This document shows positions 1-64,000 of a stretch of 64,000 bases of DNA, piece after piece. The DNA comes from a virus. Lineage: Duplodnaviria; Heunggongvirae; Uroviricota; Caudoviricetes. Location: positions 5,513 to 69,512 of IMG/VR virus record IMGVR_UViG_3300028388_003891; one strand, written 5' to 3'. The stretch's first letter is position 1. The number at the start of each line of letters is the position of its first letter. The position numbers and the translations under genes are program-made. The notes under the pieces were generated by a model. That model was not told where the DNA came from, ran no database searches, and saw only the letters and a program-made list of their open reading frames with translations.

Positions 1-1
1 T

Positions 2-337
2 CCAGATAGTCAGACCATCATCGAACTATCAACATTCATTGCAAAAAATAATTCGTACGAAGCTTCACCTGGTAATCATGATGACACCGTGATGGCATTG
101 GTGCTCTTTGGTTACTACGCCACCAGCCCTATGTTTGAGCGTGAGTTCGAGAAAGACACCAAAACAATGATGTTTGGGGAAGAAGTTCGCAAGATGATTG
201 AAAAGGAGAAAGATTTAGAGCCACCTGAATTAGTGATCGATGCCGGTCACCGTGATTATAACACTTTCGATCGTCCAATTGATGATGTCGACGAATGGTT
301 CGGCGAGCAATCACGACTATACGTTGAACCGTGGTGA
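2..337 (+). CDS. Terminase large subunit, C-terminal fragment (gene truncated by the window start)
   Basis: The reading frame is open from the window edge. It contains the 'GNHDDTVMALVLFGY' (HDDxxxA) motif typical of terminase nuclease C-termini. It sits immediately upstream of sheath/tube/portal, as gp17 does in T4. Confidence 0.45.
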   Translation, partial: PDSQTIIELSTFIAKNNSYEASPGNHDDTVMALVLFGYYATSPMFEREFEKDTKTMMFGEEVRKMIEKEKDLEPPELVIDAGHRDYNTFDRPIDDVDEWFGEQSRLYVEPW

Positions 338-349
338 TCTTGCGCGTTT

Positions 350-357
350 TATAAATA
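350..357 (+). promoter_or_regulatory. T4-type late promoter box TATAAATA upstream of the sheath gene
   Basis: Exact TATAAATA about 55 nt upstream of the sheath ATG. A gp55 late sigma factor is encoded in this window. Confidence 0.5.
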
Positions 358-412
358 CCTTCCATGTGAATTACTTGCAATGATCTCTTAATAAAACGAA
401 AGGTATGAAATT

Positions 413-2185
413 ATGTCACTGACAGGCGCATCTTTGTCACCTGCCATTACAGTTCGCGAGATTGATCTGACGGGTGTTGCACCCAACGTTCCATCTTCAC
501 TCACTGGTATGGTTGGCGATTTTCAGTGGGGTCCTGTCGAAGAGCCAGTACGCGTTTCTAATGAAGGCGAGCTAGCTAGCAAATTCGGCACCCCAACAGC
601 TTCTAGCGCGGTTGACTATATGTCAGCTGCTCAATTCCTGCGTTACAGCGATGGTTTGATCCTCGTTCGTGCGGCTGACAGTGCTGCAGCCAACGCAAGT
701 ATGGATAGTGCTTCATCTATCACTATCAACAATCGTTCGGATTATGAATCTCAAAAAGCCACTCTGAGTGCAGGTGGCAACGGTCGCTGGATCGCAAAAT
801 ATCCTGGCGCTCTAGGTAACAGTCTAGCCGTTTCCATCTTCGCTATTGAAGACGGCGACAGCGCAAGTTCCGCCACGACTCTTTCTAACTGGAATAGTTG
901 GACCTACAAAGATCAATTTATTGGCATCCCCGGCACCAGTACGTGGGCTGCGAACACAACAGGAACTAACACCAACGACGAGATTCATGTAGCTGTAATT
1001 GATGAAGAAGGCTTGATCTCTGGCACTAAAGGAGCCGTTCTTGAAACCTTCGGATTCGTGTCAACAGCCGTTGGCGCTAAAACAGTTGATGGTGGCCGTA
1101 ATTATGTAGCAGACGTTATTAATAACGGATCTTCATATCTGTGGTTTGGTGGTCATGACGACTCGGCAAGTGTAGCGGGTACAAACTGGGGCACAGCGCC
1201 GGATGGTACAGTTAAGGACTACGCTACTGGCGTTTCATGGACCAATGCTACATCTGTTGAATCGTTGGGTGGTGGTGCAAACAGCGGAGTCCTCGGTACA
1301 TCAGAGTACGCACTAGCCTTCGATCAGTTTGAAAACAAAGATCAAATTGACGTACAAATCCTCGTAGCACCCGGACTAGACGCTGCTGCAGATCAAGTGA
1401 CGGTCGTGTCAGATGTTGTTAGCATTGCTGAAGACATCCGCAAGGACTGTGTCGTGGTGGCTTCACCTAACCGTAATGCAGTTGTTAACAACGCTAACCC
1501 TGTTGCGAGCACATTGACTACTACTAATCAGTATCCTGGTTCTAGCTACTTGGTAGTCGACAATAACTACTTGCAGGTGTTTGACAAGTACAACGACCAA
1601 AACATCTACATCCCTGCTGCATCAACCGTTGCTGGTCTGATGGCTGCTACGGACGCCAATTACGCGCCATGGTACAGCCCTGCTGGCGAACGTCGTGGTT
1701 TGATTTCTGGTGCTTCGGGTGTTTCATACTCTCCAACAAAAGCTGAAAGAGACGATCTGTACCGAGCCGGTGTCAACCCAATTGTTCAGTTTGCGGGCCG
1801 TGGCATTCTTTTGTTTGGCGATAAGACAAAACTGGATCGTCCATCAGCATTTGACCGCATTAACGTGCGTCGTCTGTTCCTCGCACTCGAGAAATCCATC
1901 TCGATCGCTGCTCGCAACGTGATGTTCGAGTTCAACGACGAATTTACACGTTCTGAATTTGTCAGTGTGATCGAGCCGATTCTTCGTGAGGTACAAGGCC
2001 GTCGAGGTATTACGGATTTCCGTGTGGTGTGTGATGAAACAAACAACACCCCTGCCGTCGTCGATCGCAACGAGTTGATCTGCACGATCTTCATTAAGCC
2101 CGCTCGGTCAATCAACTTCGTCACTCTCAACTTCGTCGCTGTACGTACTGGCGTCGATTTTGAAGAGGTTGTTGGAACGGTTTAA
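413..2185 (+). CDS. Tail sheath protein (T4 gp18-like)
   Basis: 590 aa. N-terminal 'SPAITVREIDLTG' sheath signature, C-terminal sheath-like domain, and position before the tube gene. Confidence 0.8.
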   Translation: MSLTGASLSPAITVREIDLTGVAPNVPSSLTGMVGDFQWGPVEEPVRVSNEGELASKFGTPTASSAVDYMSAAQFLRYSDGLILVRAADSAAANASMDSASSITINNRSDYESQKATLSAGGNGRWIAKYPGALGNSLAVSIFAIEDGDSASSATTLSNWNSWTYKDQFIGIPGTSTWAANTTGTNTNDEIHVAVIDEEGLISGTKGAVLETFGFVSTAVGAKTVDGGRNYVADVINNGSSYLWFGGHDDSASVAGTNWGTAPDGTVKDYATGVSWTNATSVESLGGGANSGVLGTSEYALAFDQFENKDQIDVQILVAPGLDAAADQVTVVSDVVSIAEDIRKDCVVVASPNRNAVVNNANPVASTLTTTNQYPGSSYLVVDNNYLQVFDKYNDQNIYIPAASTVAGLMAATDANYAPWYSPAGERRGLISGASGVSYSPTKAERDDLYRAGVNPIVQFAGRGILLFGDKTKLDRPSAFDRINVRRLFLALEKSISIAARNVMFEFNDEFTRSEFVSVIEPILREVQGRRGITDFRVVCDETNNTPAVVDRNELICTIFIKPARSINFVTLNFVAVRTGVDFEEVVGTV

Positions 2186-2190
2186 GTCGT

Positions 2191-2218
2191 GGGGGATTTG
2201 AAATCCCCCTTATAAATA
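2191..2218 (+). promoter_or_regulatory. Hairpin (GGGGGATTTGAAATCCCCC) followed by a TATAAATA late promoter box (2211-2218) upstream of the tube gene
   Basis: Perfect 9-bp inverted repeat directly after the sheath stop. TATAAATA begins about 2 nt after the hairpin. Confidence 0.45.
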
Positions 2219-2245
2219 CGACATAGCAATAAAGGAACAATACTA

Positions 2246-2782
2246 ATGGCTATTCTCGCAGTTGACGCGTTCAAAGAATCGCTTGTTGGAGGTGGTGCAC
2301 GTGCTAATATGTTTGAAGCCCGTGTCAGCAGCCCCGCAGCAGGTGGTGTAAGCATTCCAACTCCTCTGTTTACGTTTATGTGCCGTGCGGCTTCAATCCC
2401 AGGGCAAAACGTAGCACCAGTGCCGGTCATGTTTAAAGGCCGCGAAATCAAGGTTGCTGGCGATCGCGTTTTTGATCCGTGGACAATCACCGTGTATAAC
2501 GACACCAACTTTCAGATCCGCAATGAGTTCGAAAAGTGGTCGAACGCACTAAACTCTCACGCTGGAAACGTTGGTCAAGTAACCCCTGTCAGTTACATGG
2601 CTGACATGGAAGTAGATCAACTTGACCAAGATGGTACAGTGCTGCAAACGTACAAGTTTGTCAGTGCATGGCCTTCGGAGATATCACCAATTGAGCTGAC
2701 ATACGATCAGCAAGGTGCAATCGAAGAGTTTCAGGTTGTGATGCAGTACCAATACTGGACACATGAAGGAACCACATCCTAA
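2246..2782 (+). CDS. Tail tube protein (T4 gp19-like)
   Basis: 178 aa. Follows the sheath gene and has a RBS (AAAGGAACAA). Size and sequence style match the gp19 family. Confidence 0.7.
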   Translation: MAILAVDAFKESLVGGGARANMFEARVSSPAAGGVSIPTPLFTFMCRAASIPGQNVAPVPVMFKGREIKVAGDRVFDPWTITVYNDTNFQIRNEFEKWSNALNSHAGNVGQVTPVSYMADMEVDQLDQDGTVLQTYKFVSAWPSEISPIELTYDQQGAIEEFQVVMQYQYWTHEGTTS

Positions 2783-2809
2783 TCGTTCTGGCGATTAATG
2801 GAGTAAATT

Positions 2810-4471
2810 ATGGCTGATACTCGCGACGTCGCACCAGGCGGACTGCGTTTATTCGGGTTTGAAATCAAACGTGCTGGAGCACGTAAAAGAAAAGAGGACA
2901 ACCTTAAATCGGTTGTCCCTCCAACCGACCCTGACGGTGCGGGATACGTAACTACTTCGGGCAATTACTACGGTCACTACGTCGATATTGACGGCGGTGG
3001 CGTAAGTAGTAAAGATAACCGTACGTTAATTCTTACGTATCGCCGCATCGCTCACCATCCCGAGGTTGATATGGCGATTGAAGAGATCGTCAATGAAGCT
3101 ATCGTTACTGGTGACAACAAATCTCCTCTCGAGCTTAATCTTCAGCAAGCTGACATCTCTGATGGCATTAAGAAGAAGATGGAAACTGAGTTTTCAGCTA
3201 TCCTTCGTATGCTTAATGTTAATGAAGCAATTCACGACCTATTTAAGGCATGGTACATCGATGGGCGTTTGTTTCATCATCTAGTTGTGGACTCAAAAAA
3301 CCTCAAAGCTGGCATCCAGCAAATTAGGTATATTGACAGCTCGAAAATTAGGAAAATTCGCAACGTCAAGCGTGACAAGCACGACGCAACGGGTGTTGTA
3401 CTTATTGGCGATGTAGAAGAGTTCTATGTTTTTGAAGAGAAGGCTGGAAACCAATCGTCGCAAGTAAAGCTAGCTCCTGATAGTGTTAGCTACGTTACCT
3501 CTGGACAGCTTGATGAAAATCGCCGCAATGTGGTTTCATACCTTCATAAAGCGATAAAACCAGTCAACCAGCTTAGCATGATGGAAGACTCATTGGTCAT
3601 CTATCGTCTCGCTCGTGCGCCCGAACGCCGCATCTTTTATATTGATGTTGGAACCCTTGGCAAAGCACGCGCTGAGCAGTACATGCAAGGTATTATGTCA
3701 AAATATCGCAACAAGTTGGTGTATGATTCACAAACCGGCTTGATACGCGATGACCGCAAACATATGACAATGTTGGAAGACTTCTGGCTGCCGCGTCGTG
3801 AAGGTGGAAAAGGCACCGAAATATCAACATTGCCAGGTGGGGACAACCTCGGTCAAATCGACGACATCATATACTTCCAAAAGCGGCTTTATAAGGCTCT
3901 CAACGTTCCATTAAACCGGTTGGAACAAGAAGCTCAATTTTCATTGGGTCGTTCGAGTGAAATTACGCGCGACGAAGTGAAATTTCAAAAGTTTATCGAT
4001 CGCCTGCGTCTACGCTTTTCCTATTTGTTCCTTGATATTCTAAAACGCCAACTGCTGTTAAAGCAGGTTATGACAGAAGAAGAATGGGAAGCGATTGAAA
4101 CCAATCTTTTTGTTGATTATCAAAAAGATAACCACTTTTCTGAACTCAAAGATGCAGAAATCCTAAGAGAGAAGCTGCAAACATTAGATGCAGTTGCCCC
4201 GTATGTTGGCCAGTACGTGTCAAGAGAGTGGGTGTGGAAAAACGTCATGTTATTTGACGAAGACCAAATAGAAGAACTTGTTGCTCAGATTGAAGATGAC
4301 CAGAAAGAAATGGTCGTTCAGGGACAAGAACCTCACACAGGTGGTGTATCTGAACCGCCAGAACCCGAGCCACCTGAACAGGCAAATCAACAAGAGGAAA
4401 CCAACCCCCTCGAACAAGCTGAACTTGAGTTATACGAAACTCTTCAAGATTATGTAACAAAATTGAAGTGA
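2810..4471 (+). CDS. Portal protein (gp20-like)
   Basis: 553 aa with an acidic C-terminus. Syntenic position after sheath/tube, as in T4 (17-18-19-20). No motif-level proof. Confidence 0.55.
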
Positions 4472-4475
4472 ACAA

Positions 4476-5483
4476 ATGTCCAACAAACTTGATCCTAAGG
4501 GTCTAGCATTTGCCATTGTTCTGATTAAAGAGCAAATCGCCAAGCTGTCAACAAAGTTTGATAGTCGCCTTGAAGAAGTAACTTTGACGCCTGGCCCTAA
4601 AGGGGAAAGAGGCGAACGAGGCCCCCGTGGTGAACAAGGACTGCAGGGTGAACGAGGTGCACGTGGTCGTCGTGGCGAAAAGGGCGACCAAGGACCCCAA
4701 GGGTTACAGGGGTTGCCTGGCAGTAAAGGAGACAGCGGCGAGCAAGGCCCTAAAGGCGAGCAAGGCCCTAAAGGCCCTAAAGGCGAGCAAGGCCCTCAAG
4801 GCCCTAAAGGCCCTAAAGGCGACAAAGGGGATCAAGGACCACAAGGCCCTAAAGGCCCTAAAGGCGAGCAAGGTGACCGTGGTCTAAAAGGAACTAGTGG
4901 CGACCAAGGCCCTAAAGGCGACAAAGGTGACCGAGGACCACATGGCCCTAAGGGCGACAAAGGTGACCGAGGACCACAAGGCCCTAAAGGCGACAAAGGA
5001 GATCAAGGACCGCCCGGCGAAACACCTGATATCACTGAGTTCATGTCCAAAGCTCAGGGACAGATCACGGCGTGGGAATCAAAGGCTAATAGAGCTCTAG
5101 CAACGTCCACGGCTGGCGGTGGTTCGTTTAAACTACTCGATAACAGCGACGTTGTTCGCAAGCAACTAAGCGAAGTTACTGACAAAGCAATCCTGATATA
5201 TGACGTAAATAAGGGTAAATTTGTAGTTAGTGACATTGAGGAAATTATACTTTCTCTTGGTCTTGGAGCCACACAGGTGCAGTACACACGTCTAATCGAC
5301 GCCGATGGCAATGACACATATATCGGCGAAGCAGTCCCCGGCAGTGATCCTAGTGCTGCAGTATGGCGCATCAAACGGGTGACAGAAGATCCTGTTACCG
5401 AAGACATTACCATTTTATGGGCTGATGGTTCTGCTGAGTTCACTTTCATCTGGGATGACCGACTGTCGTTCAATTATTCATAA
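4476..5483 (+). CDS. Collagen-like triple-helix repeat protein with a non-collagenous C-terminal domain
   Basis: About 55 consecutive Gly-X-Y triplets ([15 protein letters not shown]...) encoded by tandem nucleotide repeats between about 4560 and 5020. Followed by a globular C-terminal domain. Confidence 0.8.
4737..5010 (+). repeat. Tandem 9/18-nt coding repeats (ggccctaaaggcgagcaa-type) of the collagen-like region
   Basis: Direct nucleotide repeats visible in the sequence. They are coding ([12 protein letters not shown] units), not a CRISPR array. Confidence 0.8.
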
Positions 5484-5528
5484 ATACACCATAACTACAA
5501 AGCTAGTCGGCAACGGAGATAATAAAAA

Positions 5529-7328
5529 ATGCCAACCATCACAGATCCGGATCTGTTGAATGATTCCGCTGTAAACACTGGGAGCAATGAAGTATTCATT
5601 GACCCGGCGTTACGCACGATTCGCCTTAACAACGGTTCCAATAACTTAGATGAAACGGGCGTAACAGGTCAGGCTCTTTACTCCTTTCTCAAAGAAGAAT
5701 GGAAAGATGATACCAAAGGCAAGAACCTAATCGCGTATCCGTTCCCCCTTGTCGCAATTACCCCAGAGCAATTTGAATTTCGATCTGGTTGGCAGCCTGC
5801 CAACGACAGCTCACGCAACTTGATTCGCAATGCTGGCTGGAGAGAATTTGCCACTAACAACACCACTCTGAACCGAGAGTACATTGGTACAATTTCGCTC
5901 GGTTCAATCGACGGCGACCAATCTCAAACGGGAGGCGGCGATCAGGATTTTGCGTACTACGCGTTCTTCGATACAAGTGGTGCACCAGTTGCTGGTCCTT
6001 TCAACTTTGATTTCCCAGGACCAGTCAACCAGCCTGTACAAACGTACGACAGTTCCTCTTACGACTACCGTACCAACATTCTAACGATGTTCATCCGTCA
6101 ACCTGGAAAAACGTATGATCAGCAATCTACGGTTCAGATTGGTATTCCAGCTGGTGCAACACTACCGTATAACACCCAGCGTTTCCCTCTACAGGAAGCT
6201 GTTGATCTGAACGTAACTGTGTCAGATGCCACGATTGTAGCTAATGAAGGCGCTGGTGAAAAATACGACAGTAGCGATGTAAACGGCCCCACAATACAGT
6301 ACCTCAGCGACTCCGAGCTTTCTAATACGTTCGGCTATACGCAGGATCTTGTGGATGGTCCACACGGCTTTGGTATCAAGATCTCTGCAGAAGATGGAAC
6401 GGGTGGCTCTCTATCGCTGCAAGAGCTATATTCTTGGGTACAATACAAACTACGTCAAGAAGTTAATATCGAAGACAGCGCTGGATCTACCAAAGTTGGT
6501 AAACTGCAGGACCGCTTGCTACAGTTCGTTGGTCCTACCCTTGAAACCTTGAACGCTACAAACCTTGATGGTGGTGGCACCGGCACAGCAATTATCAACT
6601 TCTCAAACACCGACATCAACAACATTGGGCTTCGGGACAACACAGAAACTCTTCGTCCGTTCCCAATTCTGTCTTCTGGTACTCTTTCATTTTCTGATGA
6701 AATCGTACTTGACAGCGCCAATGCTTCGTACTTTGTTTTCTTTGAGTACACCAAATCTACAAGCGTTTCTGATTTGACAATTTCAGGTGTTGGTCCTTCA
6801 GCTGGCGATCCAGCTGTTGACAGTGCTGAATTTTCTTCATCAGCAACAGAACTGCCCCTACTTGCAGCTGATGATTATTTCCGTGTAACAGGTGCTTCCG
6901 ATCCAAACAACAACCAAGTGTGGCAAGTATCAGTATACCGTGACTCCAGCTCGTTCTCTGCTGTGACTTACGACGATCTTCCCGCAGCAAACGAAGGTCC
7001 GTTTGCCGGCACCATTCGAGAGCACCCAATCAATTCACCTGGAGCCTTGTTGGTAGACAGTGCAGGTACAACAACACCAAATACAGGCGGAATCACCGGC
7101 ACGTTGACTGGCGGTATTTCATCTGTGGCATTCTCCTATGACTATACTAACAACAGTCAAGGGGGTCGACCAAGTGGTGTTAACGCAGACACGGTTAACA
7201 TCTTGATCCGTGCTATTGGCTTGGATAATGGATCGTTTGTGGAACTGGCAGGTCAGACAATTACTGATCAAGCACAGACGTACTCAATTATCTCGGCTAT
7301 TGAGCGTAACTACGACAACCCAGCGTAA
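5529..7328 (+). CDS. Large virion structural protein (fibre- or decoration-like), function unknown
   Basis: 599 aa, rich in Ser/Thr/Gly/Asn with beta-rich character. Lies in the structural block, with a degenerate ATAAATA box at 5479-5486. Confidence 0.35.
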   Translation: MPTITDPDLLNDSAVNTGSNEVFIDPALRTIRLNNGSNNLDETGVTGQALYSFLKEEWKDDTKGKNLIAYPFPLVAITPEQFEFRSGWQPANDSSRNLIRNAGWREFATNNTTLNREYIGTISLGSIDGDQSQTGGGDQDFAYYAFFDTSGAPVAGPFNFDFPGPVNQPVQTYDSSSYDYRTNILTMFIRQPGKTYDQQSTVQIGIPAGATLPYNTQRFPLQEAVDLNVTVSDATIVANEGAGEKYDSSDVNGPTIQYLSDSELSNTFGYTQDLVDGPHGFGIKISAEDGTGGSLSLQELYSWVQYKLRQEVNIEDSAGSTKVGKLQDRLLQFVGPTLETLNATNLDGGGTGTAIINFSNTDINNIGLRDNTETLRPFPILSSGTLSFSDEIVLDSANASYFVFFEYTKSTSVSDLTISGVGPSAGDPAVDSAEFSSSATELPLLAADDYFRVTGASDPNNNQVWQVSVYRDSSSFSAVTYDDLPAANEGPFAGTIREHPINSPGALLVDSAGTTTPNTGGITGTLTGGISSVAFSYDYTNNSQGGRPSGVNADTVNILIRAIGLDNGSFVELAGQTITDQAQTYSIISAIERNYDNPA

Positions 7329-7379
7329 TGGCTGGATTTGATGGGGCTGCATAGCAGCCCCCTATTTTAGGAGTATACT

Positions 7380-7589
7380 ATGAGCACATACCTTACTGTT
7401 GAACAAGCAGCAGCGATAGTTGGATGCACACCTGATGAGCTGCTGTTCTATGCCCAGCAAGGTCGTCTGCGTCGCAGTCTTAATGAAACCGACACCACCA
7501 TCGACTGGCAATTCGTCTTTGAAGATGTGATAGCACTTAAAGATGCTCTTGAGCAGCAATCCACAGAAACGCAACTGCTCGAGGAATGA
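7380..7589 (+). CDS. Hypothetical small protein
   Basis: 69 aa with RBS 'TTTTAGGAG'. No recognisable family. Confidence 0.3.
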   Translation: MSTYLTVEQAAAIVGCTPDELLFYAQQGRLRRSLNETDTTIDWQFVFEDVIALKDALEQQSTETQLLEE

Positions 7590-7592
7590 GTT

Positions 7593-8054
7593 GTGGAATG
7601 TGGTGGCTGCACCGCATGTTGTGATGCGCTAGAAGTCAAGGACATCATTCTCGTCAAGCCAGCTGGCATCAAGTGTCCGCACTCTTGTGATATCGGCTGT
7701 AGCATATATGACAATCGACCACAAGGTTGTCGAGGCTTTGATTGTGTGTATCTTTTGGAACAGGATAGCCCATTAGAGCTTCGTCCTGACAAAACTGGAG
7801 TCATTTTCGAAAAAGTTACCACAAAAATATTCCTAGCACTAATTAAAGCAGAAAGCCTTGAAACGTGGGACACACCACTAATACGTCAATACATCAAACA
7901 ATTAAACAACAAGGGGATCTCCGTCGTTGTCAGCTCGTATGACAAGGGTTTGATGGAGGTGCACACAGCAGCTGCTCACACCCCTGACAAAGTTGTGCAA
8001 ATAACAATGAGATTGGCCAATCAATGGCAGCACCATCGTACTCAACAGACCTAG
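7593..8054 (+). CDS. Cys-rich protein with a CxxCxxCC-type putative zinc/iron-chelating domain
   Basis: N-terminus 'ECGGCTACCDALE...CPHSCDIGCSIYDNRPQGCRGFDC'. Ends with an in-frame TAG. Confidence 0.4.
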   Translation: MECGGCTACCDALEVKDIILVKPAGIKCPHSCDIGCSIYDNRPQGCRGFDCVYLLEQDSPLELRPDKTGVIFEKVTTKIFLALIKAESLETWDTPLIRQYIKQLNNKGISVVVSSYDKGLMEVHTAAAHTPDKVVQITMRLANQWQHHRTQQT

Positions 8055-10000
8055 CCATACACGACGACGCTACAAGCGCAGCTAACTTTAGCGAACCAAC
8101 GGGCATGACAGATCTCGATGGATCTGGCGTCGATGATACTGACCTTGCAATTTATGGAACGCAGTGCGTGTCAGAATCCATGCGTAAGACTGCGCTTGGA
8201 GCGCTTGTGACAGGACCTGCCGCGCGCACACTAGGCACTAATGAAGCGTTTTTTGTATGGTTTAAGTGGTTCGCCCCAAACTCCCTTGCCAACAAAGCAA
8301 ATGGAGGCATCCGAGTACTGATTGGCAACACAACCGCTAACTACTACGGATGGTATGTCGATGGCGCCGACACTTACCAGTACGGTGGTTGGAAAAACTA
8401 CTGTGTTGATCCTCGATTTACAAACGACGCACAACAACAGCAAGGCACCCCCAATACCACCTACCAGCAAGTAGGTATTGGCGTCAACTGCCCTATAGAC
8501 ACACCTCAAAAAGGTAACTCGTACACGATCGATATCATTCGATATGGTCGAGGACAGTTGCTAATTACGGATGGGGATGGCACACTTGGCTATGCGAACT
8601 TTGACAGTGCTGCTCTATTCAATGACTCTGTCAATGGTCGTTATGGCTTGTTCCAGGATCAGGGTGGCTCGTATCTGTGGAAAGGGCTGCTGTCGTTAGG
8701 TTCTTCGACAACCGCTGTTGATTTTAGAGATCAAAACGTCACGATCAATATCGACAATACAGAGTACGTTGACAGCGATTTCAACCGAATCGAGATCAGC
8801 AACGCTGGTTCAAATGTTGAGTGGACTGGCATTTCCATATCATCACTAAGCGCCCGTGCACGCGGTAACCTGCAAATGGTCGATGGTGCTGCCGTATCAA
8901 TGAACGGTTGTAATTTCAACGATATGGGGTACTTCAATTATAACCGCATATCCAACGTTGTCAACGTATCATCGACGTCATTTCGTCGATGTAATGTAGT
9001 ACGTCAAGGAGGGGCCACATTCACGGATTGTGTTTTTGAAGACACAAACGACTCTGCATATGCGTTGCATGTCAGCGATTCTGGAAATGATTTAAGTCTA
9101 ATAAGTGGTTGCACATTCACGGCCCGCGATCAAGGCCTTGGGGCCAATCACGCTATACGCCTTGGTCCCGTCAACCAAACTAAGACTATCTCTCTAGATA
9201 ATGTGACCTTGGAGGGGTACACAGCAGGAGCTACTGGAACTTTTAACGGCGTGACTGGTGGTGACAGTGCTGCTATTGAGGTTGGCGTAACTACCGGCAA
9301 CACGTTAACGATCAATGTGGTTAATGGATCGACGACGCCATCGATACAGAATACGGACACTGGCACTGTCGTCGTGCAAGCAGCGGTGACTGTATCCATT
9401 ACTGGGCTGTTGGGTAACAGCGAAATCAAAGTCCTGCCTACTGCAGGATCGCCTTACTCAGGTAACTCGCTCAATGATACATTAGATATCTCTACAGAAA
9501 ATGTGAGCGCCGACACTTTTATCGGTAATGGTACCGACTACATCTCCTACAACACTGGTGGCTCCAACGTATCCATCGATACCACTAACCTAGCTTTCTC
9601 TGGTGTCCTTAACGATGGTGACATCGCTGCCACAGCTTTAACAGCTGGTGATATCATCCGTGTAACTATTCGCGATAATGATGACAATTCGTCTCTACAG
9701 CTTTTTGATCAGTTTGAAGTATCAGGTACACCCACATCAACTAGTATAGCAACAACGACACTGTCCTCAGGGTTTGTGTCAGTGTTTGGAACGGCACTGA
9801 CAGGCTCTAATAGCAAAACGGTCACTGTGGAAAAGGTCAATGCGTCGTATCAATTCAGTGTATCGTCTGGCACCGAGATTGATTTCCTTGTATTCCGCAC
9901 CGGTTCAATTCCTATCCAAACCACACAGCAGACGATTACTGCTGATAACCGAACCTTTCCGTTATCGCAAAGTGGCGACCGTAACTTCGATAATCCGTGA
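8024..10000 (+). CDS. Large structural protein (tail-fibre-like), start uncertain
   Basis: 658 aa, Ser/Thr/Asn/Gly-rich. The 5' end overlaps the upstream ORF by 31 nt; an internal Met at about 8102 is an alternative start. Confidence 0.35.
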   Translation: MAAPSYSTDLAIHDDATSAANFSEPTGMTDLDGSGVDDTDLAIYGTQCVSESMRKTALGALVTGPAARTLGTNEAFFVWFKWFAPNSLANKANGGIRVLIGNTTANYYGWYVDGADTYQYGGWKNYCVDPRFTNDAQQQQGTPNTTYQQVGIGVNCPIDTPQKGNSYTIDIIRYGRGQLLITDGDGTLGYANFDSAALFNDSVNGRYGLFQDQGGSYLWKGLLSLGSSTTAVDFRDQNVTINIDNTEYVDSDFNRIEISNAGSNVEWTGISISSLSARARGNLQMVDGAAVSMNGCNFNDMGYFNYNRISNVVNVSSTSFRRCNVVRQGGATFTDCVFEDTNDSAYALHVSDSGNDLSLISGCTFTARDQGLGANHAIRLGPVNQTKTISLDNVTLEGYTAGATGTFNGVTGGDSAAIEVGVTTGNTLTINVVNGSTTPSIQNTDTGTVVVQAAVTVSITGLLGNSEIKVLPTAGSPYSGNSLNDTLDISTENVSADTFIGNGTDYISYNTGGSNVSIDTTNLAFSGVLNDGDIAATALTAGDIIRVTIRDNDDNSSLQLFDQFEVSGTPTSTSIATTTLSSGFVSVFGTALTGSNSKTVTVEKVNASYQFSVSSGTEIDFLVFRTGSIPIQTTQQTITADNRTFPLSQSGDRNFDNP

Positions 10001-10043
10001 CGTATGATAAATACTGCCAATAACTGTTTTTGGAAAACAAGCA

Positions 10044-11414
10044 ATGTCTGATTTTGTACGTGTACCAGCTGATGGTGCAGGTAAACGTGTCACAACAAAA
10101 GTATACGCTGATAGCGCTGGCGATCTTTATACGCAAGTGGTGCATGTTGGTGACCGTTCTGACCCCACTCGTCTACAGACAATCGCGGCCGATGGGTCTG
10201 CTCTTGTAGAATTTAGTTCAGGGGTCCCGCAATTTAACGCCTTTAACAGACTTTTGACAACGCAGGATGATCTATTATCCGCATTTAAGTTCTATGAAGG
10301 TCCCAAAGCTGTAGCAACTAAAATTGATGCACAAACTACCGGCTCTGCTTCGGTCTTCTTCAATAGCGCTAACCAATCATACACTTTGCGATGCCCATCA
10401 GGAACAGGCCAAAAGGCGACGTTATCTTCGCACCGACGATTCAGCTATAAACCCGGCGCGTCAATAACGATGTTCTTTGTTGTTTCAGGCAACGCTACGT
10501 CGCAGCCTAACAACATTCGCCGCGCTGGTTTGTTCGACGAGAATGATGGCTTGTTTTTAGAGCTCGAAGATGGAGTTATTAATGTCGTCATCCGCAAAGG
10601 CGGCGTTGATACAAAAGTGCCCCAATCCGCGTGGAACAACGATCGTGTAGATGGAGCCGCCGGCGACTTTAATCGTTCAAGTGCTCGGTTAAATCCCGGC
10701 ACAATGAACATTTTCTTCATCACTTACCAATATCTTTCCGCTGGCGCAGTTACCTTTGGTCATTACGTTGGTGGCACACCTACTGTATTACACCGTGTTA
10801 GCAATTACGGCGAGTTGACCTCTCCATATATGGAAAACACGTATTTGCCACATCGGTTTGAATGTGAAAACACCGGTATTGGCCAGACGGGCGATACGGA
10901 TTTGTATACGTTTTGTTCTGCGACAGTGGCTGAGGGGTACACAGACCTTTTGCGTACACCGCTTGCCTTCGAAGCTACGAAAACTCTTTCCACAGATTCT
11001 GATGTGCCTATCATCACATTTCGCCCCAAACAAACTTACCAAGGCGATGATAACAGATATCGTTATCTACTCCAGTATGTTTCGGCGTACACCCACAATC
11101 AGCCAGTTGTCTTGACATTGTGGGCAACGACGACACCCTCCGGAGCTACGTACGAAGATAGCGCTCTTGGTCTAGAAATAGATACCGCCGCAACCGGAGT
11201 TGCTGGAGGGCTTCCTTACGGCAAATTAATGCTTGCTGCTAATCAAACAGGCGACATCAATTTAACACTAACTGGCGGCGACAATTCGACGGATGGGCTA
11301 TTTCGTAATAACGACATCACACAAAGCGACGTATGGTCTATAACCGGACGACGTTTGACAGATAGTGGAGATGCTGTAGTAACTGTGGGCGGATCCTTTT
11401 TCCAGGTGGAATGA
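10044..11414 (+). CDS. Structural protein (tail fibre or baseplate-like), function unknown
   Basis: 456 aa with beta-rich composition. Preceded by a GATAAATA box at 10006-10013. Confidence 0.35.
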   Translation: MSDFVRVPADGAGKRVTTKVYADSAGDLYTQVVHVGDRSDPTRLQTIAADGSALVEFSSGVPQFNAFNRLLTTQDDLLSAFKFYEGPKAVATKIDAQTTGSASVFFNSANQSYTLRCPSGTGQKATLSSHRRFSYKPGASITMFFVVSGNATSQPNNIRRAGLFDENDGLFLELEDGVINVVIRKGGVDTKVPQSAWNNDRVDGAAGDFNRSSARLNPGTMNIFFITYQYLSAGAVTFGHYVGGTPTVLHRVSNYGELTSPYMENTYLPHRFECENTGIGQTGDTDLYTFCSATVAEGYTDLLRTPLAFEATKTLSTDSDVPIITFRPKQTYQGDDNRYRYLLQYVSAYTHNQPVVLTLWATTTPSGATYEDSALGLEIDTAATGVAGGLPYGKLMLAANQTGDINLTLTGGDNSTDGLFRNNDITQSDVWSITGRRLTDSGDAVVTVGGSFFQVE

Positions 11415-11914
11415 TGCTTGCAACGATGTGGGGAGGCTTCTGGGCCGACTGGGAGCTATATCATAAAGTTACATTCGATGGTCCCAATAGGCTAATTATT
11501 GTAAACCCTGGCGTCAATAACCTTGACATCAAGACCGACGTATATTCAGATTGGAAAGAGTGGGTGGGGGTTTCACCGGATAATGCTAGATGGCCTCAAG
11601 CTATACGTACGATTGGTGGTGACCCTACTGTAGGTTCATTGCGAGCTGGTGATATCTACTTTTTGGTCAATCGATGGAAACTGATTATTGACGTCGAAAC
11701 GGTTCGTGTGACCGGCGCTTTGTTCTCAGATGATTTTGAATCAGCGTATTACAAGAACGTTAACACGCCAGTATTTCCTGCGCAGGTTTCACAGCTTGTT
11801 CAGGCGATCGAAACCCGCGCGGCATTAACAGACGAACAAGCACAACAGCTAGAAGATGGCTACTTAGCCATTTTGAAAGCACTGACAACAAGAAAATACT
11901 TAGCACTTTCTTAG
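11411..11914 (+). CDS. Hypothetical protein, translationally coupled to the upstream structural gene
   Basis: 167 aa. ATGA start/stop overlap with the preceding gene. Confidence 0.3.
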   Translation: MMLATMWGGFWADWELYHKVTFDGPNRLIIVNPGVNNLDIKTDVYSDWKEWVGVSPDNARWPQAIRTIGGDPTVGSLRAGDIYFLVNRWKLIIDVETVRVTGALFSDDFESAYYKNVNTPVFPAQVSQLVQAIETRAALTDEQAQQLEDGYLAILKALTTRKYLALS

Positions 11915-12172
11915 GAGTGAATTATGAACGATGAAAACGATGTGCAGCAAGACCTCACCAACGAAATCGAAGGCCTGATCGATGCTGCACTGCAAAAAGA
12001 TTATGTCCAAGCCGAAAAGCATTTTAGCGCCGCAATTGGCGACAAAGTACTCGACGCTCTTGATGCTCAACGAGTGAATGTAGCCGACACTGTTTGGAAT
12101 AATAAAGCCGCATATGATGCGGAAGAGTCCGAGAGTGAAAACTAACTGGTGCCCCCGCGAATTCAGAGCTTG

Positions 12173-12180
12173 TATAAATA
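12173..12180 (+). promoter_or_regulatory. T4-type late promoter box TATAAATA
   Basis: Exact TATAAATA 7 nt upstream of the 12187 ORF start. Confidence 0.45.
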
Positions 12181-12389
12181 AAACCCATGAAAACTCTTGC
12201 GGACATCCGGATGATGCTCGAAGTAGCTAAACACACTACATACCGTACACATGGTGTAGATGTGGTTATTACAAGAGTAGGAAACAAGTACCAGGCCTCG
12301 ATAGACGGCGAGGTACTTGACACGTACAACACCGAGGACCAAGCAAGACAAATGGCAGTCGCTTTTGCAAAGCAGTATTCGAGTAGAAA

Positions 12390-13040
12390 ATGACGATGAA
12401 GTTAATCACTGAATACACGACCGACTTTGAAGTAGTCTGTGAAGCTACTGAAAGCGGCAAAAAATATGCTATCGAAGGTGTATTTGCACAAGCAGAAGCT
12501 AAAAACCGCAACGGTCGCATCTATCCAAAAAGAGTGATGGAGCAGGCTGTTAACAAATACAAAACCGAACAGGTTGATACGGGACGAGCTGTTGGTGAGT
12601 TAAATCATCCAAAAACGCCGACAGTTAATCTCGACAGAGTTTCTCACCTCATCACTGACCTTCGCTTTGAAGGTAACGATGTGGTTGGAAAAGCGTCTAT
12701 TCTTGAAACACCTATGGGTCACATCGTAAAAGGTTTGCTCGAAGGTGGTGTCAAATTAGGCGTATCTACACGTGGTATGGGAAGCCTTGAGCAGCGCGGC
12801 GGAGTAAACTTCGTCGGCAACGACTTCATGTTGAACACAGTGGACATCGTCCAAGATCCATCAGCACCAGGAGCTTTTGTGAATGGTATTCTTGAAGGGG
12901 TTGATTGGGTATTGAACAACGAAGGAGTTTTTGAGCCTCAAGCACTTGAGCAGCTAGAGACAGAAATTAGCAGGGCACCACGCGGCAAACGCGACTATGT
13001 CGCCGCCGCAGCGTTTCGCAATTTCCTCTCGTCCTTATAA
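12390..13040 (+). CDS. Prohead core protease (T4 gp21-like)
   Basis: 216 aa. Position immediately before scaffold and major capsid genes (gp21-22-23 order). 'GELNHP...STRGMGS' region. Confidence 0.5.
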   Translation: MTMKLITEYTTDFEVVCEATESGKKYAIEGVFAQAEAKNRNGRIYPKRVMEQAVNKYKTEQVDTGRAVGELNHPKTPTVNLDRVSHLITDLRFEGNDVVGKASILETPMGHIVKGLLEGGVKLGVSTRGMGSLEQRGGVNFVGNDFMLNTVDIVQDPSAPGAFVNGILEGVDWVLNNEGVFEPQALEQLETEISRAPRGKRDYVAAAAFRNFLSSL

Positions 13041-13065
13041 CGTCTCTCACACATAGGAGTGTAAG

Positions 13066-13749
13066 ATGAGCGATAACAAAAATCGCCACGATGACGGGAA
13101 AGAAATCGTGGACGAAATGAAGCATGACCCCGCAGCCGCTGAGCAACAATCAGTTGCTTCTGTTGCTAAAACTGACGACAACGTCAAGCGTGCACCTGCA
13201 CGTAAAGGCGACAAGAGAAACAGTGAGCCAATGACTAAAGCTGGAAAGATGAATGCCGTAAATCAGGCGATGAAAGAGATGACGAAAGAAAATTTCGACG
13301 TTCTTTACAACGCTGTAATTAACGGCGAACTGCCTGTTGCAGAAGGTGCAAAAGTTGAGTACGACTACCGTGCTGATCTTTACGACCTGATCGACGAAGA
13401 TGATTCACTTGACGAATCATTCAAAGTACAGGCTGGAACCATCTTTGAAACTGCAGTCAATCAGAAAGTTTCCACCGCACTCGAAAGCCTCGAGGAGCAG
13501 TATCAAGCCGATCTCGATGGGCAAGTAGAATCAATCCGCACAGAGATGGTTGAAGGCATCGATCGCTACTTGACTAATGCGGTAGAGAAGTGGTTGGAAG
13601 AAAATCGCGTTGCTATCGATACTGGCTTGCGTAACGAAATTGCCGAAGGGTTCATGGCGAACCTCAAGGACATCTTCGAGCAACACTATATCGATGCAAC
13701 GAGCAGACCGACGAAAACATTGAGCTTGCTAACGTTGCTGAGCATCTAA
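13066..13749 (+). CDS. Prohead scaffold protein (gp22-like); C-terminus possibly continues in another frame
   Basis: 227 aa, highly acidic with coiled-coil character. Located between protease and capsid genes. Confidence 0.55.
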   Translation: MSDNKNRHDDGKEIVDEMKHDPAAAEQQSVASVAKTDDNVKRAPARKGDKRNSEPMTKAGKMNAVNQAMKEMTKENFDVLYNAVINGELPVAEGAKVEYDYRADLYDLIDEDDSLDESFKVQAGTIFETAVNQKVSTALESLEEQYQADLDGQVESIRTEMVEGIDRYLTNAVEKWLEENRVAIDTGLRNEIAEGFMANLKDIFEQHYIDATSRPTKTLSLLTLLSI

Positions 13750-13811
13750 GCCGAGAGCTCGTTGTACGTGAACTCAGCGAAGGCCTAACCGACACGCAGG
13801 CTGAAAGGCTG

Positions 13812-14018
13812 ATGAGTCTCACTGAGAACGTTGAGTACGAGGACGTCGATGCATTTGCTGAAAAAGTGCAAAACATCCGTGAGTCGTACTTCTCTGGCAA
13901 GCAGTCTGAAGCTGATACACAGCTAACGGAAGGCGTGCTCACAGAAGAAGACGAGGCGGAAGACATCGATGATGTCATGGCAAGCTACGTCGAAACCATT
14001 CGTCGAGCAAAATCCTAA
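13812..14018 (+). CDS. Small acidic protein; may be the C-terminal part of the scaffold
   Basis: Its frame is open from 13635, overlapping the scaffold 3' end. It reads as scaffold-like acidic helical sequence ('...ENIELANVAEHLSRELVVRELSEG...'). Confidence 0.3.
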   Translation: MSLTENVEYEDVDAFAEKVQNIRESYFSGKQSEADTQLTEGVLTEEDEAEDIDDVMASYVETIRRAKS

Positions 14019-14047
14019 TCCCATTTTTCCACGGAGAAAAATAACAA

Positions 14048-15394
14048 ATGCAAAATCTAGTAAACTACAGCGCTCTTACTAAGAAGTGGGCGCCTGTTCT
14101 CGACGAGGAGTCTGTCGGCTCTATTACCGACCGTCACCGTCGTAACGTAACCGCTGCTGTTCTGGAGAACACGCAAGATGCTCTTACTTCAGAGCGTGAG
14201 CAAATCCAATCCTTGATGGAGGCAGCTCCTGCTAACAACACTGGCAATGTTGGCAACTGGGATCCCGTTCTGATCTCTCTCGTACGCCGTGCAATGCCTA
14301 ACCTGATCGCTTACGACGTTTGTGGCGTTCAGCCAATGACTGGTCCTACTGGCCTGATCTTCGCTATGAAGTCTCGCTACCAGTCAACCAAAGCTGGCGC
14401 TACTGCTGGTGACGAAGCTCTGTTCCAAGAAGCTCTCGTTGGCTACTCAGGCGATTCTTCAACACAAGGCAACGGTAGCGACGGTCCTTCTGGCCTCGCT
14501 GGTCTTACTGACTCTAACGGTGACAGCAGCCTCGATAACGACCGTACTGGTCCTTACACTGGTGATGCCTACACGACTCAAGAGGCGGAAGCCTTGGGTG
14601 ACGGCGTAGGTGAAGCTTTTGCTGAGATGGGATTCACCATCGAAAAATCAACTGTGACTGCGAAGTCACGTGCGTTGAAAGCAGAGTACACCATTGAGAT
14701 GGCACAGGATCTGAAAGCGATCCACGGTCTTGACGCCGAAACCGAGCTTGCAAACGTCCTTTCCACGGAAGTGCTTGCTGAAATCAATCGCGAAGTAATC
14801 CGCACCATCAACTCTCAGGCAAAGACTGGATGTCTCCAGGCGAACGTAACTACGAAAGGTATTTTCAACCTTTCAACGGACGCTGATGGTCGTTGGTCTG
14901 CAGAGAAGTTCAAGGGTATGCTTGTACAGCTCGACCGCGAAGCTAACGTAATCGCGAAAGAAACTCGTCGCGGTAAGGGTAACGTTGTTGTGTGTTCTTC
15001 GGATGTCGCAACCGCTCTTGTTGCAACAGGTATGCTGGACTATGCTCCTGCTATCTCCGCAAACTTGCAAGTTGACGATACTGGTAACACCTTTGCTGGA
15101 GTTCTCAACGGACGTACTCGCGTGTACATCGATCCTTACGCAGTTGCTGACTACGTAACGGTTGGTTTCCGTGGTAACAATCCTTTTGATGCTGGCGTCT
15201 TCTACTGCCCATACGTACCGCTGATGATGATGCGTGCTGTTGGGGAAGGTAACTTCCAGCCAAAGATCGGCTTCAAGACCCGATACGGAATGGCTTCAAA
15301 CCCATTCGTAGGTGCGACTCCTGCTAACGGCCTAGCTGCAGCTAAGACTAACCAGTACTACAGAATTTTCAGAGTAGATGGAATTCTGCAATAA
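14048..15394 (+). CDS. Major capsid protein (gp23-like)
   Basis: 448 aa. Follows protease and scaffold, and is followed by a strong terminator. Confidence 0.65.
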   Translation: MQNLVNYSALTKKWAPVLDEESVGSITDRHRRNVTAAVLENTQDALTSEREQIQSLMEAAPANNTGNVGNWDPVLISLVRRAMPNLIAYDVCGVQPMTGPTGLIFAMKSRYQSTKAGATAGDEALFQEALVGYSGDSSTQGNGSDGPSGLAGLTDSNGDSSLDNDRTGPYTGDAYTTQEAEALGDGVGEAFAEMGFTIEKSTVTAKSRALKAEYTIEMAQDLKAIHGLDAETELANVLSTEVLAEINREVIRTINSQAKTGCLQANVTTKGIFNLSTDADGRWSAEKFKGMLVQLDREANVIAKETRRGKGNVVVCSSDVATALVATGMLDYAPAISANLQVDDTGNTFAGVLNGRTRVYIDPYAVADYVTVGFRGNNPFDAGVFYCPYVPLMMMRAVGEGNFQPKIGFKTRYGMASNPFVGATPANGLAAAKTNQYYRIFRVDGILQ

Positions 15395-15424
15395 GAACTA
15401 GATTCCTTATAAGGAACTATTTCA

Positions 15425-15447
15425 AGGGGCTTCGGCCCCTTTTTTAT
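15425..15447 (+). terminator. Rho-independent terminator after the capsid gene
   Basis: AAGGGGCTTCGGCCCCTT hairpin followed by a TTTTTTATT run. Confidence 0.75.
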
Positions 15448-15525
15448 TACGAAGGGTTAACCGTCTTATTCAGCTTGTGAGTCCTTGGATAATTGGGGGC
15501 CTTATACTCGACGGCCTTAATCACA

Positions 15526-15789
15526 CTATTCATGAATTGCTTGCTCCACGCACTCTAGTAGTTCTTCCCCGAGCTTATAGATACGTTGGTCTCTAGTTAC
15601 GGGATCTTTATCCTGCGCCTCTTCCAGAGGAATATCCACTGTGATTCGCAGCAAGGGCGTCAACGTTTGCTCATCCATGGCAAACTCATTCCAATATAAT
15701 CTCATATCAGTACATCGGCTGATGACGAGACTTCCAGAGACCATAAATCTCAAGCTCTTCAACGATCTTTTCAACTTGCCGTTCGTCAA
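15526..15789 (-). CDS. Hypothetical protein (minus strand)
   Basis: 87 aa. Overlaps the upstream minus-strand ORF by about 80 nt in another frame. Confidence 0.25.
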   Translation of the reverse strand: MTNGKLKRSLKSLRFMVSGSLVISRCTDMRLYWNEFAMDEQTLTPLLRITVDIPLEEAQDKDPVTRDQRIYKLGEELLECVEQAIHE

Positions 15790-15970
15790 ATGGTCCTAGT
15801 TCTGGATACACGTTAGAACTAGGAGGCGTAATACACGCTGTACTAGTTTCTAGTGTGGGGTGGTCTGTGTTGACCCACAACTGCAATTGCTCACACTCTT
15901 CGAAAGAGGGGGTCTGAATTGCAATTGCAGGTGTACCTAGAAAAAAGATGAGCAGGAATGTCTTTATCAT
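15707..15970 (-). CDS. Small secreted protein (signal peptide MIKTFLLIFFLGTPAIA), start chosen at an internal Met
   Basis: Hydrophobic N-terminal signal sequence. The longer 129-aa ORF to 16096 is also possible. Confidence 0.3.
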   Translation of the reverse strand: MIKTFLLIFFLGTPAIAIQTPSFEECEQLQLWVNTDHPTLETSTACITPPSSNVYPELGPFDERQVEKIVEELEIYGLWKSRHQPMY

Positions 15971-16164
15971 TTGGTTAGCACCATTAGTAGCCACACGAAT
16001 GTTGGTATAGACGCTACACAAAGCACTCGTGGTGTGTGTAAAGGATCCCAGAACGCCGGTGTAAAACGCTTCACAAATAATGCTGACAGCACACATATTA
16101 TGACTGTCAGTATCAATGCTATTAATCGAACGTCCATAGCAAAACCGGCACTAGGCCGGTTTAC

Positions 16165-17607
16165 TCATGCAACCGCATAACGATCGCTCATGATTGTGTC
16201 AAGCATTACAGAATGCGGTGTCAACGTGCCTCCTAGCAACCCTTTAACGACTGCAGGACTTGCACCGCTGACGAGTGCTGCTCCGCTTTCATGCATCGTC
16301 ACAGGAATGTTATTGCCACGATCACACACATTCCACCATACAAGCTGAGGAACCTCGTATCCAGCTTTGCTGAACATCTCACGAGCCATTTCCTGTGCGG
16401 TAAAGTTAGTGCCTCGCCGTTGCACAAAGGGATGATCAAACTGCATATCGCTGATCACCAACAGATGCGTTGGCATGTCCTCTTGCGACAGATTAGCACG
16501 CTTTGCTGCAGTCAGTACTGCCTTAAATGTTTTCTGCAAATCGGTGTTCGCACCCCAGCCTGCAGATTCAACACTCTGCCAGCGCTGTTTCAGCGTTTTG
16601 CCTTTGATTACTTGCATTTGCGGACGCTCACTAAACGTAATGAACTGATCCTTAAAGATCGAAGTATTACGCTCGGCAAGGTACATTGCCAGAGACGTCG
16701 ACACGTCCATCGCTGTAACCGTTCCCGACCCCAGCGTTTGATTCATCGAGCACGACACGTCACAAACAACCATAAATCGAGCGTTGCTGTCGCCAATGTA
16801 ATCAGGCAGCGCTTTCCACTGTGCATCAGCCACTTGTGCATCACCGAGACGCAGTGATTTAACGATGTCGTATGGAAACACAGCACTTGCATTGACCTTG
16901 ACATCAGCATCCCCACGAGACAACTTTGCGCGGTACGAAGCATAGCCATCAGGATCGTGGCGGTAGAACGCTGCCTGGTAACGGGCTGCCGCAACCGACG
17001 GCACATGGCTGTAGGTGATCTGCGACCATTCATTGGCACACATACGCTGCTCGACAGTGTCGGACAGCGGCACAATCAATCTGCGCCACGCTTTTTCGTT
17101 GCGAACACCTGCTGCCTTAATAAGCGGCCGGGCCCCTTTCTTCACTTTACGTGGGGCCCACTTAGCCGCAAGACCATTGCCTTGCTCGATTGCTGTAACC
17201 CACAGCTCTGCTGCAAATGACTCGAGTGGTGTACCGAACGCCGCTTGAAGGTCGTCCCAGCGGCCAACTTCCGGAAGACGCTGTATTAGCGTCTGCGCTA
17301 CCTCTCGTAGCTCGGGGTTTGGTGCACCAGCAAGACCATTGATAATAAGGCGAACCGTTTCACGCTCGCCAGCACCACCACGAATGTCGCGGCCCCACAG
17401 CACAATACGCATTGCGTATTCTGGATTTTCCTGATACGCAGCCATAAACTGCCCAATCAGGTCTTTTCCCCGAGAAGAGCCTATCTGAAAAAACAGATCA
17501 ACGCAATCATTTAGCGAGCTGTGGAACGCTTCCATCCCATTCTCGGTGATCGTTGTGTTGGTCATTTGTGCCGCAAGTTTGCTTACTTGTGTCATAATAA
17601 TCTCCAA
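16165..17607 (-). CDS. vWA-domain protein (tentatively DUF2828; possibly Ro60/TROVE-related)
   Basis: 480 aa. MIDAS-type motif 'VVCDVSCSM' (DxSxS), a helical N-terminal domain and 'GMEAFHSS...DLFFQIG' N-terminus. Minus-strand terminator hairpin at about 16130-16160. Confidence 0.5.
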   Translation of the reverse strand: MEIIMTQVSKLAAQMTNTTITENGMEAFHSSLNDCVDLFFQIGSSRGKDLIGQFMAAYQENPEYAMRIVLWGRDIRGGAGERETVRLIINGLAGAPNPELREVAQTLIQRLPEVGRWDDLQAAFGTPLESFAAELWVTAIEQGNGLAAKWAPRKVKKGARPLIKAAGVRNEKAWRRLIVPLSDTVEQRMCANEWSQITYSHVPSVAAARYQAAFYRHDPDGYASYRAKLSRGDADVKVNASAVFPYDIVKSLRLGDAQVADAQWKALPDYIGDSNARFMVVCDVSCSMNQTLGSGTVTAMDVSTSLAMYLAERNTSIFKDQFITFSERPQMQVIKGKTLKQRWQSVESAGWGANTDLQKTFKAVLTAAKRANLSQEDMPTHLLVISDMQFDHPFVQRRGTNFTAQEMAREMFSKAGYEVPQLVWWNVCDRGNNIPVTMHESGAALVSGASPAVVKGLLGGTLTPHSVMLDTIMSDRYAVA

Positions 17608-17972
17608 AACAGACTGTACACTATCGCTACCATTTTAAATTTGCTGCAGACAGTCTTTGCTAGTAACGGAATGATTTTTCCTAGCGTTTGTTTGAGGACA
17701 AACCTTTCGATTGGTTGCTGTAATCATTCCTAAATTCTACTCAGCGAATAACGGGTCGCCTTGCTCATCAACGAGGTTGTCGTTGCGTACGATTTGAACG
17801 ACACCTCGATTTCCTCGCCGCGAAATTCCGTCAAAGGGGAGCAGTACGTACGTATACTCCCCACTGCTTATGATCGGGAAAACCCTTTGCTTGGTTTTCT
17901 TAATCCGTGTAGTTTTTAACATTCGAGTATCTTCCTTCGATCAAAAGCAATTGTCAACAGATAAATATCTGT

Positions 17973-18476
17973 ATGTCAACATGCATCGACAACCTTAGCT
18001 ATTTCCAACCAACCGGGTTTCGCATTATCGTCGATCGTACCCATTATCCTGCCTTTCAATTCTTTGCTCAACAGGTTACATTGCCGCAAGTAATCGTCGA
18101 ACCAGCGCCGCAAGGCGCGTCTAGGATCAACAGCATCCCTCATACAGGAGACGCCATTACCTTTGGTGAGTTGAATGTCTCCATGATTTTGGACGAAGAT
18201 TTCATTGGGTACACGGAGATATTAAACTGGATGATTCGACAAGTCAACACCAATCGTTATGGACAGCGAACACCACGCGACCAGCAGCGCCCGCCGTTGC
18301 AAGCTGACATTAAGGTAGAGGCACTTACGAGTCATAACAACAAAAACATTACCTTCACCTATCAAGGCGCTTTCCCCGTTTCACTTGGAGAGATATCGTT
18401 ACAATCGTCTGTTGCTGACGTCGAATACATCACCGTGCCAGTTGGATTCCGCTATACTCAATTCGATATAAGTTAA
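17973..18476 (+). CDS. Hypothetical protein
   Basis: 167 aa. No confident family. Upstream of uvsY. Confidence 0.3.
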   Translation: MSTCIDNLSYFQPTGFRIIVDRTHYPAFQFFAQQVTLPQVIVEPAPQGASRINSIPHTGDAITFGELNVSMILDEDFIGYTEILNWMIRQVNTNRYGQRTPRDQQRPPLQADIKVEALTSHNNKNITFTYQGAFPVSLGEISLQSSVADVEYITVPVGFRYTQFDIS

Positions 18477-18504
18477 TCTTTAACATACATTATGAGGTAT
18501 CGAT

Positions 18505-18957
18505 ATGGCTGAACATCTGACGATCGACGGCATCTACGATATGTGGAACGCAGAGTGTCAAATTGGGATTGACCTCGCCGAAGAATCCAGAAAAACGCCT
18601 ATTTTGCATTCCAAATACAGTCAGCTGCTGTCAACAGCCACATTACTGAAGCGCCGCGCTGAGAATCGATTAGATTCGCTCCTACAGACGAAATATCTGT
18701 ACTACAACGGAAAGCTAGACCCTAAAACTATCAGGCAACACGGATGGAACATTGATCCCTTCAATGGCGTCAAAATAATGAAGGGCGACCTCAATTATTG
18801 GTATAACGCTGACGTCGACATCCAGCAAGCTAAAGACCGCGTCGAATACTACAAGACGATGATCGACGCACTCAAGCAGATTTGTGATGCTCTAAAATGG
18901 CGTCACCAAACTATTCGAAATACACTCGAATTTATGAAATTTCAAGCAGGTGGTTAA
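18505..18957 (+). CDS. uvsY: UvsY recombination mediator protein
   Basis: 150 aa. C-terminus '...YKTMIDALKQICDALK...TLEFMKFQAGG' parallels T4 UvsY '...LDFCSGALDAIK...MRAFEAGK'. 'KYLYYNGKLD' parallels 'RLDYYSGRGD'. Confidence 0.7.
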   Translation: MAEHLTIDGIYDMWNAECQIGIDLAEESRKTPILHSKYSQLLSTATLLKRRAENRLDSLLQTKYLYYNGKLDPKTIRQHGWNIDPFNGVKIMKGDLNYWYNADVDIQQAKDRVEYYKTMIDALKQICDALKWRHQTIRNTLEFMKFQAGG

Positions 18958-20459
18958 TGTCGCACATACAAGCACAGCTGATCGATCACTGTGATGTACT
19001 ATTGTTCAGCAAAGACGGTGGAATCTACAACGACCTTAACAACCATCTCTCGTTCTTAGCCCCAAATTACAAATACAATCCCAAATATAAAAAGGGGGTG
19101 TGGGATGGCTACATTCGCCTGGTAACGAAGGGACGTGTCGGTGTTGGTCTATGGCCACGTGTCCAAGAAATTTGCAAGACGTACGGTCATACGCTAGAAG
19201 TTGTACCAAGTCCTGTGCACGGATGCCCCCTTGACAAAGACTCAGTTCACCCTAGCGCTTTCGTTGACTTCATAAAGACCCTCAGTTTACCTCATGTACC
19301 TCATGATTTTCAGTACAAAACAGCCCTTGATTCAATACGCGATCGTAGAAAATTAATAATTTCGCCGACAGGCTCTGGCAAGTCGTTGATCGCTTATATG
19401 CTTACTAGGTGGGTCGTTGACAAACAGCACGGTAAGGTGTTGGTGGTCGTTCCTTCGATTAATCTGTTAAACCAGATTGTCAATGATTTTGCTGAGTATG
19501 GTTACGATATTGGCAACCATGTACTAAAGATTCATGATGAAAACGACAGCCACACCGTTGAGTATGCAGATGTCGTGGTTACAACTTGGCAAAGTGTGTA
19601 TAGACGACCACAGGAGTGGTTCGCACCCTTTACGTGTGTGATTGGGGATGAAGCGCATTCATTCCAAGCAAAGAGTTTGCATACCCTGATGAGCAAATGC
19701 GGCAATGCCATGTATAGATTTGGTCTGACAGGAACACTTGATGGCACTAAAGTTCATCAGCTTGTGCTTGAGTCTATGTTTGGTCCTGTCACTCATACGT
19801 CTTCAACTAAAGAGCTGCAAGACCGAAGTATCTTGGCGCCATGCGAGATTAAGGTACTGCTTGTTCATCACACCGATGAGCACAAACGTCAATGTGAAAA
19901 CATGATTCGCATGCAAAAACTAGAGCACACTAAAGCGAAGGCTTATAGACTGCAGCTTGAGTTTATTGCACAGATTGAGGCACGTAACAAATTGATTGCC
20001 AATCTCGCCAACGATATTAGCGGCAAAACAATTATTCTGTTTAGGTTCAAGCAGCATGGCAAAACAATTCGACAATTACTAGAGGATACTACAGACCGTA
20101 ACGTGTACTATTTCGATGGCACTGTTGAATCGAGCAAAAGGGAAAGCATGCGCCAACAGATCGAAGCTGATCCTACAGCATTAGTTGTAGCGTCATATGG
20201 AACATTCTCTGCGGGGATCAACATTAAAACAATCGACTCTGTAATTTTTGCCTCGCCATACAAAAGCACCATCAAAGTCCTTCAATCGATAGGTCGTGCA
20301 TTGCGCTATGTTGAGGGTAAGTCGGCTACTGTATACGACATTGTTGATGATTTGAGTAATGATGATCAATCAAATTACGCTATCCAGCACGGCATTAGTA
20401 GAAACCAAATTTACAATAAACAACAATTCCCAGTAACGCATTACGAGGTTAACCTTTAA
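18956..20459 (+). CDS. uvsW: UvsW-like DEAH-box helicase
   Basis: Walker A 'SPTGSGKS' and DEAH box 'VIGDEAHSF'. Start chosen at the TAATG overlap with the uvsY stop. The ORF-track start at 18897 is an N-terminal extension. Confidence 0.7.
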
Positions 20460-20902
20460 TGACAACAGACCAACAAGAACAGCAAAGAGATATCAAACAA
20501 TACAAATTAGTATCGGGGGAAGAAATTATCGTGTCTATTGAAGGACACGACCCATCAACAGGAGCTGTCATTGTTTATGCTCCACTTGTGATTACTGCAA
20601 TAGGCGACAACTTGATTTCGAGTGATGGCGGTTCTTCAATACACTCGGGTTATGCATTGAGGCCGTGGATAACATATGCTGATACACTTATGCAGCCTGT
20701 TGCATTAGCTAGTAACAGCATCATCGGCGCTAGTGTACCTGGTGAGATGATGAAAGCGCAATACGACTTGGCGTGCGCCAACATTGAAATGGCGTTGACA
20801 GAACTTGCTGTAAGCATGGCTGAAGAAGGACTCACAACCAATGATAGCGATACGCCTCGTGGTGGGACTGTGATTAACTTTAATAATCGCACCAAGCACT
20901 AA
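20459..20902 (+). CDS. Hypothetical protein
   Basis: 147 aa. ATGA overlap with the uvsW stop. Confidence 0.3.
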   Translation: MTTDQQEQQRDIKQYKLVSGEEIIVSIEGHDPSTGAVIVYAPLVITAIGDNLISSDGGSSIHSGYALRPWITYADTLMQPVALASNSIIGASVPGEMMKAQYDLACANIEMALTELAVSMAEEGLTTNDSDTPRGGTVINFNNRTKH

Positions 20903-21060
20903 GCGGGTATCTAACCCCCCCATCGGCGGCTGCCTTTATGTATAAAGGATAGTCGCCAAAAACACCTTTTTTTAATTTTTTTTTGTCGTTGTGGAGTTAC
21001 CTAATAACAGGTGACCTTTGTCTGTATTCAACAGATAGTGTTCCAATTCTGGAGATTATT

Positions 21061-21693
21061 ATGAGTGAAAGTTTAACGAAACGTGAACAAGCACGCAAAA
21101 AGCCACACTATGTCAGCAATAGTGAATTCACTGACGCGGTCGTCGAGTATGTTAAACAATGCCAATCAGCTGAAAAGCGAGGACATTCTCTACCAACTGT
21201 TCCCACATACATTGCTGAGTGCTTCATAAAAATATCACAGGGGGTGTCACACCGACCGAATTTTGTTCGGTATACCTATCGTGACGATATGGTAATGGAT
21301 GGCGTAGAAAACTGCTTACGTGCGATTCGCAATTACGATATCAATGCTGCAACTCGTTCAGGGCGGCCCAATGCATTTGCGTATTTCACACAAATAGTGT
21401 GGTTTGCGTTTTTACGACGTATCAACAAAGAGAAGCATCAACATAATATCAAGGTCAAATATTTGACGCACGGCGTTTTAGATCAGTATCTCGTCGATGC
21501 TGGTGACGATGTTTACGCGTCTGAAACGATACGTGCATTTGTCGAAGAGTTACGCAGCAAAGTGTCTGTTGCAGAAGATGATCGAACCAAGTATTATGAC
21601 ATGCTAACCGACAGCGACATTGCAGTAACTGCAAGTGTTGCCAGCTCTAAAATTGAAATAGAAGACCCTGATGAAAGCAGCCATTCTAACTGA
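21061..21693 (+). CDS. Late-transcription sigma factor gp55
   Basis: 'KKPHYVSNSEFTDAVVEY' and 'RPNAFAYFTQIVWFAFLRRINKEK' parallel T4 gp55 'KPKYNYVNNKELLQAIIDW' and '[21 protein letters not shown]'. Internal Met start with a RBS. Followed by the 47/46 genes, as in T4. Confidence 0.75.
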   Translation: MSESLTKREQARKKPHYVSNSEFTDAVVEYVKQCQSAEKRGHSLPTVPTYIAECFIKISQGVSHRPNFVRYTYRDDMVMDGVENCLRAIRNYDINAATRSGRPNAFAYFTQIVWFAFLRRINKEKHQHNIKVKYLTHGVLDQYLVDAGDDVYASETIRAFVEELRSKVSVAEDDRTKYYDMLTDSDIAVTASVASSKIEIEDPDESSHSN

Positions 21694-22729
21694 CACGCAC
21701 GTTGGAATACGCAACAACTCCGACATCTTCATCGACTACCAAAGACGGTTCTACGAAGAAGTGTTCTTTCCTTATTGCGTTGAAAACGACATCAATGAAA
21801 TTATTCACCTCGGCGATTACTACGACAATAGGAAAAGCGTAAACTTAAAGGCACTGAACGCTAACCGACTTTGTTTCCTTGAGAAACTGCGTGAATATGG
21901 GATGCACATGACTATTATCCCTGGTAATCACGATGTATATTGGCGAAACACCAACGAACTATGTTCTCTTAATGAGCTAATGGGACACTACCTTAGTGAA
22001 GTAACAATTGTTGATACAGCTCAAGATTATCAGCTGGGCGATATGACGATTGGACTGATACCATGGATCACTGAGAGTAACTGGGAACACACCAAGCACT
22101 ACATCGAAAAGACTTCATGCACGATAGTAGGCGCACATCTTGAACTCGCTGGGTTTGAAATGCAGCGTGGCGTTGAGTGTCATGGTGGAATGGAAGCAGA
22201 CCTTTTCTCCAAGTTTGATTTGGTGCTAACAGGCCATTTCCACACCTGTTCTCATAAAGCAAACATTCGTTATCTTGGCTCGTCCATGGAATTTTTTTGG
22301 AGTGATGCACACGACGACAAATTCTTTCACGTACTGGATACGACGACCCAACAAATAGAAGCTATTCGCAATCCGCTGACGCTCTTTGCTCGTATTGGCT
22401 ACGATGACACCAAGTATGATTATGATAAAGCCGACCTAACAGGTTTCGATGATATCTTTGTCAAGATCACCGTGCGCCGTAAAACTGATATGGAAATGTT
22501 CAATCGGTTGATTGATCGACTACAACAGCGTAATTTACACGACCTAAAAATCATCGAAGATCAGACAGCAATCGCTGCAAATTCTATTGACCAGCAAATT
22601 GACGTCAAAGACACAGACGAGATCATCCAAATGTATATTAACAGCATGGATACCGACCTCGATCGCAATCGCCTTACACGCATGCTGTATGACCTTAAAC
22701 AAGAAGCGTACCAATTGCAGGTCGTATGA
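21671..22729 (+). CDS. gp47-like recombination nuclease (Mre11/SbcD family)
   Basis: Phosphoesterase motifs 'LTDTHVG', 'HLGDYYD' and 'GNHDVYW'. Adjacent to the Rad50-like gene. Confidence 0.8.
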   Translation: MKAAILTDTHVGIRNNSDIFIDYQRRFYEEVFFPYCVENDINEIIHLGDYYDNRKSVNLKALNANRLCFLEKLREYGMHMTIIPGNHDVYWRNTNELCSLNELMGHYLSEVTIVDTAQDYQLGDMTIGLIPWITESNWEHTKHYIEKTSCTIVGAHLELAGFEMQRGVECHGGMEADLFSKFDLVLTGHFHTCSHKANIRYLGSSMEFFWSDAHDDKFFHVLDTTTQQIEAIRNPLTLFARIGYDDTKYDYDKADLTGFDDIFVKITVRRKTDMEMFNRLIDRLQQRNLHDLKIIEDQTAIAANSIDQQIDVKDTDEIIQMYINSMDTDLDRNRLTRMLYDLKQEAYQLQVV

Positions 22730-24473
22730 GGATAACGTCATAATCACCTTCGAGAAAATACGATACAAAAATCTTTTGTCTGCTGGCAATCAGTGGATAG
22801 AGGTTGATCTGTCCGCACGCGCAACCACCTTGATCATAGGTGAGAATGGCGCTGGCAAGTCGACGATGCTCGACGCGCTGTCGTTTGCCTTATTCGGTAA
22901 GCCTCATCGCAACATCAATAAGCCAATGCTGATCAACAGTATCAATCAGCGCGAGTGCGAAGCGGAAGTCGAATTTACTGTCCACAATTCGAAGTACAAA
23001 ATTGTACGTGGTATGAAACCGACCAGATTTGAAATCTGGCGTGATGGCGAAAGAGTCAACCAAGACAGCAATAGCGCAGACGATCAGAAAATGGTCGAGT
23101 CGACAATTCTCGGTATGAATCACAAGACGTTTCATCAAGTTGTGGTGCTTGGATCGTCGACGTTTACTCCTTTTCTCCAATTATCTACTGCCCAACGACG
23201 TGTAGTAATTGAACAGCTGCTCGACATTTCAATTTTTGGTTCAATGAATCAAGTGGTCAAGCACCATATAAGCGATCTTAAAAGACAATATCAGGAGCAA
23301 ACTGTACACAATAATGCACTGCGTGACGCGATAAAAAGCGAGCAGCGTCATCGCGAGAATCTTGCATCTATCGTGGCACAAAACGAAGATGCCATTCAAC
23401 AACAAGTCGATCACCACAACGATGAAATTGCTAAACTGCGCGCAGCAAATCAAGCAATCAACGAACAATATGGTGGTGATTTGCAAGAAAGTGTTCTAAT
23501 AGCACTCGATGAACGGATCAAGCACTGTGATAAAATTAGCAGCTTGGTGCTCAAGCTACAATCGCAACGTAGCACGTTGGCCAAAGAGCGCACAGTGTTT
23601 GAGCGTGAGGGGCCATGCCCGACCTGCCATCAAGTGATGGATCATGAGACACGCGAAGCCAAACTTGGCGAAATAAGCAACCGCATTCCTGAGATTGAAA
23701 CGGCTCTGGAACAGTTGGTATCTAAACAACGAAAAGCACAGCAAGACGTTGGCGATCTTAGAACGCAGCTTGATCAGATCACTGCGCACCTCAAAGAGAT
23801 CGATGTCAATAATCTACAGATTGACAGCCATCAGCAATCGATCTCTAAGTTGCAGACTAACAAAGGTGGTTCTCATGACCAAGAGCTAAAAACGATTGAC
23901 GCCACAATTGCACGTAAAAGTGGCGAGCTAGTAAAGTGTATGGAGCAAGTAAACGACACGTTTACAACAATGCAGTATTACGACGTAATACAAGAGCTAC
24001 TTAAAGACACAGGAATCAAGGCGAAAGTAATCGATCAGTACTTGCCCGTAATCAATCAGCAGGTCAACAAATACCTGCAAGCTCTTGATTTGTTTGTTGA
24101 TTTTGAACTCGATAATGTTTTTACCGACACTATTCGTGCTCGCCACCGTGATGAAATGTCTTACCCTTCATTCAGCGAAGGTGAAAAAACGCGAATCGAT
24201 GTCGCGCTTCTTTTTGCGTGGCGCGAGGTGGCTAGACTAAAAAATAGTATAAGTACCAACCTACTGATCCTCGATGAAACATTCGACGCCTCACTCGACG
24301 GTGCAGGTGTTGATAACCTATTAGACGTTCTTTATGATACACGTCAATCAACGAACGTGTTCGTAATATCTCATAAGGCACGTCTTCAGGACAGGTTCGA
24401 TGCCACGATGCAGTTTACAAAACCATCGCTTTTTTCTTCATACACTATACTAGAGAATAATGAGTCAAACTAA
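22587..24473 (+). CDS. gp46-like recombination ATPase (Rad50/SbcC family); true start probably near 22730-22745
   Basis: Walker A 'GENGAGKST', Q-loop, CxxC zinc-hook 'CPTCHQ', Walker B/D-loop 'LLILDETFDASLD' and coiled coils. The first roughly 50 aa of the ORF overlap gp47 in another frame, and no in-frame ATG/GTG/TTG lies near the homology start. Confidence 0.8.
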   Translation: MTSKLTSKTQTRSSKCILTAWIPTSIAIALHACCMTLNKKRTNCRSYEDNVIITFEKIRYKNLLSAGNQWIEVDLSARATTLIIGENGAGKSTMLDALSFALFGKPHRNINKPMLINSINQRECEAEVEFTVHNSKYKIVRGMKPTRFEIWRDGERVNQDSNSADDQKMVESTILGMNHKTFHQVVVLGSSTFTPFLQLSTAQRRVVIEQLLDISIFGSMNQVVKHHISDLKRQYQEQTVHNNALRDAIKSEQRHRENLASIVAQNEDAIQQQVDHHNDEIAKLRAANQAINEQYGGDLQESVLIALDERIKHCDKISSLVLKLQSQRSTLAKERTVFEREGPCPTCHQVMDHETREAKLGEISNRIPEIETALEQLVSKQRKAQQDVGDLRTQLDQITAHLKEIDVNNLQIDSHQQSISKLQTNKGGSHDQELKTIDATIARKSGELVKCMEQVNDTFTTMQYYDVIQELLKDTGIKAKVIDQYLPVINQQVNKYLQALDLFVDFELDNVFTDTIRARHRDEMSYPSFSEGEKTRIDVALLFAWREVARLKNSISTNLLILDETFDASLDGAGVDNLLDVLYDTRQSTNVFVISHKARLQDRFDATMQFTKPSLFSSYTILENNESN

Positions 24474-25353
24474 AGAGAAAACGATCAGGTACACAGAGAT
24501 CTTTTACTCCCCTCAAGGCGAGGGGGAGCATACGGGCAAGATGACAGCATGGGTAAGGCTATTCAGTTGCAACCTTGAGTGCCGAGGGTTTGGACAACCG
24601 GACCCAGCAGATCCTAAAACGTATCACCCCGTCGGCAATGAACTCGATTTGTCAGATATCACTTCTCTTGAGCAACTGCAAGTTTTCCCTGTTGGGTGCG
24701 ACAGCGCCTACAGTGTTGCTAAACGATTTCGTCATCTAGCACATCAAGCCACAGCCAGCGAGATTGCTCAACAGCTAGTTGATCTGATACCTAATAACAG
24801 TTGGACAAATCAGCCTACTGGTAATGATATTCACTTAGCGTTCACAGGCGGAGAGCCTATGATGCAGCAGCGTGCCATCGCCGACATCATTGACGCTTTA
24901 ATCAGTCTCGGCCAGTGCCCTCTTAACGTCACAATCGAGACTAACGGAACCATGCCTACCACTGATCAGATTCGGCATGCGGTGCGAGCGATAGAGTCGC
25001 GTGGTGGTTCATGGTTCTGGTCTTTATCTCCTAAGCTACACAACACAGCTGGCGAGCCTACTGAAAAGGCGATCAAGCCTGATGTGGTGCATGAGTATCA
25101 AAAGCTGTCAGATAAAGGTCAGCTCAAGTTTGTCGTTAACGGGTCTAAAGCATCGTGGGATGAGCTTGATTCTACCTTAATTAAGTTTAGACAAAATGAC
25201 GTATTGTTTTCCGCGTGGGTGATGGGTGTCGGTGGTACTATCGAAAATCTCAGGCTGACCGAAGCTGACATTGCCGTGGAAGCAATTAAACGGGGTTATC
25301 ATTACTCGTCGAGAGTACACGCACATCTCTTTGGAAATGAATTAGGGACATAA
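24460..25353 (+). CDS. QueE-like radical-SAM 7-carboxy-7-deazaguanine synthase
   Basis: N-terminus 'EIFYSPQGEGEHTGKMTAWVRLFSCNLEC' matches the QueE 'F.S.QGEG..G.P..FiRl.GCnl.C' signature. Confidence 0.55.
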   Translation: MSQTKEKTIRYTEIFYSPQGEGEHTGKMTAWVRLFSCNLECRGFGQPDPADPKTYHPVGNELDLSDITSLEQLQVFPVGCDSAYSVAKRFRHLAHQATASEIAQQLVDLIPNNSWTNQPTGNDIHLAFTGGEPMMQQRAIADIIDALISLGQCPLNVTIETNGTMPTTDQIRHAVRAIESRGGSWFWSLSPKLHNTAGEPTEKAIKPDVVHEYQKLSDKGQLKFVVNGSKASWDELDSTLIKFRQNDVLFSAWVMGVGGTIENLRLTEADIAVEAIKRGYHYSSRVHAHLFGNELGT

Positions 25354-25354
25354 T

Positions 25355-25660
25355 ATGAATTTTTACAAACCCTTCACGGGACAAATTGTAGTATTGATGA
25401 CACCGATTGGCGAAATCGTTGGGCGATTTAAGACGGGGTCTGAGAACTGGGTCGAGCTAAAGGATCCGCGACTGTTCTTTGCATCAGGAGAGGGTCAAGG
25501 TGGTTTTACACCAGGGGTTTCACAAATCGGTGTTAGTGAACCAGATTCCTCACCTTTTTCTACTAGCCAGATCATCACCATCCAGATTGCACGAGATGAG
25601 GTTGCGCAAGCGTGGCAACAAGTAACAACTGGTTTGGTGGTACCGCAAGGAGCGTTGTAA
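25355..25660 (+). CDS. Hypothetical protein
   Basis: 101 aa, inside the deazaguanine cluster. No recognisable family. Confidence 0.3.
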   Translation: MNFYKPFTGQIVVLMTPIGEIVGRFKTGSENWVELKDPRLFFASGEGQGGFTPGVSQIGVSEPDSSPFSTSQIITIQIARDEVAQAWQQVTTGLVVPQGAL

Positions 25661-26154
25661 TGCAACCTGTATCATACAAATTCGTGAGCACTAAAGAATA
25701 TATCGATGCCTTTCCTTGTGCCTATAGACAACACCGTGCCGACTCTCACTGTAATCTGATACACGGATATAGCTTTTCAATGAAGTTCTGGTTTGGCAGT
25801 GATGACCTTGATGTGCGCAATTGGGTAGCAGATTATGGCGGCCTTAAAGAGCTGAAAACCGTTTTACAGGAACAGTTCGATCACACTCTCCTCGTTGCGG
25901 AGGACGATCCTAAGATCCAAGTGTTCAAATTGCTCGAGCAACGCAATCTTGCACGGTTAACAATTCTACCTCGCCTTGGATGTGAAGGGCTAGCAGACAT
26001 GCTGTATAAATATGTGAACGGCGTCTACATCCCTGATTACTGGGGTCCTTCCGAAGCAGAGCGACTGTGGTGTTTTCGTGTTGAGGTACGGGAAACGCAA
26101 AGCAACATGGCCTACCGTGAAGGGCATCGCGAATGGAATGAAGAGCTGTTCTAA
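25612..26154 (+). CDS. QueD-like 6-carboxytetrahydropterin synthase (T-fold)
   Basis: 'HCNLIHGYSF' parallels the QueD zinc motif 'CGRLHGHSF' (HGH is HGY here), with a histidine cluster upstream. Confidence 0.55.
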   Translation: MATSNNWFGGTARSVVMQPVSYKFVSTKEYIDAFPCAYRQHRADSHCNLIHGYSFSMKFWFGSDDLDVRNWVADYGGLKELKTVLQEQFDHTLLVAEDDPKIQVFKLLEQRNLARLTILPRLGCEGLADMLYKYVNGVYIPDYWGPSEAERLWCFRVEVRETQSNMAYREGHREWNEELF

Positions 26155-26265
26155 ACAACGAGTTTTCTATCTGTTGTTCCACGCAATGTGGGTTTTAGAT
26201 AGCCAAGGTACAGTCCGCCCTTGCTTCTTTCTACGGACGTTAAGCTAAACCCGAAAGGAGATTAC

Positions 26266-26934
26266 ATGTCTAAATCAAATCCCGACCTCGGTCGGCAAGT
26301 AAACGAGCACCTCGTGCAACTTGGAATTCATACCCCCGTTACCGATATGGTGATGGAAGATCGTGAAACCAAAATTGCAAAGGTCGCAGAACTCACTAGA
26401 GAAATGTTGGAGGTACTTGGTCTCGATCTCTCAGACGACAGCTTGGAAGAAACTCCAATGCGCGTTGCGAAGATGTACGTCGATGAGACTTTTGCCGGTC
26501 TTCGTTATGATACTTTTCCTAAATGCACCACAGTAGAAAACAAGTTCTGCCACGGTGATGAATTTGTCCTCGAGAAGAACATAACGCTATACAGCGACTG
26601 CGAACATCACCTTCGTCCTATTATTGGCAAAGCGCACATTGCGTACATACCAAAGGATAAAGTGATGGGGCTGTCAAAGTTGAATCGCATCACACAATAC
26701 TTCGCCAGGCGCCCGCAAGTGCAAGAGCGTCTTAATCAGCAAATTGCTCACTCAATCGCATTCATCACTGAAAGTGAAGATGTGATGGTAGTGATCGAAG
26801 CTGAACACACCTGTGTGTCCCAACGCGGTATTAAAGACACTTCAAGCTCAACTGTCACGGCTTGTTGCCTTGGTCAGTTTGGCATTCACAACAGCGAGCT
26901 GCGTAAAGAGGTTATGGCCAATATCAATAGGTAA
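26266..26934 (+). CDS. folE: GTP cyclohydrolase I (FolE)
   Basis: Conserved 'CEHHLRPI', 'GLSKLNRI' and 'QVQERLN' blocks. RBS AAAGGAG before ATG 26266. The ORF-track start at 26221 is an extension. Confidence 0.8.
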   Translation: MSKSNPDLGRQVNEHLVQLGIHTPVTDMVMEDRETKIAKVAELTREMLEVLGLDLSDDSLEETPMRVAKMYVDETFAGLRYDTFPKCTTVENKFCHGDEFVLEKNITLYSDCEHHLRPIIGKAHIAYIPKDKVMGLSKLNRITQYFARRPQVQERLNQQIAHSIAFITESEDVMVVIEAEHTCVSQRGIKDTSSSTVTACCLGQFGIHNSELRKEVMANINR

Positions 26935-27350
26935 TGAATCAGCCATACAAGTTTTATATCGCCAAGGCAACAAATAACAAACACCCAATACCAGAAAACA
27001 AGCAGTTCTTGAAATTTGGCATTACGCACCATATGGATGCCGCCAAACGGTTTGACCCAACACAGGATGATGGGTACGACAAGAAGTATGAGGACTGGGA
27101 CTTTCGAATTATGTTCTCTTTGGTTTGCAAAACGCGAGAGCAGGCAGAACTGATCGAGTCGTATTGGCTCGGCGAAGTGTTTCCAGCTGACGGGCCCACT
27201 AAAGTGTGGGTTGAAAGTTATCTGGGGCTTGAAGATGATCAGTACTATTCGGATATGTCTGGTATAACGGAACTGCGCCTACTCAGCCAGAAACAGGCTG
27301 GGTGGGCGATTCGTAAGGCATATGAGCTGTACAAACCAAATCAAGGTTAA
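26934..27350 (+). CDS. Hypothetical protein (weak GIY-YIG-like N-terminus)
   Basis: 'KFYIA...KFGIT' spacing is reminiscent of GIY-YIG, but other catalytic residues are not clear. Confidence 0.25.
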   Translation: MNQPYKFYIAKATNNKHPIPENKQFLKFGITHHMDAAKRFDPTQDDGYDKKYEDWDFRIMFSLVCKTREQAELIESYWLGEVFPADGPTKVWVESYLGLEDDQYYSDMSGITELRLLSQKQAGWAIRKAYELYKPNQG

Positions 27351-27356
27351 TACATT

Positions 27357-27770
27357 ATGAATCAGCAAATGGGTACTGTTACATCGTACATTACTGTACG
27401 AACCGACTTTGAGGGGTATCACCGCTACAAGGGAGCAAGTGAAATCGACCCTCGACTAGAGTTTCTCGAGCATCGTCATCGACACAAGTTTTATGTCACA
27501 GTGACAATTTCCGTCACCCACGACGATCGCGAGCTTGAGTTTTTCTTGGTTAAGTGGGACCTGCGGGATTTCATCGACAGTCGCTTGATTAAGGGTCGCC
27601 AAAATGACACGATGATTGAGTCATGTGAAATGATTGCTAGATGCATCCTTGACGAGCATTTAATTCCAGCATACGGAACTGACAGAAGTTACTTCATCGT
27701 CGTGTCGGAAGATGGTGAAAACGATGGCGCCATCCACTACATTCCCCCTGCCACGGAGGTCCAACCATGA
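27357..27770 (+). CDS. Second T-fold (PTPS/QueD-like) protein
   Basis: His-rich 'FEGYHRYKG...LEHRHRHKFYVTV' resembles PTPS/QueD zinc-site blocks. No QueF signature. Confidence 0.35.
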   Translation: MNQQMGTVTSYITVRTDFEGYHRYKGASEIDPRLEFLEHRHRHKFYVTVTISVTHDDRELEFFLVKWDLRDFIDSRLIKGRQNDTMIESCEMIARCILDEHLIPAYGTDRSYFIVVSEDGENDGAIHYIPPATEVQP

Positions 27771-28618
27771 GCCTCAGAAAGATTGATTTCTGTTACATTA
27801 TGCCAACGGCCCTACTGCCTAAATTCGGAAATCTTAGCAAGTCGCATCTTGTGTTAGCCCATCTTGTTGAGCAGGATGATACATACACCGAGTATTTCGC
27901 ACAGAGCGAAAAGTTCAAGATAATGGATAACAGCGCGTTTGAGATGTTTAAACAAGGGCGCGAGATGTATCCCTCTGACAAGCTGATCGAGATGGCGACT
28001 AGGTGCAAAGCTGATATGATCGTTATGTCAGACTATCCTAATGAACCTGCTAAAAAGACGATCGATGCTGCGAAGCGCCTTGCGTTCGAGTACAAAGAAG
28101 CTGGGTTTGAAACCTTCTTTGTGCCACAGAGCGTAGCTGGCGACAAGGATGGATACCTCAATTCAATTAGGTGGGGCCTTGAGTACTCTGACTTGATTGA
28201 TCGTATTGGACTGTCTATCCTCGGCGCTCCCAACGCGTATGGCGTGCTTCGCAACCCATTGCAGCGTACACTAGCTCGGTGGCGCGTACTTCACGAGCTA
28301 GATGTAGCAGGGGATCTAGTGTCACGCAACAAGCAGTTTCATTGTCTTGGTATGCTCGATGGACCCAACGAAATTTTGTTGCTCAAAGATTATGTCGCTA
28401 AGATTGCTTCGTGGGACACCTCGGCGCCTGTGTGGGCTGGATTGCATGGCATTACGTTTGATGAAACGCCGACTGGCTTAAAAGAAGGCAAGTTCGAGCG
28501 CGAGGTCGATTTTGACTACGGTAAGAATAGCCCAATCACCGACACCCAGCGACAATGTATCATGACCAACTGCAAGATGATACAAAACAACCTAAAGCAT
28601 GTGGAATACACACCATGA
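27767..28618 (+). CDS. Possible DpdA/TGT-like transglycosylase (tentative) in the 7-deazaguanine cluster
   Basis: 283 aa. Call rests on genomic context (FolE-QueD-QueE neighbours). No diagnostic motifs confirmed. Confidence 0.3.
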   Translation: MSLRKIDFCYIMPTALLPKFGNLSKSHLVLAHLVEQDDTYTEYFAQSEKFKIMDNSAFEMFKQGREMYPSDKLIEMATRCKADMIVMSDYPNEPAKKTIDAAKRLAFEYKEAGFETFFVPQSVAGDKDGYLNSIRWGLEYSDLIDRIGLSILGAPNAYGVLRNPLQRTLARWRVLHELDVAGDLVSRNKQFHCLGMLDGPNEILLLKDYVAKIASWDTSAPVWAGLHGITFDETPTGLKEGKFEREVDFDYGKNSPITDTQRQCIMTNCKMIQNNLKHVEYTP

Positions 28619-28947
28619 CCGACCAAAAAGAATTACGAGTTAAACGTGGAGAGTTAAAGATCATTGACGAGCTTCGTGATTATGTAATCGCGACGTACAA
28701 CCAGCACTATCGTACAGAAAATGAAGATGGTGATGAGATCCAAGTACTGGATATTTGGGAAGCACTCGATATGGATATTGCGGCGATGCATTCTAACATC
28801 GTCAAGTATGCCTTTCGTTACGGTCGCAAAAACGGGTACAATCGAAAAGATCTTTTCAAAATACTCCATTACACCGTGCTGTTGATCCACTACAGCGAAC
28901 AACGTGGGTTATTCACTGTAGTGGATCCACAGCTGGAGAGTGTGTAA
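28617..28947 (+). CDS. Hypothetical protein
   Basis: 110 aa. Start at the ATGA overlap with the upstream stop. Confidence 0.3.
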
Positions 28948-29468
28948 TGAGTCTGCGTAATATAGCCCTTTCCACCAATCCAGCAGAGTTGTCTCATACT
29001 GAAGAGGATGATGTTCAGCCAAATGCTGTCGACATACGTCTCGATAAAGTGTGGCAAATTTCCAACGAGACGTTTACCCTCAGTGATAGTCACAAGGGGC
29101 ATCGTGGGTCCGAAGAGCTGTCGTTTACCCGTCATTTCCCCGACCATGAAGGCGAATGGATCGATCTATATCCAGGCAGCTATGAGTTTACCGCTAGAGG
29201 TACTGTGCTAGTTCCGCCTGGGTTCGCTGGGTGGGTAGTTACTCGAAGCACACTGAACCGTAATGGTGTCTTCATAACATCCGGCCTGTACGATAGCGGC
29301 TATCATGGAGTAATGGCCGGCGTAATACATGTATCTTGCGGTCCCTTTCTGGTTCAGCGAGGAACACGCATTGGTCAGTTTATACTTGTCGACGCTGAAA
29401 CATCTCATCAGTACGATGGCGATTACGGTTTGGGTAAAAAGCACGATGATAAGTACACGACTGCGTAG
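28947..29468 (+). CDS. dCTP deaminase / dUTPase-fold protein
   Basis: 'QPNAVDIRLD', 'VPPGFAGWVVTRSTLNRNGV', 'SGLYDSGYHG' and 'RIGQFIL' blocks characteristic of the Dcd/Dut beta-barrel. Its TAG stop (29466-29468) lies inside the following tRNA. Confidence 0.6.
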   Translation: MSLRNIALSTNPAELSHTEEDDVQPNAVDIRLDKVWQISNETFTLSDSHKGHRGSEELSFTRHFPDHEGEWIDLYPGSYEFTARGTVLVPPGFAGWVVTRSTLNRNGVFITSGLYDSGYHGVMAGVIHVSCGPFLVQRGTRIGQFILVDAETSHQYDGDYGLGKKHDDKYTTA

Positions 29469-29535
29469 CACAATCTGGTAGTGCGCTGAACTCTAAATTC
29501 ATGAGATAACGGTTCAAATCCGTTCGCAGTCACCA
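29459..29535 (+). tRNA. tRNA with anticodon CUA (amber-suppressor-like), CCA encoded
   Basis: Acceptor GACUGCG/CGCAGUC, D arm GCAC-AAUCUGGUA-GUGC, anticodon arm CUGAA-CUCUAAA-UUCAU (C27.U43 mismatch), T arm AACGG-UUCAAAU-CCGUU, A73-CCA. Confidence 0.5.
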
Positions 29536-29576
29536 TATATACACCGCAATGACTAATGACTTTAAGGGAAACAAAC

Positions 29577-30173
29577 ATGATTGATTTAGTATGTGTTCTG
29601 GACCGTTCAGGTTCAATGTATGCTGACGCTGCAAAGGTGATCAGCTCGTTCAATGAGTTTATCGCGATGCAGCGCGGACGGATGCTAACACGCCCCGACC
29701 TTATGCGTGTTACGCTAGTGCTGTTCGATAATCAATACGAGGTGGTGTACAAAAGCATTCCCATTGATGCTGTCCCCGAACTGACATCAGCTGTGTACAA
29801 CACACGAGGTATGACCGCACTCAATGATGCCGTTGGCAAGACGATTAACGAGCTACGTGACAACGAGAACGTCTTTATGTACATCGAGACCGACGGCCAC
29901 GAAAATAGTTCCAAAGAGTTTAATGGCGACCAAATCAAAACCATGATTAGGGATGCGGAACGCCGTGGATGGGAGTTTATGTTCACCGGTGCCGATTTAA
30001 CCAAACAACAAACACTCGACATGGCCAGCTCGTACGGGATCAAATCGTCGAACACCATCTCGATCAATAAAACGTCGGATGGGTACGCCACTCGCAACGC
30101 CCTGTTCTCTACTGCTGTATCTTCGTATGTGGACGATGTTACTAGCAAGTCGAGTTCTACAGAGACAATCTAA
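29577..30173 (+). CDS. vWA-domain protein
   Basis: N-terminal MIDAS 'CVLDRSGSM' (DxSxS). Rossmann-like alternating pattern. Confidence 0.6.
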   Translation: MIDLVCVLDRSGSMYADAAKVISSFNEFIAMQRGRMLTRPDLMRVTLVLFDNQYEVVYKSIPIDAVPELTSAVYNTRGMTALNDAVGKTINELRDNENVFMYIETDGHENSSKEFNGDQIKTMIRDAERRGWEFMFTGADLTKQQTLDMASSYGIKSSNTISINKTSDGYATRNALFSTAVSSYVDDVTSKSSSTETI

Positions 30174-30289
30174 AGTCGGAGACAAAAATGTCCACTGAAG
30201 GCATGTAGGTATTCAAACCTCCATAACAGTAACTCTTTTACGGCACACTAACATAACAATGTTTACTGTTTCAAAAGAGAGTTACTATT

Positions 30290-30799
30290 ATGAAAACCAA
30301 CCTAATCAAACTGAAAGTCAAGTCAAAGAGTCTTGCCGAAGAGGCTCGTATAATTCGCAAAGAGGAACGCAAGGCGCTTAATCGCTTTAACAACGTCCAT
30401 GCAACTAAAGAGCCAAACCGCGACTATTGGGAATGGACGACACAAGAGCAGCAGGCTTACAACGCTTACGCCTCATTGCACACACACCGCACAGATGACG
30501 TAAGACGTGAATCACGTGCAACCCATCTGGCGATAGCGTTCCTTAAAGGTAGAACATACCGGTCTGTAGAACGCAATTCTAAAGACGATTACGACAAACA
30601 GAGAGCCTTGCTGCGTGCAGCGAAGATTGCGTTCAAGTACATATGGAACGACCATCCTAGCTACCAGCTATTTAAACAGCAACATGCGAGGCAAATGCAA
30701 GCGGTGCCTCGTACGCCAAGAGAAGAGTACGCACGCAAAAATATCAGAGTAACTGCAAATTTACAATATGAGATCTTCCGGAAATGGTCGGAAGAATAA
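30290..30799 (+). CDS. Hypothetical basic/helical protein
   Basis: 169 aa with RBS AGAGTT...ATG. No family recognised. Confidence 0.3.
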   Translation: MKTNLIKLKVKSKSLAEEARIIRKEERKALNRFNNVHATKEPNRDYWEWTTQEQQAYNAYASLHTHRTDDVRRESRATHLAIAFLKGRTYRSVERNSKDDYDKQRALLRAAKIAFKYIWNDHPSYQLFKQQHARQMQAVPRTPREEYARKNIRVTANLQYEIFRKWSEE

Positions 30800-31089
30800 A
30801 TACGAGCAGTTGAACAACTACCCACCTCGATTTTAGACATTGGAACCAGAGTCCCAATGACGGACAAACCAGTCGCGGCACAGGCGATCAATATTGTTGT
30901 AGAACTGCGTGAAGCTCGAGATCATGAACTGAAACGATTGACTCGTCGCCAGTTGCAAAGTATCATTGATAAAGAAACTGCCCGACAAACACAGCGGAGG
31001 ACTACATCTGATGGCTATTGGCGAAGATCGTGATCCAATCTATGGAATAGTGTACGCATCTTGTACGCTAGTGATTGGCGGCCCGATTC

Positions 31090-31457
31090 TTGCATTTGCT
31101 GGTGGGGCGTTCCATTAACGAAATTCGATGAAGCACAACGAACGGTGCTAAGGACGGGGGTTCGATTCCCCCCACCTCCACCAAAAAGCATACTCTTCCC
31201 GCGAAAGCGGTGCGATGGAAGTCGTCATAATCAACCAAGGGAGTATGCTTTTTGATGGGGGTGCACTGGCTTCGACTTGGACTTAATAGCTTGTGTGGAG
31301 AATAGGTGCGGAAGCTACCTTAAACGCAACAAAGTAAAAAAGTGACGCAGCTAATGATGCTGTGTATGATGTGGCTCTAGCAGCCTGATCATACTGGGGA
31401 TTGACTATCCTTATTATCCAATAAGTCCGGGCAGGTTAAACCTGCCCGTTTTAGTTT
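31090..31457 (+). ncRNA. ssrA: Two-piece (circularly permuted) tmRNA gene: acceptor piece first, coding piece second
   Basis: Acceptor piece ends ...GGACGGGGGUUCGAUUCCCCC-CACCUCC-A-CCA at 31174. The coding piece starts at 31257 with GGGGGUG, which pairs with CACCUCC. The coding-piece head GGGGGUGCACUGGCUUCGAC resembles the tmRNA 5' head GGGGCUGAUUCUGGAUUCGAC. An in-frame tag ORF GCA GCU AAU GAU GCU GUG UAU GAU GUG GCU CUA GCA GCC UGA (31348-31388) encodes AANDAVYDVALAA. The 82-nt intervening segment forms a 13-bp hairpin. Terminator at 31427-31456. Confidence 0.75.
31427..31456 (+). terminator. Rho-independent terminator closing the tmRNA coding piece
   Basis: CCGGGCAGG-TTAAA-CCTGCCCG hairpin followed by a TTTTAGTTTT run. 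Confidence 0.65.
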
Positions 31458-31553
31458 TCTAATTGTAAACGGCCCCTTCTGTTGAATTACGTTTGATAGA
31501 TACGTGACTGTATGGTTGCTGAAAAACAGCAATCCTTTGAAATGGAGATCATT

Positions 31554-32504
31554 ATGAAACAAGTGTTTCGCTCAATTGCGATAGCTACCGCAATCGCATT
31601 AACCGCCGCGTGTGGTGCCAAGGTGGAAGTGCCGCCTGCTCACGTTGGCAAAGTCCTTACCCGAAACGGCTTTGCGCCGGAAACTCTCGCCCCAAGCAAA
31701 TTCCGCCTCGAGCCGTGCATAGCGTACTGTGACAAGCTAGTTTTGCTGCAGGCTAATGACGCGCCATTCCATGAGAAAATGGAAGTGTTCATGCCTGAAG
31801 ACAAACTGAATCTTAGTGTTGAGGTTCGTGGCACGATGTCGATCATGTCGAATAACAGCCGTACAATCGATTCACTATATGATCGCATTACTGCTGTGCC
31901 AACGGACGACAATGATGTCAATGTCATAACCGCAGAATTGATATATCGTACATACGGGCAACCGACCCTACGTGGTGTTGTGCGCAATAAGATTGCGGAA
32001 TACACAATTGCTGATGTGATGGCCAACCGTGAAGCGCTTGCTCAGACTATTCACGACGCCATTGTTGATAGGATGGAAGCTACCAGCACTCCATTAATGT
32101 TTTCGCGCTTTGAGCTTGCTGACATCCAGCCGCCTCTAGTGATTATCGAGGCACAAGTTACCGCGAAAAAACGTGAGATCGACATCATGACGGCCAACGC
32201 CGACGCCGAGGTCAAAATGGTGGAAGCAGAGCGCGACCTCGAGATAGCTCAGAAACGACGTCTTGTAGAGCGTGAAAAAGCAGAGGCAATTGCTGAGCAA
32301 AACCAGATCGCGGCCGCTTCAATTACCCCACAGCTACTCGAATATCGACGTCTCGAAGTACAAGAGCGCGTGTTTACACAACTTGCTAACGGTACCAACG
32401 AAGGTCTAATGATCGTGCCGATTGACACTAACAGCATCAACTCGACCACTGAGGGTGCTGTGTTTGGACGTGTCGCTGGCAAGCAAATCGCTAGCGCTAA
32501 GTAA
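31554..32504 (+). CDS. SPFH/band-7 (prohibitin/stomatin-like) domain lipoprotein
   Basis: Lipobox 'ALTAAC' after a signal peptide, an SPFH-like core and a C-terminal charged coiled coil (EIDIMTANADAEVKMVEAERDLEIAQKRRLVEREKAEAIAEQ). Start taken at the Met with a GGAG RBS. Confidence 0.55.
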   Translation: MKQVFRSIAIATAIALTAACGAKVEVPPAHVGKVLTRNGFAPETLAPSKFRLEPCIAYCDKLVLLQANDAPFHEKMEVFMPEDKLNLSVEVRGTMSIMSNNSRTIDSLYDRITAVPTDDNDVNVITAELIYRTYGQPTLRGVVRNKIAEYTIADVMANREALAQTIHDAIVDRMEATSTPLMFSRFELADIQPPLVIIEAQVTAKKREIDIMTANADAEVKMVEAERDLEIAQKRRLVEREKAEAIAEQNQIAAASITPQLLEYRRLEVQERVFTQLANGTNEGLMIVPIDTNSINSTTEGAVFGRVAGKQIASAK

Positions 32505-32515
32505 CGGAGGCAGCT

Positions 32516-32920
32516 ATGAACTGGGACCTTAATTTTGGCAACATCGCGTTTGGACTGATACCTTGGGTATCGCTGGTAGCGTCAGCTACGATCGCTCACT
32601 TGATGTTTGTAGGTTTTTGCAAGCACACAAAATTCGTTGACGATGAATCGTTTTTGGTTTATCACAAATTGATAACGAAAATAGCACCTGTGTTTTTTAT
32701 TGGCACACTTGCGATTGCAGTGCTGCTGTCTGTTCAAACGTACGGTCCCAGAGCAACCCTTAATGCAGTACCATACAACTACAATCCCGAGCCAGCAGAG
32801 ATAGTTCCATCCGAGAACTCGATCACAGGTCGCAGAGATGATGCACCAGATTGGCGTGGTAGGTTTGAAGACAGGCTTGCTGAGCCACCTGTAACAATCA
32901 AAAAGCAAGACGACCAGTAG
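32516..32920 (+). CDS. Small two-TM membrane protein adjacent to the SPFH gene (NfeD-like partner?)
   Basis: Two hydrophobic segments then a soluble tail. Immediately downstream of the SPFH protein. Confidence 0.35.
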   Translation: MNWDLNFGNIAFGLIPWVSLVASATIAHLMFVGFCKHTKFVDDESFLVYHKLITKIAPVFFIGTLAIAVLLSVQTYGPRATLNAVPYNYNPEPAEIVPSENSITGRRDDAPDWRGRFEDRLAEPPVTIKKQDDQ

Positions 32921-32928
32921 GATAAAGC

Positions 32929-33600
32929 ATGCAACTAACCGATCAGGATATTAAAATTCTAACTAACTTTGCATCGATCCAGCCCAATATTGTATTGGGG
33001 CCTGGATCGTCTGTTTTAACGCTTGCAGAAGGTCACCATATAGCAGCGGCAGCTGAACTGAGCCAAGAGATACCTCGTGAGTCGCCTATATACGACCTCG
33101 GGGAATTCCTGCAAGCTGTGTCGCTGCTCGAAGAGCCTTCATTTCGATTCACCGACAAAGCTATAGTGATGAGTGGTGGAGGTAGTCAGGTTCGATATTT
33201 CCTCACAGACAAAGAGATGCTGACATTTCCTCCAAGGGAACCACTAGTTGCGCCAACAGACGGTGTGTTGATCCACTTGTCTGATGAGACTCTGACGGCA
33301 ATCAGAAAAGCATGCTCAGCCTTGAAACATGATGTGATGACGATCGCCAGTCAGGACCAACGTGCTGTTATAACAGTTAGCGATCCAACGATCGATACTA
33401 GCAATGCGTGGGCCACACAGGTAGATATCGAGCGGAACAGCTTTAGTTCTTTTTCAGCGGTGTTCTCCGTTGCAAACATGAAACTGATTCGTGGAAGCTA
33501 TGACGTTCAAATAACACCACACATCTACAAATTCACTAATACCCAAGAGCCGGTGCGCTATTACATGGCACCACATCGACTGTCCACCTTTACGGAGTAA
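32929..33600 (+). CDS. Sliding clamp gp45
   Basis: 'LTNFASIQPNIVLGPGSSVLTLA' parallels T4 'LKNFATINSGIMLKSGQFIMTRA'. 'IYDLGEFLQAVSLLEE' parallels 'IYDLNGFLGILSLVND'. 'ANMKLIRGSYDV' parallels 'ANMKMQPGNYKL'. Confidence 0.8.
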   Translation: MQLTDQDIKILTNFASIQPNIVLGPGSSVLTLAEGHHIAAAAELSQEIPRESPIYDLGEFLQAVSLLEEPSFRFTDKAIVMSGGGSQVRYFLTDKEMLTFPPREPLVAPTDGVLIHLSDETLTAIRKACSALKHDVMTIASQDQRAVITVSDPTIDTSNAWATQVDIERNSFSSFSAVFSVANMKLIRGSYDVQITPHIYKFTNTQEPVRYYMAPHRLSTFTE

Positions 33601-33603
33601 ATT

Positions 33604-33831
33604 ATGGACCAATCAACACAGCAACAGCTAGTGCAGCTGTCCACCAAAGTAGCACGTACATCACAAGCGGTGATCGACACTCTTGCACGCCGCGGTGGCT
33701 TTGCGGGGGAAGAACTGTTTTCCGTCGGAGACCTACGCAACTCTTGCGTACAGCTGATTCAGATGCTTGAGCAGATTGAAAGCGAAGCTGCAGCATCTCA
33801 AGCATCCGCTAAGAGCAAGGACAGCAAGTAG
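33604..33831 (+). CDS. Hypothetical small protein
   Basis: 75 aa, between clamp and clamp-loader genes. Confidence 0.3.
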   Translation: MDQSTQQQLVQLSTKVARTSQAVIDTLARRGGFAGEELFSVGDLRNSCVQLIQMLEQIESEAAASQASAKSKDSK

Positions 33832-33842
33832 CGGAGGTTGAT

Positions 33843-34052
33843 ATGAAGCACATCATATCGTTTGATAATCAAGAACAGCTTGTTTTGTTCATGCTCCAGC
33901 AGGGGCATGAAGTACCAATCCCCATGATCAAAAGCATGGGGGTTCGCAACCCAAGGGCAGTTGTGTTTCGCTTACGGACTCGAGGGTACAACATCCGTCT
34001 CAGATCAAAACACGACGGTGCCCGTTCGTATCGTATGGTGGGTGCGCACTAA
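33843..34052 (+). CDS. Hypothetical small basic protein
   Basis: 69 aa. ATGA-coupled to gp44. Confidence 0.3.
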   Translation: MKHIISFDNQEQLVLFMLQQGHEVPIPMIKSMGVRNPRAVVFRLRTRGYNIRLRSKHDGARSYRMVGAH

Positions 34053-34987
34053 TGGATCTACTGTGTGAGAAGTATCGGCCTAAAAACATCGACAGCTTGA
34101 TAGCACCGCCCGAACTGATAGGACAGCTAACCAGTGTGGTTGAGAGTGGGAATATTCCCAACATGCTGTTTTACGGTTCGTCAGGGGTTGGTAAGACCAG
34201 TGCTGCTCGAGCAATCTGCGATCAGATTAACGCAAGCGTAATGATGATTAATGGTTCCGATGAGCGCAATATCGATGTCCTGCGAGGCAAGATAACGCAA
34301 TTTGCAACCACTGTGTCTCTTGATGGGTCGCAGAAAGTGGTGATTATCGACGAGGCTGACTACCTCAACGCACAGAGCACCCAGCCTGCTCTTCGCAACT
34401 TCATGGAAGAGTATAGCGGCAACTGTCGTTTCATAATGACGTGCAACTTTCCAAAGCGAATCATCGAATCGCTGCATTCGCGTTGTAGCACATATGACTT
34501 CGGGATTGCCAACAAGGATCTGCAAGCGCTGTGTGCTCAAATGCTTAAGCGGTGCAAATGGATCCTAGAACAAGAGGGCGTGACGTACGACGTACAAGAC
34601 GTCGCTCACATTATCCTCAAGCAGGCACCCGATTGGCGTCGTATACTCAACACAATCCAAAAGCACGTATCTATTGGACAACTGATCGTACCAGAAAAAC
34701 TTGATGACGACGGTGGCGTAGTTGCTGATCTAATCAAGTTTATCAAGGCCGATGACTTTTCCAAAGTACGTGGATGGATTGCACGCAACACAGACATTGA
34801 TAATGCAGCTGTATTCCGAGCTCTATACGAGCATCTCGCGCCACAGGCCGTTGATGAACCCAACCTTGCACAGATGATCTTGATACTTGCTGACTACGGC
34901 TACAAAGACGCGTTTGTTGTTGATCGGGAAGTTAATCTTGCTGCTTGTGCCGTTCAGATAATGTCACAGATCAAGTTTAAATCATGA
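34052..34987 (+). CDS. Clamp loader large subunit gp44 (AAA+)
   Basis: Walker A 'GSSGVGKTSAARAI', Walker B 'VVIIDEADYL' and sensor/SRC motif 'HSRCSTYDF'. Confidence 0.85.
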   Translation: MDLLCEKYRPKNIDSLIAPPELIGQLTSVVESGNIPNMLFYGSSGVGKTSAARAICDQINASVMMINGSDERNIDVLRGKITQFATTVSLDGSQKVVIIDEADYLNAQSTQPALRNFMEEYSGNCRFIMTCNFPKRIIESLHSRCSTYDFGIANKDLQALCAQMLKRCKWILEQEGVTYDVQDVAHIILKQAPDWRRILNTIQKHVSIGQLIVPEKLDDDGGVVADLIKFIKADDFSKVRGWIARNTDIDNAAVFRALYEHLAPQAVDEPNLAQMILILADYGYKDAFVVDREVNLAACAVQIMSQIKFKS

Positions 34988-35388
34988 CGGACAAGATCAC
35001 GCCGTTTACATTCGTTAACTCGATATCAAGCAGCTCCCGGCCTCTTGAGATCAATGACGACAATCGCAAACACTATGTGCCATTTGTGATCAATCGTGCT
35101 TTGTCTTATCGCCGCGATGCAGTTCGTGTCGCTAACGAAATTAATCGGTTTAGTGATCTTGACGTCGACATGCAGTACAGGTTTCTCAAAGGCGTTGTCC
35201 CCAACTCACGGCAGTTTAGTAAGTGGGGCAAGAAGCAACAGGACAAACAGGACGCAATAGACGCTATTGCTCGACTGTATAAGTGCAGCAAGCGAGAAGC
35301 AGCCCAGTATTTGAGTGTACTTGACCGACAATCCGTGGACGCCATCGTTGAGCGTGCTTCGCTTGGAGGAACGAAATCTACTAAATAA
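34984..35388 (+). CDS. Clamp loader small subunit gp62
   Basis: 'GVVPNSRQFSKWGKKQQDKQDAIDAIARLYK' parallels T4 gp62 '[32 protein letters not shown]'. Overlaps the gp44 stop. Confidence 0.6.
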   Translation: MTDKITPFTFVNSISSSSRPLEINDDNRKHYVPFVINRALSYRRDAVRVANEINRFSDLDVDMQYRFLKGVVPNSRQFSKWGKKQQDKQDAIDAIARLYKCSKREAAQYLSVLDRQSVDAIVERASLGGTKSTK

Positions 35389-35417
35389 CCGTAGTATAAT
35401 TCAAACAATTAAACACT

Positions 35418-35825
35418 ATGGATCAAGCGATAGTAGATTGGACCATCAATTCGATGGTCGAAGTGACTCTGGAACATCCAGACGATTTCCTCAAGGTTCG
35501 CGAGACGTTGACACGAATCGGTGTAGCGTCCCGCACAGAAAACAAGCTGTACCAGTCGTGCCATATTCTGCATAAGCAGGGTAGGTATTTCATCGTCAGC
35601 TTTAAAGAACTGTTCTTGTTGGATGGGAAGAAATCGACATTAATGGAAAACGACGTACGTCGTCGCAACACAATAGCCACGTTGCTCAGCGATTGGGGAC
35701 TGGTAGACATTGTGGATAAAGACAAGGTACGTGACTGTGCGCCTATGCGCCAAATAAAGATTATCCCCCATCGTGACAAAGACCAGTGGGAGCTAGTGCC
35801 GAAGTATAAGATCGGCAACGGCTAA
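35418..35825 (+). CDS. regA: Translational repressor RegA
   Basis: 'HPDDFLKVRETLTRIGVAS...LYQSCHILHKQGRYFIVSFKE' and C-terminal 'WELVPKYKIGNG' are near-identical in pattern to T4 RegA. TATAAT box at 35386. Confidence 0.85.
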   Translation: MDQAIVDWTINSMVEVTLEHPDDFLKVRETLTRIGVASRTENKLYQSCHILHKQGRYFIVSFKELFLLDGKKSTLMENDVRRRNTIATLLSDWGLVDIVDKDKVRDCAPMRQIKIIPHRDKDQWELVPKYKIGNG

Positions 35826-35884
35826 ACAGCCCGCGGAGTATTTCCGGGGCATAATATTCTTGCTTAGTTTTAAGGAGAAGACCC

Positions 35885-36316
35885 ATGTCTATATTTCCAT
35901 CTTCTTTTATTGGTTTCGACGACTTGCTCAGCCATGCAGCAGCGTTACCTAGAAGCGATAACTCTTTTCCCCCATACGATGTACGTCAGCTAGACGAGTC
36001 GATGTACGAACTACGTATGGCCGTTGCTGGATATAAAGAGCAGGATCTCGAAGTCCTACTACGCGATGTTCATCTCACTATCACAGGTAAGGTGGACGTT
36101 GAACGTAGCAATTTCCTTCATAAGGGCATTTCCACGCGTAAGTTTCACCGCAATTTCCGATTAGCGGAAGGTGTCGAGGTTAGCAGCGTTGTTTTGGAGG
36201 ACGGCATCTTGACGATTACTCTTAATCGCTCAGTGCCAGAAGCATTGCAAACCAAGCGCTTAGAGATCGGCTATCGAAGTAGTCAACGAGGCGATCCACA
36301 GCTTCTGGAAGAATAA
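35885..36316 (+). CDS. Small heat-shock protein (Hsp20/alpha-crystallin family)
   Basis: Alpha-crystallin domain pattern '...YELRMAVAGYKEQDLEV...LTITG...F.R.F.L.EGVEVSSVVLEDGILTITL'. Confidence 0.7.
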   Translation: MSIFPSSFIGFDDLLSHAAALPRSDNSFPPYDVRQLDESMYELRMAVAGYKEQDLEVLLRDVHLTITGKVDVERSNFLHKGISTRKFHRNFRLAEGVEVSSVVLEDGILTITLNRSVPEALQTKRLEIGYRSSQRGDPQLLEE

Positions 36317-36319
36317 ACA

Positions 36320-36347
36320 GGAACCCGCTTCGGCGGGTTCCCTTTTG
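36320..36347 (+). terminator. Rho-independent terminator after hsp20
   Basis: GGAACCCGC-TTCG-GCGGGTTCC hairpin followed by CTTTTG. Confidence 0.7.
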
Positions 36348-36378
36348 TTGCATAATGGTGTAGAGTAGATCTTTACAG

Positions 36379-38913
36379 TTGGAGAATCATATGTATTGTG
36401 ACGTAACACGTATCAAAGACGATATTTGCGTACGTGGGTACACCCCCAGCGGTGAACGATACCAACGCCGCGTTCCATTTAAGCCAACGATGTACCTCCC
36501 ATCGTCCGATCCCACAGATTGGCGCACATTAGGTGGTGTACACGTAGCTCCTGTTATATGCGACTCAATGAGCGACGCAAGTCGTATGGTCAAAGAGTAT
36601 GAAGGCGTTGCACGCCTTGCAGTGTTTGGAATGGACAACTACGTCACGCAGTTCGTTGAGCAAGCATTCCCCGGTGATTTTAAATATGATATAACAAGCG
36701 TCAATGTTGTGTCGTTTGACATTGAGGTATACAGTCCCGATGGTTTTCCACACGCAAGTGAAGCTCAATATCCCGTTGTCTCCATCGCAGCTCATAGCTC
36801 TAAATTTGATCAGTATATTTTATGGGCGACAAAGGACTTCACGCCAACACAAGAGACTCCAACCAACCTGACTTTTGTTCGCTGTGATGATGAACACGAT
36901 TTGCTCAGCAAGTTTCTGAGCTGGTGGGAAGGCAGTGATACAAGTCCCGATGTTGTGACAGGGTGGAATGTCAAGCTGTTTGATATTCCGTACCTCGTTA
37001 ACCGCATACGACAAACAATGGGGGAAGCGCCAGCAAGACGTCTATCGCCATGGGGCTTTATTCGCGAACACGCAGTACAAATTGGCAATCGCTCCAACCA
37101 AGCGTTTGTATTAGCTGGCATTCAGATTCTCGATTACATCGAATTGTACCGCAAGTTTGCAGTGCTAACACTAGGCGTTCCCGAGTCGTACAAGCTCGAC
37201 CACATTGCGTCCCTCGTTCTCGGCCGTAAAAAGTTGTCATACGACGAGCATCGATCTCTGCACTCTCTATATGATAAAGATCCCAATCGCTTCTTCGATT
37301 ACAACATTCGCGACACGGAACTGATCGTTGAAATGGACCGTAAGCTCCAGTTGATCACGTTGGCTATAACAATCGCCTACAAAGCAGGGGCTCAATATAC
37401 AGACGCGTTCGGAACTACGGCTGTTTGGGATGCTTTAATATACAGGTCTCTCAATCAGCGCGGCATCGTCGTTCCCCCTAAGATAGTAGGAGCAAAACAG
37501 AATCTTGATGGCGCGTATGTTAAGACACCACAGTTAGGGCGACACAAGTGGGTCGCATCATTTGACCTCAATAGCCTGTACCCAATGACGATGATTCAGT
37601 ACAACATGTCTCCTGAAACAATCGTCGATACGTACAGCGATTTAACGCCCGAAAAGATTCTCGAGACGGATGGCCAAGCAGCTATTGATAGTTCGGTACC
37701 TAATTGCACCACCGCTGCAAACGGGATCCACTACACCACAAATCAGAAGGGGATCATTCCAGAGTTGATCGATAAGCTGTACAGCGATCGATCTCAGGCT
37801 AAGAAGGCAAAGATTGAACTAGACAAAAAGGTTCAACGAGCTCGTAATCCTGAAACAAAAGCTAAATTGGAAAAAGAGCGTGATCAGTTGGACAGCGCGC
37901 AGATGGCATTTAAGATTTTGATGAACAGCTGTTACGGAGCTCACGGCAGTCCGTACTTCCGCTATTTTGACATGCGAACAGCCAACGCAATTACTTCTTG
38001 TGGAAGACTGACGATTCGCTGGGCCGAGAAGGCTATCAACGAGCTACTGAACAAGATCCTTAAAACAGACAACGTCGACTATGTGATTGCAGCTGACACG
38101 GACTCGCTGTATATAAACATGGGTCCTCTTGTCGATATGATGGGCATCGGTGATCGTCCGGAAGACGAAGTTGTCACTATCATTGATCAAATATGCAACG
38201 ACAAGTTTGAACCGCACCTCGACCAAGCGTACGTTAAACTTGGAGAGGTGATGAGTGCATTTTCTCTGCGAATGAAGATGAAGCGCGAAGTGATTGCAAG
38301 TGGTGGAATATGGGTGGCTAAAAAGAGGTACACTCTTTTGGTGCATGATGATGAAGGAGTTCGATACGAAACACCGAAGCTCAAGATCATGGGCATTGAG
38401 GCTGTCAAATCGAGCACACCACAAGTGTGTCGCGACAAACTCAAAGAGGTGTTTCGTTTGCTGGTCAAAGGCAAGTTCGACGAAGCCATGGAGTTCTGTG
38501 AACAGTTTCGTGAGGATTTTAGGCAGCTAGAGCCACATGAGGTCGCCTCGCCTCGTTCTGCGAACAATATAAGCAAGTGGCAGGATTCACAAACGATATA
38601 CGGTAAAGGAACGCCGATACACATCAAAGGATCACTGCTATACAACAATTTCATCGAACAGGTTGATGAGACAGGTAATCAGTTTCCTCGTATTGGTGAT
38701 GGTGAAAAGATTAAGTTTATACCTCTGTTAAAGCCAAATCCAATTCGCGATACAGTGATATCCTTTCCAGACTATCTGCCTGAGGAGTTGAATCTTCACA
38801 AGTACCTTGACTACAATAGCCAATTCGAAAAGACCTTTATGTCCGTCGTCGATCACATGATCGAAGCGGCTGGTTGGTCTCGTCATCCCACCCTCGATGC
38901 TTTTTTTACATGA
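36379..38913 (+). CDS. DNA polymerase, family B (gp43)
   Basis: Exo I 'FDIE', motif A 'DLNSLYPM', KKRY 'VAKKRYTL', motif C 'AADTDSLYI'. 844 aa. Confidence 0.9.
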   Translation: MENHMYCDVTRIKDDICVRGYTPSGERYQRRVPFKPTMYLPSSDPTDWRTLGGVHVAPVICDSMSDASRMVKEYEGVARLAVFGMDNYVTQFVEQAFPGDFKYDITSVNVVSFDIEVYSPDGFPHASEAQYPVVSIAAHSSKFDQYILWATKDFTPTQETPTNLTFVRCDDEHDLLSKFLSWWEGSDTSPDVVTGWNVKLFDIPYLVNRIRQTMGEAPARRLSPWGFIREHAVQIGNRSNQAFVLAGIQILDYIELYRKFAVLTLGVPESYKLDHIASLVLGRKKLSYDEHRSLHSLYDKDPNRFFDYNIRDTELIVEMDRKLQLITLAITIAYKAGAQYTDAFGTTAVWDALIYRSLNQRGIVVPPKIVGAKQNLDGAYVKTPQLGRHKWVASFDLNSLYPMTMIQYNMSPETIVDTYSDLTPEKILETDGQAAIDSSVPNCTTAANGIHYTTNQKGIIPELIDKLYSDRSQAKKAKIELDKKVQRARNPETKAKLEKERDQLDSAQMAFKILMNSCYGAHGSPYFRYFDMRTANAITSCGRLTIRWAEKAINELLNKILKTDNVDYVIAADTDSLYINMGPLVDMMGIGDRPEDEVVTIIDQICNDKFEPHLDQAYVKLGEVMSAFSLRMKMKREVIASGGIWVAKKRYTLLVHDDEGVRYETPKLKIMGIEAVKSSTPQVCRDKLKEVFRLLVKGKFDEAMEFCEQFREDFRQLEPHEVASPRSANNISKWQDSQTIYGKGTPIHIKGSLLYNNFIEQVDETGNQFPRIGDGEKIKFIPLLKPNPIRDTVISFPDYLPEELNLHKYLDYNSQFEKTFMSVVDHMIEAAGWSRHPTLDAFFT

Positions 38914-39854
38914 TTGAACTGACCGTTTTCGCTTCACAGTACGACAACAGGACAAATCGCCGTGTAAAATTCGACGATTGGGGCTCGTTTGTGTCAACGC
39001 TAAAAGCGTCATCGCGATGTCGCTTCGCTTCAAAAAAAGCCGCGGAGCTTATATCGCCGGCTATATACAAACCTAACACGACCAGAGCTATCAACAACGT
39101 TGAAAAGTGGGCTGGATGGCTGGCATTGGACATCGATAGTATGGACATAACTTCCAGCACGATGCACATCGCTTTTGAGCAATTTAATTCATATCAGTAC
39201 GTGTGCTACAGCACAGCAAGCTCCAGTCATGAACAGCCGAAGTTTCGCTTAGTGCTTCCGTTAAGCCGAGACGCTAACGGCCCTACTGAAATCCAACGAC
39301 TGTGGTACGCTACTAACCGAGAGCTAGGAGACGTCGCAGACCCACAAACTAAAGACGTTACCCGAATGTTTTACGTGCCGGGCAATTACGCTTCAGCTGA
39401 ATACCAATTCTTTATCGACAATCGCCACGGGCAGGTACTTGATGTTGATGAGCTACTAGCCAAATGGCCGTATCAGCCCCCGAAAGATCATACATCGGTT
39501 TATTCGGCGTTGCCAGAATATTTGCAGCAAGCTGTGAGAGAATATCGTCAGAATAGAGCGAGCAACATTGATGCGACATGGACAGACTACACCGATTGTC
39601 CGTTCGTTCCGCAATCATTAATTGAACAATATAAGAACATTTCCGATGGCGGCTGGTACCGCATGTTATATCGAATCATGGTAGCCACCGCTATTAACGC
39701 CATAGAAGCAGACTACCCAATTACTGAGGAGCAAATTGAGCAAATAGCTCGCGACATTGATCGCGATAACGGGTTATGGTACAAAAAAAGGCCATTCAAA
39801 AGAGAGGCTGCGAACGCGTTAGCATACGCGTATCAACATGCCATGATAGGATAG
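38910..39854 (+). CDS. Hypothetical protein with DxD motif (possible primase-polymerase-like); start at internal Met
   Basis: 'WLALDIDSMD' acidic motif. Otherwise unassigned. Overlaps the polymerase stop. Confidence 0.3.
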   Translation: MIELTVFASQYDNRTNRRVKFDDWGSFVSTLKASSRCRFASKKAAELISPAIYKPNTTRAINNVEKWAGWLALDIDSMDITSSTMHIAFEQFNSYQYVCYSTASSSHEQPKFRLVLPLSRDANGPTEIQRLWYATNRELGDVADPQTKDVTRMFYVPGNYASAEYQFFIDNRHGQVLDVDELLAKWPYQPPKDHTSVYSALPEYLQQAVREYRQNRASNIDATWTDYTDCPFVPQSLIEQYKNISDGGWYRMLYRIMVATAINAIEADYPITEEQIEQIARDIDRDNGLWYKKRPFKREAANALAYAYQHAMIG

Positions 39855-39863
39855 GAGAGATAT

Positions 39864-40916
39864 ATGTCGATAATGGATCGGCTAAAGAAAAACACAAAAC
39901 TCAAACACACTAGTGTAATGAGCGAAAGCACTATGTTTGGTAAGCGTGACATGGTGCCCACAGATGTACCAATGCTCAACGTTGCTTTATCAGGCGATGT
40001 CAACGGCGGGTTGACATCCGGCGTCACAATTGTGGCTGGACCAAGTCGCCATTTTAAAACAGCATACAGTCTTCTAATGGCTGCTGCGTACCTTAAAGCC
40101 AAACCACAGGCTGTCTTGTTGTTCTACGATAGTGAGTTTGGCTCGCCTCAAGCGTATTTTGAGACGTGGAACATCGACACTAGCCGTGTCCTCCACACAC
40201 CAATTACGAACGTTGAAGAACTGAAGCACGACCTTGTCAATCAACTACAGCAAATTGAACAGGGTGATGATGTCATAATCGTGATAGACTCGATTGGAAA
40301 TTTGGCGTCGATGAAAGAAGTGGAAGATGCTGTCGACGGAAAACAAGTGGCAGACATGACACGTGCGAAAGCGATGAAGAGTCTTTTTCGTATGATCACG
40401 CCAATGGTCAACCTCAAAGACATTCCTTTAATTGCTATCGCTCACACCTATAAAACAATGGAGATCTATTCCAAGGACGTTGTGAGCGGTGGAACGGGAT
40501 TGATGTATAGCGCTGACACAGTGTGGATTGTTGGACGTCGACAAAACAAAAACGGCACTGAGGTAGAAGGGTATGATTTCATCATTAATGTCGAAAAATC
40601 GCGATTTGTTCGCGAAAAATCTAAGATTCCTATTACGGTGTCTTGGGATGGTGGTATCGATCGCTATAGTGGTGTGGTGGACCTTGCTTGTGCCGGTGGG
40701 TTTATTGCTTGCCCTAGTAGGGGGTGGTTTAGCCGTATTAATCTCGATACGGGAGAAGTTAGTGAAGCTAAGTGCCGCGCCAAAGACATTGACGAACAGT
40801 GGATAACCGAGATTCTTGAGAGTCCAAAATTCCAGCAATATGTTGCCAATTTGTATCAAATTGGCAAGTATAGTGCAAATCCCATTGATTTTGAGGAGGC
40901 GCCAGGCGATGAATAA
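39864..40916 (+). CDS. uvsX: UvsX RecA-like recombinase
   Basis: Walker A 'VAGPSRHFKTAYSL'. Extensive colinearity with T4 UvsX ('IDSIGNLASMKEVEDA...DMTRAKAMKSLFRMITP', 'GGTGLMYSADTVWIVGRRQ'). Confidence 0.9.
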   Translation: MSIMDRLKKNTKLKHTSVMSESTMFGKRDMVPTDVPMLNVALSGDVNGGLTSGVTIVAGPSRHFKTAYSLLMAAAYLKAKPQAVLLFYDSEFGSPQAYFETWNIDTSRVLHTPITNVEELKHDLVNQLQQIEQGDDVIIVIDSIGNLASMKEVEDAVDGKQVADMTRAKAMKSLFRMITPMVNLKDIPLIAIAHTYKTMEIYSKDVVSGGTGLMYSADTVWIVGRRQNKNGTEVEGYDFIINVEKSRFVREKSKIPITVSWDGGIDRYSGVVDLACAGGFIACPSRGWFSRINLDTGEVSEAKCRAKDIDEQWITEILESPKFQQYVANLYQIGKYSANPIDFEEAPGDE

Positions 40917-41229
40917 CATTGAGTACGACATTGTTCAACTTAACAACTACGTCGATCCGTCGATCGATCGCCCAGCGTCTCTTGGTATAAAGATACACGA
41001 CTCAACGTACGGCAAAGAAACAATCGCTATACACGATGTATTGGTCAAGGGTTTAGATACAGAAGATCCGGCGTTTGAGGTGTTTTGGTCGATTGTTGAC
41101 TCGCCAGAACACCCATTTATTCACGATAAAGAGCTGCGACGAATAGTCGGCAACATCGTGACCATAGAGATTGCCAAACAACTTGAAGTCGTTCTAGCCG
41201 AACATGGCGTGTTGAGGATCAATAAGTGA
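40909..41229 (+). CDS. Hypothetical protein (positional analogue of T4 gene 40)
   Basis: 106 aa, between uvsX and the helicase gene. Start overlaps the uvsX stop. Confidence 0.3.
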   Translation: MNNIEYDIVQLNNYVDPSIDRPASLGIKIHDSTYGKETIAIHDVLVKGLDTEDPAFEVFWSIVDSPEHPFIHDKELRRIVGNIVTIEIAKQLEVVLAEHGVLRINK

Positions 41230-41513
41230 CCATTCCTTCATTCGAGATGACGCAGGCAATTTATCCACCAAGAGAAGGGGAGCAAGAGGTATCGCTTGGG
41301 GCAAAAATCACTATAAAAGATGGGCCGTTTGAGGGGTACACCATACTGGTGACCGAGGTGTTTGATGATGGCAGTCCGTATAGTCTCGGTCTGAAATATA
41401 ATGCAGTAGCCCCATCAAACGAAACAGATGAGATTGATTATGACGCGTTGGACCCCGTGGTGGGTGCAATAATTGAAAAAGCTGTGGAGAGCTCGTTAAA
41501 TGACTATGAATAA
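41226..41513 (+). CDS. Hypothetical acidic protein
   Basis: 95 aa. Translationally coupled. Confidence 0.3.
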   Translation: MTIPSFEMTQAIYPPREGEQEVSLGAKITIKDGPFEGYTILVTEVFDDGSPYSLGLKYNAVAPSNETDEIDYDALDPVVGAIIEKAVESSLNDYE

Positions 41514-42870
41514 CGATATCGAGCATATCATTGTTTCATCCCTTTTCACTAAAGAGCAATTTTTGCGTAAAGTGGTTCCATTTATGGAACTCGAGTATTT
41601 TACGCCGCCATATCAGGATCTGTTCAGAGTATTTGTGACATACGTTGCACAATACAATAAATCGCCGTCTCCACAAGAGTTGCTTGTGGAGCTCGACAAA
41701 TACAGAGATAAATTCCCACCAGAGCGTTACACAAACGCTGTAACGACAGCACCTCAAATGTTTATTGAGCCAGATGTTGACGATGACTGGCTGATCGACG
41801 TCACAGAAACGTGGTGCAAAGAGCGAGCTATTCATAATGCTCTAATGCGGTCGATATCGATCTTAGATGATAAAGACAAGTCCTTGTCAAAAGACGGTAT
41901 TCCTGGTCTTTTGCAGGACGCTCTTGCTGTGTCATTCGACGTTAATGTGGGACATGACTACATCGATAATGCTGAGCAGCGCTATGAATTTTATACGACG
42001 AAAGAATCACGCATAGTGCTCGACCTCGACATCCTTAATGAGATAACACAAGGAGGTCTTACCAATAAATCAATGGCAGTGATAATAGCGCCGACTGGCG
42101 TTGGTAAGAGTCTCGTGATGTGCCATATGGCTGCGGGCGCAGTAAGAAATGGGTATAACGTGCTTTACATAACAGCCGAAATGGCTGAATATCGTATAGC
42201 CGAAAGAATAGATGCGAATCTGTTTGATGTTCCTATCGATCAGCTTTCGACGATGTCGAAAGACATGTTTATGAAACAAGTCGAAAAGGTGTCGGGGCAG
42301 CAGTTTGGCCGTCTGGTGGTTAAAGAATACCCAACGGGTCAAGCACACAGTGGTCATTTTCGTGCTTTATTGAACGAGTTAAAGCTCAAGAAAAAATTTA
42401 AGCCACACATCATATTTGTGGACTATCTCAATATCTGTGCCAGCGCCAAGTTGAAAGGAATTGGTGGATCGGTTAACTCTTACACATACGTCAAAACAAT
42501 TGCTGAAGAGCTTAGAGGTCTTGCTGTTGAACAAGATCTTCCAATCGTCACTGCAACGCAAACTAATCGTGCGGGGTACAACAACACTGACCCCGATCTC
42601 GACGCCACTTCTGAATCATATGGTCTGCCATCGACTGCAGATCTGATGCTAGCCCTTATCTCAACCGAGGAGCTTGAGCAACAGCAAATGCTAATGTGGA
42701 AGCAATTGAAAAACCGCTATCGTAATCCATCTCATTATCGGCGTTTTGTCACGGGGATTGACCGTTCAAAAATGCAGCTCAAAAATATTGAACAAATCGA
42801 TTTGACACAAGATCCAGATATAAGTAGCCACAACCAACCAGCTCCAGTGAGTGCCGACTATGAGTGGTAA
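41500..42870 (+). CDS. Replicative DNA helicase gp41 (DnaB-like)
   Basis: Walker A 'IAPTGVGKSLV', 'ITAEMAEYRIAERI' and a RecA-like core. 456 aa. Confidence 0.85.
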   Translation: MTMNNDIEHIIVSSLFTKEQFLRKVVPFMELEYFTPPYQDLFRVFVTYVAQYNKSPSPQELLVELDKYRDKFPPERYTNAVTTAPQMFIEPDVDDDWLIDVTETWCKERAIHNALMRSISILDDKDKSLSKDGIPGLLQDALAVSFDVNVGHDYIDNAEQRYEFYTTKESRIVLDLDILNEITQGGLTNKSMAVIIAPTGVGKSLVMCHMAAGAVRNGYNVLYITAEMAEYRIAERIDANLFDVPIDQLSTMSKDMFMKQVEKVSGQQFGRLVVKEYPTGQAHSGHFRALLNELKLKKKFKPHIIFVDYLNICASAKLKGIGGSVNSYTYVKTIAEELRGLAVEQDLPIVTATQTNRAGYNNTDPDLDATSESYGLPSTADLMLALISTEELEQQQMLMWKQLKNRYRNPSHYRRFVTGIDRSKMQLKNIEQIDLTQDPDISSHNQPAPVSADYEW

Positions 42871-43210
42871 AGGTAGTAATCCAAGACCAATGAATGTCGA
42901 TCGTTCGACGTTTGAATCCAATTGGGACGCTATATTTAAGCCTAAGCCTCCGTCACAGTCGGTGCCTACACCACAAGGAAAACCAAGCATTGAGGACGCC
43001 AGCACTGTACAACGTCAAACGCTACAAAAAGAAGCATAGAATCGTTTTAGCGGCATTGGGGACAATGTGTATCATCATATTAATGTCTGCATGCTCGCAC
43101 ACTATTAGCAATACAGGCAGCCGAATAAAAGGACGACCTGTTACTGGATCATCTGAAGCTTACGTTGAAATGTGTAAGCGAGAGTTGATAGACAACCCCG
43201 ACACACCTCT

Positions 43211-43645
43211 TTGTCCGAAAAGTGTAGAACGATGAATGAACAACAGCAATTAGAAGCCGTGCAAGCCCTACATCGTACGATGTGGGGGCTATTCGATTAT
43301 CAGCACGACGAACGCACGTACCAACAGATAGAGCACTGGCGATCACATGCAGATGCTGTGTTGCACAACGAGCGGTTTACAGATGATTGTGACGGATACG
43401 CATGGACGGCTTGTGAGATATTGTTAGAAGAGGGGTTCAGCCCATCAAATGTGTTGTTTATCGTATGCAAAACAGAATTGAATGAGGGACACGCAGTATG
43501 TGGTGTCAACATTGGCGCTGACACATACATTGTTGATAACCGTTTCAAACACGTATACAAATGGACGGAACGAGAAGATTACCAGTGGGATTTCAAAATG
43601 AGCCTTGACCAGCCCGGTCAATGGTACGTGGTTACAAATGGCTGA
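43211..43645 (+). CDS. Hypothetical protein with Cys/His pair (possible papain-fold peptidase-like)
   Basis: 'DDCDGYAWTACEIL...EGHAVCG' region. Weak call. Confidence 0.25.
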   Translation: MSEKCRTMNEQQQLEAVQALHRTMWGLFDYQHDERTYQQIEHWRSHADAVLHNERFTDDCDGYAWTACEILLEEGFSPSNVLFIVCKTELNEGHAVCGVNIGADTYIVDNRFKHVYKWTEREDYQWDFKMSLDQPGQWYVVTNG

Positions 43646-43904
43646 ATTTAATGATTTTGGGTTTACTGCTGTTGACGACACAGAACTAGAACCCGTTGTC
43701 ACAACATCAACACAGCTGAGCGAGGCGTACAGTGCCTTGCGACAGATACGCATGCGTATTGATCGGTTGCTAACAAACTTACAAGCTAACCCTGAGAAAG
43801 ACTATCTGTACTGGCCCAATCGCGTTGAGCACGTGGAGGCGTTTCGTCGTGAACTCGACGCAATAGCCATCGAAAGCGACGACGAACCGAACTTCGCTGA
43901 TTAG
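43605..43904 (+). CDS. Hypothetical protein
   Basis: 99 aa. Confidence 0.3.
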   Translation: MTSPVNGTWLQMAEFNDFGFTAVDDTELEPVVTTSTQLSEAYSALRQIRMRIDRLLTNLQANPEKDYLYWPNRVEHVEAFRRELDAIAIESDDEPNFAD

Positions 43905-43934
43905 CTACCCGTTGTGCTTCAAGCCGCAATTGGG

Positions 43935-43950
43935 GATAATGTCCCTGTTG
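43935..43950 (+). promoter_or_regulatory. Conserved motif GGGATAATGTCCCTGTTG (one of three copies), candidate promoter or operator
   Basis: Same 16-18-mer at 61038-61055 and a one-mismatch copy at 50472-50489. Each lies 20-40 nt upstream of an ATG with a RBS. Confidence 0.4.
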
Positions 43951-43969
43951 GCAAAAAAGGAGCAACGAC

Positions 43970-44323
43970 ATGACACGACGCAACAGCACTTCTTCTGGTC
44001 ATCCCATTCCGCAAGACGCTGAAGAGTGGACTACTGAGTGGCGTAAAGAAGGTGGCGCGATCGTTCCGGTTGCAGTACCTATCGCCGAGTACAACGCTAA
44101 GCGTGATACGATGGCAAAGCGTAAGCTCAATGGCGATACTTCCGCCAACAACAACGTGATCGAAAAGCCTAAGCGTGCAAAGCGCAGCAAGGCTGATACT
44201 GCAGAGCGCAAAGCTCGTGCACATGAGATGTTCCGCAACGGCTCATCTGTTAGTGACGTTGCCAAAGAGTTAGACATCTCTTATGGCAACGCTCACTACT
44301 TCCACAGGACCTTCAAATCGTGA
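43970..44323 (+). CDS. DNA-binding protein with C-terminal helix-turn-helix
   Basis: C-terminal 'SSVSDVAKELDISYGNAHYF' HTH. Basic middle region. Confidence 0.4.
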   Translation: MTRRNSTSSGHPIPQDAEEWTTEWRKEGGAIVPVAVPIAEYNAKRDTMAKRKLNGDTSANNNVIEKPKRAKRSKADTAERKARAHEMFRNGSSVSDVAKELDISYGNAHYFHRTFKS

Positions 44324-44516
44324 TCTTCAACGTACAAGAAATCACCGCCCTGATCGACAACGCGACAACGCGTCGGTCGCTTTACGATAGCGATGGTGAA
44401 GAGCACTGGGTTCCGTTTGTCGATCGTGTGGCTGTGTACAACGAACTGGTGTACAATCATAACCTGAGCCGTTTGCAAGCGGACGCAGTAATGAAAAAAT
44501 ACGAGCACTTGATGTA

Positions 44517-45020
44517 GTGATGACACGGATCGAACAAGCTGAGTTATTTGCGGTTGAGGCCCACCAAGGGCAGGTTCGCAAGTACACAGGTCTACCGTAC
44601 GTCACGCATCCATTCGCGGTTGCGGAGATCGTAAAGACCGTCGACCACACTGAAGAAATGATCATCGCTTCTCTTCTACATGACACTGTGGAAGACACGG
44701 ATGTGTATCTGTTCCAGATTGCTCGCTTGTTCGGCGTTGATGTGTCAGTCCTCGTTTACTACACATCTGAGGTCAGCCAGAAGCATCACGGCAATCGAGC
44801 CGTTCGCAAAGCGATGGACAGGGAGCACTACGCTCGAGGTCCTGCTGACTCTCAGACCATCAAAGTCGCTGACTTGATCCATAACGCCGGATCGATCAAG
44901 AAATACGATCCCAAGTTTTGGAAAGTGTTTCGTGAAGAGAAAAGGGCGTTGTTAAACGCCCTTGTCCTTGCCGACCCAAAGCTGGTACAATTAGCATATA
45001 GGATCATTGAGGAGGAATGA
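44517..45020 (+). CDS. HD-domain (p)ppGpp hydrolase-like protein (small alarmone hydrolase / RelA-SpoT HD family)
   Basis: 'EAHQGQVRKYTGLPYVTHPFAVAEI...ASLLHDTVEDT' matches the Rel/Spo HD hydrolase signature. Confidence 0.65.
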   Translation: MMTRIEQAELFAVEAHQGQVRKYTGLPYVTHPFAVAEIVKTVDHTEEMIIASLLHDTVEDTDVYLFQIARLFGVDVSVLVYYTSEVSQKHHGNRAVRKAMDREHYARGPADSQTIKVADLIHNAGSIKKYDPKFWKVFREEKRALLNALVLADPKLVQLAYRIIEEE

Positions 45021-46135
45021 CGATGAAAATGGATATTTTGTATAGTCGCGATGCTAAGGGTCGCGAGATCCAATGGCAGGGTGAAGTGATTGACAATCGG
45101 TACCGTACGATCAATGGTCTGGTTGGCGGCAACCTCAAGACGTCTGAGTGGACCGAGTGTGGTTACAAGAACTACGGCAAGAGCAACGAAGTGCCGCCCG
45201 AAGAGCAGGCGATTAAAGAGATGGAAGCCATGTACGCTAAGAAACTGCGTACTAAGTACTCCGTGGAGCGTGGCGCTATCCATGAAACGATCAAGCCAAT
45301 GCTTGCAGTGCCGTGGAAGAAAATGATCGACCGCATCGACTACCACAAGGGCGTGTTCGTTCAGCCCAAGCTTGATGGTATCCGCTGCCTCGCTACTAAG
45401 GACGGACTGTTCAGCCGCACAGGCAAAGAGATCGTTGCTGTCCCTCACGTGTTTGAGTCGCTGCGGCCATTTTTCGAAGAGAACCCTGACACTATTTTGG
45501 ATGGTGAGCTGTACAATCACGACCTACGTGACAACTTCAACGAGATCACCAGCATCGTACGCAAGCAGAAGGTCACGCAGCAGGACATCGTCCGTGCACG
45601 TGAAGGTATCCAATACCATATGTACGACTGCATCGTTAGCAAATTTCCAGACCTTGATTTCGAAAGTCGCTTTCACAGACTGATCACCGCGGAGCTGGCT
45701 GCCAGAGAACCTCACATCGTTACGGTCGATACCACGACGGCCAACAGCCTCGAGGCTGTCAACGATCTGTACTCCTCCTACATCGGTCAGGGATACGAGG
45801 GTGGCATCGTTCGCGTCAACGGTCGTTACGAGAACAAGCGGTCCAATCTGCTGATCAAGCGCAAGGACTTCTTCGACGAGGAGTTCGACGTGATCTCGAT
45901 TGAAGAGGGCACAGGCAATTGGGCTGGCCTTGCCAAGCGAGTGGTGCTGCGTCACCCCAATGGTAACGAATTCGGTGCTGGTATGATGGGCTCCAAGGAT
46001 TACGCTAAATACATCCTCGACAATGCACAAAAGTTCATTGGCAAGCAAGCGACGGTTCAGTACTTCGAGTTGACACCTGGTGGCGTTCCTCGCCACGGCA
46101 CCGTCAAACAGTTCCATGAACAGCCGAGGTGGTAA
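45017..46135 (+). CDS. ATP-dependent DNA ligase
   Basis: Motif I 'QPKLDGIRC' (KxDG), motif IV 'YEGGIVR' and motif V 'LLIKRK'. 372 aa. Confidence 0.7.
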   Translation: MTMKMDILYSRDAKGREIQWQGEVIDNRYRTINGLVGGNLKTSEWTECGYKNYGKSNEVPPEEQAIKEMEAMYAKKLRTKYSVERGAIHETIKPMLAVPWKKMIDRIDYHKGVFVQPKLDGIRCLATKDGLFSRTGKEIVAVPHVFESLRPFFEENPDTILDGELYNHDLRDNFNEITSIVRKQKVTQQDIVRAREGIQYHMYDCIVSKFPDLDFESRFHRLITAELAAREPHIVTVDTTTANSLEAVNDLYSSYIGQGYEGGIVRVNGRYENKRSNLLIKRKDFFDEEFDVISIEEGTGNWAGLAKRVVLRHPNGNEFGAGMMGSKDYAKYILDNAQKFIGKQATVQYFELTPGGVPRHGTVKQFHEQPRW

Positions 46136-46939
46136 TTGGTTTGGATCACGTACGCAATGAGCGTAGCGATAGCGGCGGTAGCTGCTTGGTACAGCATCAC
46201 AGGGTTAACAGCGATCTTTGCGGGGGCGAAGATCGCTATCGTTGTTATGGGGTGTGTACTCGAAGCAGGCAAACTGGTTGCCGTAAGCTGGCTACAACGA
46301 AATTGGCACGCAGCACCTCTTGCAATCAAGAGCTATCTGACAGCTGCAGTCGCCGTGCTGATGGTGATTACCTCGCTCGGCATTTTCGGTTTCTTGTCTA
46401 AAGCACACATTGAGCACACTACGCTTGTAGGAACAGATAATGATATCACAATGGAGGTCGTCGAGACCCGTATCGCCATTCACCAACGATCGATCGAAGA
46501 CGCTCGTACTGCTCTCTCCCAACTCGACGACGCGGTGGACGTTCTCATCTCGTACGATCGTATTAGAGGTCCCGATGGAGCGTTACAGGTTCGTGCCTCG
46601 CAACAAGATGAAAGGGATGCACTCAACGAAACGGTCAATCAAGCGCTACGTGAACTTGAAGTACTGCAGCAAGAGAAAGCGCAGATCCAACGAAAAAAGG
46701 CCGAAGTTGAAGTGGAGGTTGGACCAATTAGGTACGTGGCTGCACTCATTGGAGACGACGAGACAGACCTCGGACGAGCCGTCCGTGTGGTAACGCTATT
46801 GCTGGTGTTCGTTTTCGATCCACTGGCCGTAGCATTACTAATGGCTGCAAATGCAGCGTGGAGTAATAAAGCAGCTCGAGCGTCAAAGAACACTCTTATC
46901 ATTCCAAAATCACAAGTTGCAAAATATGACAATGATTGA
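46136..46939 (+). CDS. Membrane protein with C-terminal coiled coil
   Basis: Three N-terminal hydrophobic helices. Confidence 0.35.
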   Translation: MVWITYAMSVAIAAVAAWYSITGLTAIFAGAKIAIVVMGCVLEAGKLVAVSWLQRNWHAAPLAIKSYLTAAVAVLMVITSLGIFGFLSKAHIEHTTLVGTDNDITMEVVETRIAIHQRSIEDARTALSQLDDAVDVLISYDRIRGPDGALQVRASQQDERDALNETVNQALRELEVLQQEKAQIQRKKAEVEVEVGPIRYVAALIGDDETDLGRAVRVVTLLLVFVFDPLAVALLMAANAAWSNKAARASKNTLIIPKSQVAKYDND

Positions 46940-47170
46940 ACATGACAGTGATGTAGGTGAAGGCGTAACGGGTGTGATCACAATCACACAAACGCCCGAA
47001 GCAGATAAATGGTTTTCAGAACTACACCCCGACCAGCAAATAGTCATAGCCGACCTCGAGCAACGGTTAGCTCAAGCTAGAGCTGCTGGCGACACGCAAA
47101 CGACAAAGGAGCTGTCCGAAGAGCTGGGCCGTTTGCTTGGCTCTTTACTTTGTGACACACTAGGTTTATA

Positions 47171-47839
47171 ATGACATTCAATCTTGACTTGATACAGGGC
47201 ATTCCCGAGAGCGAGCGCATTGAGATAGATGGCGTTCGACACTACGTACTAGAGGACGGGTGCCACAAACCTTATCCTTCTGTGACGACAGTTGTCGAAA
47301 CTGATCCTGGTAAACAACGAAGTTTATTAGCATGGCGTCAGCGAGTAGGCGACAAAAACGCTGACCATATTTCCGATCAAGCAGCCGACACGGGTAGCAA
47401 GGCGCACAAGTTGATCGAAAACTATATACGAGGGGATGAGCTTGATTTTTCACAATGCGGTTTAGTGGCCCAAGATATGTTTCACCGCTTACAACAGACA
47501 GCGGACGAACATATAAACAACGTGCGAATGATCGAGCAGCAGATGGTTTCGCATCATCTTCGCGTAGCTGGTACAGTAGACCTAGTGGCTGAGTGGGATC
47601 AGCAGCTCGCAATTATTGATTGGAAAACTTCACGAAAACAAAAACGTGTTGAATATATCGACGGCTATTTTATGCAAGAGTCTGCGTACGCCGTAATGGT
47701 CGAGGAGATGACGGGAATTCCGATAACCAAGCTAGTGACAGTAATCGCAACGCTCGATGGTCATTTGCAGGTGTTTGAAAGTGAAAGAGATCAGTGGATC
47801 GACAAATTCATTGCGTTACGCAGCCGCATGGCTGATTGA
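47171..47839 (+). CDS. PD-(D/E)xK nuclease (YqaJ/lambda-exonuclease-like)
   Basis: 'VAGTVDLVAEW...LAIIDWKTSRK' D...(D/E)xK arrangement. Confidence 0.5.
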   Translation: MTFNLDLIQGIPESERIEIDGVRHYVLEDGCHKPYPSVTTVVETDPGKQRSLLAWRQRVGDKNADHISDQAADTGSKAHKLIENYIRGDELDFSQCGLVAQDMFHRLQQTADEHINNVRMIEQQMVSHHLRVAGTVDLVAEWDQQLAIIDWKTSRKQKRVEYIDGYFMQESAYAVMVEEMTGIPITKLVTVIATLDGHLQVFESERDQWIDKFIALRSRMAD

Positions 47840-47915
47840 GGGTACATTATGCTCCGCAGAATAGGACTGATGAGTCAATTTACATTGTGGTTGAGGCTAT
47901 TTTGGGCTAAAGCGC

Positions 47916-48203
47916 GTGGATGCCCATATCCAGGTGCCACATACGATGCCACTCTGCACAAGTACATTGTGCATGATTTCCGTTTGTATCAGTTTGCTCG
48001 CTTACATGGGTACGCAGAGTACCGCGATGATTGATATGTTGACGCCATGTGTGAGAATGTGTGGCGTCAACGATGAGGGACGCTGTCAAGGTTGCGGCCG
48101 TACAGAGCAACAGCTAAGGGAATGGCGCTACTATAGTGATGATCAGAAGCGATCTATTATCACACGTTTAACGCAGCAACAGCAGAACCAACGTCGCCAG
48201 TAG
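47916..48203 (+). CDS. Small Cys-rich protein (DUF1289-like CxxxCGxxxxGxCxGCxRT motif)
   Basis: 'CVRMCGVNDEGRCQGCGRTEQQLREW'. Confidence 0.3.
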   Translation: MDAHIQVPHTMPLCTSTLCMISVCISLLAYMGTQSTAMIDMLTPCVRMCGVNDEGRCQGCGRTEQQLREWRYYSDDQKRSIITRLTQQQQNQRRQ

Positions 48204-48430
48204 GTGCTAAGATTGTCGTTTTGTTGCCATGACGGACAGCTACAACATTCTTTCCATTAGCACGAGCCCGTAGGTTAGGAGGTAGCTCGGCAACAGTGAC
48301 CCCCCGTTTCCCCTCTAACGCGCTCTGTACGCTGGGCGGCAAATCATTGTAGTCAATGACCTCAGTGTTAATTGGGGTGAATGGCTTGCGGCGAGTGGCC
48401 ATAACAACTCCATGATAGTTTTCAGTTATT

Positions 48431-48438
48431 TATAAATA
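48431..48438 (+). promoter_or_regulatory. T4-type late promoter box TATAAATA upstream of the basic-protein genes
   Basis: Exact TATAAATA. Confidence 0.45.
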
Positions 48439-48556
48439 CAAGAAACACATCCAATGGGGCCCCTATGAATCAGACAAAGACATCGACAATGATGGCGATG
48501 CCGATTCGACCGATCGATACTTACACAATCGCCGCAAGACCGTTACCAAAGCTGTA

Positions 48557-48943
48557 ATGCACGACGGTAAAACCGTTAAAGAAAGCGACTGCAACAAGCG
48601 TAAAATGAGGGGTAGGTCGTTTAGTAGTATGACGACCGACGAAATTGGCAACCTGCCAAAAAACAAAACTGCTTTAGGTCATCAACAATCGTCAGACAAG
48701 TCTGCAGCACATCAGCAAATTAAAGACCTGTATGCGCGCCGTGCTCAGACAAGCGGACATGGCAAACGTGCTAAAATCACAGCTCGGATTGACGCTCTCA
48801 AAAAGCAGCACGGCATCAAAGAAGATGGTGAGGACATGATTGTTGAGGGTTATGGATCCGTATTCAACAACATAGATAGCGACAATGACAAGATAGTGCC
48901 AGGCGCGTTCCAGCGATCACTTAAAAAGCGTAAACTACGCTGA
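48557..48943 (+). CDS. Highly basic protein 1 (possible internal head / DNA-binding protein)
   Basis: 128 aa, Lys/Arg-rich. First of three consecutive basic ORFs next to the tRNA array. This position parallels the T4 ip genes next to its tRNA cluster. Confidence 0.4.
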   Translation: MHDGKTVKESDCNKRKMRGRSFSSMTTDEIGNLPKNKTALGHQQSSDKSAAHQQIKDLYARRAQTSGHGKRAKITARIDALKKQHGIKEDGEDMIVEGYGSVFNNIDSDNDKIVPGAFQRSLKKRKLR

Positions 48944-48956
48944 ACGAGATACACAT

Positions 48957-49388
48957 ATGCACGGTCTGCGTCATAGAGGCTACAAGGACAACAGCCCCCT
49001 TATGAAGGCCTACGACCAGGCGCAGAAACGTCGAATGAGTGGCCTAACTCGTGCGCATAAGCGTCTCAACAAAGAAAACGCTGAGCATCTTGATGAGCTG
49101 CGTAAATCCACGTATGCTAAGTACATTAGCAAAGCAGCTCGTTCTTCTTCGTACAACATGAAGGATGCAGAGACGTCAGACCAAGATGCCGATTACCACA
49201 ATGCGCGTGGCAACGAGTACCACCCAAACAATATGACGCCTGGCAACACATTGAAAAGTGAGCCTACTGCCAAAATGCACTACAAGATGGCTGATAAGCA
49301 TCGTGCCGCTGCAGGTAAGTCTCGCGCTAAGATGCTCAAGCGTCACAAGGGCGTTGACCGTGCTTTGCGACTGATGATGCAAAAGTAA
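48957..49388 (+). CDS. Highly basic protein 2
   Basis: 143 aa, Lys/Arg/His-rich. Confidence 0.4.
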   Translation: MHGLRHRGYKDNSPLMKAYDQAQKRRMSGLTRAHKRLNKENAEHLDELRKSTYAKYISKAARSSSYNMKDAETSDQDADYHNARGNEYHPNNMTPGNTLKSEPTAKMHYKMADKHRAAAGKSRAKMLKRHKGVDRALRLMMQK

Positions 49389-49957
49389 TGGAAAAGTACA
49401 AGCCGAGCAAGCACGAATGGGGCAAACCAGCTTCCACTCGTCTTGCAAAGAAAATCACACCTAATGAGAAGGTAAAAATGGAATCGTTCGAGTCATTCAT
49501 TTGTGAGATCAGCCAAAGTACCAAAGACCGTTACCTGCGTCGAGCGACTGGTGATGCGACTATGGCCAACTTTGCAAAACGTAGCACGTCTGGCAAAGAG
49601 CAAGAGTACTGGGCACGCAAAGAGAAGAATCGCAAGAAGGGTATCGCGCGAGCTCTTCCAAAAAGAAACTACACTGCTGAATCGAGCAAGCCCAAGCCGA
49701 TTGCGAGTGTGAGTTCTACTTCCGGGTCGAACACGCATTACATCCATCACTGGGACAATGGCGAGATCACATCCCACGGTGGCCGCAGCAAAACATCTCT
49801 GGCGCTCTCTAACCACGCCTTCAATCATCGAGGTGGAACCAAAGCAGCGGCGAAGGCAGTGACTGATGTTGTAAAGAGCGCAAAGAACAGCGATGATCTT
49901 GCCAATAAGTTGAACAGCAGTCGCCTTGGCTCAACTAACTGGAAACCAGTAAAATAA
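49388..49957 (+). CDS. Highly basic protein 3
   Basis: 189 aa, Lys/Arg/Ser-rich. Confidence 0.4.
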   Translation: MEKYKPSKHEWGKPASTRLAKKITPNEKVKMESFESFICEISQSTKDRYLRRATGDATMANFAKRSTSGKEQEYWARKEKNRKKGIARALPKRNYTAESSKPKPIASVSSTSGSNTHYIHHWDNGEITSHGGRSKTSLALSNHAFNHRGGTKAAAKAVTDVVKSAKNSDDLANKLNSSRLGSTNWKPVK

Positions 49958-50112
49958 TTTTCGATTGCCTGGTTGATAAACGACACTAACGGACTATATA
50001 CTATCACTATGTTGACGAATTTACATACAACAATACTCCCCCAAAGTAATCGCCCACTGATTGGCGGTTGGGGATCGTATTGTGTGGCGTTTGAGCGCAA
50101 AGATCCCAACAT

Positions 50113-50170
50113 AGTCCCCCTGATGAGTCTTATCGGAGACGAAACGCAAAGCTAAAGTAGCGTCGGGGAA
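50113..50170 (+). ncRNA. Hammerhead ribozyme 1 (type I, open stem I); predicted cleavage between 50164 and 50165
   Basis: GUCCCC-CUGAUGA-GUCU[UAUCGG]AGAC-GAAA-CGC[AAAGCUAAAGUA]GCG-UC^GGGGA. All core nucleotides are present (C3-A9, G12-A14, A15.1-U16.1, C17). Confidence 0.7.
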
Positions 50171-50275
50171 GAGAGAAGAAAATCTTCCCCCAGCTACCAC
50201 GAACTGTGAGCGTGGGAATCGCGGAGGGCAACAAGTCTCTTGTGACGGAAACCGATGCGACTTATCACAAATTAA

Positions 50276-50361
50276 CGCGGGATATACAAGCGGTCAACGT
50301 GATAGGGCTCATAACCCTATACCTTAGTGTTTCGTGGGTTCGAATCCCACTCCCGCAACCA
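50276..50361 (+). tRNA. tRNA-fMet-like (anticodon CAU), initiator features, unusual 14-nt variable region
   Basis: C1.A72 mismatch (CGCGGGA/UCCCGCA), anticodon stem with three G-C pairs (UAGGG-CUCAUAA-CCCUA), T arm GUGGG-UUCGAAU-CCCAC, A73-CCA. Confidence 0.55.
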
Positions 50362-50991
50362 AATTAACAGGCTGCCTTTCACATAGCCTGTTTTGACCGG
50401 CCCCTGTTTTTCCTCCTCCTTTTCGCAGGGGCCGGTCACCCTCTCCCCCGTTGCCCTCAATCTGACATTAAGAGATAATGTCTATGTTGAATTGAGGAGG
50501 CACCAATGAGCAAATACATTGTTTTCCAAATCGAAGTGACCCGCGCCATGGCCGACAAGATCGAGGTGTGATCGACATCAGAGAGTCGATAATGCCGACC
50601 CACGTCACACTGGCGATTGAAGACGGCCGCCTGATGGTCGTCGACGGCAGTGGGTATGACTTCATCATTGAGGAAGAAGATGAAACACAATCCAGTAGCT
50701 AAACACGCACACAAGTTCAACAAATGCGCCAAGCATGTTGACCGTAAGGCGCGTTCTAAGCGAGGATATCGCAAACACAGGAGAATTGATAATGGGTGTT
50801 GAGAACACAAATGTGGATACCAAAGAGCTCATGGTCGAGATTGATCTTGAACTTGGATCACTTGCGGCGCGGATCGCAACCGGCCTAACGTACAGCGAAA
50901 TCGTCGCGTTCGTTGAAATGATTGATAGCGAGGTATCCGACACCGAGTTTACGGACCAACTGATTAACGCCGTCCTACGCCTCAATGATTA

Positions 50992-51045
50992 ACTGCCCTG
51001 ATGAGTCTTACAGGAGACGAAACGCGCTGATAGCGCGTCGGCAGA
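50992..51045 (+). ncRNA. Hammerhead ribozyme 2 (type I); cleaves between 51039 and 51040, exactly at the tRNA-Tyr 5' end
   Basis: AACUGCC-CUGAUGA-GUCU[UACAGG]AGAC-GAAA-CGCGC[UGAUA]GCGCG-UC^GGCAGAG. Stem I is formed by the upstream CUGCC and the tRNA 5' acceptor strand GGCAG. Confidence 0.75.
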
Positions 51046-51121
51046 GTACACCCGTAACTGGTAGCGGCCCGCACTGTAACTGCGCATAACGTTGGGGGTT
51101 CGAATCCCTCCTCTGCCACCA
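51040..51121 (+). tRNA. tRNA (anticodon GUA, Tyr-type) with short variable region
   Basis: Acceptor GGCAGAG/CUCUGCC-A-CCA, anticodon arm (C)CGCA-CUGUAAC-UGCG(C), T arm GGGGG-UUCGAAU-CCCUC. D arm poorly paired. Confidence 0.55.
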
Positions 51122-51136
51122 AATTGAAAGGAGTTT

Positions 51137-51499
51137 GTGATGAATAAACGCTTCACGATTATCGCTGCGATAGTGATAGGCATCGGTAGTTTGTTTACTC
51201 TTTACGAAGGGGTCAAAGCTATCCGGCAGTATGCGTGGAACCATGAGGTTGTTGACGCTCGTCCCGTCGGTCCCGTTCGCACTGAGCAACGATTGATCGA
51301 ATGTGAGTATACAGGAATATGCTCTCGCTTTGATCCGCTGAACGGCGAGATGAGAACGGGGTTATCATCCTTTTGTCGCGGTCACCGTCCGGTCGTTGCT
51401 CGCATACAAGATGTGCAAGAGACGCTTCGTAACGGCGAGCAACGAATTCGAGAAGAGATAATGAGTCGCACAATCGTCGAGGGCGTAGCATGCAGATGA
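51137..51499 (+). CDS. Hypothetical membrane-anchored protein
   Basis: 120 aa with N-terminal TM helix. RBS AAAGGAG. Confidence 0.35.
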   Translation: MMNKRFTIIAAIVIGIGSLFTLYEGVKAIRQYAWNHEVVDARPVGPVRTEQRLIECEYTGICSRFDPLNGEMRTGLSSFCRGHRPVVARIQDVQETLRNGEQRIREEIMSRTIVEGVACR

Positions 51500-51533
51500 G
51501 CAAAGACGTAACCAAAGAGATTCTCAAAACGAA

Positions 51534-51607
51534 AGGGGATTAGCATAACGGTAGTGCGTCGGACTCTGACTCCGAATGTGGTGGTTCAATTCCACCATCC
51601 CCCGCCA
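51534..51607 (+). tRNA. tRNA-Gln (CUG)
   Basis: Anticodon arm UCGGA-CUCUGAC-UCCGA, T arm GGUGG-UUCAAUU-CCACC, acceptor AGGGGAU/AUCCCCC (A1.C72), G73-CCA. Confidence 0.6.
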
Positions 51608-51612
51608 ACAAA

Positions 51613-51688
51613 GCAGCTTTAGCAATGATGGTTCATGCGCTGGCCTGAAGTCCCAGATATCTCGGTTCGATCCCGAGGAGCTGCACCA
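51613..51688 (+). tRNA. tRNA-Phe (GAA)
   Basis: Acceptor GCAGCUU/GAGCUGC, anticodon loop CUGAAGU with C31.C39 mismatch, T arm CUCGG-UUCGAUC-CCGAG, A73-CCA. Confidence 0.55.
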
Positions 51689-51708
51689 AACAACAAAGGC
51701 GATGAGCA

Positions 51709-51969
51709 ATGTATGCAGTTCCCGAACGGTTTGATGTCCAGGCGCTTGGACGCACGATTACAGTGGTCTCCACGGCGAAGCCAGAAGATGGCGTGTATCA
51801 ATTGTGCGTAGAGATAGATGGCGAAATGGTACAGCTCGATACCTCGGTGCGAATAGAAGGACAGGAACTCTCATATATGATTCACGAGGAGGGGTATCAC
51901 GACATCTTGTTCCGTCTGGTTGCAGACGCAATTGAAGAACAGATGGGCCGTTCAGAAGCAAACAGCTAA
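51709..51969 (+). CDS. Hypothetical acidic protein
   Basis: 86 aa. Stop abuts tRNA 51971. Confidence 0.35.
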   Translation: MYAVPERFDVQALGRTITVVSTAKPEDGVYQLCVEIDGEMVQLDTSVRIEGQELSYMIHEEGYHDILFRLVADAIEEQMGRSEANS

Positions 51970-51970
51970 A

Positions 51971-52048
51971 GCGCCTGTAGCCCAATCAGGTAGAGGCAGC
52001 GGCTTTAAACCCCGTTCAGTGTGGGTTCGATCCCCTCCAGGCGCACCA
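51971..52048 (+). tRNA. tRNA with Leu anticodon UAA but class-I architecture (5-nt variable loop)
   Basis: Acceptor GCGCCUG/CAGGCGC, D stem GCC/GGC, anticodon arm GCGG(C)-UUUAAAC-(C)CCGU, T arm GUGGG-UUCGAUC-CCCUC, A73-CCA. Confidence 0.5.
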
Positions 52049-52082
52049 ACATCGGTTGACGACAACACGCTGGTAAGGGACA

Positions 52083-52301
52083 ATGAGTCTTTTGGAGGAT
52101 AAAACAATGGGTGAACGAACAATTCCTGCTCCAACAGAGCATCACTTCAGCTTTGCGACGGCAGTGGTCGATAATATGGTTCGCAACTGTGGAATCACAA
52201 GCTCCGGCGAAGACATCGATAAACTTAAAGACGCGATGGTTTCGTGCATTGCCCACCGTGACGCAGAGATCCTGTGGCTGCGCAAACTGGTGCATCCGTG
52301 A
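52083..52301 (+). CDS. Hypothetical protein
   Basis: 72 aa with RBS GGAGGA. Confidence 0.35.
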   Translation: MSLLEDKTMGERTIPAPTEHHFSFATAVVDNMVRNCGITSSGEDIDKLKDAMVSCIAHRDAEILWLRKLVHP

Positions 52302-52603
52302 TGTTGTACACTCCAGATAGATGGGTGTTGCTGGAAATCGAGCCGTACAAGTTGTACAAAGTGCTGGCGGGGTGGAATGGTGGTTATCTTTCGGCGGACG
52401 AATGGCGGATCAACTCCGGCATTAAAAGTCTGACCGATGAAGGCCAATATTTCACAGCAACAGGACACAGCGGCAGTGAATACCGTTTGTACAAGGATGC
52501 AGAGGGGTTCAATAAGATCAGCGCAGATGTGCTGTACAACCTCCAGAATGCTTATCCCCATATCGTCACTGTTTCTGCTGAACAATATTTTACGCGGGTG
52601 TAG
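52302..52603 (+). CDS. Hypothetical protein (start at the Met following the upstream stop)
   Basis: 100 aa. Ends with a TAG inside tRNA-Gly. Confidence 0.35.
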
Positions 52604-52669
52604 CTCAGTTGGTAGAGCATCTGGTTGCCAATCAGAAGGCCGTGGGATCGTGACCCATCACCCGCTCCA
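52594..52669 (+). tRNA. tRNA-Gly (GCC) with non-canonical T loop AUCGUGA
   Basis: Acceptor GCGGGUG/CACCCGC, D arm GCUC-AGUUGGUA-GAGC, anticodon arm UCUGG-UUGCCAA-UCAGA, U73-CCA. Overlaps the TAG stop of the upstream ORF. Confidence 0.65.
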
Positions 52670-52803
52670 AATTCTTGAATATGGAATGAGGAGAACTTAG
52701 TGAACAAACTTCGTAATCCGTACGATTCAAGGCAAGCGCCATCTGGGCGCGAATCTAAACAAAACGAACAACCCAGCCCATACGACGCGAGTGGTGTTCG
52801 TCG

Positions 52804-53100
52804 TTGGCTCGAACGGAAAACGAGGCGAAAACATCAAAAGTGAGATTGCTAATTTTTGCAGCGGTGCTGCTTTGTACAGCCTGCTCGACTACGCCGCCAG
52901 GAGTGACAAAACAGTGCGTACGTTACGAGTACAACAACGACTGGGAAATTGTTCAAATGGGCGGCTTCTACAGAGTAAAAGCGCCTCAGATGATATGCCG
53001 AAAATGGATGTATTATGAAAGTAGCAGTGACCGGTACGCGCCACGGAATGACTCGTCCACAAAGACAAATGGTGATGTCGACGATCCACCAGTAGACTGA
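52804..53100 (+). CDS. Small lipoprotein
   Basis: Signal peptide with lipobox 'LLCTAC'. Confidence 0.4.
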   Translation: MARTENEAKTSKVRLLIFAAVLLCTACSTTPPGVTKQCVRYEYNNDWEIVQMGGFYRVKAPQMICRKWMYYESSSDRYAPRNDSSTKTNGDVDDPPVD

Positions 53101-53101
53101 G

Positions 53102-53470
53102 TTGCATCAAGGATGCTGCAAAGGCGTTGATCGCGAATGCTACCTAATGGCAGCAGACAATCCAGACTACGACATAACGATTTACTCGTACCCACCAATT
53201 AATGATCACTATGCGATCAAGTGCCTCGGTCATGTCAATTACAAGCCACAGCCGTTCCTTGTACGCGATCGTGCTCTGGTAGATGCGGCGGATATTCTGC
53301 TATCGATGCCACTTACTGATTACGAGACATTTCGCAGTGGTACATGGTACACTACACGCTATGCTCTGCAGCAGGACAAGCCTGTCGTACTGATTCAACC
53401 TAACGGCACTAGTGTGCCTGCTGATGAAATTGAGAGATACTTACTACCTGGAAAATGGGGTGAAAGGTAA
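53102..53470 (+). CDS. Hypothetical protein (nucleoside 2-deoxyribosyltransferase-like fold?)
   Basis: 'ALVDAADILLSMP...TWYTTRYALQQDKPVVLI'. Weak call. Confidence 0.25.
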   Translation: MHQGCCKGVDRECYLMAADNPDYDITIYSYPPINDHYAIKCLGHVNYKPQPFLVRDRALVDAADILLSMPLTDYETFRSGTWYTTRYALQQDKPVVLIQPNGTSVPADEIERYLLPGKWGER

Positions 53471-54435
53471 TGGAATTCATCAAATACAGCTCGATTGAGA
53501 ATCACTACCGTGAGAAGGTTGTCGACTGGTATCGTGAAAATGGATTAGAAAACGTCGGATGGATCTTGACGGAGAAGATCCATGGCGCTAACTTTTCTTT
53601 CTGGTGCAACAGCAGCGAAGTCAAGGTCGCATCTCGTAACCAATGGGTCGACAGCACATTCTATAGCTGTCAGGACATCATCGACGCGTACACGCCCGTT
53701 GTGCTAGAGCTCGCTACTTTCTTCCCCAACAGCACTGTAGCTGTGTATGGGGAGCTGTACGGACCCGGTATTCAGAAGGGGGTCAATTACGGCGACAAAA
53801 AAGATTTCGTTGCCTTCGACATTCGAGTTGACGGATACTTCCTAGATCGTAATAAAGTACATGTGTACATCGCTGGTGCAAACCAGCTGACATTACAAAA
53901 GCACGGTCAGAGGTCCACCTTGATGGACGTTGTCCCTATTGTTGGCTCGACAGTGTCACTAACACAAGTGCTTGAGTTTGATAACGAGTTTGTATCTGTG
54001 CTTGGCCGTCTCAATGGTGTCGACGACGATGCCAACCTTGCTGAGGGATTCATTGCAACGCCAGTCGGCAAAGCGTACCAACGCATTGGCAGCGACCGTG
54101 TGATCCTCAAATCGAAAGGTGAAAAGTGGACAGAGAAAAGCAAGAAGGTAAAGACGCCTCGTGCTCCTGTTACTGAGCACCCACTGACATCAACGGTTGA
54201 GCAGTATGTCAACACCAACCGTGTCGATGCTGTCACAAGTAAGATGGGCCCGTTGACTCCAAAGGACTTTGGTCGGATCATTAGGGCTGTTTGTGATGAT
54301 GTCATTGATGACATGGTGAAGGACGGTGATGTTCGTAGCTGCTGGCGCGATGACGAAGAGACGAAAGACCTTGGCAAGGTTGTTAACAAAGTGGTAGTGC
54401 CTTTCCTCAAGAAAGAGCTGCTACCGACGTTGTAA
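53470..54435 (+). CDS. RNA ligase, Rnl2 family
   Basis: Nucleotidyltransferase motif I 'TEKIHGANF' (compare T4 Rnl2 'EKIHGTNF'). 321 aa. Embedded in the tRNA/ribozyme array. Confidence 0.65.
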   Translation: MEFIKYSSIENHYREKVVDWYRENGLENVGWILTEKIHGANFSFWCNSSEVKVASRNQWVDSTFYSCQDIIDAYTPVVLELATFFPNSTVAVYGELYGPGIQKGVNYGDKKDFVAFDIRVDGYFLDRNKVHVYIAGANQLTLQKHGQRSTLMDVVPIVGSTVSLTQVLEFDNEFVSVLGRLNGVDDDANLAEGFIATPVGKAYQRIGSDRVILKSKGEKWTEKSKKVKTPRAPVTEHPLTSTVEQYVNTNRVDAVTSKMGPLTPKDFGRIIRAVCDDVIDDMVKDGDVRSCWRDDEETKDLGKVVNKVVVPFLKKELLPTL

Positions 54436-54452
54436 CACGCTTGGCAGTGTAG

Positions 54453-54497
54453 GCGGGTGAGGAACCACGAACTGGATCCAGTGACCCCGCCGTTTTA
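54453..54497 (+). terminator. Terminator-like hairpin after the RNA ligase gene, leading into a TATAAAT box before tRNA-Glu
   Basis: GGCGGG...CCCGCC stem with an internal CTGGATCCAG palindrome, then GTTTTATAAAT. Confidence 0.4.
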
Positions 54498-54505
54498 TAA
54501 ATTAC

Positions 54506-54582
54506 GTCCCTATAGGTTAACAGGTTAGACCTTCAGGCTTTCAACCTGGCAGAGTGGGGTTCGAGTCCCCCTAGGGACACCA
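54506..54582 (+). tRNA. tRNA-Glu (UUC)
   Basis: Acceptor GUCCCUA/UAGGGAC, anticodon arm UCAGG-CUUUCAA-CCUGG, T loop UUCGAGU, A73-CCA. Confidence 0.7.
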
Positions 54583-54586
54583 AATT

Positions 54587-54686
54587 ACGTGCTTGGTGTA
54601 ATGCGTAGCATACCAAGACCGAACTGCGCGAACGCAGATGTAGGCAATCAAAATGGGAGGTCCAGGTTCGAATCCTGGGGCACGTA
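54587..54686 (+). other. tRNA-like element (about 100 nt) with canonical T arm and 3' acceptor strand but no recognisable anticodon arm; no CCA
   Basis: 5' ACGUGCU pairs with 3' GGCACGU-A. T arm CCAGG-UUCGAAU-CCUGG. Interior consists of two hairpins (CUUGGUGU...ACCAAG and CUGCG-CGAA-CGCAG). Confidence 0.3.
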
Positions 54687-54695
54687 ACTAATAAA

Positions 54696-54772
54696 CTGGG
54701 TATAGGGCAGTCTGGTAGCCTACCTCCCTTGGAAGGAGGATGTCGATGGTTCAAATCCATCTACCCAGACCA
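54696..54772 (+). tRNA. tRNA-Pro (UGG)
   Basis: C1-G72 acceptor CUGGGUA/UACCCAG, anticodon arm CCUCC-CUUGGAA-GGAGG, T arm GAUGG-UUCAAAU-CCAUC, A73-CCA. Confidence 0.75.
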
Positions 54773-54924
54773 ATTTTGGCTTGTACGCAAGCGGTGACGG
54801 AAGCAGCTTGCAGAATGTGTTGAACGTCAGATGTGGGTAATACTAGAATCGCTATCTAGAACTAAGACATAGCCACGATGCCGGAGATCCGTGGGGTGCG
54901 TCGTGGCGGCCAAAATTCAACAGA

Positions 54925-55000
54925 GGTGCCGTAGCTTAACGGGGAAAGGCTCAGACTGTCAATCTGAGAGATACGGGTTCGAGACCCGTCGGTACCGCCA
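54925..55000 (+). tRNA. tRNA-Asp (GUC)
   Basis: Anticodon arm UCAGA-CUGUCAA-UCUGA, T arm ACGGG-UUCGAGA-CCCGU, acceptor GGUGCCG/CGGUACC, G73-CCA. Confidence 0.7.
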
Positions 55001-55018
55001 AACTAAAAGGAGAAGAAA

Positions 55019-55267
55019 ATGGACGACAACCAGTTGTATTCCATCAGTTGTATTAGCTTCTTTTTTACGATATGCGTCATAGCGTTTACAATCGGATCTT
55101 GTAATACCAGAGAAGCAGAGCAGGAAACGGAGAGGTATCGAATCGAAATGGATCGATACGATCCTGGTTCGATTGACTATTTGGAAGCGCAGTGTATCGA
55201 GAAGTCGGGACTCCATGCTTCGATACTTCGGTTCTGTGAAGAAGCGCTGGAGAAAGCAAACGGATAA
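55019..55267 (+). CDS. Small membrane protein inside the tRNA array
   Basis: 82 aa with RBS AAGGAG and one TM helix. Confidence 0.4.
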   Translation: MDDNQLYSISCISFFFTICVIAFTIGSCNTREAEQETERYRIEMDRYDPGSIDYLEAQCIEKSGLHASILRFCEEALEKANG

Positions 55268-55268
55268 T

Positions 55269-55345
55269 GCGCCCCTACGCAAATTGGCAAAGCGGCTGGC
55301 TTTAGAAGCCGGTGTTTCTCGGTTCGAGTCCGAGGGGGCGTACCA
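55269..55345 (+). tRNA. tRNA with Leu anticodon UAG, class-I architecture
   Basis: Acceptor GCGCCCC/GGGGCGU (G1.U72), anticodon arm CUGGC-UUUAGAA-GCCGG, 5-nt variable loop, T arm CUCGG-UUCGAGU-CCGAG, A73-CCA. Confidence 0.5.
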
Positions 55346-55351
55346 AACAAT

Positions 55352-55428
55352 GGGTCGTTAGCTTAATTGAGTAAAGCAGCAGGCTTTTAACCTGCCAGAT
55401 CTGAGTTCGAGTCTCAGGCGGCCTACCA
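55352..55428 (+). tRNA. tRNA-Lys (UUU)
   Basis: D arm GCUU-AAUUGAGUA-AAGC, anticodon arm GCAGG-CUUUUAA-CCUGC, T arm CUGAG-UUCGAGU-CUCAG, A73-CCA. Confidence 0.7.
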
Positions 55429-55568
55429 AATCAATATGGCGCTAACTCGTGCCCCGACCACCAGATCGGACTACAATGCTGGTAGGCACCTAGGCCTATA
55501 CTCGCCCCAGTCGAGTGAACGTGTGACAGTTACGACGACACGACCATAATGGAACTGGGACAAATTCT

Positions 55569-55644
55569 TGGCATGTAGCATTGAAGGTAATGCGCCGCAC
55601 TGTTAATGCGGAGGAATCCGGTTCGATCCCGGACGTGCCAGCCA
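55569..55644 (+). tRNA. tRNA-Asn (GUU)
   Basis: Acceptor UGGCAUG/CGUGCCA, D arm GCAU-UGAAGGUA-AUGC, anticodon arm CCGCA-CUGUUAA-UGCGG, T arm UCCGG-UUCGAUC-CCGGA, G73-CCA. Confidence 0.7.
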
Positions 55645-55910
55645 ATTATGGTCCGTTGCATTGGGATGCATCCCTTTGCTGATAAACGAAGGGGAGTAAG
55701 TCGGGCACGCGACCGACCGGAAGCCGGATATAAAGCTGTCATCTGACATGGTGGCAGTCGGACCGCCATACAATGGGGCGAAGTGACGTAGACGCGCGTT
55801 AAGAACAGCCGATCTGAGCCCCACCATAAATAGGTCAACACACTACAGGTTGACAACATGATAGCTTTCAAGGACCATATTCAAGAATCAAGAACAGCTA
55901 AAGTTTTAAC

Positions 55911-55984
55911 GCCCGGTTAGCTCAATGGGAGAGCTACTGCCTTACAAGCAGAGGACGGTGGTTCGATTCCATCACTGGGTACCA
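55911..55984 (+). tRNA. tRNA-Val (UAC)
   Basis: D arm GCUC-AAUGGGA-GAGC, anticodon arm (A)CUGC-CUUACAA-GCAG(A), T arm GGUGG-UUCGAUU-CCAUC, A73-CCA. Confidence 0.65.
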
Positions 55985-56016
55985 AGAATAGTGGAGGGCT
56001 AATGCCCATCTGCGAG

Positions 56017-56084
56017 CTCCACAACGACTGGCAAATGGCGCTGGGGTGTCCCGGAACGGAGGTTCGATTCCTCCCAGTTCGTAC
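56017..56084 (+). other. Truncated tRNA-like element (acceptor-like stem, one hairpin, canonical T arm), no CCA
   Basis: T arm GGAGG-UUCGAUU-CCUCC followed by CAGUUCG-U. Imperfect 5' partner CGACUGG. Preceded by a GUGGAG...CUCCAC nested hairpin at 55991-56023. Confidence 0.25.
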
Positions 56085-56245
56085 TACAACACCGGTTAGT
56101 GATACGAGTAACGATTAAGTTACAGTTGTGGAGCGGTACTATTAGGAATGGCTACAGCATCTAATTACTACGCAGCCAAAGAAAGCCATTCCGTAACAAT
56201 TAAGAGTGTTTGCAGCAACTAATCTTCCATGCTAAGGACGAGGCC

Positions 56246-56302
56246 GCAGGTTCGAATCCTGCTCCCCGCCATCGACGGTGGGGGTAGCTCAGCGGTAGAG
56301 CG
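56246..56302 (+). other. tRNA half-fragments: T arm plus 3' acceptor (CCUGC-UCCCCGC-C) followed 7 nt later by a tRNA 5' half (GGUGGGGG-UA-GCUC-AGCGGUA-GAGC-GC)
   Basis: The 3' strand UCCCCGC(C) upstream pairs perfectly with GGUGGGG downstream, a permuted or fragmented arrangement. The 5' half resembles tRNA-Ala. Confidence 0.3.
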
Positions 56303-56328
56303 CGTAGAAATACACTCTGTTTATTTTT

Positions 56329-56400
56329 GGGGGTGCCGTATGGGACGGACTTAGCCCTTGCAAGGCTGATGGTCGGGATCGTTACCCGATACCTCCACCA
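56329..56400 (+). tRNA. tRNA-Ala-like (UGC) with G3.U70 but a degenerate D arm; possibly a disrupted gene
   Basis: Acceptor GGGGGUG/UACCUCC (G3.U70), anticodon arm UAGCC-CUUGCAA-GGCUG, T arm UCGGG-AUCGUUA-CCCGA, A73-CCA. Preceded by a U-run and the tRNA 5' half fragment. Confidence 0.4.
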
Positions 56401-56406
56401 AACATT

Positions 56407-56484
56407 CACCGTGTAGCTCAGTCTGGTCAGAGCGTTCGCTTTGGAAGCGTAGGGCCACTGGTTCGAATCCAGTCATGGTGACCA
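56407..56484 (+). tRNA. tRNA-Pro (UGG), second copy with different sequence
   Basis: C1-G72 acceptor CACCGUG/CAUGGUG, D arm GCUC-AGUCUGGUCA-GAGC, anticodon arm UUCGC-UUUGGAA-GCGUA (one mismatch), T arm ACUGG-UUCGAAU-CCAGU, A73-CCA. Confidence 0.55.
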
Positions 56485-56664
56485 AATTGGTTCGTGGACT
56501 ACCGTAAGACGCCTACGTTTAGGTGCCGCGACCCCACGAACAAGTCGTGGGACGACAAGCGCGAATGTGTTATATACTTCACACGGACGGTGGCGTCTGT
56601 TGTTGTGAAAGTCGTTAACTAGCGTTGAGCTGATCACTCTAGTCCCGCGGCGGCGCTATTAAAT

Positions 56665-56740
56665 GGGTCGTTAGCTTAACTGGCAAAGCTCCGGTCTCCA
56701 AAACCGGCAGATCGCGGTTCGAAGCCGTGGCGGCCCGCCA
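56665..56740 (+). tRNA. tRNA-Trp (CCA)
   Basis: Anticodon arm CCGGU-CUCCAAA-ACCGG, D arm GCUU-AACUGGCA-AAGC, T arm CGCGG-UUCGAAG-CCGUG, G73-CCA. Confidence 0.7.
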
Positions 56741-56817
56741 AACAGCTCATAAGGTGAGCAGTTGCGACTGGTACATATTCGCCGCCACGCCATATTTTCT
56801 CTTGCCGGAAGATAAAC

Positions 56818-56893
56818 GCTCCTAAAGCATTGCTGGCCGATGCACGGGTCTTGTAAGCCTGAGAACTCAGTTCGATTCTGAGTAGGAGCACCA
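56818..56893 (+). tRNA. tRNA-Thr (UGU)
   Basis: Acceptor GCUCCUA/UAGGAGC, D arm GCAU-UGCUGGCCG-AUGC, anticodon arm CGGGU-CUUGUAA-GCCUG, T arm CUCAG-UUCGAUU-CUGAG, A73-CCA. Confidence 0.65.
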
Positions 56894-56897
56894 ACAT

Positions 56898-56973
56898 GCC
56901 CTCAAAGCATTGCCGATTGATGCGCGAGTTTCGTAAACTTGATAACTGCGTTTGATTCGCAGTGAGGGCTCCA
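56898..56973 (+). tRNA. tRNA-Thr (CGU)
   Basis: Acceptor GCCCUCA/UGAGGGC, anticodon arm CGAGU-UUCGUAA-ACUUG, T arm CUGCG-UUUGAUU-CGCAG, U73-CCA. Confidence 0.65.
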
Positions 56974-57022
56974 ATTGAGCAACTGCAGAATGTCTGCGGT
57001 GATATACAGGTAGGACGCATAA

Positions 57023-57099
57023 GCCGCAGTGACCCAATTGGCAGAGGTGCCAGTTTCAAAAGCTGGATGTTGTCGGTTCGACTCCGACCTGCGGTACCA
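57023..57099 (+). tRNA. tRNA with Leu anticodon CAA, class-I architecture
   Basis: Acceptor GCCGCAG/CUGCGGU, anticodon arm CCAGU-UUCAAAA-GCUGG, 5-nt variable loop, T arm GUCGG-UUCGACU-CCGAC, A73-CCA. Confidence 0.5.
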
Positions 57100-57184
57100 A
57101 ACTACGACGTCGAGCTCAAGATAACACCGGGGACCGGCGTGTGGGAAGGCTATTTGGAATACGGACTGCTTATAAAATGGTTAT

Positions 57185-57259
57185 AGGGATGTAGCGCAAT
57201 TGGTAGAGCAGCGGAGTTTGATTCCGCAGATTCCGGTTCGAATCCGGACATCCCTTCCA
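57185..57259 (+). tRNA. tRNA-Gln (UUG)
   Basis: Acceptor AGGGAUG/CAUCCCU, anticodon arm GCGGA-GUUUGAU-UCCGC, T arm UCCGG-UUCGAAU-CCGGA, U73-CCA. TATAAAAT box about 15 nt upstream. Confidence 0.65.
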
Positions 57260-57347
57260 AGGACAGTAAAATGAACGTACTACGAGAGTACGAACACCAC
57301 AACAAGCTGGTACTCAGTATTTTAATGGATGCTTTAGCTGATCCACC

Positions 57348-57422
57348 GGGCCGGTAGCTTAATGGTAGAGCAGTGCCCTCATAAGGCAACGGTTGTGGGT
57401 TCGATTCCCTCCCGGCCCACCA
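57348..57422 (+). tRNA. tRNA-Met (CAU), elongator type, or Ile2 if lysidinylated
   Basis: Acceptor GGGCCGG/CCGGCCC, anticodon arm (G)UGCC-CUCAUAA-GGCA(A), T arm GUGGG-UUCGAUU-CCCUC, A73-CCA. Confidence 0.6.
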
Positions 57423-57517
57423 GTTACGTAACGCAGGCCGCCCCTGCGACACTTGGGTAGCGCCCAAAACCCCTCTCGAGGACTAGAGAGGCAAAACCAA
57501 AGGTCAACCAATTCAAT

Positions 57518-57593
57518 GCCCTCGTAGCTTAACGGATAGAGCGACTCGCTACGAACGAGTTAGGTGGGAGTTCAATTCTCTCCGAGGGTGCCA
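57518..57593 (+). tRNA. tRNA-Arg (ACG)
   Basis: Acceptor GCCCUCG/CGAGGGU, anticodon arm ACUCG-CUACGAA-CGAGU, T arm GGGAG-UUCAAUU-CUCUC, G73-CCA. Confidence 0.7.
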
Positions 57594-57739
57594 AACGTAG
57601 TTCGTGTGAGCAACCGGTTGTCTGCAGACACCAACGGGAAACGAACTGGCCGGGACAGTGAGATGCTCACACATCACTGATCCACCAATTATGGGGTGAG
57701 GGCGCGCGACTAAGGAATACCTGATCCCCACCATACAAC

Positions 57740-57815
57740 GACGCGATGGCTCGAGTGGTTAGGCCGCCGCCTGCAAAGCGGAAGAATGTCGGTTCGATTC
57801 CGACTCGCGTCTCCA
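57740..57815 (+). tRNA. tRNA-Cys (GCA)
   Basis: Acceptor GACGCGA/UCGCGUC, anticodon arm GCCGC-CUGCAAA-GCGGA (27.43 mismatch), T arm GUCGG-UUCGAUU-CCGAC, U73-CCA. Confidence 0.6.
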
Positions 57816-57821
57816 AACAAT

Positions 57822-57915
57822 GGAAGGTAATGCAGTGCCGATGGTGGCGCGACTGGCCTTGAAAACCAGGTCCCGGCTAAAACCGGGTGGGGTTCGACTC
57901 CTCTGCCTTCCGCCA
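57822..57915 (+). tRNA. tRNA-Ser (UGA), class II with long variable arm
   Basis: Acceptor GGAAGGU/GCCUUCC, anticodon arm CUGG(C)-CUUGAAA-(A)CCAG, variable arm CCCGG-CUAAAA-CCGGG, T loop UUCGACU, G73-CCA. Confidence 0.7.
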
Positions 57916-57932
57916 ACATAGGAGATGGCAAC

Positions 57933-58190
57933 ATGGAAAAGTTTGCAGTGCTTGCCATTACGGCAGGCTTAATCGGTTTGGGGCTAATCCTCATCGCCCT
58001 TGCAATGTCGAAAATTTCAATCCCAGAATGGTTCTTCCGCACACAGGATGGTGTGCGTATTGGAGTGCGTACAGACGTGTTGGGCAACACGAAAGTGCGA
58101 GTTGACTTTGCTGACAAAACAACACGCGCGCTGATCTACAAACGAGCCAAAGCTGTTAACGACCGTGTGACTATGAGTGCACTGCGTTGA
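57933..58190 (+). CDS. Small membrane protein
   Basis: 85 aa with RBS AGGAG. One TM helix (AVLAITAGLIGLGLILIALA). Confidence 0.4.
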   Translation: MEKFAVLAITAGLIGLGLILIALAMSKISIPEWFFRTQDGVRIGVRTDVLGNTKVRVDFADKTTRALIYKRAKAVNDRVTMSALR

Positions 58191-58340
58191 CCTGACAGCC
58201 GGGATTGGAGACAATAAGTACTGATTTGGGCCATTTCGAAAATTGCTGAATTGCTATGTGTGGCCCCGTTTTGCGGCTATATAGAAAGAAGACCGAGGAG
58301 CATAAGCGTAAAATCGCTGAATCTCTACGGAATAGAAAAC

Positions 58341-58417
58341 GCAGGACTGGTGTTTAACGGCTAGCATCTCTGGCTTCCAACCAGAAGGTAGGAGTTCGAG
58401 TCTCCTGTTCTGCTCCA
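58341..58417 (+). tRNA. tRNA-Gly (UCC)
   Basis: Acceptor GCAGGAC/GUUCUGC, anticodon arm UCUGG-CUUCCAA-CCAGA, T arm AGGAG-UUCGAGU-CUCCU, U73-CCA. Confidence 0.65.
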
Positions 58418-58437
58418 AATAATGTCGAGGACAGATC

Positions 58438-58776
58438 GTGGATAATCTGGTTGGAAACCGTTACAATCTGTATGGTGTGTGGGACGACCACATCAAACTG
58501 AACGATACCGTGTACCGTATCGACGTAGACCCGTTTGATGGCTATCGATCCTACCTCAATGGGGTTACGGCGGTACTGCAGACGCCAGAGATGGTGTTTT
58601 CGACGTTGCCCATAGCTGAAATCGTGGTGCACGAAGATCGCACGGAGTGCAAAAACGGATACATCTTGAAAGACGACCTAGGTCACGTGTGGCTTGAGCT
58701 CGGTACCGATCACCACGACAGTTGGTATCCGTATGTGTACATGCGGTATAATCCCAAAGAACCAGATAACGTATGA
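58438..58776 (+). CDS. Hypothetical protein
   Basis: 112 aa. Confidence 0.35.
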   Translation: MDNLVGNRYNLYGVWDDHIKLNDTVYRIDVDPFDGYRSYLNGVTAVLQTPEMVFSTLPIAEIVVHEDRTECKNGYILKDDLGHVWLELGTDHHDSWYPYVYMRYNPKEPDNV

Positions 58777-58777
58777 T

Positions 58778-58855
58778 GGTGGTCGTAGCTCAATTGGTTA
58801 GAGCGTCGGTTTGTGACACCGAAGGCCGAGGGTTCGATCCCCTCCGATCACCCCA
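58778..58855 (+). tRNA. tRNA-His (GUG) with encoded G-1 pairing with C73
   Basis: G-1 at 58778, acceptor GUGGUCG/CGAUCAC, D arm GCUC-AAUUGGUUA-GAGC, anticodon arm UCGGU-UUGUGAC-ACCGA, T arm GAGGG-UUCGAUC-CCCUC, C73-CCA. Confidence 0.75.
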
Positions 58856-58931
58856 AATTAACGACGACTGCAGCCCGATATACAGAGAAGAATAAATACT
58901 GTCCCACAATTCAATTTATTAACACCGATGA

Positions 58932-59008
58932 GCCCTCGTAGCTTAACTGGATAGAGCAACGGAATTCTACTCCGTTTGATGTGGGTTCGAATCCTACCGA
59001 GGGTGCCA
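58932..59008 (+). tRNA. tRNA-Arg (UCU)
   Basis: Acceptor GCCCUCG/CGAGGGU, anticodon arm ACGGA-AUUCUAC-UCCGU, T arm GUGGG-UUCGAAU-CCUAC, G73-CCA. Confidence 0.7.
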
Positions 59009-59010
59009 AT

Positions 59011-59298
59011 TTGAAATACGATCTGCCAGCATTATATGATGAGCTGAGCCCAAAACAAAGACGAGACGTCCGCCTACAATATGTTGAGCAACAACAAGGC
59101 AAGTGCTATTGGTGCAACCATGACCTCAACCAGGATCCTCCAATTTCGATACTTAATGAATGGATCAACTGGGACCTATTTCCCGACGGGTTCCGAAAAC
59201 ATCCGATCCATCTGCAGCACGACCACGATACGGGACTGACGGAGGGCGCCGTGCATATGAGATGTAATGCCTATATGTGGCAGTATCGTGGACGGTAA
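59011..59298 (+). CDS. Small HNH-like endonuclease (CxxC...HxxH motifs); TTG start just after the tRNA
   Basis: 'CYWCNHDL...HLQHDHDTGLTEGAVHMRCNAY'. The ORF-track ATG start at 58981 lies inside the tRNA, so a TTG with a GAGGGTG RBS was used. Confidence 0.35.
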   Translation: MKYDLPALYDELSPKQRRDVRLQYVEQQQGKCYWCNHDLNQDPPISILNEWINWDLFPDGFRKHPIHLQHDHDTGLTEGAVHMRCNAYMWQYRGR

Positions 59299-59348
59299 TA
59301 TATCTGTATAGTAGAATTTGGGCTAATATACCGATATAGTAGAATTAT

Positions 59349-59423
59349 GGCTTCATAGCTCAATGGCAAGAGCACTCGGCCGATAACCGGGAGATCTAAG
59401 TTCGATTCTTAGTGAAGCTACCA
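59349..59423 (+). tRNA. tRNA-Ile (GAU)
   Basis: Acceptor GGCUUCA/UGAAGCU, D arm GCUC-AAUGGCAA-GAGC, anticodon arm CUCGG-CCGAUAA-CCGGG, T arm CUAAG-UUCGAUU-CUUAG, A73-CCA. Confidence 0.7.
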
Positions 59424-59428
59424 AACAC

Positions 59429-59503
59429 GCCCCTGTAGTACAACCGGTAGTACACCACCTTGGTAAGGTGGAGAACGTGGGTCGGGACCACGCTGGGGCA
59501 CCA
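59429..59503 (+). tRNA. tRNA-Thr (GGU) with non-canonical T loop GUCGGGA
   Basis: D arm GUAC-AACCGGUA-GUAC, anticodon arm CCACC-UUGGUAA-GGUGG, T arm CGUGG-GUCGGGA-CCACG, acceptor GCCCCUG/CUGGGGC (one mismatch), A73-CCA. Confidence 0.6.
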
Positions 59504-59510
59504 AACTAAA

Positions 59511-59588
59511 GCCTGAGTACCCCAATTGGCAGAGGGGCGAGATCGAGAATCTCGTTAGGTGTGGGTTCGAGTCCCACCTCAGGTACCA
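59511..59588 (+). tRNA. tRNA with Leu anticodon GAG, class-I architecture
   Basis: Acceptor GCCUGAG/CUCAGGU, D arm CCCC-AAUUGGCAGA-GGGG, anticodon arm CGAGA-UCGAGAA-UCUCG (C33), T arm GUGGG-UUCGAGU-CCCAC, A73-CCA. Confidence 0.5.
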
Positions 59589-59869
59589 ACGCGTGCAACC
59601 TGTGTTACGTTGCAAACGTGCACACGGTCATCCACCTTGATGCGCAATTGCGCTCCGACGTTGATCTGCTGGTCATTCGTATCGAGCTCGACGTCACTAT
59701 TTGGACGCAGCTTTAACGTGCAATCAGATTCGACGACCCAGTCGCCTCGTCGGTCAGTCTGAACGAGTACGACTGACGGGGCAAACCACACTGAGCGAAT
59801 CTCCGTTGGGTGTGGTGCGGCAAAGGCCGCTGTTGACAAAAGTGCTAATGCTAGTAGAAGGTATTTCAC
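59579..59869 (-). CDS. Small secreted protein (signal peptide MKYLLLALALLSTAAFA)
   Basis: 96 aa on the minus strand. The hairpin at 59590-59625 may terminate it. Confidence 0.4.
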   Translation of the reverse strand: MKYLLLALALLSTAAFAAPHPTEIRSVWFAPSVVLVQTDRRGDWVVESDCTLKLRPNSDVELDTNDQQINVGAQLRIKVDDRVHVCNVTQVARVGT

Positions 59870-59930
59870 AATAGGCTCCTATGAGTGTATATAAGGTATA
59901 TATGCTCTATACATCTTCTCGGAATACATT

Positions 59931-60080
59931 ATGAGTAAAAAGGCGAAAGATTCACAGCTCCTCATCAAAGTTAACAAAGAGGACAAGAAAGCCTTCATTG
60001 AAATATGTGAATCGCAAGACACGACTGCAAGTCGTGAGATCCGCAGATTCATTTCACGCACTATCAAAAAACATGGGTGA
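59931..60080 (+). CDS. Small ribbon-helix-helix-like protein (49 aa, not in ORF track)
   Basis: 'KVNKEDKKAFIEICESQDTTASREIRRFI' beta-strand/helix pattern typical of Arc/CopG/ParD-like RHH proteins. 7 nt upstream of the next ORF. Confidence 0.3.
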   Translation: MSKKAKDSQLLIKVNKEDKKAFIEICESQDTTASREIRRFISRTIKKHG

Positions 60081-60086
60081 TGTATT

Positions 60087-60383
60087 ATGACGAACATTAA
60101 GCGGGACGACGTGCAACAGTCCTTTACGAACCGCCGTAACGAAATCGCGAACAGGCTTGAGGCATCTCTCTTTGGGGCACGTAACGAAGACATTACGATG
60201 AGCCCTCGCGCCCTTGAAGCGGTTGAGGTGTGCGCGGAGGGGATCGATACGATGGGCAAGTACATTGACTATTTGGAAGCTGCCCTACATAAGGCGCGCA
60301 CACGTGTAAAGGACCTCGAGCGCATCACAGCATCACCACAAGACGTCACTGTTGTCAAAGATGGCGCGCAGGTGCGACTATAG
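60087..60383 (+). CDS. Hypothetical protein downstream of the RHH gene
   Basis: 98 aa. Ends with a TAG abutting tRNA-Ser. Confidence 0.3.
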   Translation: MTNIKRDDVQQSFTNRRNEIANRLEASLFGARNEDITMSPRALEAVEVCAEGIDTMGKYIDYLEAALHKARTRVKDLERITASPQDVTVVKDGAQVRL

Positions 60384-60390
60384 CTATATT

Positions 60391-60482
60391 GGAAGGTTGC
60401 CAGAGAGGTCGATTGGGGCTCCCTGCTAAGGAGTTGACCCTCTTATGAGGGTCCGAGAGTTCGAATCTCTCACCTTCCGCCA
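60391..60482 (+). tRNA. tRNA-Ser (GCU), class II
   Basis: Acceptor GGAAGGU/ACCUUCC, anticodon arm GCUCC-CUGCUAA-GGAGU, variable arm GACCCUC-UUAU-GAGGGUC, T arm GAGAG-UUCGAAU-CUCUC, G73-CCA. Confidence 0.7.
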
Positions 60483-60499
60483 ACACGAGGAGGAATGTA

Positions 60500-60775
60500 A
60501 TGGTCAAAGAGCGTATTGGTAATGCTCTGTACTGGTTTAGGGATGACGACATACGTGAACGAGCTCTTCGTCTCTATGCGTGCAGGTCAATGCCAATGAC
60601 ATATCGTGAAGCCTTGTGTGACAGTAGCCTGACTCAAATGGCTGAGGTAGTGATCGACATGGAGAGACAGGTATTGATCAAGTGCCGACCGGTATTGCTG
60701 GAGGATTTAATCGATCACTACCTTGAGGTAGGACCGAGCGAGCAGTATCGAGCCACAGCTCAGTTGTCCGGCTGA
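60500..60775 (+). CDS. Hypothetical protein
   Basis: 91 aa with RBS GAGGAGGAA. Confidence 0.35.
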   Translation: MVKERIGNALYWFRDDDIRERALRLYACRSMPMTYREALCDSSLTQMAEVVIDMERQVLIKCRPVLLEDLIDHYLEVGPSEQYRATAQLSG

Positions 60776-60784
60776 ATAACCGAC

Positions 60785-60808
60785 CCCGCTACGGCGGGGT
60801 TTTTTTTG
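60785..60808 (+). terminator. Rho-independent terminator
   Basis: CCCCGC-TACG-GCGGGG hairpin plus TTTTTTTT. Confidence 0.75.
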
Positions 60809-60828
60809 TGCAAATTAAGGAGAATGTG

Positions 60829-61011
60829 ATGGAAACTGTAATTAAGGCTGTTACGACTCTGGTGGTTGCAGTGGTGATTGGTTTCCTGTTCAGCTATCCG
60901 CTAATGCTACTGTGGAACGGCTGTTTGGTGTCGGCTATCGATGGTGTGCGCGAAATATCGTGGCTGCAAACGTGGGGTATCGCAGTTTTGTTTCATTTTC
61001 TGTTCAAGTAG
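60829..61011 (+). CDS. Small two-TM membrane protein (holin-like size)
   Basis: 60 aa from the internal ATG with RBS AAGGAGAA. Two hydrophobic helices. Confidence 0.3.
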   Translation: METVIKAVTTLVVAVVIGFLFSYPLMLLWNGCLVSAIDGVREISWLQTWGIAVLFHFLFK

Positions 61012-61081
61012 CACTGTTGTCCTCCTCCGTGTAATTTGAGATAATGTCCCTGTTGAGTTAATAACCACACGGAGATATCAC

Positions 61082-61429
61082 ATGGCTATCGTAACCAAGG
61101 ATTTCATCGAAAACTTTATCGCGACCCACAGCGAGAAAGAGGTTGCTCACTTCATCGGTCGTGCACTGGTCGTGATCTTTAACAACCAGACTGAAGACGA
61201 GAAGCGCGACAACGAGACTCGTGTTTACAACAACATCGGGTTTACTGGTGCCGACGGTCGTGTCGGTGCTCTTGGCGCCAAGTCGTTCCTCAAGAACGGC
61301 ACGCTGCTTGACTGGCAGGTTGATCAGTGGACCAAGCGTAACAAGCAAGGTACGATGCGGATCGCCAAATACTGGCGTCAGCTCAACAAAGCCGCTGAGC
61401 GCAAAGCTCAGCGGAAGGAGGCAGCATGA
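61082..61429 (+). CDS. Hypothetical protein downstream of the GAGATAATGTCCCTGTTG motif
   Basis: 115 aa with RBS ACGGAGA. Confidence 0.35.
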   Translation: MAIVTKDFIENFIATHSEKEVAHFIGRALVVIFNNQTEDEKRDNETRVYNNIGFTGADGRVGALGAKSFLKNGTLLDWQVDQWTKRNKQGTMRIAKYWRQLNKAAERKAQRKEAA

Positions 61430-61602
61430 GAGAGACTGTACAGCAGTTCTTGCAACGTGGAGGGCGCATCACCAAGTGCCCAAGTTCGGCTGATCGTGAC
61501 ACTACATGGCGTCGTGGTTATAAGCGAGATGCAGTGCTACACCGCCTCGGTGGTTCATTCGGCGACATGATGCCCTTCGCGCGCAAGCCGGGCAAGCAAT
61601 AG

Positions 61603-62196
61603 TCACCCGGTCCGCTCAATTACTAAGCACCCAGCTTTGCCGCGATCATAATCGATCGCGGTTTTCCACGTATCCGGCTGTACGGTGGTAGTGAATTTCA
61701 TTACAGCTTTGAACAGCGCACGATTGTTTTGGTTGACATCATGGAACGCGATGTACTTGGAAACTGAGCTCGCGTGCACATTGAGCTCATTGAGAAGATG
61801 TCCAGCATTGTGGAGAGAGTCGATATGTAGCATGTCACATGGAGACACGGTGCTTGGGTCGGTGGATGACCTACGTATAATATCAACACGCTTGCCAGTT
61901 TGCTCGCAGTACACATCAACCAGCCGACGAAGAGAGTCGTCGTACAGCTGAGTAGAGATGTCCACACCGATGTAATGCTCGACGGAAGGTTGCAGCAACA
62001 TCTTGATCAATGACGCTCCTTGATAAACGCCGAGCTCTTTGATGACCCGACAACGACCAGCGTACTCGCGTAGTATGTTGTCGCGGTCGAACTCAGGTAG
62101 ATACTTGTGGTCTGGATCGTACTGTAACAACCAATCGTGGTGCTCGACTGCTTGCGTCATCGTGTTACATCGTGTGAAGTCTACTAGTCGGCCCAT
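61603..62196 (-). CDS. Class I SAM-dependent methyltransferase-like protein
   Basis: Gly-rich motif I 'VIKELGVYQGASL'. 197 aa, minus strand. Confidence 0.4.
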   Translation of the reverse strand: MGRLVDFTRCNTMTQAVEHHDWLLQYDPDHKYLPEFDRDNILREYAGRCRVIKELGVYQGASLIKMLLQPSVEHYIGVDISTQLYDDSLRRLVDVYCEQTGKRVDIIRRSSTDPSTVSPCDMLHIDSLHNAGHLLNELNVHASSVSKYIAFHDVNQNNRALFKAVMKFTTTVQPDTWKTAIDYDRGKAGCLVIERTG

Positions 62197-62256
62197 GTTG
62201 TCATCTTCGATGTGAGAGTGTAAGGTGTGGTTGTCATTAACAAAAGGAGATATGAC

Positions 62257-62502
62257 ATGAAAAAGTTACTTATCGCAACTCTGGCTGCGATTACGCTGTC
62301 TGCCTGTACGAACGAAGGCAAAACTTACGACGTACTGCGTAAAGCAGGTTATACCGACATCAAGGTCGGCGGATGGGCGCCGTTTTCATGCAGTGAAGAC
62401 GACGTGTTTAAAACCAAGTTTACAGCAACTAACCCCACGGGCCAGACCGTCGAAGGCGTCGTATGTGCGGGCTGGTTCAAGGGCGGAACGATAAGGCTTT
62501 GA
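62257..62502 (+). CDS. Small lipoprotein
   Basis: 'MKKLLIATLAAITLSAC' signal peptide with lipobox. Confidence 0.45.
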   Translation: MKKLLIATLAAITLSACTNEGKTYDVLRKAGYTDIKVGGWAPFSCSEDDVFKTKFTATNPTGQTVEGVVCAGWFKGGTIRL

Positions 62503-62771
62503 CATGGCGCACGTAACCAGAGAGTTTATTATCGCGAACAAGTGCGTCGGGCGTATAAAGCATGGGAGAATGACGCACAGTCCGGTGACACAGGTATTTC
62601 AGATCTCGAGATGGAACGAGTCGAGGTGCGTAAGATCGTGATAGTTCACAATGAGTACACAGCAGACCCAGATTATTGGCCTTGATCGGTTGACATTACA
62701 ACCACAGTAGAGGAATATGTAGTTTCTGTCGCTGAGGCGACGTTCTCAAAAAAATCAAAAGGAGTTACATT

Positions 62772-63728
62772 ATGGTAGCAGCAGTAGAAAGTATGGCATA
62801 CGCAGGTGAAGTGCCTTGGCATAACCTTGGAACTAAGGTACCCGCTGACCTGGCACCAATCCAGATGATGAAACAGGCTGGTCTCGACTGGCGCGTCGAA
62901 GAAGTACCGGCGATGATCGAGTGGAAGGGTCAAACCGTGCCCACCGGCCAGAAGGCTCTGGTTCGTGAAACCGATGGCAAGATTCTTACGTCAGTCGGTG
63001 CTGGGTGGAATCCCGTCCAGAACGAGCAGGCGTTCGAATTTTTTCACGATTTCTGTGCCGCAGGTGACATGGAGATGCACACCGCGGGGTCACTGAACGG
63101 TGGCAAGAACGTGTGGGTGCTCGCTAAGGTTAACGAGTCATTCGATATCCTGGATGGTGATCAGGTTGATAGCTACCTGCTGTTCTCCAACCCCCATCAG
63201 TACGGTCGCAGCATCGAGATTCGGTTCACGCCGATCCGCGTTGTGTGCAATAACACACTGACGATGTCTCTCAACCTGGACGCCGCCAACTCGGTCAAGC
63301 TCAACCACCGCACGGCCTTCAATGGCGATATCGTCAAAGAGACGCTTGGCATCGCTCACGATAAGCTCGCCAAGTACCGTGACACCGCCGAGTTCCTCGC
63401 CGGCAAGCAGTTCTCGATGGACAACCTGATCCAGTACTACAATGAGGTGTTCCCTCACACGTACGCTGGGTCCAAGAACAAGGAAATCAAGACTGCCGAC
63501 GATCTCACCAAGACTGGTAAACGTGCTCTCGAGCTGATTGAAGTGCAGCCTGGTGCTAACTACGGTGAAGGCTCATGGTGGCAGGCGTTCAACAGCGTCA
63601 CGTACCTTGCAGACCACGAGATGGGTCGTAGTGACGAGTCACGCCTGTCGAGCGCATGGTTCGGCCAGAACCAGCGCCGCAAGGTCAAGGCCCTGTCCAA
63701 GGCGATCGAGTACGCTGAGGCTGCATAA
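62772..63728 (+). CDS. DUF932 (phage/plasmid-like protein) family member
   Basis: N-terminal 'ESMAYAGEVPWHNLGTKV...QAGLDWRVEEVP' signature of the DUF932/TIGR03299 family. Confidence 0.55.
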   Translation: MVAAVESMAYAGEVPWHNLGTKVPADLAPIQMMKQAGLDWRVEEVPAMIEWKGQTVPTGQKALVRETDGKILTSVGAGWNPVQNEQAFEFFHDFCAAGDMEMHTAGSLNGGKNVWVLAKVNESFDILDGDQVDSYLLFSNPHQYGRSIEIRFTPIRVVCNNTLTMSLNLDAANSVKLNHRTAFNGDIVKETLGIAHDKLAKYRDTAEFLAGKQFSMDNLIQYYNEVFPHTYAGSKNKEIKTADDLTKTGKRALELIEVQPGANYGEGSWWQAFNSVTYLADHEMGRSDESRLSSAWFGQNQRRKVKALSKAIEYAEAA

Positions 63729-63946
63729 TGCGATGGACTGGTATTAAGACGCAGAGGGCACGTAAACGTGCCCTTCGCTGTTTGTGGCACTCTTGGTTTG
63801 CTTGGTACCCGATCGCTATAAAAGATCCGATTGGTGACCACGAGATGACAGTGTGGATGGAGTGGGTTCAACGCCGTCGGGTACTCTCAACCACGGGGCC
63901 CCGCACCGGTTGGCATTGGGAGTACAGGGAGAACCCAAATGGATAA
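63728..63946 (+). CDS. Hypothetical small protein
   Basis: 72 aa. ATGA-coupled to the upstream gene. Confidence 0.3.
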   Translation: MRWTGIKTQRARKRALRCLWHSWFAWYPIAIKDPIGDHEMTVWMEWVQRRRVLSTTGPRTGWHWEYRENPNG

Positions 63947-64000
63947 AAGAAGCGATACTTTGGCGCAAGTGAACGAAGACTTCGGTACTTGGTGGACCAA

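Follow-up and report, generated by a model that had tools for sequence, protein, structure and literature searches.

Short-armed tRNA-Leu genes in a phage tRNA array belong to a widespread family of leucine tRNAs

Background

How can a phage tRNA with a leucine anticodon do without the long extra arm of class II tRNAs, and is it then still a leucine tRNA? The question is raised by four genes found within a 64,000-nucleotide stretch of a Caudoviricetes genome (IMG/VR record IMGVR_UViG_3300028388_003891, positions 5,513 to 69,512), the whole of which is called the window in the following. In E. coli, the leucine identity set is made up of A73, A15-U48, G18G19, A20a and the D/T tertiary pairs. 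For charging, E. coli LeuRS needs neither the long arm nor the anticodon arm, while C2-G71 acts as an antideterminant against SerRS (reviewed in PMC9976931).

The tRNA array

The four genes lie in a tRNA array on the + strand (50276..60482), where 28 tRNAs were found by ARAGORN and one more, at 51040, by Rfam. Nearly all of them encode the CCA end, and small ORFs are found between them. Several clearly aberrant tRNA-like sequences also lie within the array. A gene for an Rnl2-family RNA ligase (53470..54435, + strand; Pfam RNA_ligase and T4_Rnl2_C) is inserted among the tRNAs; it may have a tRNA-repair function, and is considered here as context only. T4-like core genes and a permuted tmRNA, the sole indications used, suggest that the phage host is a proteobacterium; it is probably not an actinobacterium.

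Detection and folding of the four tRNA-Leu genes

All four genes, located on the + strand, were detected by ARAGORN and by the Rfam tRNA model, and each was parsed explicitly. The tRNA-Leu(UAA) (51971..52048) has 75 nt before the CCA, a 12-nt D loop (CAAUCAGGUAGA), the variable loop UCAGU, a G1-C72 pair and A73. The tRNA-Leu(UAG) (55269..55345) and the tRNA-Leu(CAA) (57023..57099) have 74 nt before the CCA and share G1.U72, C2-G71 and A73; their D loops are AAAUUGGCAAA and CAAUUGGCAGA, and their variable loops UGUUU and AUGUU, respectively. The tRNA-Leu(GAG) (59511..59588), with 75 nt before the CCA, has again the D loop CAAUUGGCAGA, G1.U72 and A73, and a variable loop of 6 nt, UUAGGU. Scores against RF00005 are, in the same order, 49.0, 53.9, 54.7 and 48.5 bits, all above the gathering threshold of 29 bits, with E-values from 1.9e-7 to 5.2e-9 and model positions 1-71 spanned.

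In the explicit parse, the four sequences form a cloverleaf whose acceptor stem has 7 bp and whose D, anticodon and T stems have 3, 5 and 5 bp, respectively. The D loop has 11 nt, except in 51971, where it has 12, the anticodon loop has 7 nt, and A73 is followed by the encoded CCA. No extra stem is present in the variable loops, and an arm of at least 10 nt with a paired stem, by which class II was defined, is found in none of the four. In each of them the 7-nt anticodon loop carries an anticodon of the form NAG or YAA, as expected for type I. The first-pass annotation had reported class I tRNAs with leucine anticodons and A73, and this holds. It had also ascribed to all of them a 5-nt variable loop and U33, which is correct for 51971, 55269 and 57023, but not for 59511, where the variable loop is longer by one nucleotide and the anticodon loop, UCGAGAA, has C33, a base found in only 3 of 329 family members. 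Two stem mismatches, C31-C39 and U50-U64, are present in the UAA tRNA. Either these mismatches or C33 in the GAG tRNA could impair function.

The possibility was considered that the four sequences fold like tRNAs by chance, or belong to class II and were parsed wrongly by the predictor. Single-sequence MFE folding produced the full cloverleaf for 59511 only (one of the four), with modest z-scores, between -1.2 and -2.1; such a failure is, however, usual for single tRNA sequences. A misfold had been held unlikely from the start, and this judgement stands: the two detectors, independent of each other, give the same result (E-values as low as 5e-9), the 74-75 nt that precede the CCA are too few to accommodate a long variable arm, and compensatory changes are seen across hundreds of homologues. 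An artefact, whose probability was put close to nil, is ruled out by the Rfam scores, the covariation and the explicit parse.

A conserved sequence family

A Leu-type D-arm motif was defined as a 3-bp stem, N13, A14 A15, 2-3 nt, G18G19, N, A20a, R, A. The motif is present in all four window tRNA-Leu, 51971 with its longer D loop included. Among tRNAs from viral loci it is found in 72% of the short-arm and 67% of the long-arm tRNA-Leu, and in 3 of about 1,290 non-Leu tRNAs (0.2%). The tRNA-Asp of the window at 54925 also matches, loosely, and this match is taken to be due to chance.

The pattern AATTGGCARA-N9-YTNARR-N15-17-TTCRA has matches in at least 120 IMG/VR contigs. Covariation was evaluated in 54 aligned members, all distinct and 74 nt long; two of them are the 74-nt tRNAs of the window, 55269 and 57023, which fit the viral members without gaps (the former was checked against the 52 others). 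Paired cells amount to 99.3% in this alignment, versus 53.6% in shuffled controls and 36-46% in slid controls, and compensatory changes, involving both sides of the pair, are observed in 20 of 20 pairs. U8, A14, A15, G18, G19, A20a, U33, A35, U48, T54, T55, C56, A58 and A73 are invariant. With a few gaps, all four window tRNAs can be aligned with tRNAs from Mycobacterium and from the phages Sf13, DLP_6 and L357.

In the same viral loci, long arms are kept by 90 of 91 tRNA-Ser and by 40 of 41 tRNA-Tyr, and the loss of the arm is thus specific to Leu. The same holds within the window, since the tRNA-Ser(GCU) at the end of the array (60391..60482, + strand) is drawn by ARAGORN with a normal 7-bp extra arm.

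Leucine identity

The E. coli-type set (A73, A15-U48, G18G19, A20a, U8-A14, T54-A58), together with C2-G71, is complete in all four window tRNA-Leu, U48 and A73 being present in each, and the G19-C56 elbow is also kept. The tRNAs may be regarded as ordinary bacterial tRNALeu minus the extra-arm stem-loop, with a variable loop of 5-6 nt left, ending in U48. The similarity to class II tRNALeu of bacteria, T4 and T5 extends to the D-arm architecture, A15-U48, G18G19, A20a, A73, C2-G71, the frequent G1.U72 and the U immediately 5' of the T stem; what the window tRNAs lack is the extra stem-loop of 3-5 bp.

The four genes are most probably genuine phage tRNALeu isoacceptors of the type I family. 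They are presumably expressed, and the LeuRS of the host would charge them with leucine. Together they would decode the six leucine codons for the phage: that the four anticodons reach all six, as first noted, is true under standard wobble rules, and all six codons are used in the window ORFs, at 7.7-17.2 per 1000. Leu, but not Ser or Tyr, would be able to lose the extra arm because E. coli-type LeuRS makes no use of it, whereas SerRS relies on it. Bacterial TyrRS also uses the extra arm.

Tests of charging are available for one member of the family. In Streptomyces coelicolor, the type I tRNALeu(CAA) accepts leucine, its kcat/Km reaching roughly half the value of its type II counterpart (PMC6614811), and E. 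coli LeuRS fails to leucylate it (Fan et al. 2019, NAR, PMC6614811). Charging by the LeuRS of a proteobacterial host is therefore not guaranteed. The four tRNAs might accordingly carry leucine anticodons and receive another amino acid or none, as recoding tRNAs, anticodon-nuclease decoys or decaying pseudogenes. The Streptomyces result, the mismatches of the UAA tRNA, C33 in the GAG tRNA and the aberrant tRNA-like sequences of the same array are compatible with such a reading. Against it, the Leu-specific D arm is found in all four, together with A15-U48 and A73, and marks of other isotypes (G3.U70, G73 or the long arm for SerRS) are found in none. Covariation in every stem of the family and conserved anticodon loops of the U33/A35/A37 type argue for selection as working tRNAs. 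Homologues are placed first under Leu by the isotype models of tRNAscan-SE (PMC12482277), and in Actinomycetota the family occurs as solitary genes, only 3 of the 5 tRNALeu of M. tuberculosis being described as long-armed (PMC11541572). Decoys, recoding tRNAs and pseudogenes are thus considered very improbable.

Short-armed tRNA-Leu in other phages

With the CAA tRNA of the window as query, BLAST found tRNA-Leu genes annotated in 62 phage records of GenBank; those of Felix O1-like phages and of DLP_6 are 76-78% identical to the query. Ounavirinae phages from three genera have only short tRNA-Leu, and the anticodon stems of the Sf13 and Si3 tRNAs differ by compensatory changes. The T4-like Stenotrophomonas phage DLP_6 has a 74-nt tRNA-Leu(CAA), and a related phage contig, L357, found by using the Rnl2 ligase as a marker (54% identity), has a tRNA-Leu(UAA) and a tRNA-Leu(UAG) of 77 nt. 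It was therefore too broad to assume that the tRNA-Leu of bacteria and phages always belong to class II, as the short-armed family is found in IMG/VR contigs, in cultured phages and in Actinomycetota. An isotype/anticodon mismatch flag had also been expected. It is absent in homologues: for the three short-armed tRNA-Leu of Shigella phage Sf14 the Leu model of tRNAscan-SE 2.0 ranks first, with scores of 67.4, 49.1 and 60.2 (PMC12482277).

Ounavirinae (Shigella phages Sf13 and Sf14, Salmonella phage Si3, Erwinia phage phiEa21-4) and DLP_6 share with the window a phage tRNA array with encoded CCA, and short tRNA-Leu, of 74-76 nt, beside long-armed tRNA-Tyr and tRNA-Ser. Unlike the window phage, they belong to other lineages, with other hosts (Enterobacterales, Stenotrophomonas), and DLP_6 has a mixed set, in which each class is represented by one tRNA-Leu. 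The accessible literature on Felix O1-like phages and DLP_6 makes no mention of the missing arm of their tRNA-Leu. Class II tRNA-Leu are kept by T5 (85 nt) and by Ruegeria phage RpAliso (84-85 nt), showing that the loss of the arm is no general phage requirement.

Bacterial and mitochondrial counterparts

Solitary chromosomal genes for short-armed tRNALeu are found in many Actinomycetota. As in the window, these type I tRNAs, that of S. coelicolor included, are of bacterial type, with a 5-nt variable loop, A14, G18G19, A73 and a D arm of the GCCCAAUUGGCAGAGGC type, and they align without gaps with the 74-nt tRNAs of the window. In Actinomycetota, however, they are housekeeping tRNAs, usually one or two isoacceptors beside class II ones, whereas the phage has four, covering all leucine codons. 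Moreover, the S. coelicolor tRNA has C48, and the LeuRS of that species, whose leucine-specific domain is held responsible for type I recognition by Fan et al. (PMC6614811), ignores A73; the phage family has invariant U48 and A73, in line with the E. coli-type identity set.

The long mobile tRNA gene arrays found in bacteria, or L-arrays (Santamaria-Gomez 2021, PMC8421152; Behra 2019, PMC6582537), are, like the array of the window, dense, with many isotypes, including class I Leu. The latter are found in the arrays of Cylindrospermum (five among 26 tRNAs), of a Rhodocyclaceae MAG and of Asanoa, and a tRNALeu(UAG) with a short variable loop was noted in a mycobacterial cluster by Behra et al. 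(PMC6582537). L-arrays reside in bacterial genomes or plasmids, whereas the array described here resides in a T4-like virion genome.

The tRNALeu of animal mitochondria are likewise class I in shape, and A14 and A73 belong to their identity elements (PMC9976931). They have degenerate D and T loops and a LeuRS of their own, whereas the phage tRNAs have fully canonical elbows, G18G19 and T54-psi55-C56, and are closer in kind, by sequence, to bacterial tRNALeu; a human mitochondrial tRNA is not charged by S. coelicolor LeuRS.

Possible causes of the loss of the arm

With the Leu identity accepted, a different cause for the missing arm may be proposed, namely that tRNALeu of phages and mobile arrays dropped the long arm in order to escape toxins or nucleases that grip it, while charging by LeuRS was kept. 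Since, of the class II isotypes, Leu alone has a synthetase that ignores the arm, phages could strip it there, and Ser and Tyr could not follow, as their synthetases need it. A precedent for arm recognition exists in MenT3, an AbiEii-family toxin with nucleotidyltransferase activity. It depends on the long variable loop of tRNASer: deletion of the loop abolishes modification, and tRNAMet becomes modified once the loop is grafted onto it (PMC11541572). No toxin is known that hits tRNALeu through the arm, though, and MenT3 itself favours Ser over Leu (PMC11541572). The Rnl2 ligase within the array, and RtcB and Rnl2 together in L357, suggest tRNA-damage pressure, and changes of the anticodon loop such as the rare C33 of the GAG tRNA have been proposed to evade anticodon nucleases (PMC10264068). 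Escape from anti-phage defence is, however, no obvious driver for the housekeeping genes of Actinomycetota, many phages keep class II tRNA-Leu, and a neutral loss, allowed by a LeuRS that ignores the arm, gives the same Leu-only pattern.

Selection by defence systems thus appears a rather unlikely cause. Equally doubtful is its corollary, that the leucine set of the phage is invisible to effectors gripping class II tRNAs, such as AbiEii/MenT-type nucleotidyltransferases and arm-recognising nucleases. If it were true, the full class I set would let the phage translate all leucine codons while the class II tRNALeu pool of the host is disabled.

Conclusion

The four tRNA-Leu of the window are ordinary members of a widespread, under-described family, and no unique anomaly. 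The family is already present in databases, and is biochemically characterised in one bacterium, so that the window alone adds little. In the searchable literature, short-armed tRNALeu are still treated as a Streptomyces rarity, and E. coli LeuRS is reported to charge type II only; yet they are common in phage tRNA arrays, among them arrays from phages that infect E. coli, Shigella or Salmonella, and in mobile arrays of bacteria, and in Actinomycetota the short arm is the normal chromosomal form of some isoacceptors. For annotation, a phage tRNA of 74-77 nt with a leucine anticodon gives no ground for an error flag. For the biology of the family, short-armed tRNALeu offer a natural test of what a class II tRNA can do without, and may have a link to tRNA-targeting immunity.

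Structure of the four leucine tRNAs

Four tRNAs with leucine anticodons, starting at positions 51971 (UAA), 55269 (UAG), 57023 (CAA) and 59511 (GAG), lie within a dense array on the plus strand (50276-60482), for which ARAGORN reports 28 tRNAs and Rfam one more. The first-pass annotation had taken the four to be real tRNAs of class I, that is, with a short variable loop in place of the long extra arm of class II. ARAGORN places all of them at the same coordinates, and they score between 48.5 and 54.7 bits with the Rfam tRNA model, against a threshold of 29; an artefact is refuted. An explicit parse assigns to each a 7-bp acceptor stem, a 3-bp D stem and 5-bp anticodon and T stems, with a D loop of 11 or 12 nt, a variable loop of 5 or 6 nt, A73 and an encoded CCA. 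The tRNA at 57023, as an example, is parsed as GCCGCAG UG ACC CAAUUGGCAGA GGU G CCAGU UUCAAAA GCUGG AUGUU GUCGG UUCGACU CCGAC CUGCGGU A CCA. Folding of single sequences by minimum energy, which is uninformative for tRNAs, missed the cloverleaf for three of the four.

An alternative fold with a long arm, which would speak against a class I build, is not possible at a length of 74-75 nt; the neighbouring tRNA-Ser(GCU) provides the long-arm contrast within the same genome. Of the features earlier ascribed to all four tRNAs, A73 is seen throughout, whereas U33 and a 5-nt variable loop hold for three only: tRNA-Leu(GAG), at 59511-59588, has a variable loop of 6 nt and carries C33 in place of the near-universal U33. 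C33 is found in 3 of the 329 short-arm leucine tRNAs examined; it could reflect a mild defect, or an anticodon-loop change of the sort for which escape from anticodon nucleases has been proposed. The anticodon stem and the T stem of the UAA tRNA each contain one mismatch. Pairwise identity among the four ranges between 59 and 73%, so they are not recent duplicates. All six leucine codons are used by the ORFs of the window.

Genomic context and tRNA-like neighbours

By its sequence, the window belongs to a divergent T4-like myovirus. Pfam domains include the T4 portal (gp20), the major capsid protein gp23, the tail sheath, UvsW and UvsX, together with a gp44-type clamp loader, a family B DNA polymerase and a DnaB-like helicase. 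The nearest capsid protein in GenBank is that of Phage C48C1 (64% identical), followed, at 55-59%, by those of phages of Methylophilales, Pelagibacter, Stenotrophomonas, Sinorhizobium and cyanobacteria. Megablast with the array found no close DNA relative among GenBank phages, the sole match being tRNA-Gly(GCC) (52594-52669, plus strand), 96% identical to a tRNA of Ruegeria phage RpAliso. Upstream of the array, on the same strand, are an amber-suppressor tRNA(CUA), labelled 'Pyl' by ARAGORN (29459-29535), and a permuted, two-piece tmRNA (31091-31479; Rfam 95 bits), the tag of which ends in ANDAVYDVALAA, an ending similar to those of Rhodobacterales tags. The tag and the RpAliso-like tRNA-Gly point weakly to a marine alphaproteobacterial host. 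An actinobacterial host, of which the tRNAs would be plain mimics, is unlikely, given the T4-like core genes, a G+C content of 47-50% and the permuted tmRNA. A LeuRS encoded by the phage was also rejected, as the DNA polymerase is the sole ORF of at least 800 aa in the window.

An RNA ligase gene of the Rnl2 family (53470-54435, plus strand) lies within the array. An Rnl2 pattern scan of IMG/VR for close relatives returned 13 matches, none of which was confirmed; relatives were then found through homologous Rnl2 proteins and the contigs encoding them. One of these, the environmental contig L357 (Rnl2 54% identical), has a similar array, including 77-nt tRNA-Leu(UAA) and tRNA-Leu(UAG), adjoined by RtcB and Rnl2 genes (L357 positions 1-710 and 10001-10936). 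The presence of RNA ligase genes at the arrays suggests a tRNA-repair capacity tied to the tRNA genes.

Further features were noted in the array, all on the plus strand. The tRNA(CAU) at 50276-50361 bears the marks of a bacterial initiator, namely a C1.A72 mismatch and an anticodon stem closed by three G-C pairs. It is thus initiator-like, and its variable region, about 14 nt in a total of 83 nt before CCA, is unusually long, in a genome in which the leucine tRNAs have lost their arm. A tRNA missed by ARAGORN at 51040-51121 (Rfam 40.4 bits) has the loop CUGUAAC (GUA, Tyr), A73 and CCA, with a variable region of only about 9 unpaired nt and a D arm of irregular build. This may represent a decayed copy, or a tRNA-Tyr from which the long arm has likewise been lost; no further tRNA-Tyr was found in the window. 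At 56283-56400, a sequence resembling tRNA-Ala(UGC), with G3.U70, CCA and normal D, anticodon and T arms, carries about 50 inserted nt between the D and the anticodon arms. The full sequence has a folding energy of -49.4 kcal/mol (z = -2.4). The inserted segment may be intron-like, or the gene may have been disrupted. Positions 56238-56306, which overlap the gene, give a weak Y-RNA-like (YrlA) match. A 90-nt class II tRNA-like sequence at 57822-57914, with the loop CUUGAAA (UGA, Ser) and a paired extra arm, was missed by ARAGORN, and scores 41.1 bits with the tRNA-Sec model, under the gathering score of 47. Finally, good T arms (GGTTCGAATCC) occur together with acceptor-like ends in the intergenic stretches 54583-54690, 55985-56090 and 56200-56270, where no complete tRNA is called; similar stretches lie between the tRNAs of phage T5, annotated there as 'tRNA-like stable RNAs of unknown function'.

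Isotype of the tRNA body

All four leucine tRNAs have the D arm of bacterial tRNALeu, a 3-bp stem followed by N13 A14 A15 N N G18 G19 N A20a R A, and class I tRNAs of another isotype with acquired leucine anticodons were rejected on this ground. The D-arm architecture was coded as a pattern and run on the tRNAs of the window and of the fetched viral loci. In the window it matches the four leucine tRNAs and, loosely, one tRNA-Asp; in the viral loci it matches 121 of 180 long-arm and 128 of 177 short-arm leucine tRNAs, and 3 of about 1,290 tRNAs of other isotypes. This test took the place of a k-nearest-neighbour assignment from the whole 5' half, a noisy procedure, wrong for many ordinary tRNAs, which returned leucine for 57023 and 59511 only.

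C2-G71 and U48 are also present in all four, and G1.U72 in three. The counterpart of the variable loop in class II tRNALeu is made up of positions 44-45 and, just before the T stem, a few unpaired nucleotides of which U48 is the last. Compared with class II tRNALeu, represented by E. coli sequences, the loss is limited, in effect, to the extra stem-loop.

Distribution in viral and bacterial genomes

A pattern combining the D loop, a leucine anticodon loop and class I spacing to the T loop was found in at least 120 IMG/VR contigs. ARAGORN, run on the loci of the matches listed, identified 177 leucine tRNAs of at most 80 nt and 37 long ones, while a long arm is present in 90 of 91 tRNA-Ser and 40 of 41 tRNA-Tyr of the same loci. 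[quoted passage not shown]

When 54 distinct 74-nt members, including two window tRNAs, were aligned without gaps, 99.3% of the cells were paired, against 53.6% for shuffled controls and 36-46% when the partners were slid, and changes on both sides are seen in 20 of 20 pairs. Such covariation argues very strongly for the class I cloverleaf. Invariant in the 54 members are U8, A14, A15, G18, G19, A20a, U33, A35, U48, T54, T55, C56, A58 and A73.

Among cultured phages, annotated tRNA-Leu genes matching the CAA tRNA are present in 62 GenBank records. In the Felix O1-like Ounavirinae, leucine tRNAs are all short and tRNA-Tyr and tRNA-Ser long; short forms are UAG, CAA and UAA in Sf13 (78-79 nt with CCA), CAA, AAG and UAA in phiEa21-4, and UAG and UAA in Si3, the UAG tRNAs of Sf13 and Si3 showing compensatory differences in the anticodon stem. 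Stenotrophomonas phage DLP_6, which is T4-like, combines a short tRNA-Leu(CAA) with a long tRNA-Leu(UAG), whereas T5 and RpAliso retain class II.

In the GTDB representative genomes (loci L237-L356), at least 134 leucine tRNAs were identified by ARAGORN in loci matching the class I pattern, all of them short. Among the matches listed, 93 are the sole tRNA in the stretch fetched (up to 8 kb), mostly in Actinomycetota (Nocardia, Rhodococcus, Gordonia, Mycobacterium, Corynebacterium, Arthrobacter, Amycolatopsis and others). The anticodons of these solitary chromosomal tRNAs of Actinomycetota are mostly UAA, CAA and UAG, and the D arm of actinobacterial short leucine tRNAs is near-identical to the phage consensus. 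The remaining ones lie within long tRNA arrays, for example in a Cylindrospermum locus (26 tRNAs, five of them class I leucine), a Rhodocyclaceae MAG and Asanoa.

Discussion

Fan et al. (2019) described in S. coelicolor a tRNALeu(CAA) of type I, equivalent to class I, with a variable loop of 5 nt, the minimum being five nucleotides including position 48, and termed such tRNAs rare (PMC6614811). The range of short-arm tRNALeu is much wider than this 'rare, Streptomyces' picture. A paper on MenT3 implies long loops in only 3 of the 5 tRNALeu of M. tuberculosis (PMC11541572), and Behra et al. (2019) mention in passing a short-loop tRNALeu(UAG) in a mobile mycobacterial tRNA cluster (PMC6582537). 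In a 2025 analysis of Shigella phage Sf14 by tRNAscan-SE 2.0, the leucine model ranked top for the three leucine tRNAs of this phage (67.4, 49.1 and 60.2), reported as 'consistent', and the variable arm is not mentioned (PMC12482277); a review of non-canonical tRNAs does not include short-arm leucine tRNAs (PMC7609411). No description of short-arm tRNALeu as a common or phage-wide feature was found in the literature searched, which yielded only the remark on the mycobacterial cluster and the Streptomyces study.

Leucine identity in E. coli resides in A73, the A15-U48 Levitt pair, G18G19, A20a and tertiary D/T-loop pairs, neither the anticodon nor the long arm being an identity element, while C2-G71 guards against SerRS (PMC9976931). 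All the positive elements are present in the four window tRNAs, and are invariant in the family. In the simplest reading, host LeuRS would charge the four as working tRNALeu. The arm would be dispensable in leucine tRNAs alone because LeuRS alone ignores it, which fits the leucine-only pattern of the phage arrays. We consider this reading quite probable. Charging with another amino acid, or a role as decoys or pseudogenes, is very improbable in view of the covariation and the intact leucine identity set.

S. coelicolor LeuRS charges the type I tRNA with a kcat/Km of 6.25 s-1 uM-1, compared with 14.2 for a type II tRNA, and E. coli LeuRS is reported not to charge this type I tRNALeu(CAA) (PMC6614811). 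The latter failure is the main reservation on charging; we conjecture that C48 of the Streptomyces tRNA, against the invariant U48 of the phage family, may be relevant to it.

The arm might instead have been dropped as a counter-defence, which would take leucine tRNAs beyond the reach of host effectors that seize class II tRNAs at the arm. MenT3 depends on a long loop in tRNASer, a preprint suggests a preference of the abortive-infection toxin AbiEii for class II tRNAs, and RNA-repair genes are found within these arrays. However, no leucine-directed case is known, and in Actinomycetota the family has a housekeeping role as well; we regard this explanation as unlikely.

The first-pass annotation had set the four tRNAs against the class II tRNA-Leu of bacteria and T4. 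They are real class I tRNAs, probably leucine-accepting, but not anomalous, since short-arm leucine tRNAs are widespread. In phages of Proteobacteria, type I tRNALeu is more widely prevalent than has been reported.

What the first reader, a model, noticed from the sequence alone, without database searches (positions are those of the whole stretch)
56241..56400. Disrupted or permuted tRNA-Ala locus
Three pieces appear in this order. First, an orphan T arm plus 3' acceptor strand (56246-56270) with no 5' partner upstream. Second, 7 nt later, a textbook tRNA-Ala-like 5' half (GGUGGGGG-UA-GCUC-AGCGGUA-GAGC-GC); its acceptor strand pairs perfectly with the upstream 3' strand, a circular-permutation geometry. 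Third, a U-run and then a tRNA-Ala-like 3' portion (56329-56400) with G3.U70, anticodon UGC and CCA, but only a vestigial D arm. This could be a permuted tRNA needing circularisation and ligation, which would make the nearby RNA ligase relevant. It could also be a gene broken by an insertion.
Basis: inference. Interest (0 to 1): 0.6.

Follow-up and report, generated by a model that had tools for sequence, protein, structure and literature searches.

The report
Phage Y RNA with tRNA-like domain
The apparent "broken tRNA" is the tRNA-shaped half of a small non-coding Y RNA, the kind that partners with Ro60 proteins, and it sits beside an odd but probably working alanine tRNA in a T4-like phage; it is a new variant of a known RNA class, not a split tRNA awaiting ligation.

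Summary
Pieces 1 and 2 (56246-56302) are not tRNA-Ala fragments. They are the T arm, closed acceptor-like hairpin and D arm of a ~126-nt YrlA-type Y RNA (56203-56328). Its ends pair in a helix that carries a CAGCAAC motif and a GU/U-rich tail. A covariance model built only from six other phages scores it at 100 bits (E 7e-21). The closing helix and the acceptor-like hairpin covary across relatives. Homologous RNAs lie beside Ro60 or Ro60-like genes in Bromden, DyoEdafos, Sparky and Atuin. The window itself encodes a Ro60-fold protein (16165-17595, minus strand; DUF2828/DUF7788). Two stem-only Y-like RNAs with the same helix-CAGCA-helix-GU signature lie directly upstream of that gene, and a third lies at 56145-56202. 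Published work already describes YrlA RNAs as resembling circularly permuted tRNAs. Piece 3 (56329-56400) is a separate, complete tRNA-Ala(UGC) with a compact D arm, a form that recurs in other phage tRNA arrays. Nothing supports circularisation or ligation by the nearby Rnl2. Verdict: a new variant of a known kind, of moderate interest.

The parts
56203..56328 (+). YrlA-type Y RNA (whole element). Closing helix AGAGUGU 56203-56209 pairs with ACACUCU 56312-56318. CAGCAAC motif 56213-56219. tRNA-like domain 56225-56305. GU/U-rich tail GUUUAUUUUU 56319-56328.
   Evidence: Leave-one-out covariance model R2, built from six other phages: 56199-56327 scores 100.1 bits, E 6.8e-21, full length; the next best hit in the window is 24 bits. 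Fold. Covariation.
56225..56245 (+). Anticodon-arm-like hairpin UUCC-AUGCUAA-GGACG (56225-56240) plus variable-loop equivalent AGGCC (56241-56245). ACG 56238-56240 can pair with CGU 56303-56305.
   Evidence: UUCCAUNNUAAGGACGAGG is conserved in all homologues. The same GGACG-AGGNC string forms the anticodon-stem 3' strand and variable loop of ordinary tRNA-Thr(GGU) genes.
56246..56262 (+).
   Evidence: The T stem covaries in alignment A4.
56263..56284 (+). Closed acceptor-like (AS) hairpin: UCCCCGCC, loop AUCGAC, GGUGGGGG. This is 8 bp, that is 7 bp plus a G(-1):C73-like pair.
   Evidence: Across 18 family members, cognate strands pair at a mean of 6.0 of 7 positions against 3.25 of 7 for non-cognate strands.
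56285..56305 (+).
   Evidence: UAGCUCAGNGGUAGAGCGCGUA is invariant in homologues. The UA linker is a conserved YrlA feature (10.1101/312249).
A separate gene.
   Evidence: Cloverleaf fold. ARAGORN at the 80% threshold calls tRNA-Ala(tgc) at exactly these coordinates. The same compact D-arm design occurs in tRNA-Ala of L006/L046, L028 and L033. It is the only tRNA-Ala candidate in the array.
56145..56202 (+). Stem-only Y-like RNA (YrlB-like): helix GGAAUGGCU 56145-56153 pairs with AGCCAUUCC 56184-56192; ACAGCAUC motif; tail GUAACAAUUA.
   Evidence: Paralogue of 17668-17730(-), with compensatory pair changes.
16165..17595 (-). Ro60-fold protein gene (Pfam DUF2828 + DUF7788; PHROG 850 'RNA-binding protein'), 476 aa from ATG 17595, with GGAGA Shine-Dalgarno at 17605-17601.
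   Evidence: Pfam. PHROG 850 also matches the canonical Ro60 of phage Sparky over its full length. AlphaFold2 model with pLDDT 91.7. The top six Foldseek PDB hits are all Ro60, full length, E 1e-8 to 2e-6, TM score (query-normalised) 0.48-0.63. A database protein is identical to the ATG-start version.
17604..17730 (-). Two stem-only Y-like RNAs directly upstream of the Ro60-like gene, on the same strand. First: GGAAUGAUU 17730-17722 pairs with AAUCAUUCC 17676-17668, with ACAGCAAC and tail GUUAC. Second: AGACUGU 17656-17650 pairs with ACAGUCU 17617-17611, with CUGCAGCAA and tail GUUUUGG.
   Evidence: The same tandem modules lie upstream of the orthologous gene in L053, L054 and DLP_6.

Best explanation
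Positions 56203-56328 encode one small non-coding RNA of the YrlA (Y RNA-like A) type. Its 5' and 3' ends pair in a helix that carries a CAGCAAC motif and a GU/U-rich 3' tail. This stem module is inferred to be the binding site for the phage's own Ro60-fold protein (16165-17595, minus strand).

The other end of the RNA is a complete tRNA cloverleaf, circularly permuted at anticodon-stem position 29/30 and with its acceptor stem closed by a 6-nt loop.

By analogy with bacterial Rsr/YrlA, the RNA would tether or gate the Ro60-like ring. It would present a tRNA-shaped elbow to a tRNA-binding partner, such as PNPase or tRNA-processing or tRNA-modifying enzymes. This step is inferred.

The RNA lies inside the tRNA array and is probably released from the polycistronic transcript by the tRNA-processing machinery. 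RNase P cleavage at the 5' end of the adjacent tRNA-Ala (56328/56329) would create its U-rich 3' end. This step is also inferred.

Positions 56329-56400 are a separate tRNA-Ala(UGC) gene that is probably functional. It keeps the AlaRS identity set (G3:U70, A73, CCA) but has a compact D arm.

Shown here: family membership, structure conservation, the Ro60 fold of the protein, and the genomic association. Inferred: protein binding, processing and function.
For: 1. Homology and structure. A model built without the window sequence scores the element at 100.1 bits, E 6.8e-21, over its full length. Members not used to build model R1 score 54-72 bits. In alignment A4, 92.5% of cells are paired against 79% in shuffles (0 of 500 shuffles reach this) and at most 48.5% when partners are slid. 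Ten pairs change on both sides, including 6 of 7 closing-helix pairs. The AS hairpin covaries.

2. tRNA mimicry. Re-joining the two halves gives a perfect cloverleaf that ARAGORN calls at default settings. U8, A14, G15, G18, G19, G46, C48, the U54-U55-C56 T-loop positions and A58 are all present in the sequence.

3. Association with Ro60-type proteins. Homologous RNAs lie immediately downstream of the DUF2828/DUF7788 genes of Bromden and DyoEdafos. They also lie beside canonical TROVE Ro60 genes in Sparky and Atuin.

4. The window protein has the Ro60 fold and shares PHROG 850 with canonical Ro60.

5. The stem module (helix, CAGCA, helix, GU) is duplicated directly upstream of the Ro60-like gene in the window and upstream of its orthologues in L053, L054 and DLP_6. 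DLP_6 has the same split layout, with the Ro60-like gene about 17.7 kb from a YrlA-like RNA in its tRNA array.

6. Rfam's best match for the region is YrlA. RNAs beside bona fide Ro60 genes score in the same sub-threshold range of 32-41 bits.

7. Published work describes YrlA as T arm, AS stem-loop, D arm, that is, a permuted tRNA mimic, and reports such RNAs in phages (PMC4201824; 10.1101/312249; PMC12135203).

8. tRNA-Ala.
Against: - The Rfam YrlA score is 28.4 bits against a gathering score of 69. An ordinary tRNA dimer in DLP_6 scores 29.8, so the Rfam match alone proves nothing.
- The published candidate Rsr-binding motif GNCGAAN0-1G is absent. This subfamily has CAGCA(A/C) instead.
- In the window the RNA lies about 38.6 kb from the Ro60-like gene and on the opposite strand, whereas published YrlA RNAs lie within 4 kb on the same strand.
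- The window's own fold is not significantly more stable than shuffled sequence (z -1.48). Its closing duplex (-18.5 kcal/mol) is only average against non-cognate flank pairs.
- tRNA-Thr dimers reach about 47 bits on model R1 because they share GGACGAGG.
- There are no expression, binding or processing data.
- The protein fails Pfam TROVE and NCBIfam Rsr. Shallow profile comparison recovers only the MIDAS motif, the metal-binding site of the vWA domain.
- For tRNA-Ala: the Rfam tRNA model gives no hit, the T loop is non-canonical, and no sequence homologue was found.
Confidence: 0.8

Rival explanations
1. A true permuted tRNA gene of the Cyanidioschyzon type. The transcript ends are ligated, perhaps by the nearby Rnl2, to give a circular intermediate. 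RNase P and 3' processing then open the acceptor stem to give a decoding tRNA.
For: The 3'-half-before-5'-half order and the 7-8 bp acceptor-like helix. The re-joined sequence is a perfect cloverleaf with anticodon GCU. An Rnl2 gene lies 1.8 kb upstream.
Against: The break is occupied by a conserved, covarying helix with a CAGCA motif and a tail that also occurs on stem-only RNAs beside the Ro60-like gene. The anticodon triplet is not conserved among homologues. A class-I body with anticodon GCU lacks the long variable arm that SerRS needs (established knowledge). Most homologues close the acceptor with stable tetraloops such as UUCG or GAAA. Homologues track Ro60-type genes rather than ligases.
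Confidence: 0.03
2. Decayed remains of tandem tRNA genes, or a tRNA gene broken by an insertion or deletion: non-functional debris in a fast-evolving tRNA array.
For: Phage tRNA arrays do contain pseudo-tRNAs; DLP_6 annotates some. tRNA finders and Rfam call nothing here. A plain tRNA dimer scores like this region on Rfam YrlA.
Against: The whole 126-nt architecture is conserved from mycobacteriophages to T4-like phages, with compensatory changes in three helices. The leave-one-out score is 100 bits. All tertiary-interaction nucleotides are intact.
Confidence: 0.03
3. The same Y RNA, but matured into two pieces. RNase P cuts 5' of the acceptor-like 5' strand (about 56276/56277 or 56277/56278), the upstream piece is trimmed and given a CCA tail, and the product is a base-paired, two-piece tRNA mimic with a free 3' end, as in M. 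smegmatis YrlA or two-piece tmRNA.
For: The AS helix has 7 bp plus one further pair, and a 7-bp stem is the feature that makes M. smegmatis YrlA an RNase P substrate (PMC4201824). T4-like relatives encode ACCA or ACCG directly after a 7-bp AS strand: DLP_6 has CAUCACC-ACCA, L007 has CCCCACC-ACCA, L012 has ..ACCG. Non-permuted relatives have an open acceptor stem plus ACCA.
Against: The window encodes C-AUC after the 7-nt strand, not NCCA. Most family members have tetraloop-closed hairpins. There are no processing data.
Confidence: 0.15
4. A tRNA-shaped decoy that works without the Ro60-like protein, for example by soaking up or diverting host tRNA-targeting nucleases or tRNA-modifying enzymes during infection.
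For: It sits in the tRNA array, far from the Ro60-like gene. The tRNA elbow is fully conserved. Many IMG/VR members have no Ro60-like gene within the 5-10 kb of flank available.
Against: It shares its stem, motif and tail module with the RNAs placed directly upstream of Ro60-like genes in four phages. Homologues are adjacent to Ro60-type genes in four cultured phages. The flanks available for the other loci are too short to show absence.
Confidence: 0.08

Closest known systems
YrlA (Y RNA-like A; Rfam RF02553) of Salmonella Typhimurium, Mycobacterium smegmatis and mycobacteriophages (Chen et al. 2014, PMC4201824; Wang et al. 2018, 10.1101/312249)
   Same: The order T arm, closed acceptor-like stem-loop, UA linker, D arm. 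Conserved tRNA tertiary-interaction nucleotides. A long helix formed by the 5' and 3' ends. Companion stem-only RNAs (YrlB-like). Association with a Ro60-fold protein. Presence in phages.
   Different: It scores 28 bits against a gathering score of 69. It lacks the GNCGAAN0-1G motif and has CAGCA(A/C) plus a GU/U-rich tail instead. It retains an anticodon-arm-like hairpin with a 7-nt loop. Its partner is a DUF2828/DUF7788 protein that fails the TROVE and Rsr sequence models. It lies in a tRNA array about 38.6 kb from the protein gene, on the opposite strand.
Thermus phage phiLo Ro60 with Yrl1/Yrl2 RNAs (PMC12135203)
   Same: A phage-encoded Ro60 homologue with adjacent Y RNA-like sequences.
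   Different: That protein was found as a recognisable Ro60 homologue in UniProt. The window protein gives no sequence match to any PDB chain and is linked to Ro60 only by fold and by PHROG 850.
Circularly permuted tRNA genes (Cyanidioschyzon merolae and some other algae and archaea)
   Same: The 3' half is encoded upstream of the 5' half. Re-joining gives a perfect cloverleaf.
   Different: Those genes yield decoding tRNAs through a circular intermediate. Here the break carries a conserved extra helix, the anticodon is not conserved, and the family tracks Ro60-type genes.
Two-piece (permuted) tmRNA, of which this window has one at 31091-31479
   Same: A T arm and acceptor 3' strand encoded upstream of the acceptor 5' strand. 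Such RNAs can be matured into two base-paired pieces.
   Different: This element has no tag reading frame or pseudoknots and no G3:U70. It has a true D arm and an anticodon-like hairpin. Rfam's tmRNA_permuted model touches only the T arm and ACCUCCACCA of the neighbouring tRNA-Ala, at 15 bits.

Membership tests
YrlA-type Y RNA | Gene order: T stem-loop, then a closed acceptor-like stem-loop, then a UA linker, then the D stem-loop. | tested here: met
   56246-56262, 56263-56284, 56285-56286, 56287-56301.
YrlA-type Y RNA | Conserved nucleotides for the tRNA tertiary fold (U8, A14, G15:C48 Levitt pair, G18 and G19 with U55 and C56, U54:A58). | tested here: met
   All are present in the sequence. 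The re-joined halves are called a tRNA by ARAGORN at default settings. The three-dimensional fold itself was not tested.
YrlA-type Y RNA | [quoted passage not shown] | tested here: met
   56203-56209 pairs with 56312-56318. Six of 7 pairs show compensatory changes across seven phages.
YrlA-type Y RNA | GNCGAAN0-1G motif on the 5' strand of the stem (candidate Rsr-binding site; PMC4201824). | tested here: not met
   The motif is absent. This subfamily has UUGCAGCAAC at 56210-56219.
YrlA-type Y RNA | Encoded within about 4 kb of a Ro60 orthologue, on the same strand. | tested here: not met
   In the window the distance is about 38.6 kb, on the opposite strand. The criterion is met by homologues in Bromden, DyoEdafos, Sparky and Atuin and by the window's stem-only paralogues at 17604-17730.
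YrlA-type Y RNA | Reaches the Rfam RF02553 gathering score (69 bits). | tested here: not met
   28.4 bits. RNAs beside genuine Ro60 genes in Sparky and Atuin, and the XaC1 RNA, also fail at 32-41 bits.
YrlA-type Y RNA | Bound by the Ro60/Rsr protein; modified by TruB and DusA. | not testable with these tools
   Needs immunoprecipitation and modification mapping.
Phage CAGCA-type YrlA-like family (defined here) | Full-length match to a covariance model built from other phages. | tested here: met
   R2: 100.1 bits, E 6.8e-21, model positions 1-143 of 143.
Permuted tRNA gene (decoding) | The 3' half lies upstream of the 5' half, and the two acceptor strands are complementary. | tested here: met
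Permuted tRNA gene (decoding) | A conserved anticodon and identity elements matching one amino acid. | tested here: not met
   The loop triplet varies (GCU, CCU, GAU, CAU, UAU, UUU and others) among homologues. A GCU anticodon on a class-I body lacks the long variable arm of tRNA-Ser.
Permuted tRNA gene (decoding) | A circular or ligated intermediate. | not testable with these tools
   Needs RNA sequencing for junction reads.
tRNA-Ala (piece 3) | G3:U70, A73, a 3' CCA, and an Ala anticodon. | tested here: met
   GGGGGUG/UACCUCC, ACCA, CUUGCAA.
tRNA-Ala (piece 3) | Canonical D arm and T loop; detected by standard tRNA models. | tested here: not met
   Not called by default ARAGORN or by the Rfam tRNA model. 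Called at the ARAGORN 80% threshold. The D region is 16 nt with no 8-9 linker. The T loop is AUCGUUA.
Ro60 / Rsr protein (partner, 16165-17595) | TROVE domain or the Rsr equivalog sequence model. | tested here: not met
   No TROVE hit. vWA_Ro60 scores only 20 bits against a cut-off of 27.7. No NCBIfam hit.
Ro60 / Rsr protein (partner, 16165-17595) | The Ro60 fold: an alpha-helical-repeat region followed by a vWA domain. | tested here: met
   AlphaFold2 model with pLDDT 91.7 and pTM 0.91. The top six Foldseek PDB hits are all Ro60, full length, E 1.1e-8 to 2e-6, TM score (query-normalised) 0.48-0.63. PHROG 850 is shared with the canonical Ro60 of Sparky.

The most novel reading that the evidence does not exclude
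This element represents an undescribed and widespread phage subfamily of Y RNAs that partner with a divergent Ro60 (DUF2828/DUF7788). The subfamily keeps a whole tRNA cloverleaf, including an anticodon-like loop, and occurs in two topologies. One is circularly permuted with a closed acceptor stem, as in this window. The other is non-permuted, with an open acceptor stem and an encoded ACCA (L027, L033, L043). In this reading the window copy, with its 7-8 bp acceptor helix, is cut by RNase P and given a CCA tail, producing a two-piece tRNA mimic that might be chargeable. The two topologies would also suggest that the tRNA-like domain arose from a single tRNA-Thr-like gene with a helix inserted at position 29/30, rather than from a tRNA dimer.
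Probability: 0.2. Interest if true: 0.7.

Novelty: new variant of a known kind. Interest (0 to 1): 0.45.

Why it matters
Y RNA/Ro60 particles are known in animals, in some bacteria and in a few phages, but what the tRNA-like domain of YrlA does is still unknown. This locus extends the system in three ways:

- To T4-like phages.
- To a very large protein family. More than 5,000 database proteins and 711 phage records belong to DUF2828/DUF7788, which standard models label as domains of unknown function and which here proves to have the Ro60 fold.
- To RNAs that standard Rfam and tRNA tools miss.

It also gives a compact, testable system: one protein, three stem-only RNAs and one tRNA-mimic RNA embedded among real tRNAs. 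That could be used to ask which tRNA-binding factor the mimic recruits. For annotators, it explains a recurrent unannotated gap in phage tRNA arrays. It also flags a recurrent tRNA-Ala design with a compact D arm that default tRNA finders can miss.

Tried and rejected
- Fetching relatives through the Rnl2 protein found nothing in IMG/VR.
- An exact match to the T arm plus acceptor strand found only an ordinary tRNA in an unrelated high-GC contig.
- The Rfam YrlA score turned out not to be diagnostic. A tRNA-Leu/tRNA-Phe dimer scores the same, and the true homologues in Bromden and DLP_6 are missed at E <= 0.1.
- A sequence search of the Ro60-like protein against the PDB found nothing. A 4-sequence profile found only an unrelated vWA-containing protein. 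A shallow profile-profile comparison with TROVE proteins recovered only the DxSxS MIDAS motif, the vWA metal-binding site. The link to Ro60 needed PHROGs and a structure prediction.
It was repeated after a homologue search.
- A second permuted tmRNA was considered and rejected. The 15-bit tmRNA_permuted hit covers only the T arm and ACCUCCACCA of tRNA-Ala.
- A tRNA-His-like reading of the G(-1):C73 pair was considered and dropped, because relatives such as DLP_6 do not have that pair.
- blastn with piece 3 alone found no homologue.
- The stretch 55985-56145 stayed unresolved.
- The promoter and terminator scan near the locus found nothing beyond chance.
- Nearby ORFs showed no further RNA-processing enzymes.
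- The source-contig lookup for the Ro60-like protein failed.
Full report
**Setting.** The window comes from a T4-like myovirus. It has Gp23 major capsid, Gp20 portal, tail sheath, UvsW, UvsX, clamp loader and family-B polymerase genes. Its nearest cultured relatives by capsid protein are Phage C48C1 (64% identity) and, more distantly, Stenotrophomonas phage DLP_6 (59%). A tRNA array runs from about 50.2 to 60.5 kb, and a permuted tmRNA lies at 31091-31479. ARAGORN at default settings and Rfam at gathering thresholds both leave 55985-56406 empty.

**Observation.**
- T arm at 56246-56262.
- UCCCCGCC at 56263-56270, the 6-nt loop AUCGAC, and GGUGGGGG at 56277-56284, which together form an 8-bp helix.
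- UA, then the D arm GCUC-AGCGGUA-GAGC at 56287-56301.
- A U-rich run.
- A 72-nt cloverleaf at 56329-56400 with G3:U70, A73, CCA and anticodon UGC, but a short D arm and an odd T loop.

Joining 56278-56305 to 56227-56270 gives a perfect cloverleaf that ARAGORN calls at default settings. The permutation geometry is therefore real, not a chance resemblance.

**What pieces 1 and 2 are.** At a permissive threshold the best Rfam match is YrlA, the bacterial Y RNA-like family (28.4 bits, gathering score 69). That score alone is not evidence, because an ordinary tRNA dimer in DLP_6 scores 29.8 bits and true relatives are missed. The case rests on comparative data.

blastn found junction-spanning matches in places where nothing is annotated: mycobacteriophages Bromden, DyoEdafos and Sparky, Arthrobacter phage Atuin, DLP_6 and Xanthomonas phage XaC1. 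All share UUCCAUNNUAAGGACGAGG, a T arm, a variable hairpin, and UAGCUCAGNGGUAGAGCGCGUA. Outer helices of unrelated sequence enclose this core: AGAGUGU/ACACUCU in the window, AGGAUGC/GCAUCCU in DLP_6 and GGACCCC/GGGGUCC in Bromden. A motif scan of IMG/VR added about 17 further permuted members.

The quantitative tests agree.
- Across 18 members, the two strands of the acceptor-like hairpin pair at a mean of 6.0 of 7 positions in cognate combinations, against 3.25 of 7 in non-cognate ones.
- Cognate flanks form more stable closing duplexes (mean -27.2 versus -17.9 kcal/mol).
- In a seven-phage alignment, 92.5% of cells are paired against 79% in shuffles (0 of 500 shuffles reach this) and at most 48.5% when partners are slid. 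Ten pairs change on both sides, six of them in the closing helix.
- A covariance model built without the window sequence scores 56199-56327 at 100.1 bits, E 6.8e-21, over its full length. The next best window hit is 24 bits.

The string GGACG-AGGNC also forms the anticodon-stem 3' strand and variable loop of ordinary tRNA-Thr(GGU) genes. UUCC-AUGCUAA-GGACG is therefore best read as a retained anticodon-arm remnant. The extra helix enters at the equivalent of position 29/30.

**Protein partner.** In Bromden and DyoEdafos the RNA directly follows a gene annotated 'RNA-binding protein' with Pfam DUF2828 + DUF7788. In Sparky and Atuin it lies beside canonical Ro60 genes with TROVE plus a vWA domain.

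The window encodes a DUF2828/DUF7788 protein at 16165-17595 on the minus strand. It is 32% identical to Bromden gp54. Sequence models for TROVE and Rsr do not recognise it, and PDB sequence searches find nothing relevant. However, PHROG 850 matches both this protein and the canonical Ro60 of Sparky over their full lengths. A confident AlphaFold2 model (pLDDT 91.7, pTM 0.91) has Ro60 structures as its top six PDB matches. These align over the full length, with E 1e-8 to 2e-6 and query-normalised TM scores of 0.48-0.63. All later hits are vWA domains only.

**Paralogous Y-like RNAs.** Directly upstream of this gene, on the same strand, lie two hairpin RNAs with the signature helix, (A)CAGCAA, helix, GU (17604-17730). 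A third lies at 56145-56202, abutting the tRNA-like RNA.

The two loci are paralogous and differ by compensatory changes:
- GGAAUGAUU/AAUCAUUCC against GGAAUGGCU/AGCCAUUCC.
- AGACUGU/ACAGUCU against AGAGUGU/ACACUCU.

The same tandem modules precede the orthologous gene in two metagenomic relatives and in DLP_6. There the protein (AAY80_139, 44.6% identity) is annotated as hypothetical, and the tRNA-like RNA lies about 17.7 kb away in the tRNA array. Bromden, DyoEdafos and XaC1 likewise combine several stem-only RNAs with one RNA that carries a tRNA-like domain. This mirrors the YrlA/YrlB pairs of Salmonella and M. smegmatis (PMC4201824).

**Mechanism.** Shown here: the RNA is a conserved structured RNA. 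Its distal half is a permuted tRNA mimic. Its stem module co-occurs with a Ro60-fold protein gene.

Inferred from the Rsr/Y RNA literature: the stem binds the Ro60-like ring, and the tRNA-like elbow recruits or blocks a tRNA-binding factor.

Inferred from position: the RNA is cut out of the tRNA-array transcript, and RNase P cleavage at the 5' end of the adjacent tRNA-Ala creates its U-rich 3' end.

A further possibility, at about 15-20%, is RNase P cleavage inside the acceptor-like hairpin followed by CCA addition, as in M. smegmatis YrlA. The helix has 7 bp plus one further pair, and T4-like relatives encode ACCA directly after it. The window, however, does not encode NCCA.

**Piece 3.** This is a separate gene. 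ARAGORN at the 80% threshold calls tRNA-Ala(tgc) at exactly 56329-56400, and it is the only tRNA-Ala candidate in the array. The same compact design occurs in tRNA-Ala genes of at least three other phage lineages (L006/L046, L028, L033): the D stem starts right after the acceptor stem, the loop is 4-7 nt and contains GG, and a 3-nt connector follows. Their D stems covary. DLP_6's own tRNA-Ala is canonical. The T loop AUCGUUA swaps the usual U54:A58 for A54:U58 while keeping U55 and C56, as read directly from the sequence. AlaRS depends mainly on the acceptor stem (established knowledge), so function is plausible but unproven. The Rfam tRNA model gives no hit, and no sequence homologue was found.

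**Comparison with known systems and verdict.** The element works like YrlA and is clearly its relative. It nevertheless fails three published or operational YrlA criteria: the Rfam gathering score, the GNCGAAN0-1G motif, and proximity to the Ro60 gene. Its partner is a Ro60 recognisable only by fold. I therefore file it as a new variant of a known kind.

The permuted-geometry insight is right, and is in fact how the literature describes YrlA. The ideas of ligation-dependent maturation, tRNA-Ala identity and a broken gene are not supported.

Noticed in passing
L027:8673-8790; L033:~6975-7110; L043 (minus strand, ~430-590); also L023, L029, L030, L039: Non-permuted versions of the same RNA. They are tRNA-shaped, with an open acceptor stem (for example GGCUGUG/CGCAGCC) and an encoded ACCA. 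A capped helix plus the ACAGC(A/U)A motif is inserted at the equivalent of anticodon-stem position 29/30. Three independent lineages carry this form, so the family exists in both topologies.
   Followed up: partly
window 16165-17740 (minus strand): The Ro60-like gene and its two upstream Y-like RNAs form a minus-strand cassette between gp23 and the downstream plus-strand genes. The syntenic position in DLP_6 and Phage C48C1 has no such cassette. The ORF finder's TTG start at 17607 is probably wrong: ATG 17595 has a GGAGA Shine-Dalgarno sequence and matches a database protein exactly.
   Followed up: partly
window 56329-56400; L006:3074-3143; L028:8517-8591(-); L033:2552-2623: A recurrent phage tRNA-Ala design with a compact D arm: no 8-9 linker, a 3-4 bp stem, a 4-7 nt loop and a 3-nt connector. 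The window copy is missed by default ARAGORN and by the Rfam tRNA model; ARAGORN calls the copies in the other loci.
   Followed up: partly
window 55985-56144: An unannotated stretch after tRNA-Val, with an orphan T arm (GGAGG-UUCGAUU-CCUCC, 56058-56074) inside an 8-bp stem (ACGACUGG/CCAGUUCGU). ARAGORN gives only a poor low-threshold call (a 101-nt 'tRNA-Cys aca'). No homologues were found, and the fold is no better than shuffled sequence. It may be a decayed tRNA or another tRNA-like RNA.
   Followed up: partly
window 31091-31479: A permuted (two-piece) tmRNA gene with tag peptide DAANDAVYDVALAA, called by ARAGORN and by Rfam tmRNA_permuted (95 bits).
   Followed up: no
window 29459-29535: A tRNA with anticodon CUA (amber-suppressor type; ARAGORN labels it 'Pyl'). 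DLP_6 also annotates a tRNA-Sup-CTA.
   Followed up: no
L012:1687-1820 and 1130-1223; L028:5323-5456, 7847-7923, 7243-7314; L002:1458-1567; L007:5311-5447; L052:2145-2208: Model R1 gives weaker full-length hits (30-41 bits) at other places inside the tRNA arrays of relatives. These may be further stem-only Y-like RNAs.
   Followed up: no
Rfam RF02553 (YrlA) applied to L050, L051, L052, L002, L003: Phage YrlA-like RNAs beside genuine Ro60 genes in Sparky and Atuin, and the XaC1 RNA, score only 32-41 bits against a gathering score of 69. Those in Bromden and DLP_6 are not reported at E <= 0.1, and plain tRNA dimers score about 30 bits. The current model cannot annotate this phage subfamily.
   Followed up: yes
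window 4476-5483: An ORF with collagen triple-helix repeats (Pfam Collagen, 7e-26), lying between the portal gene and the downstream structural genes.
   Followed up: no
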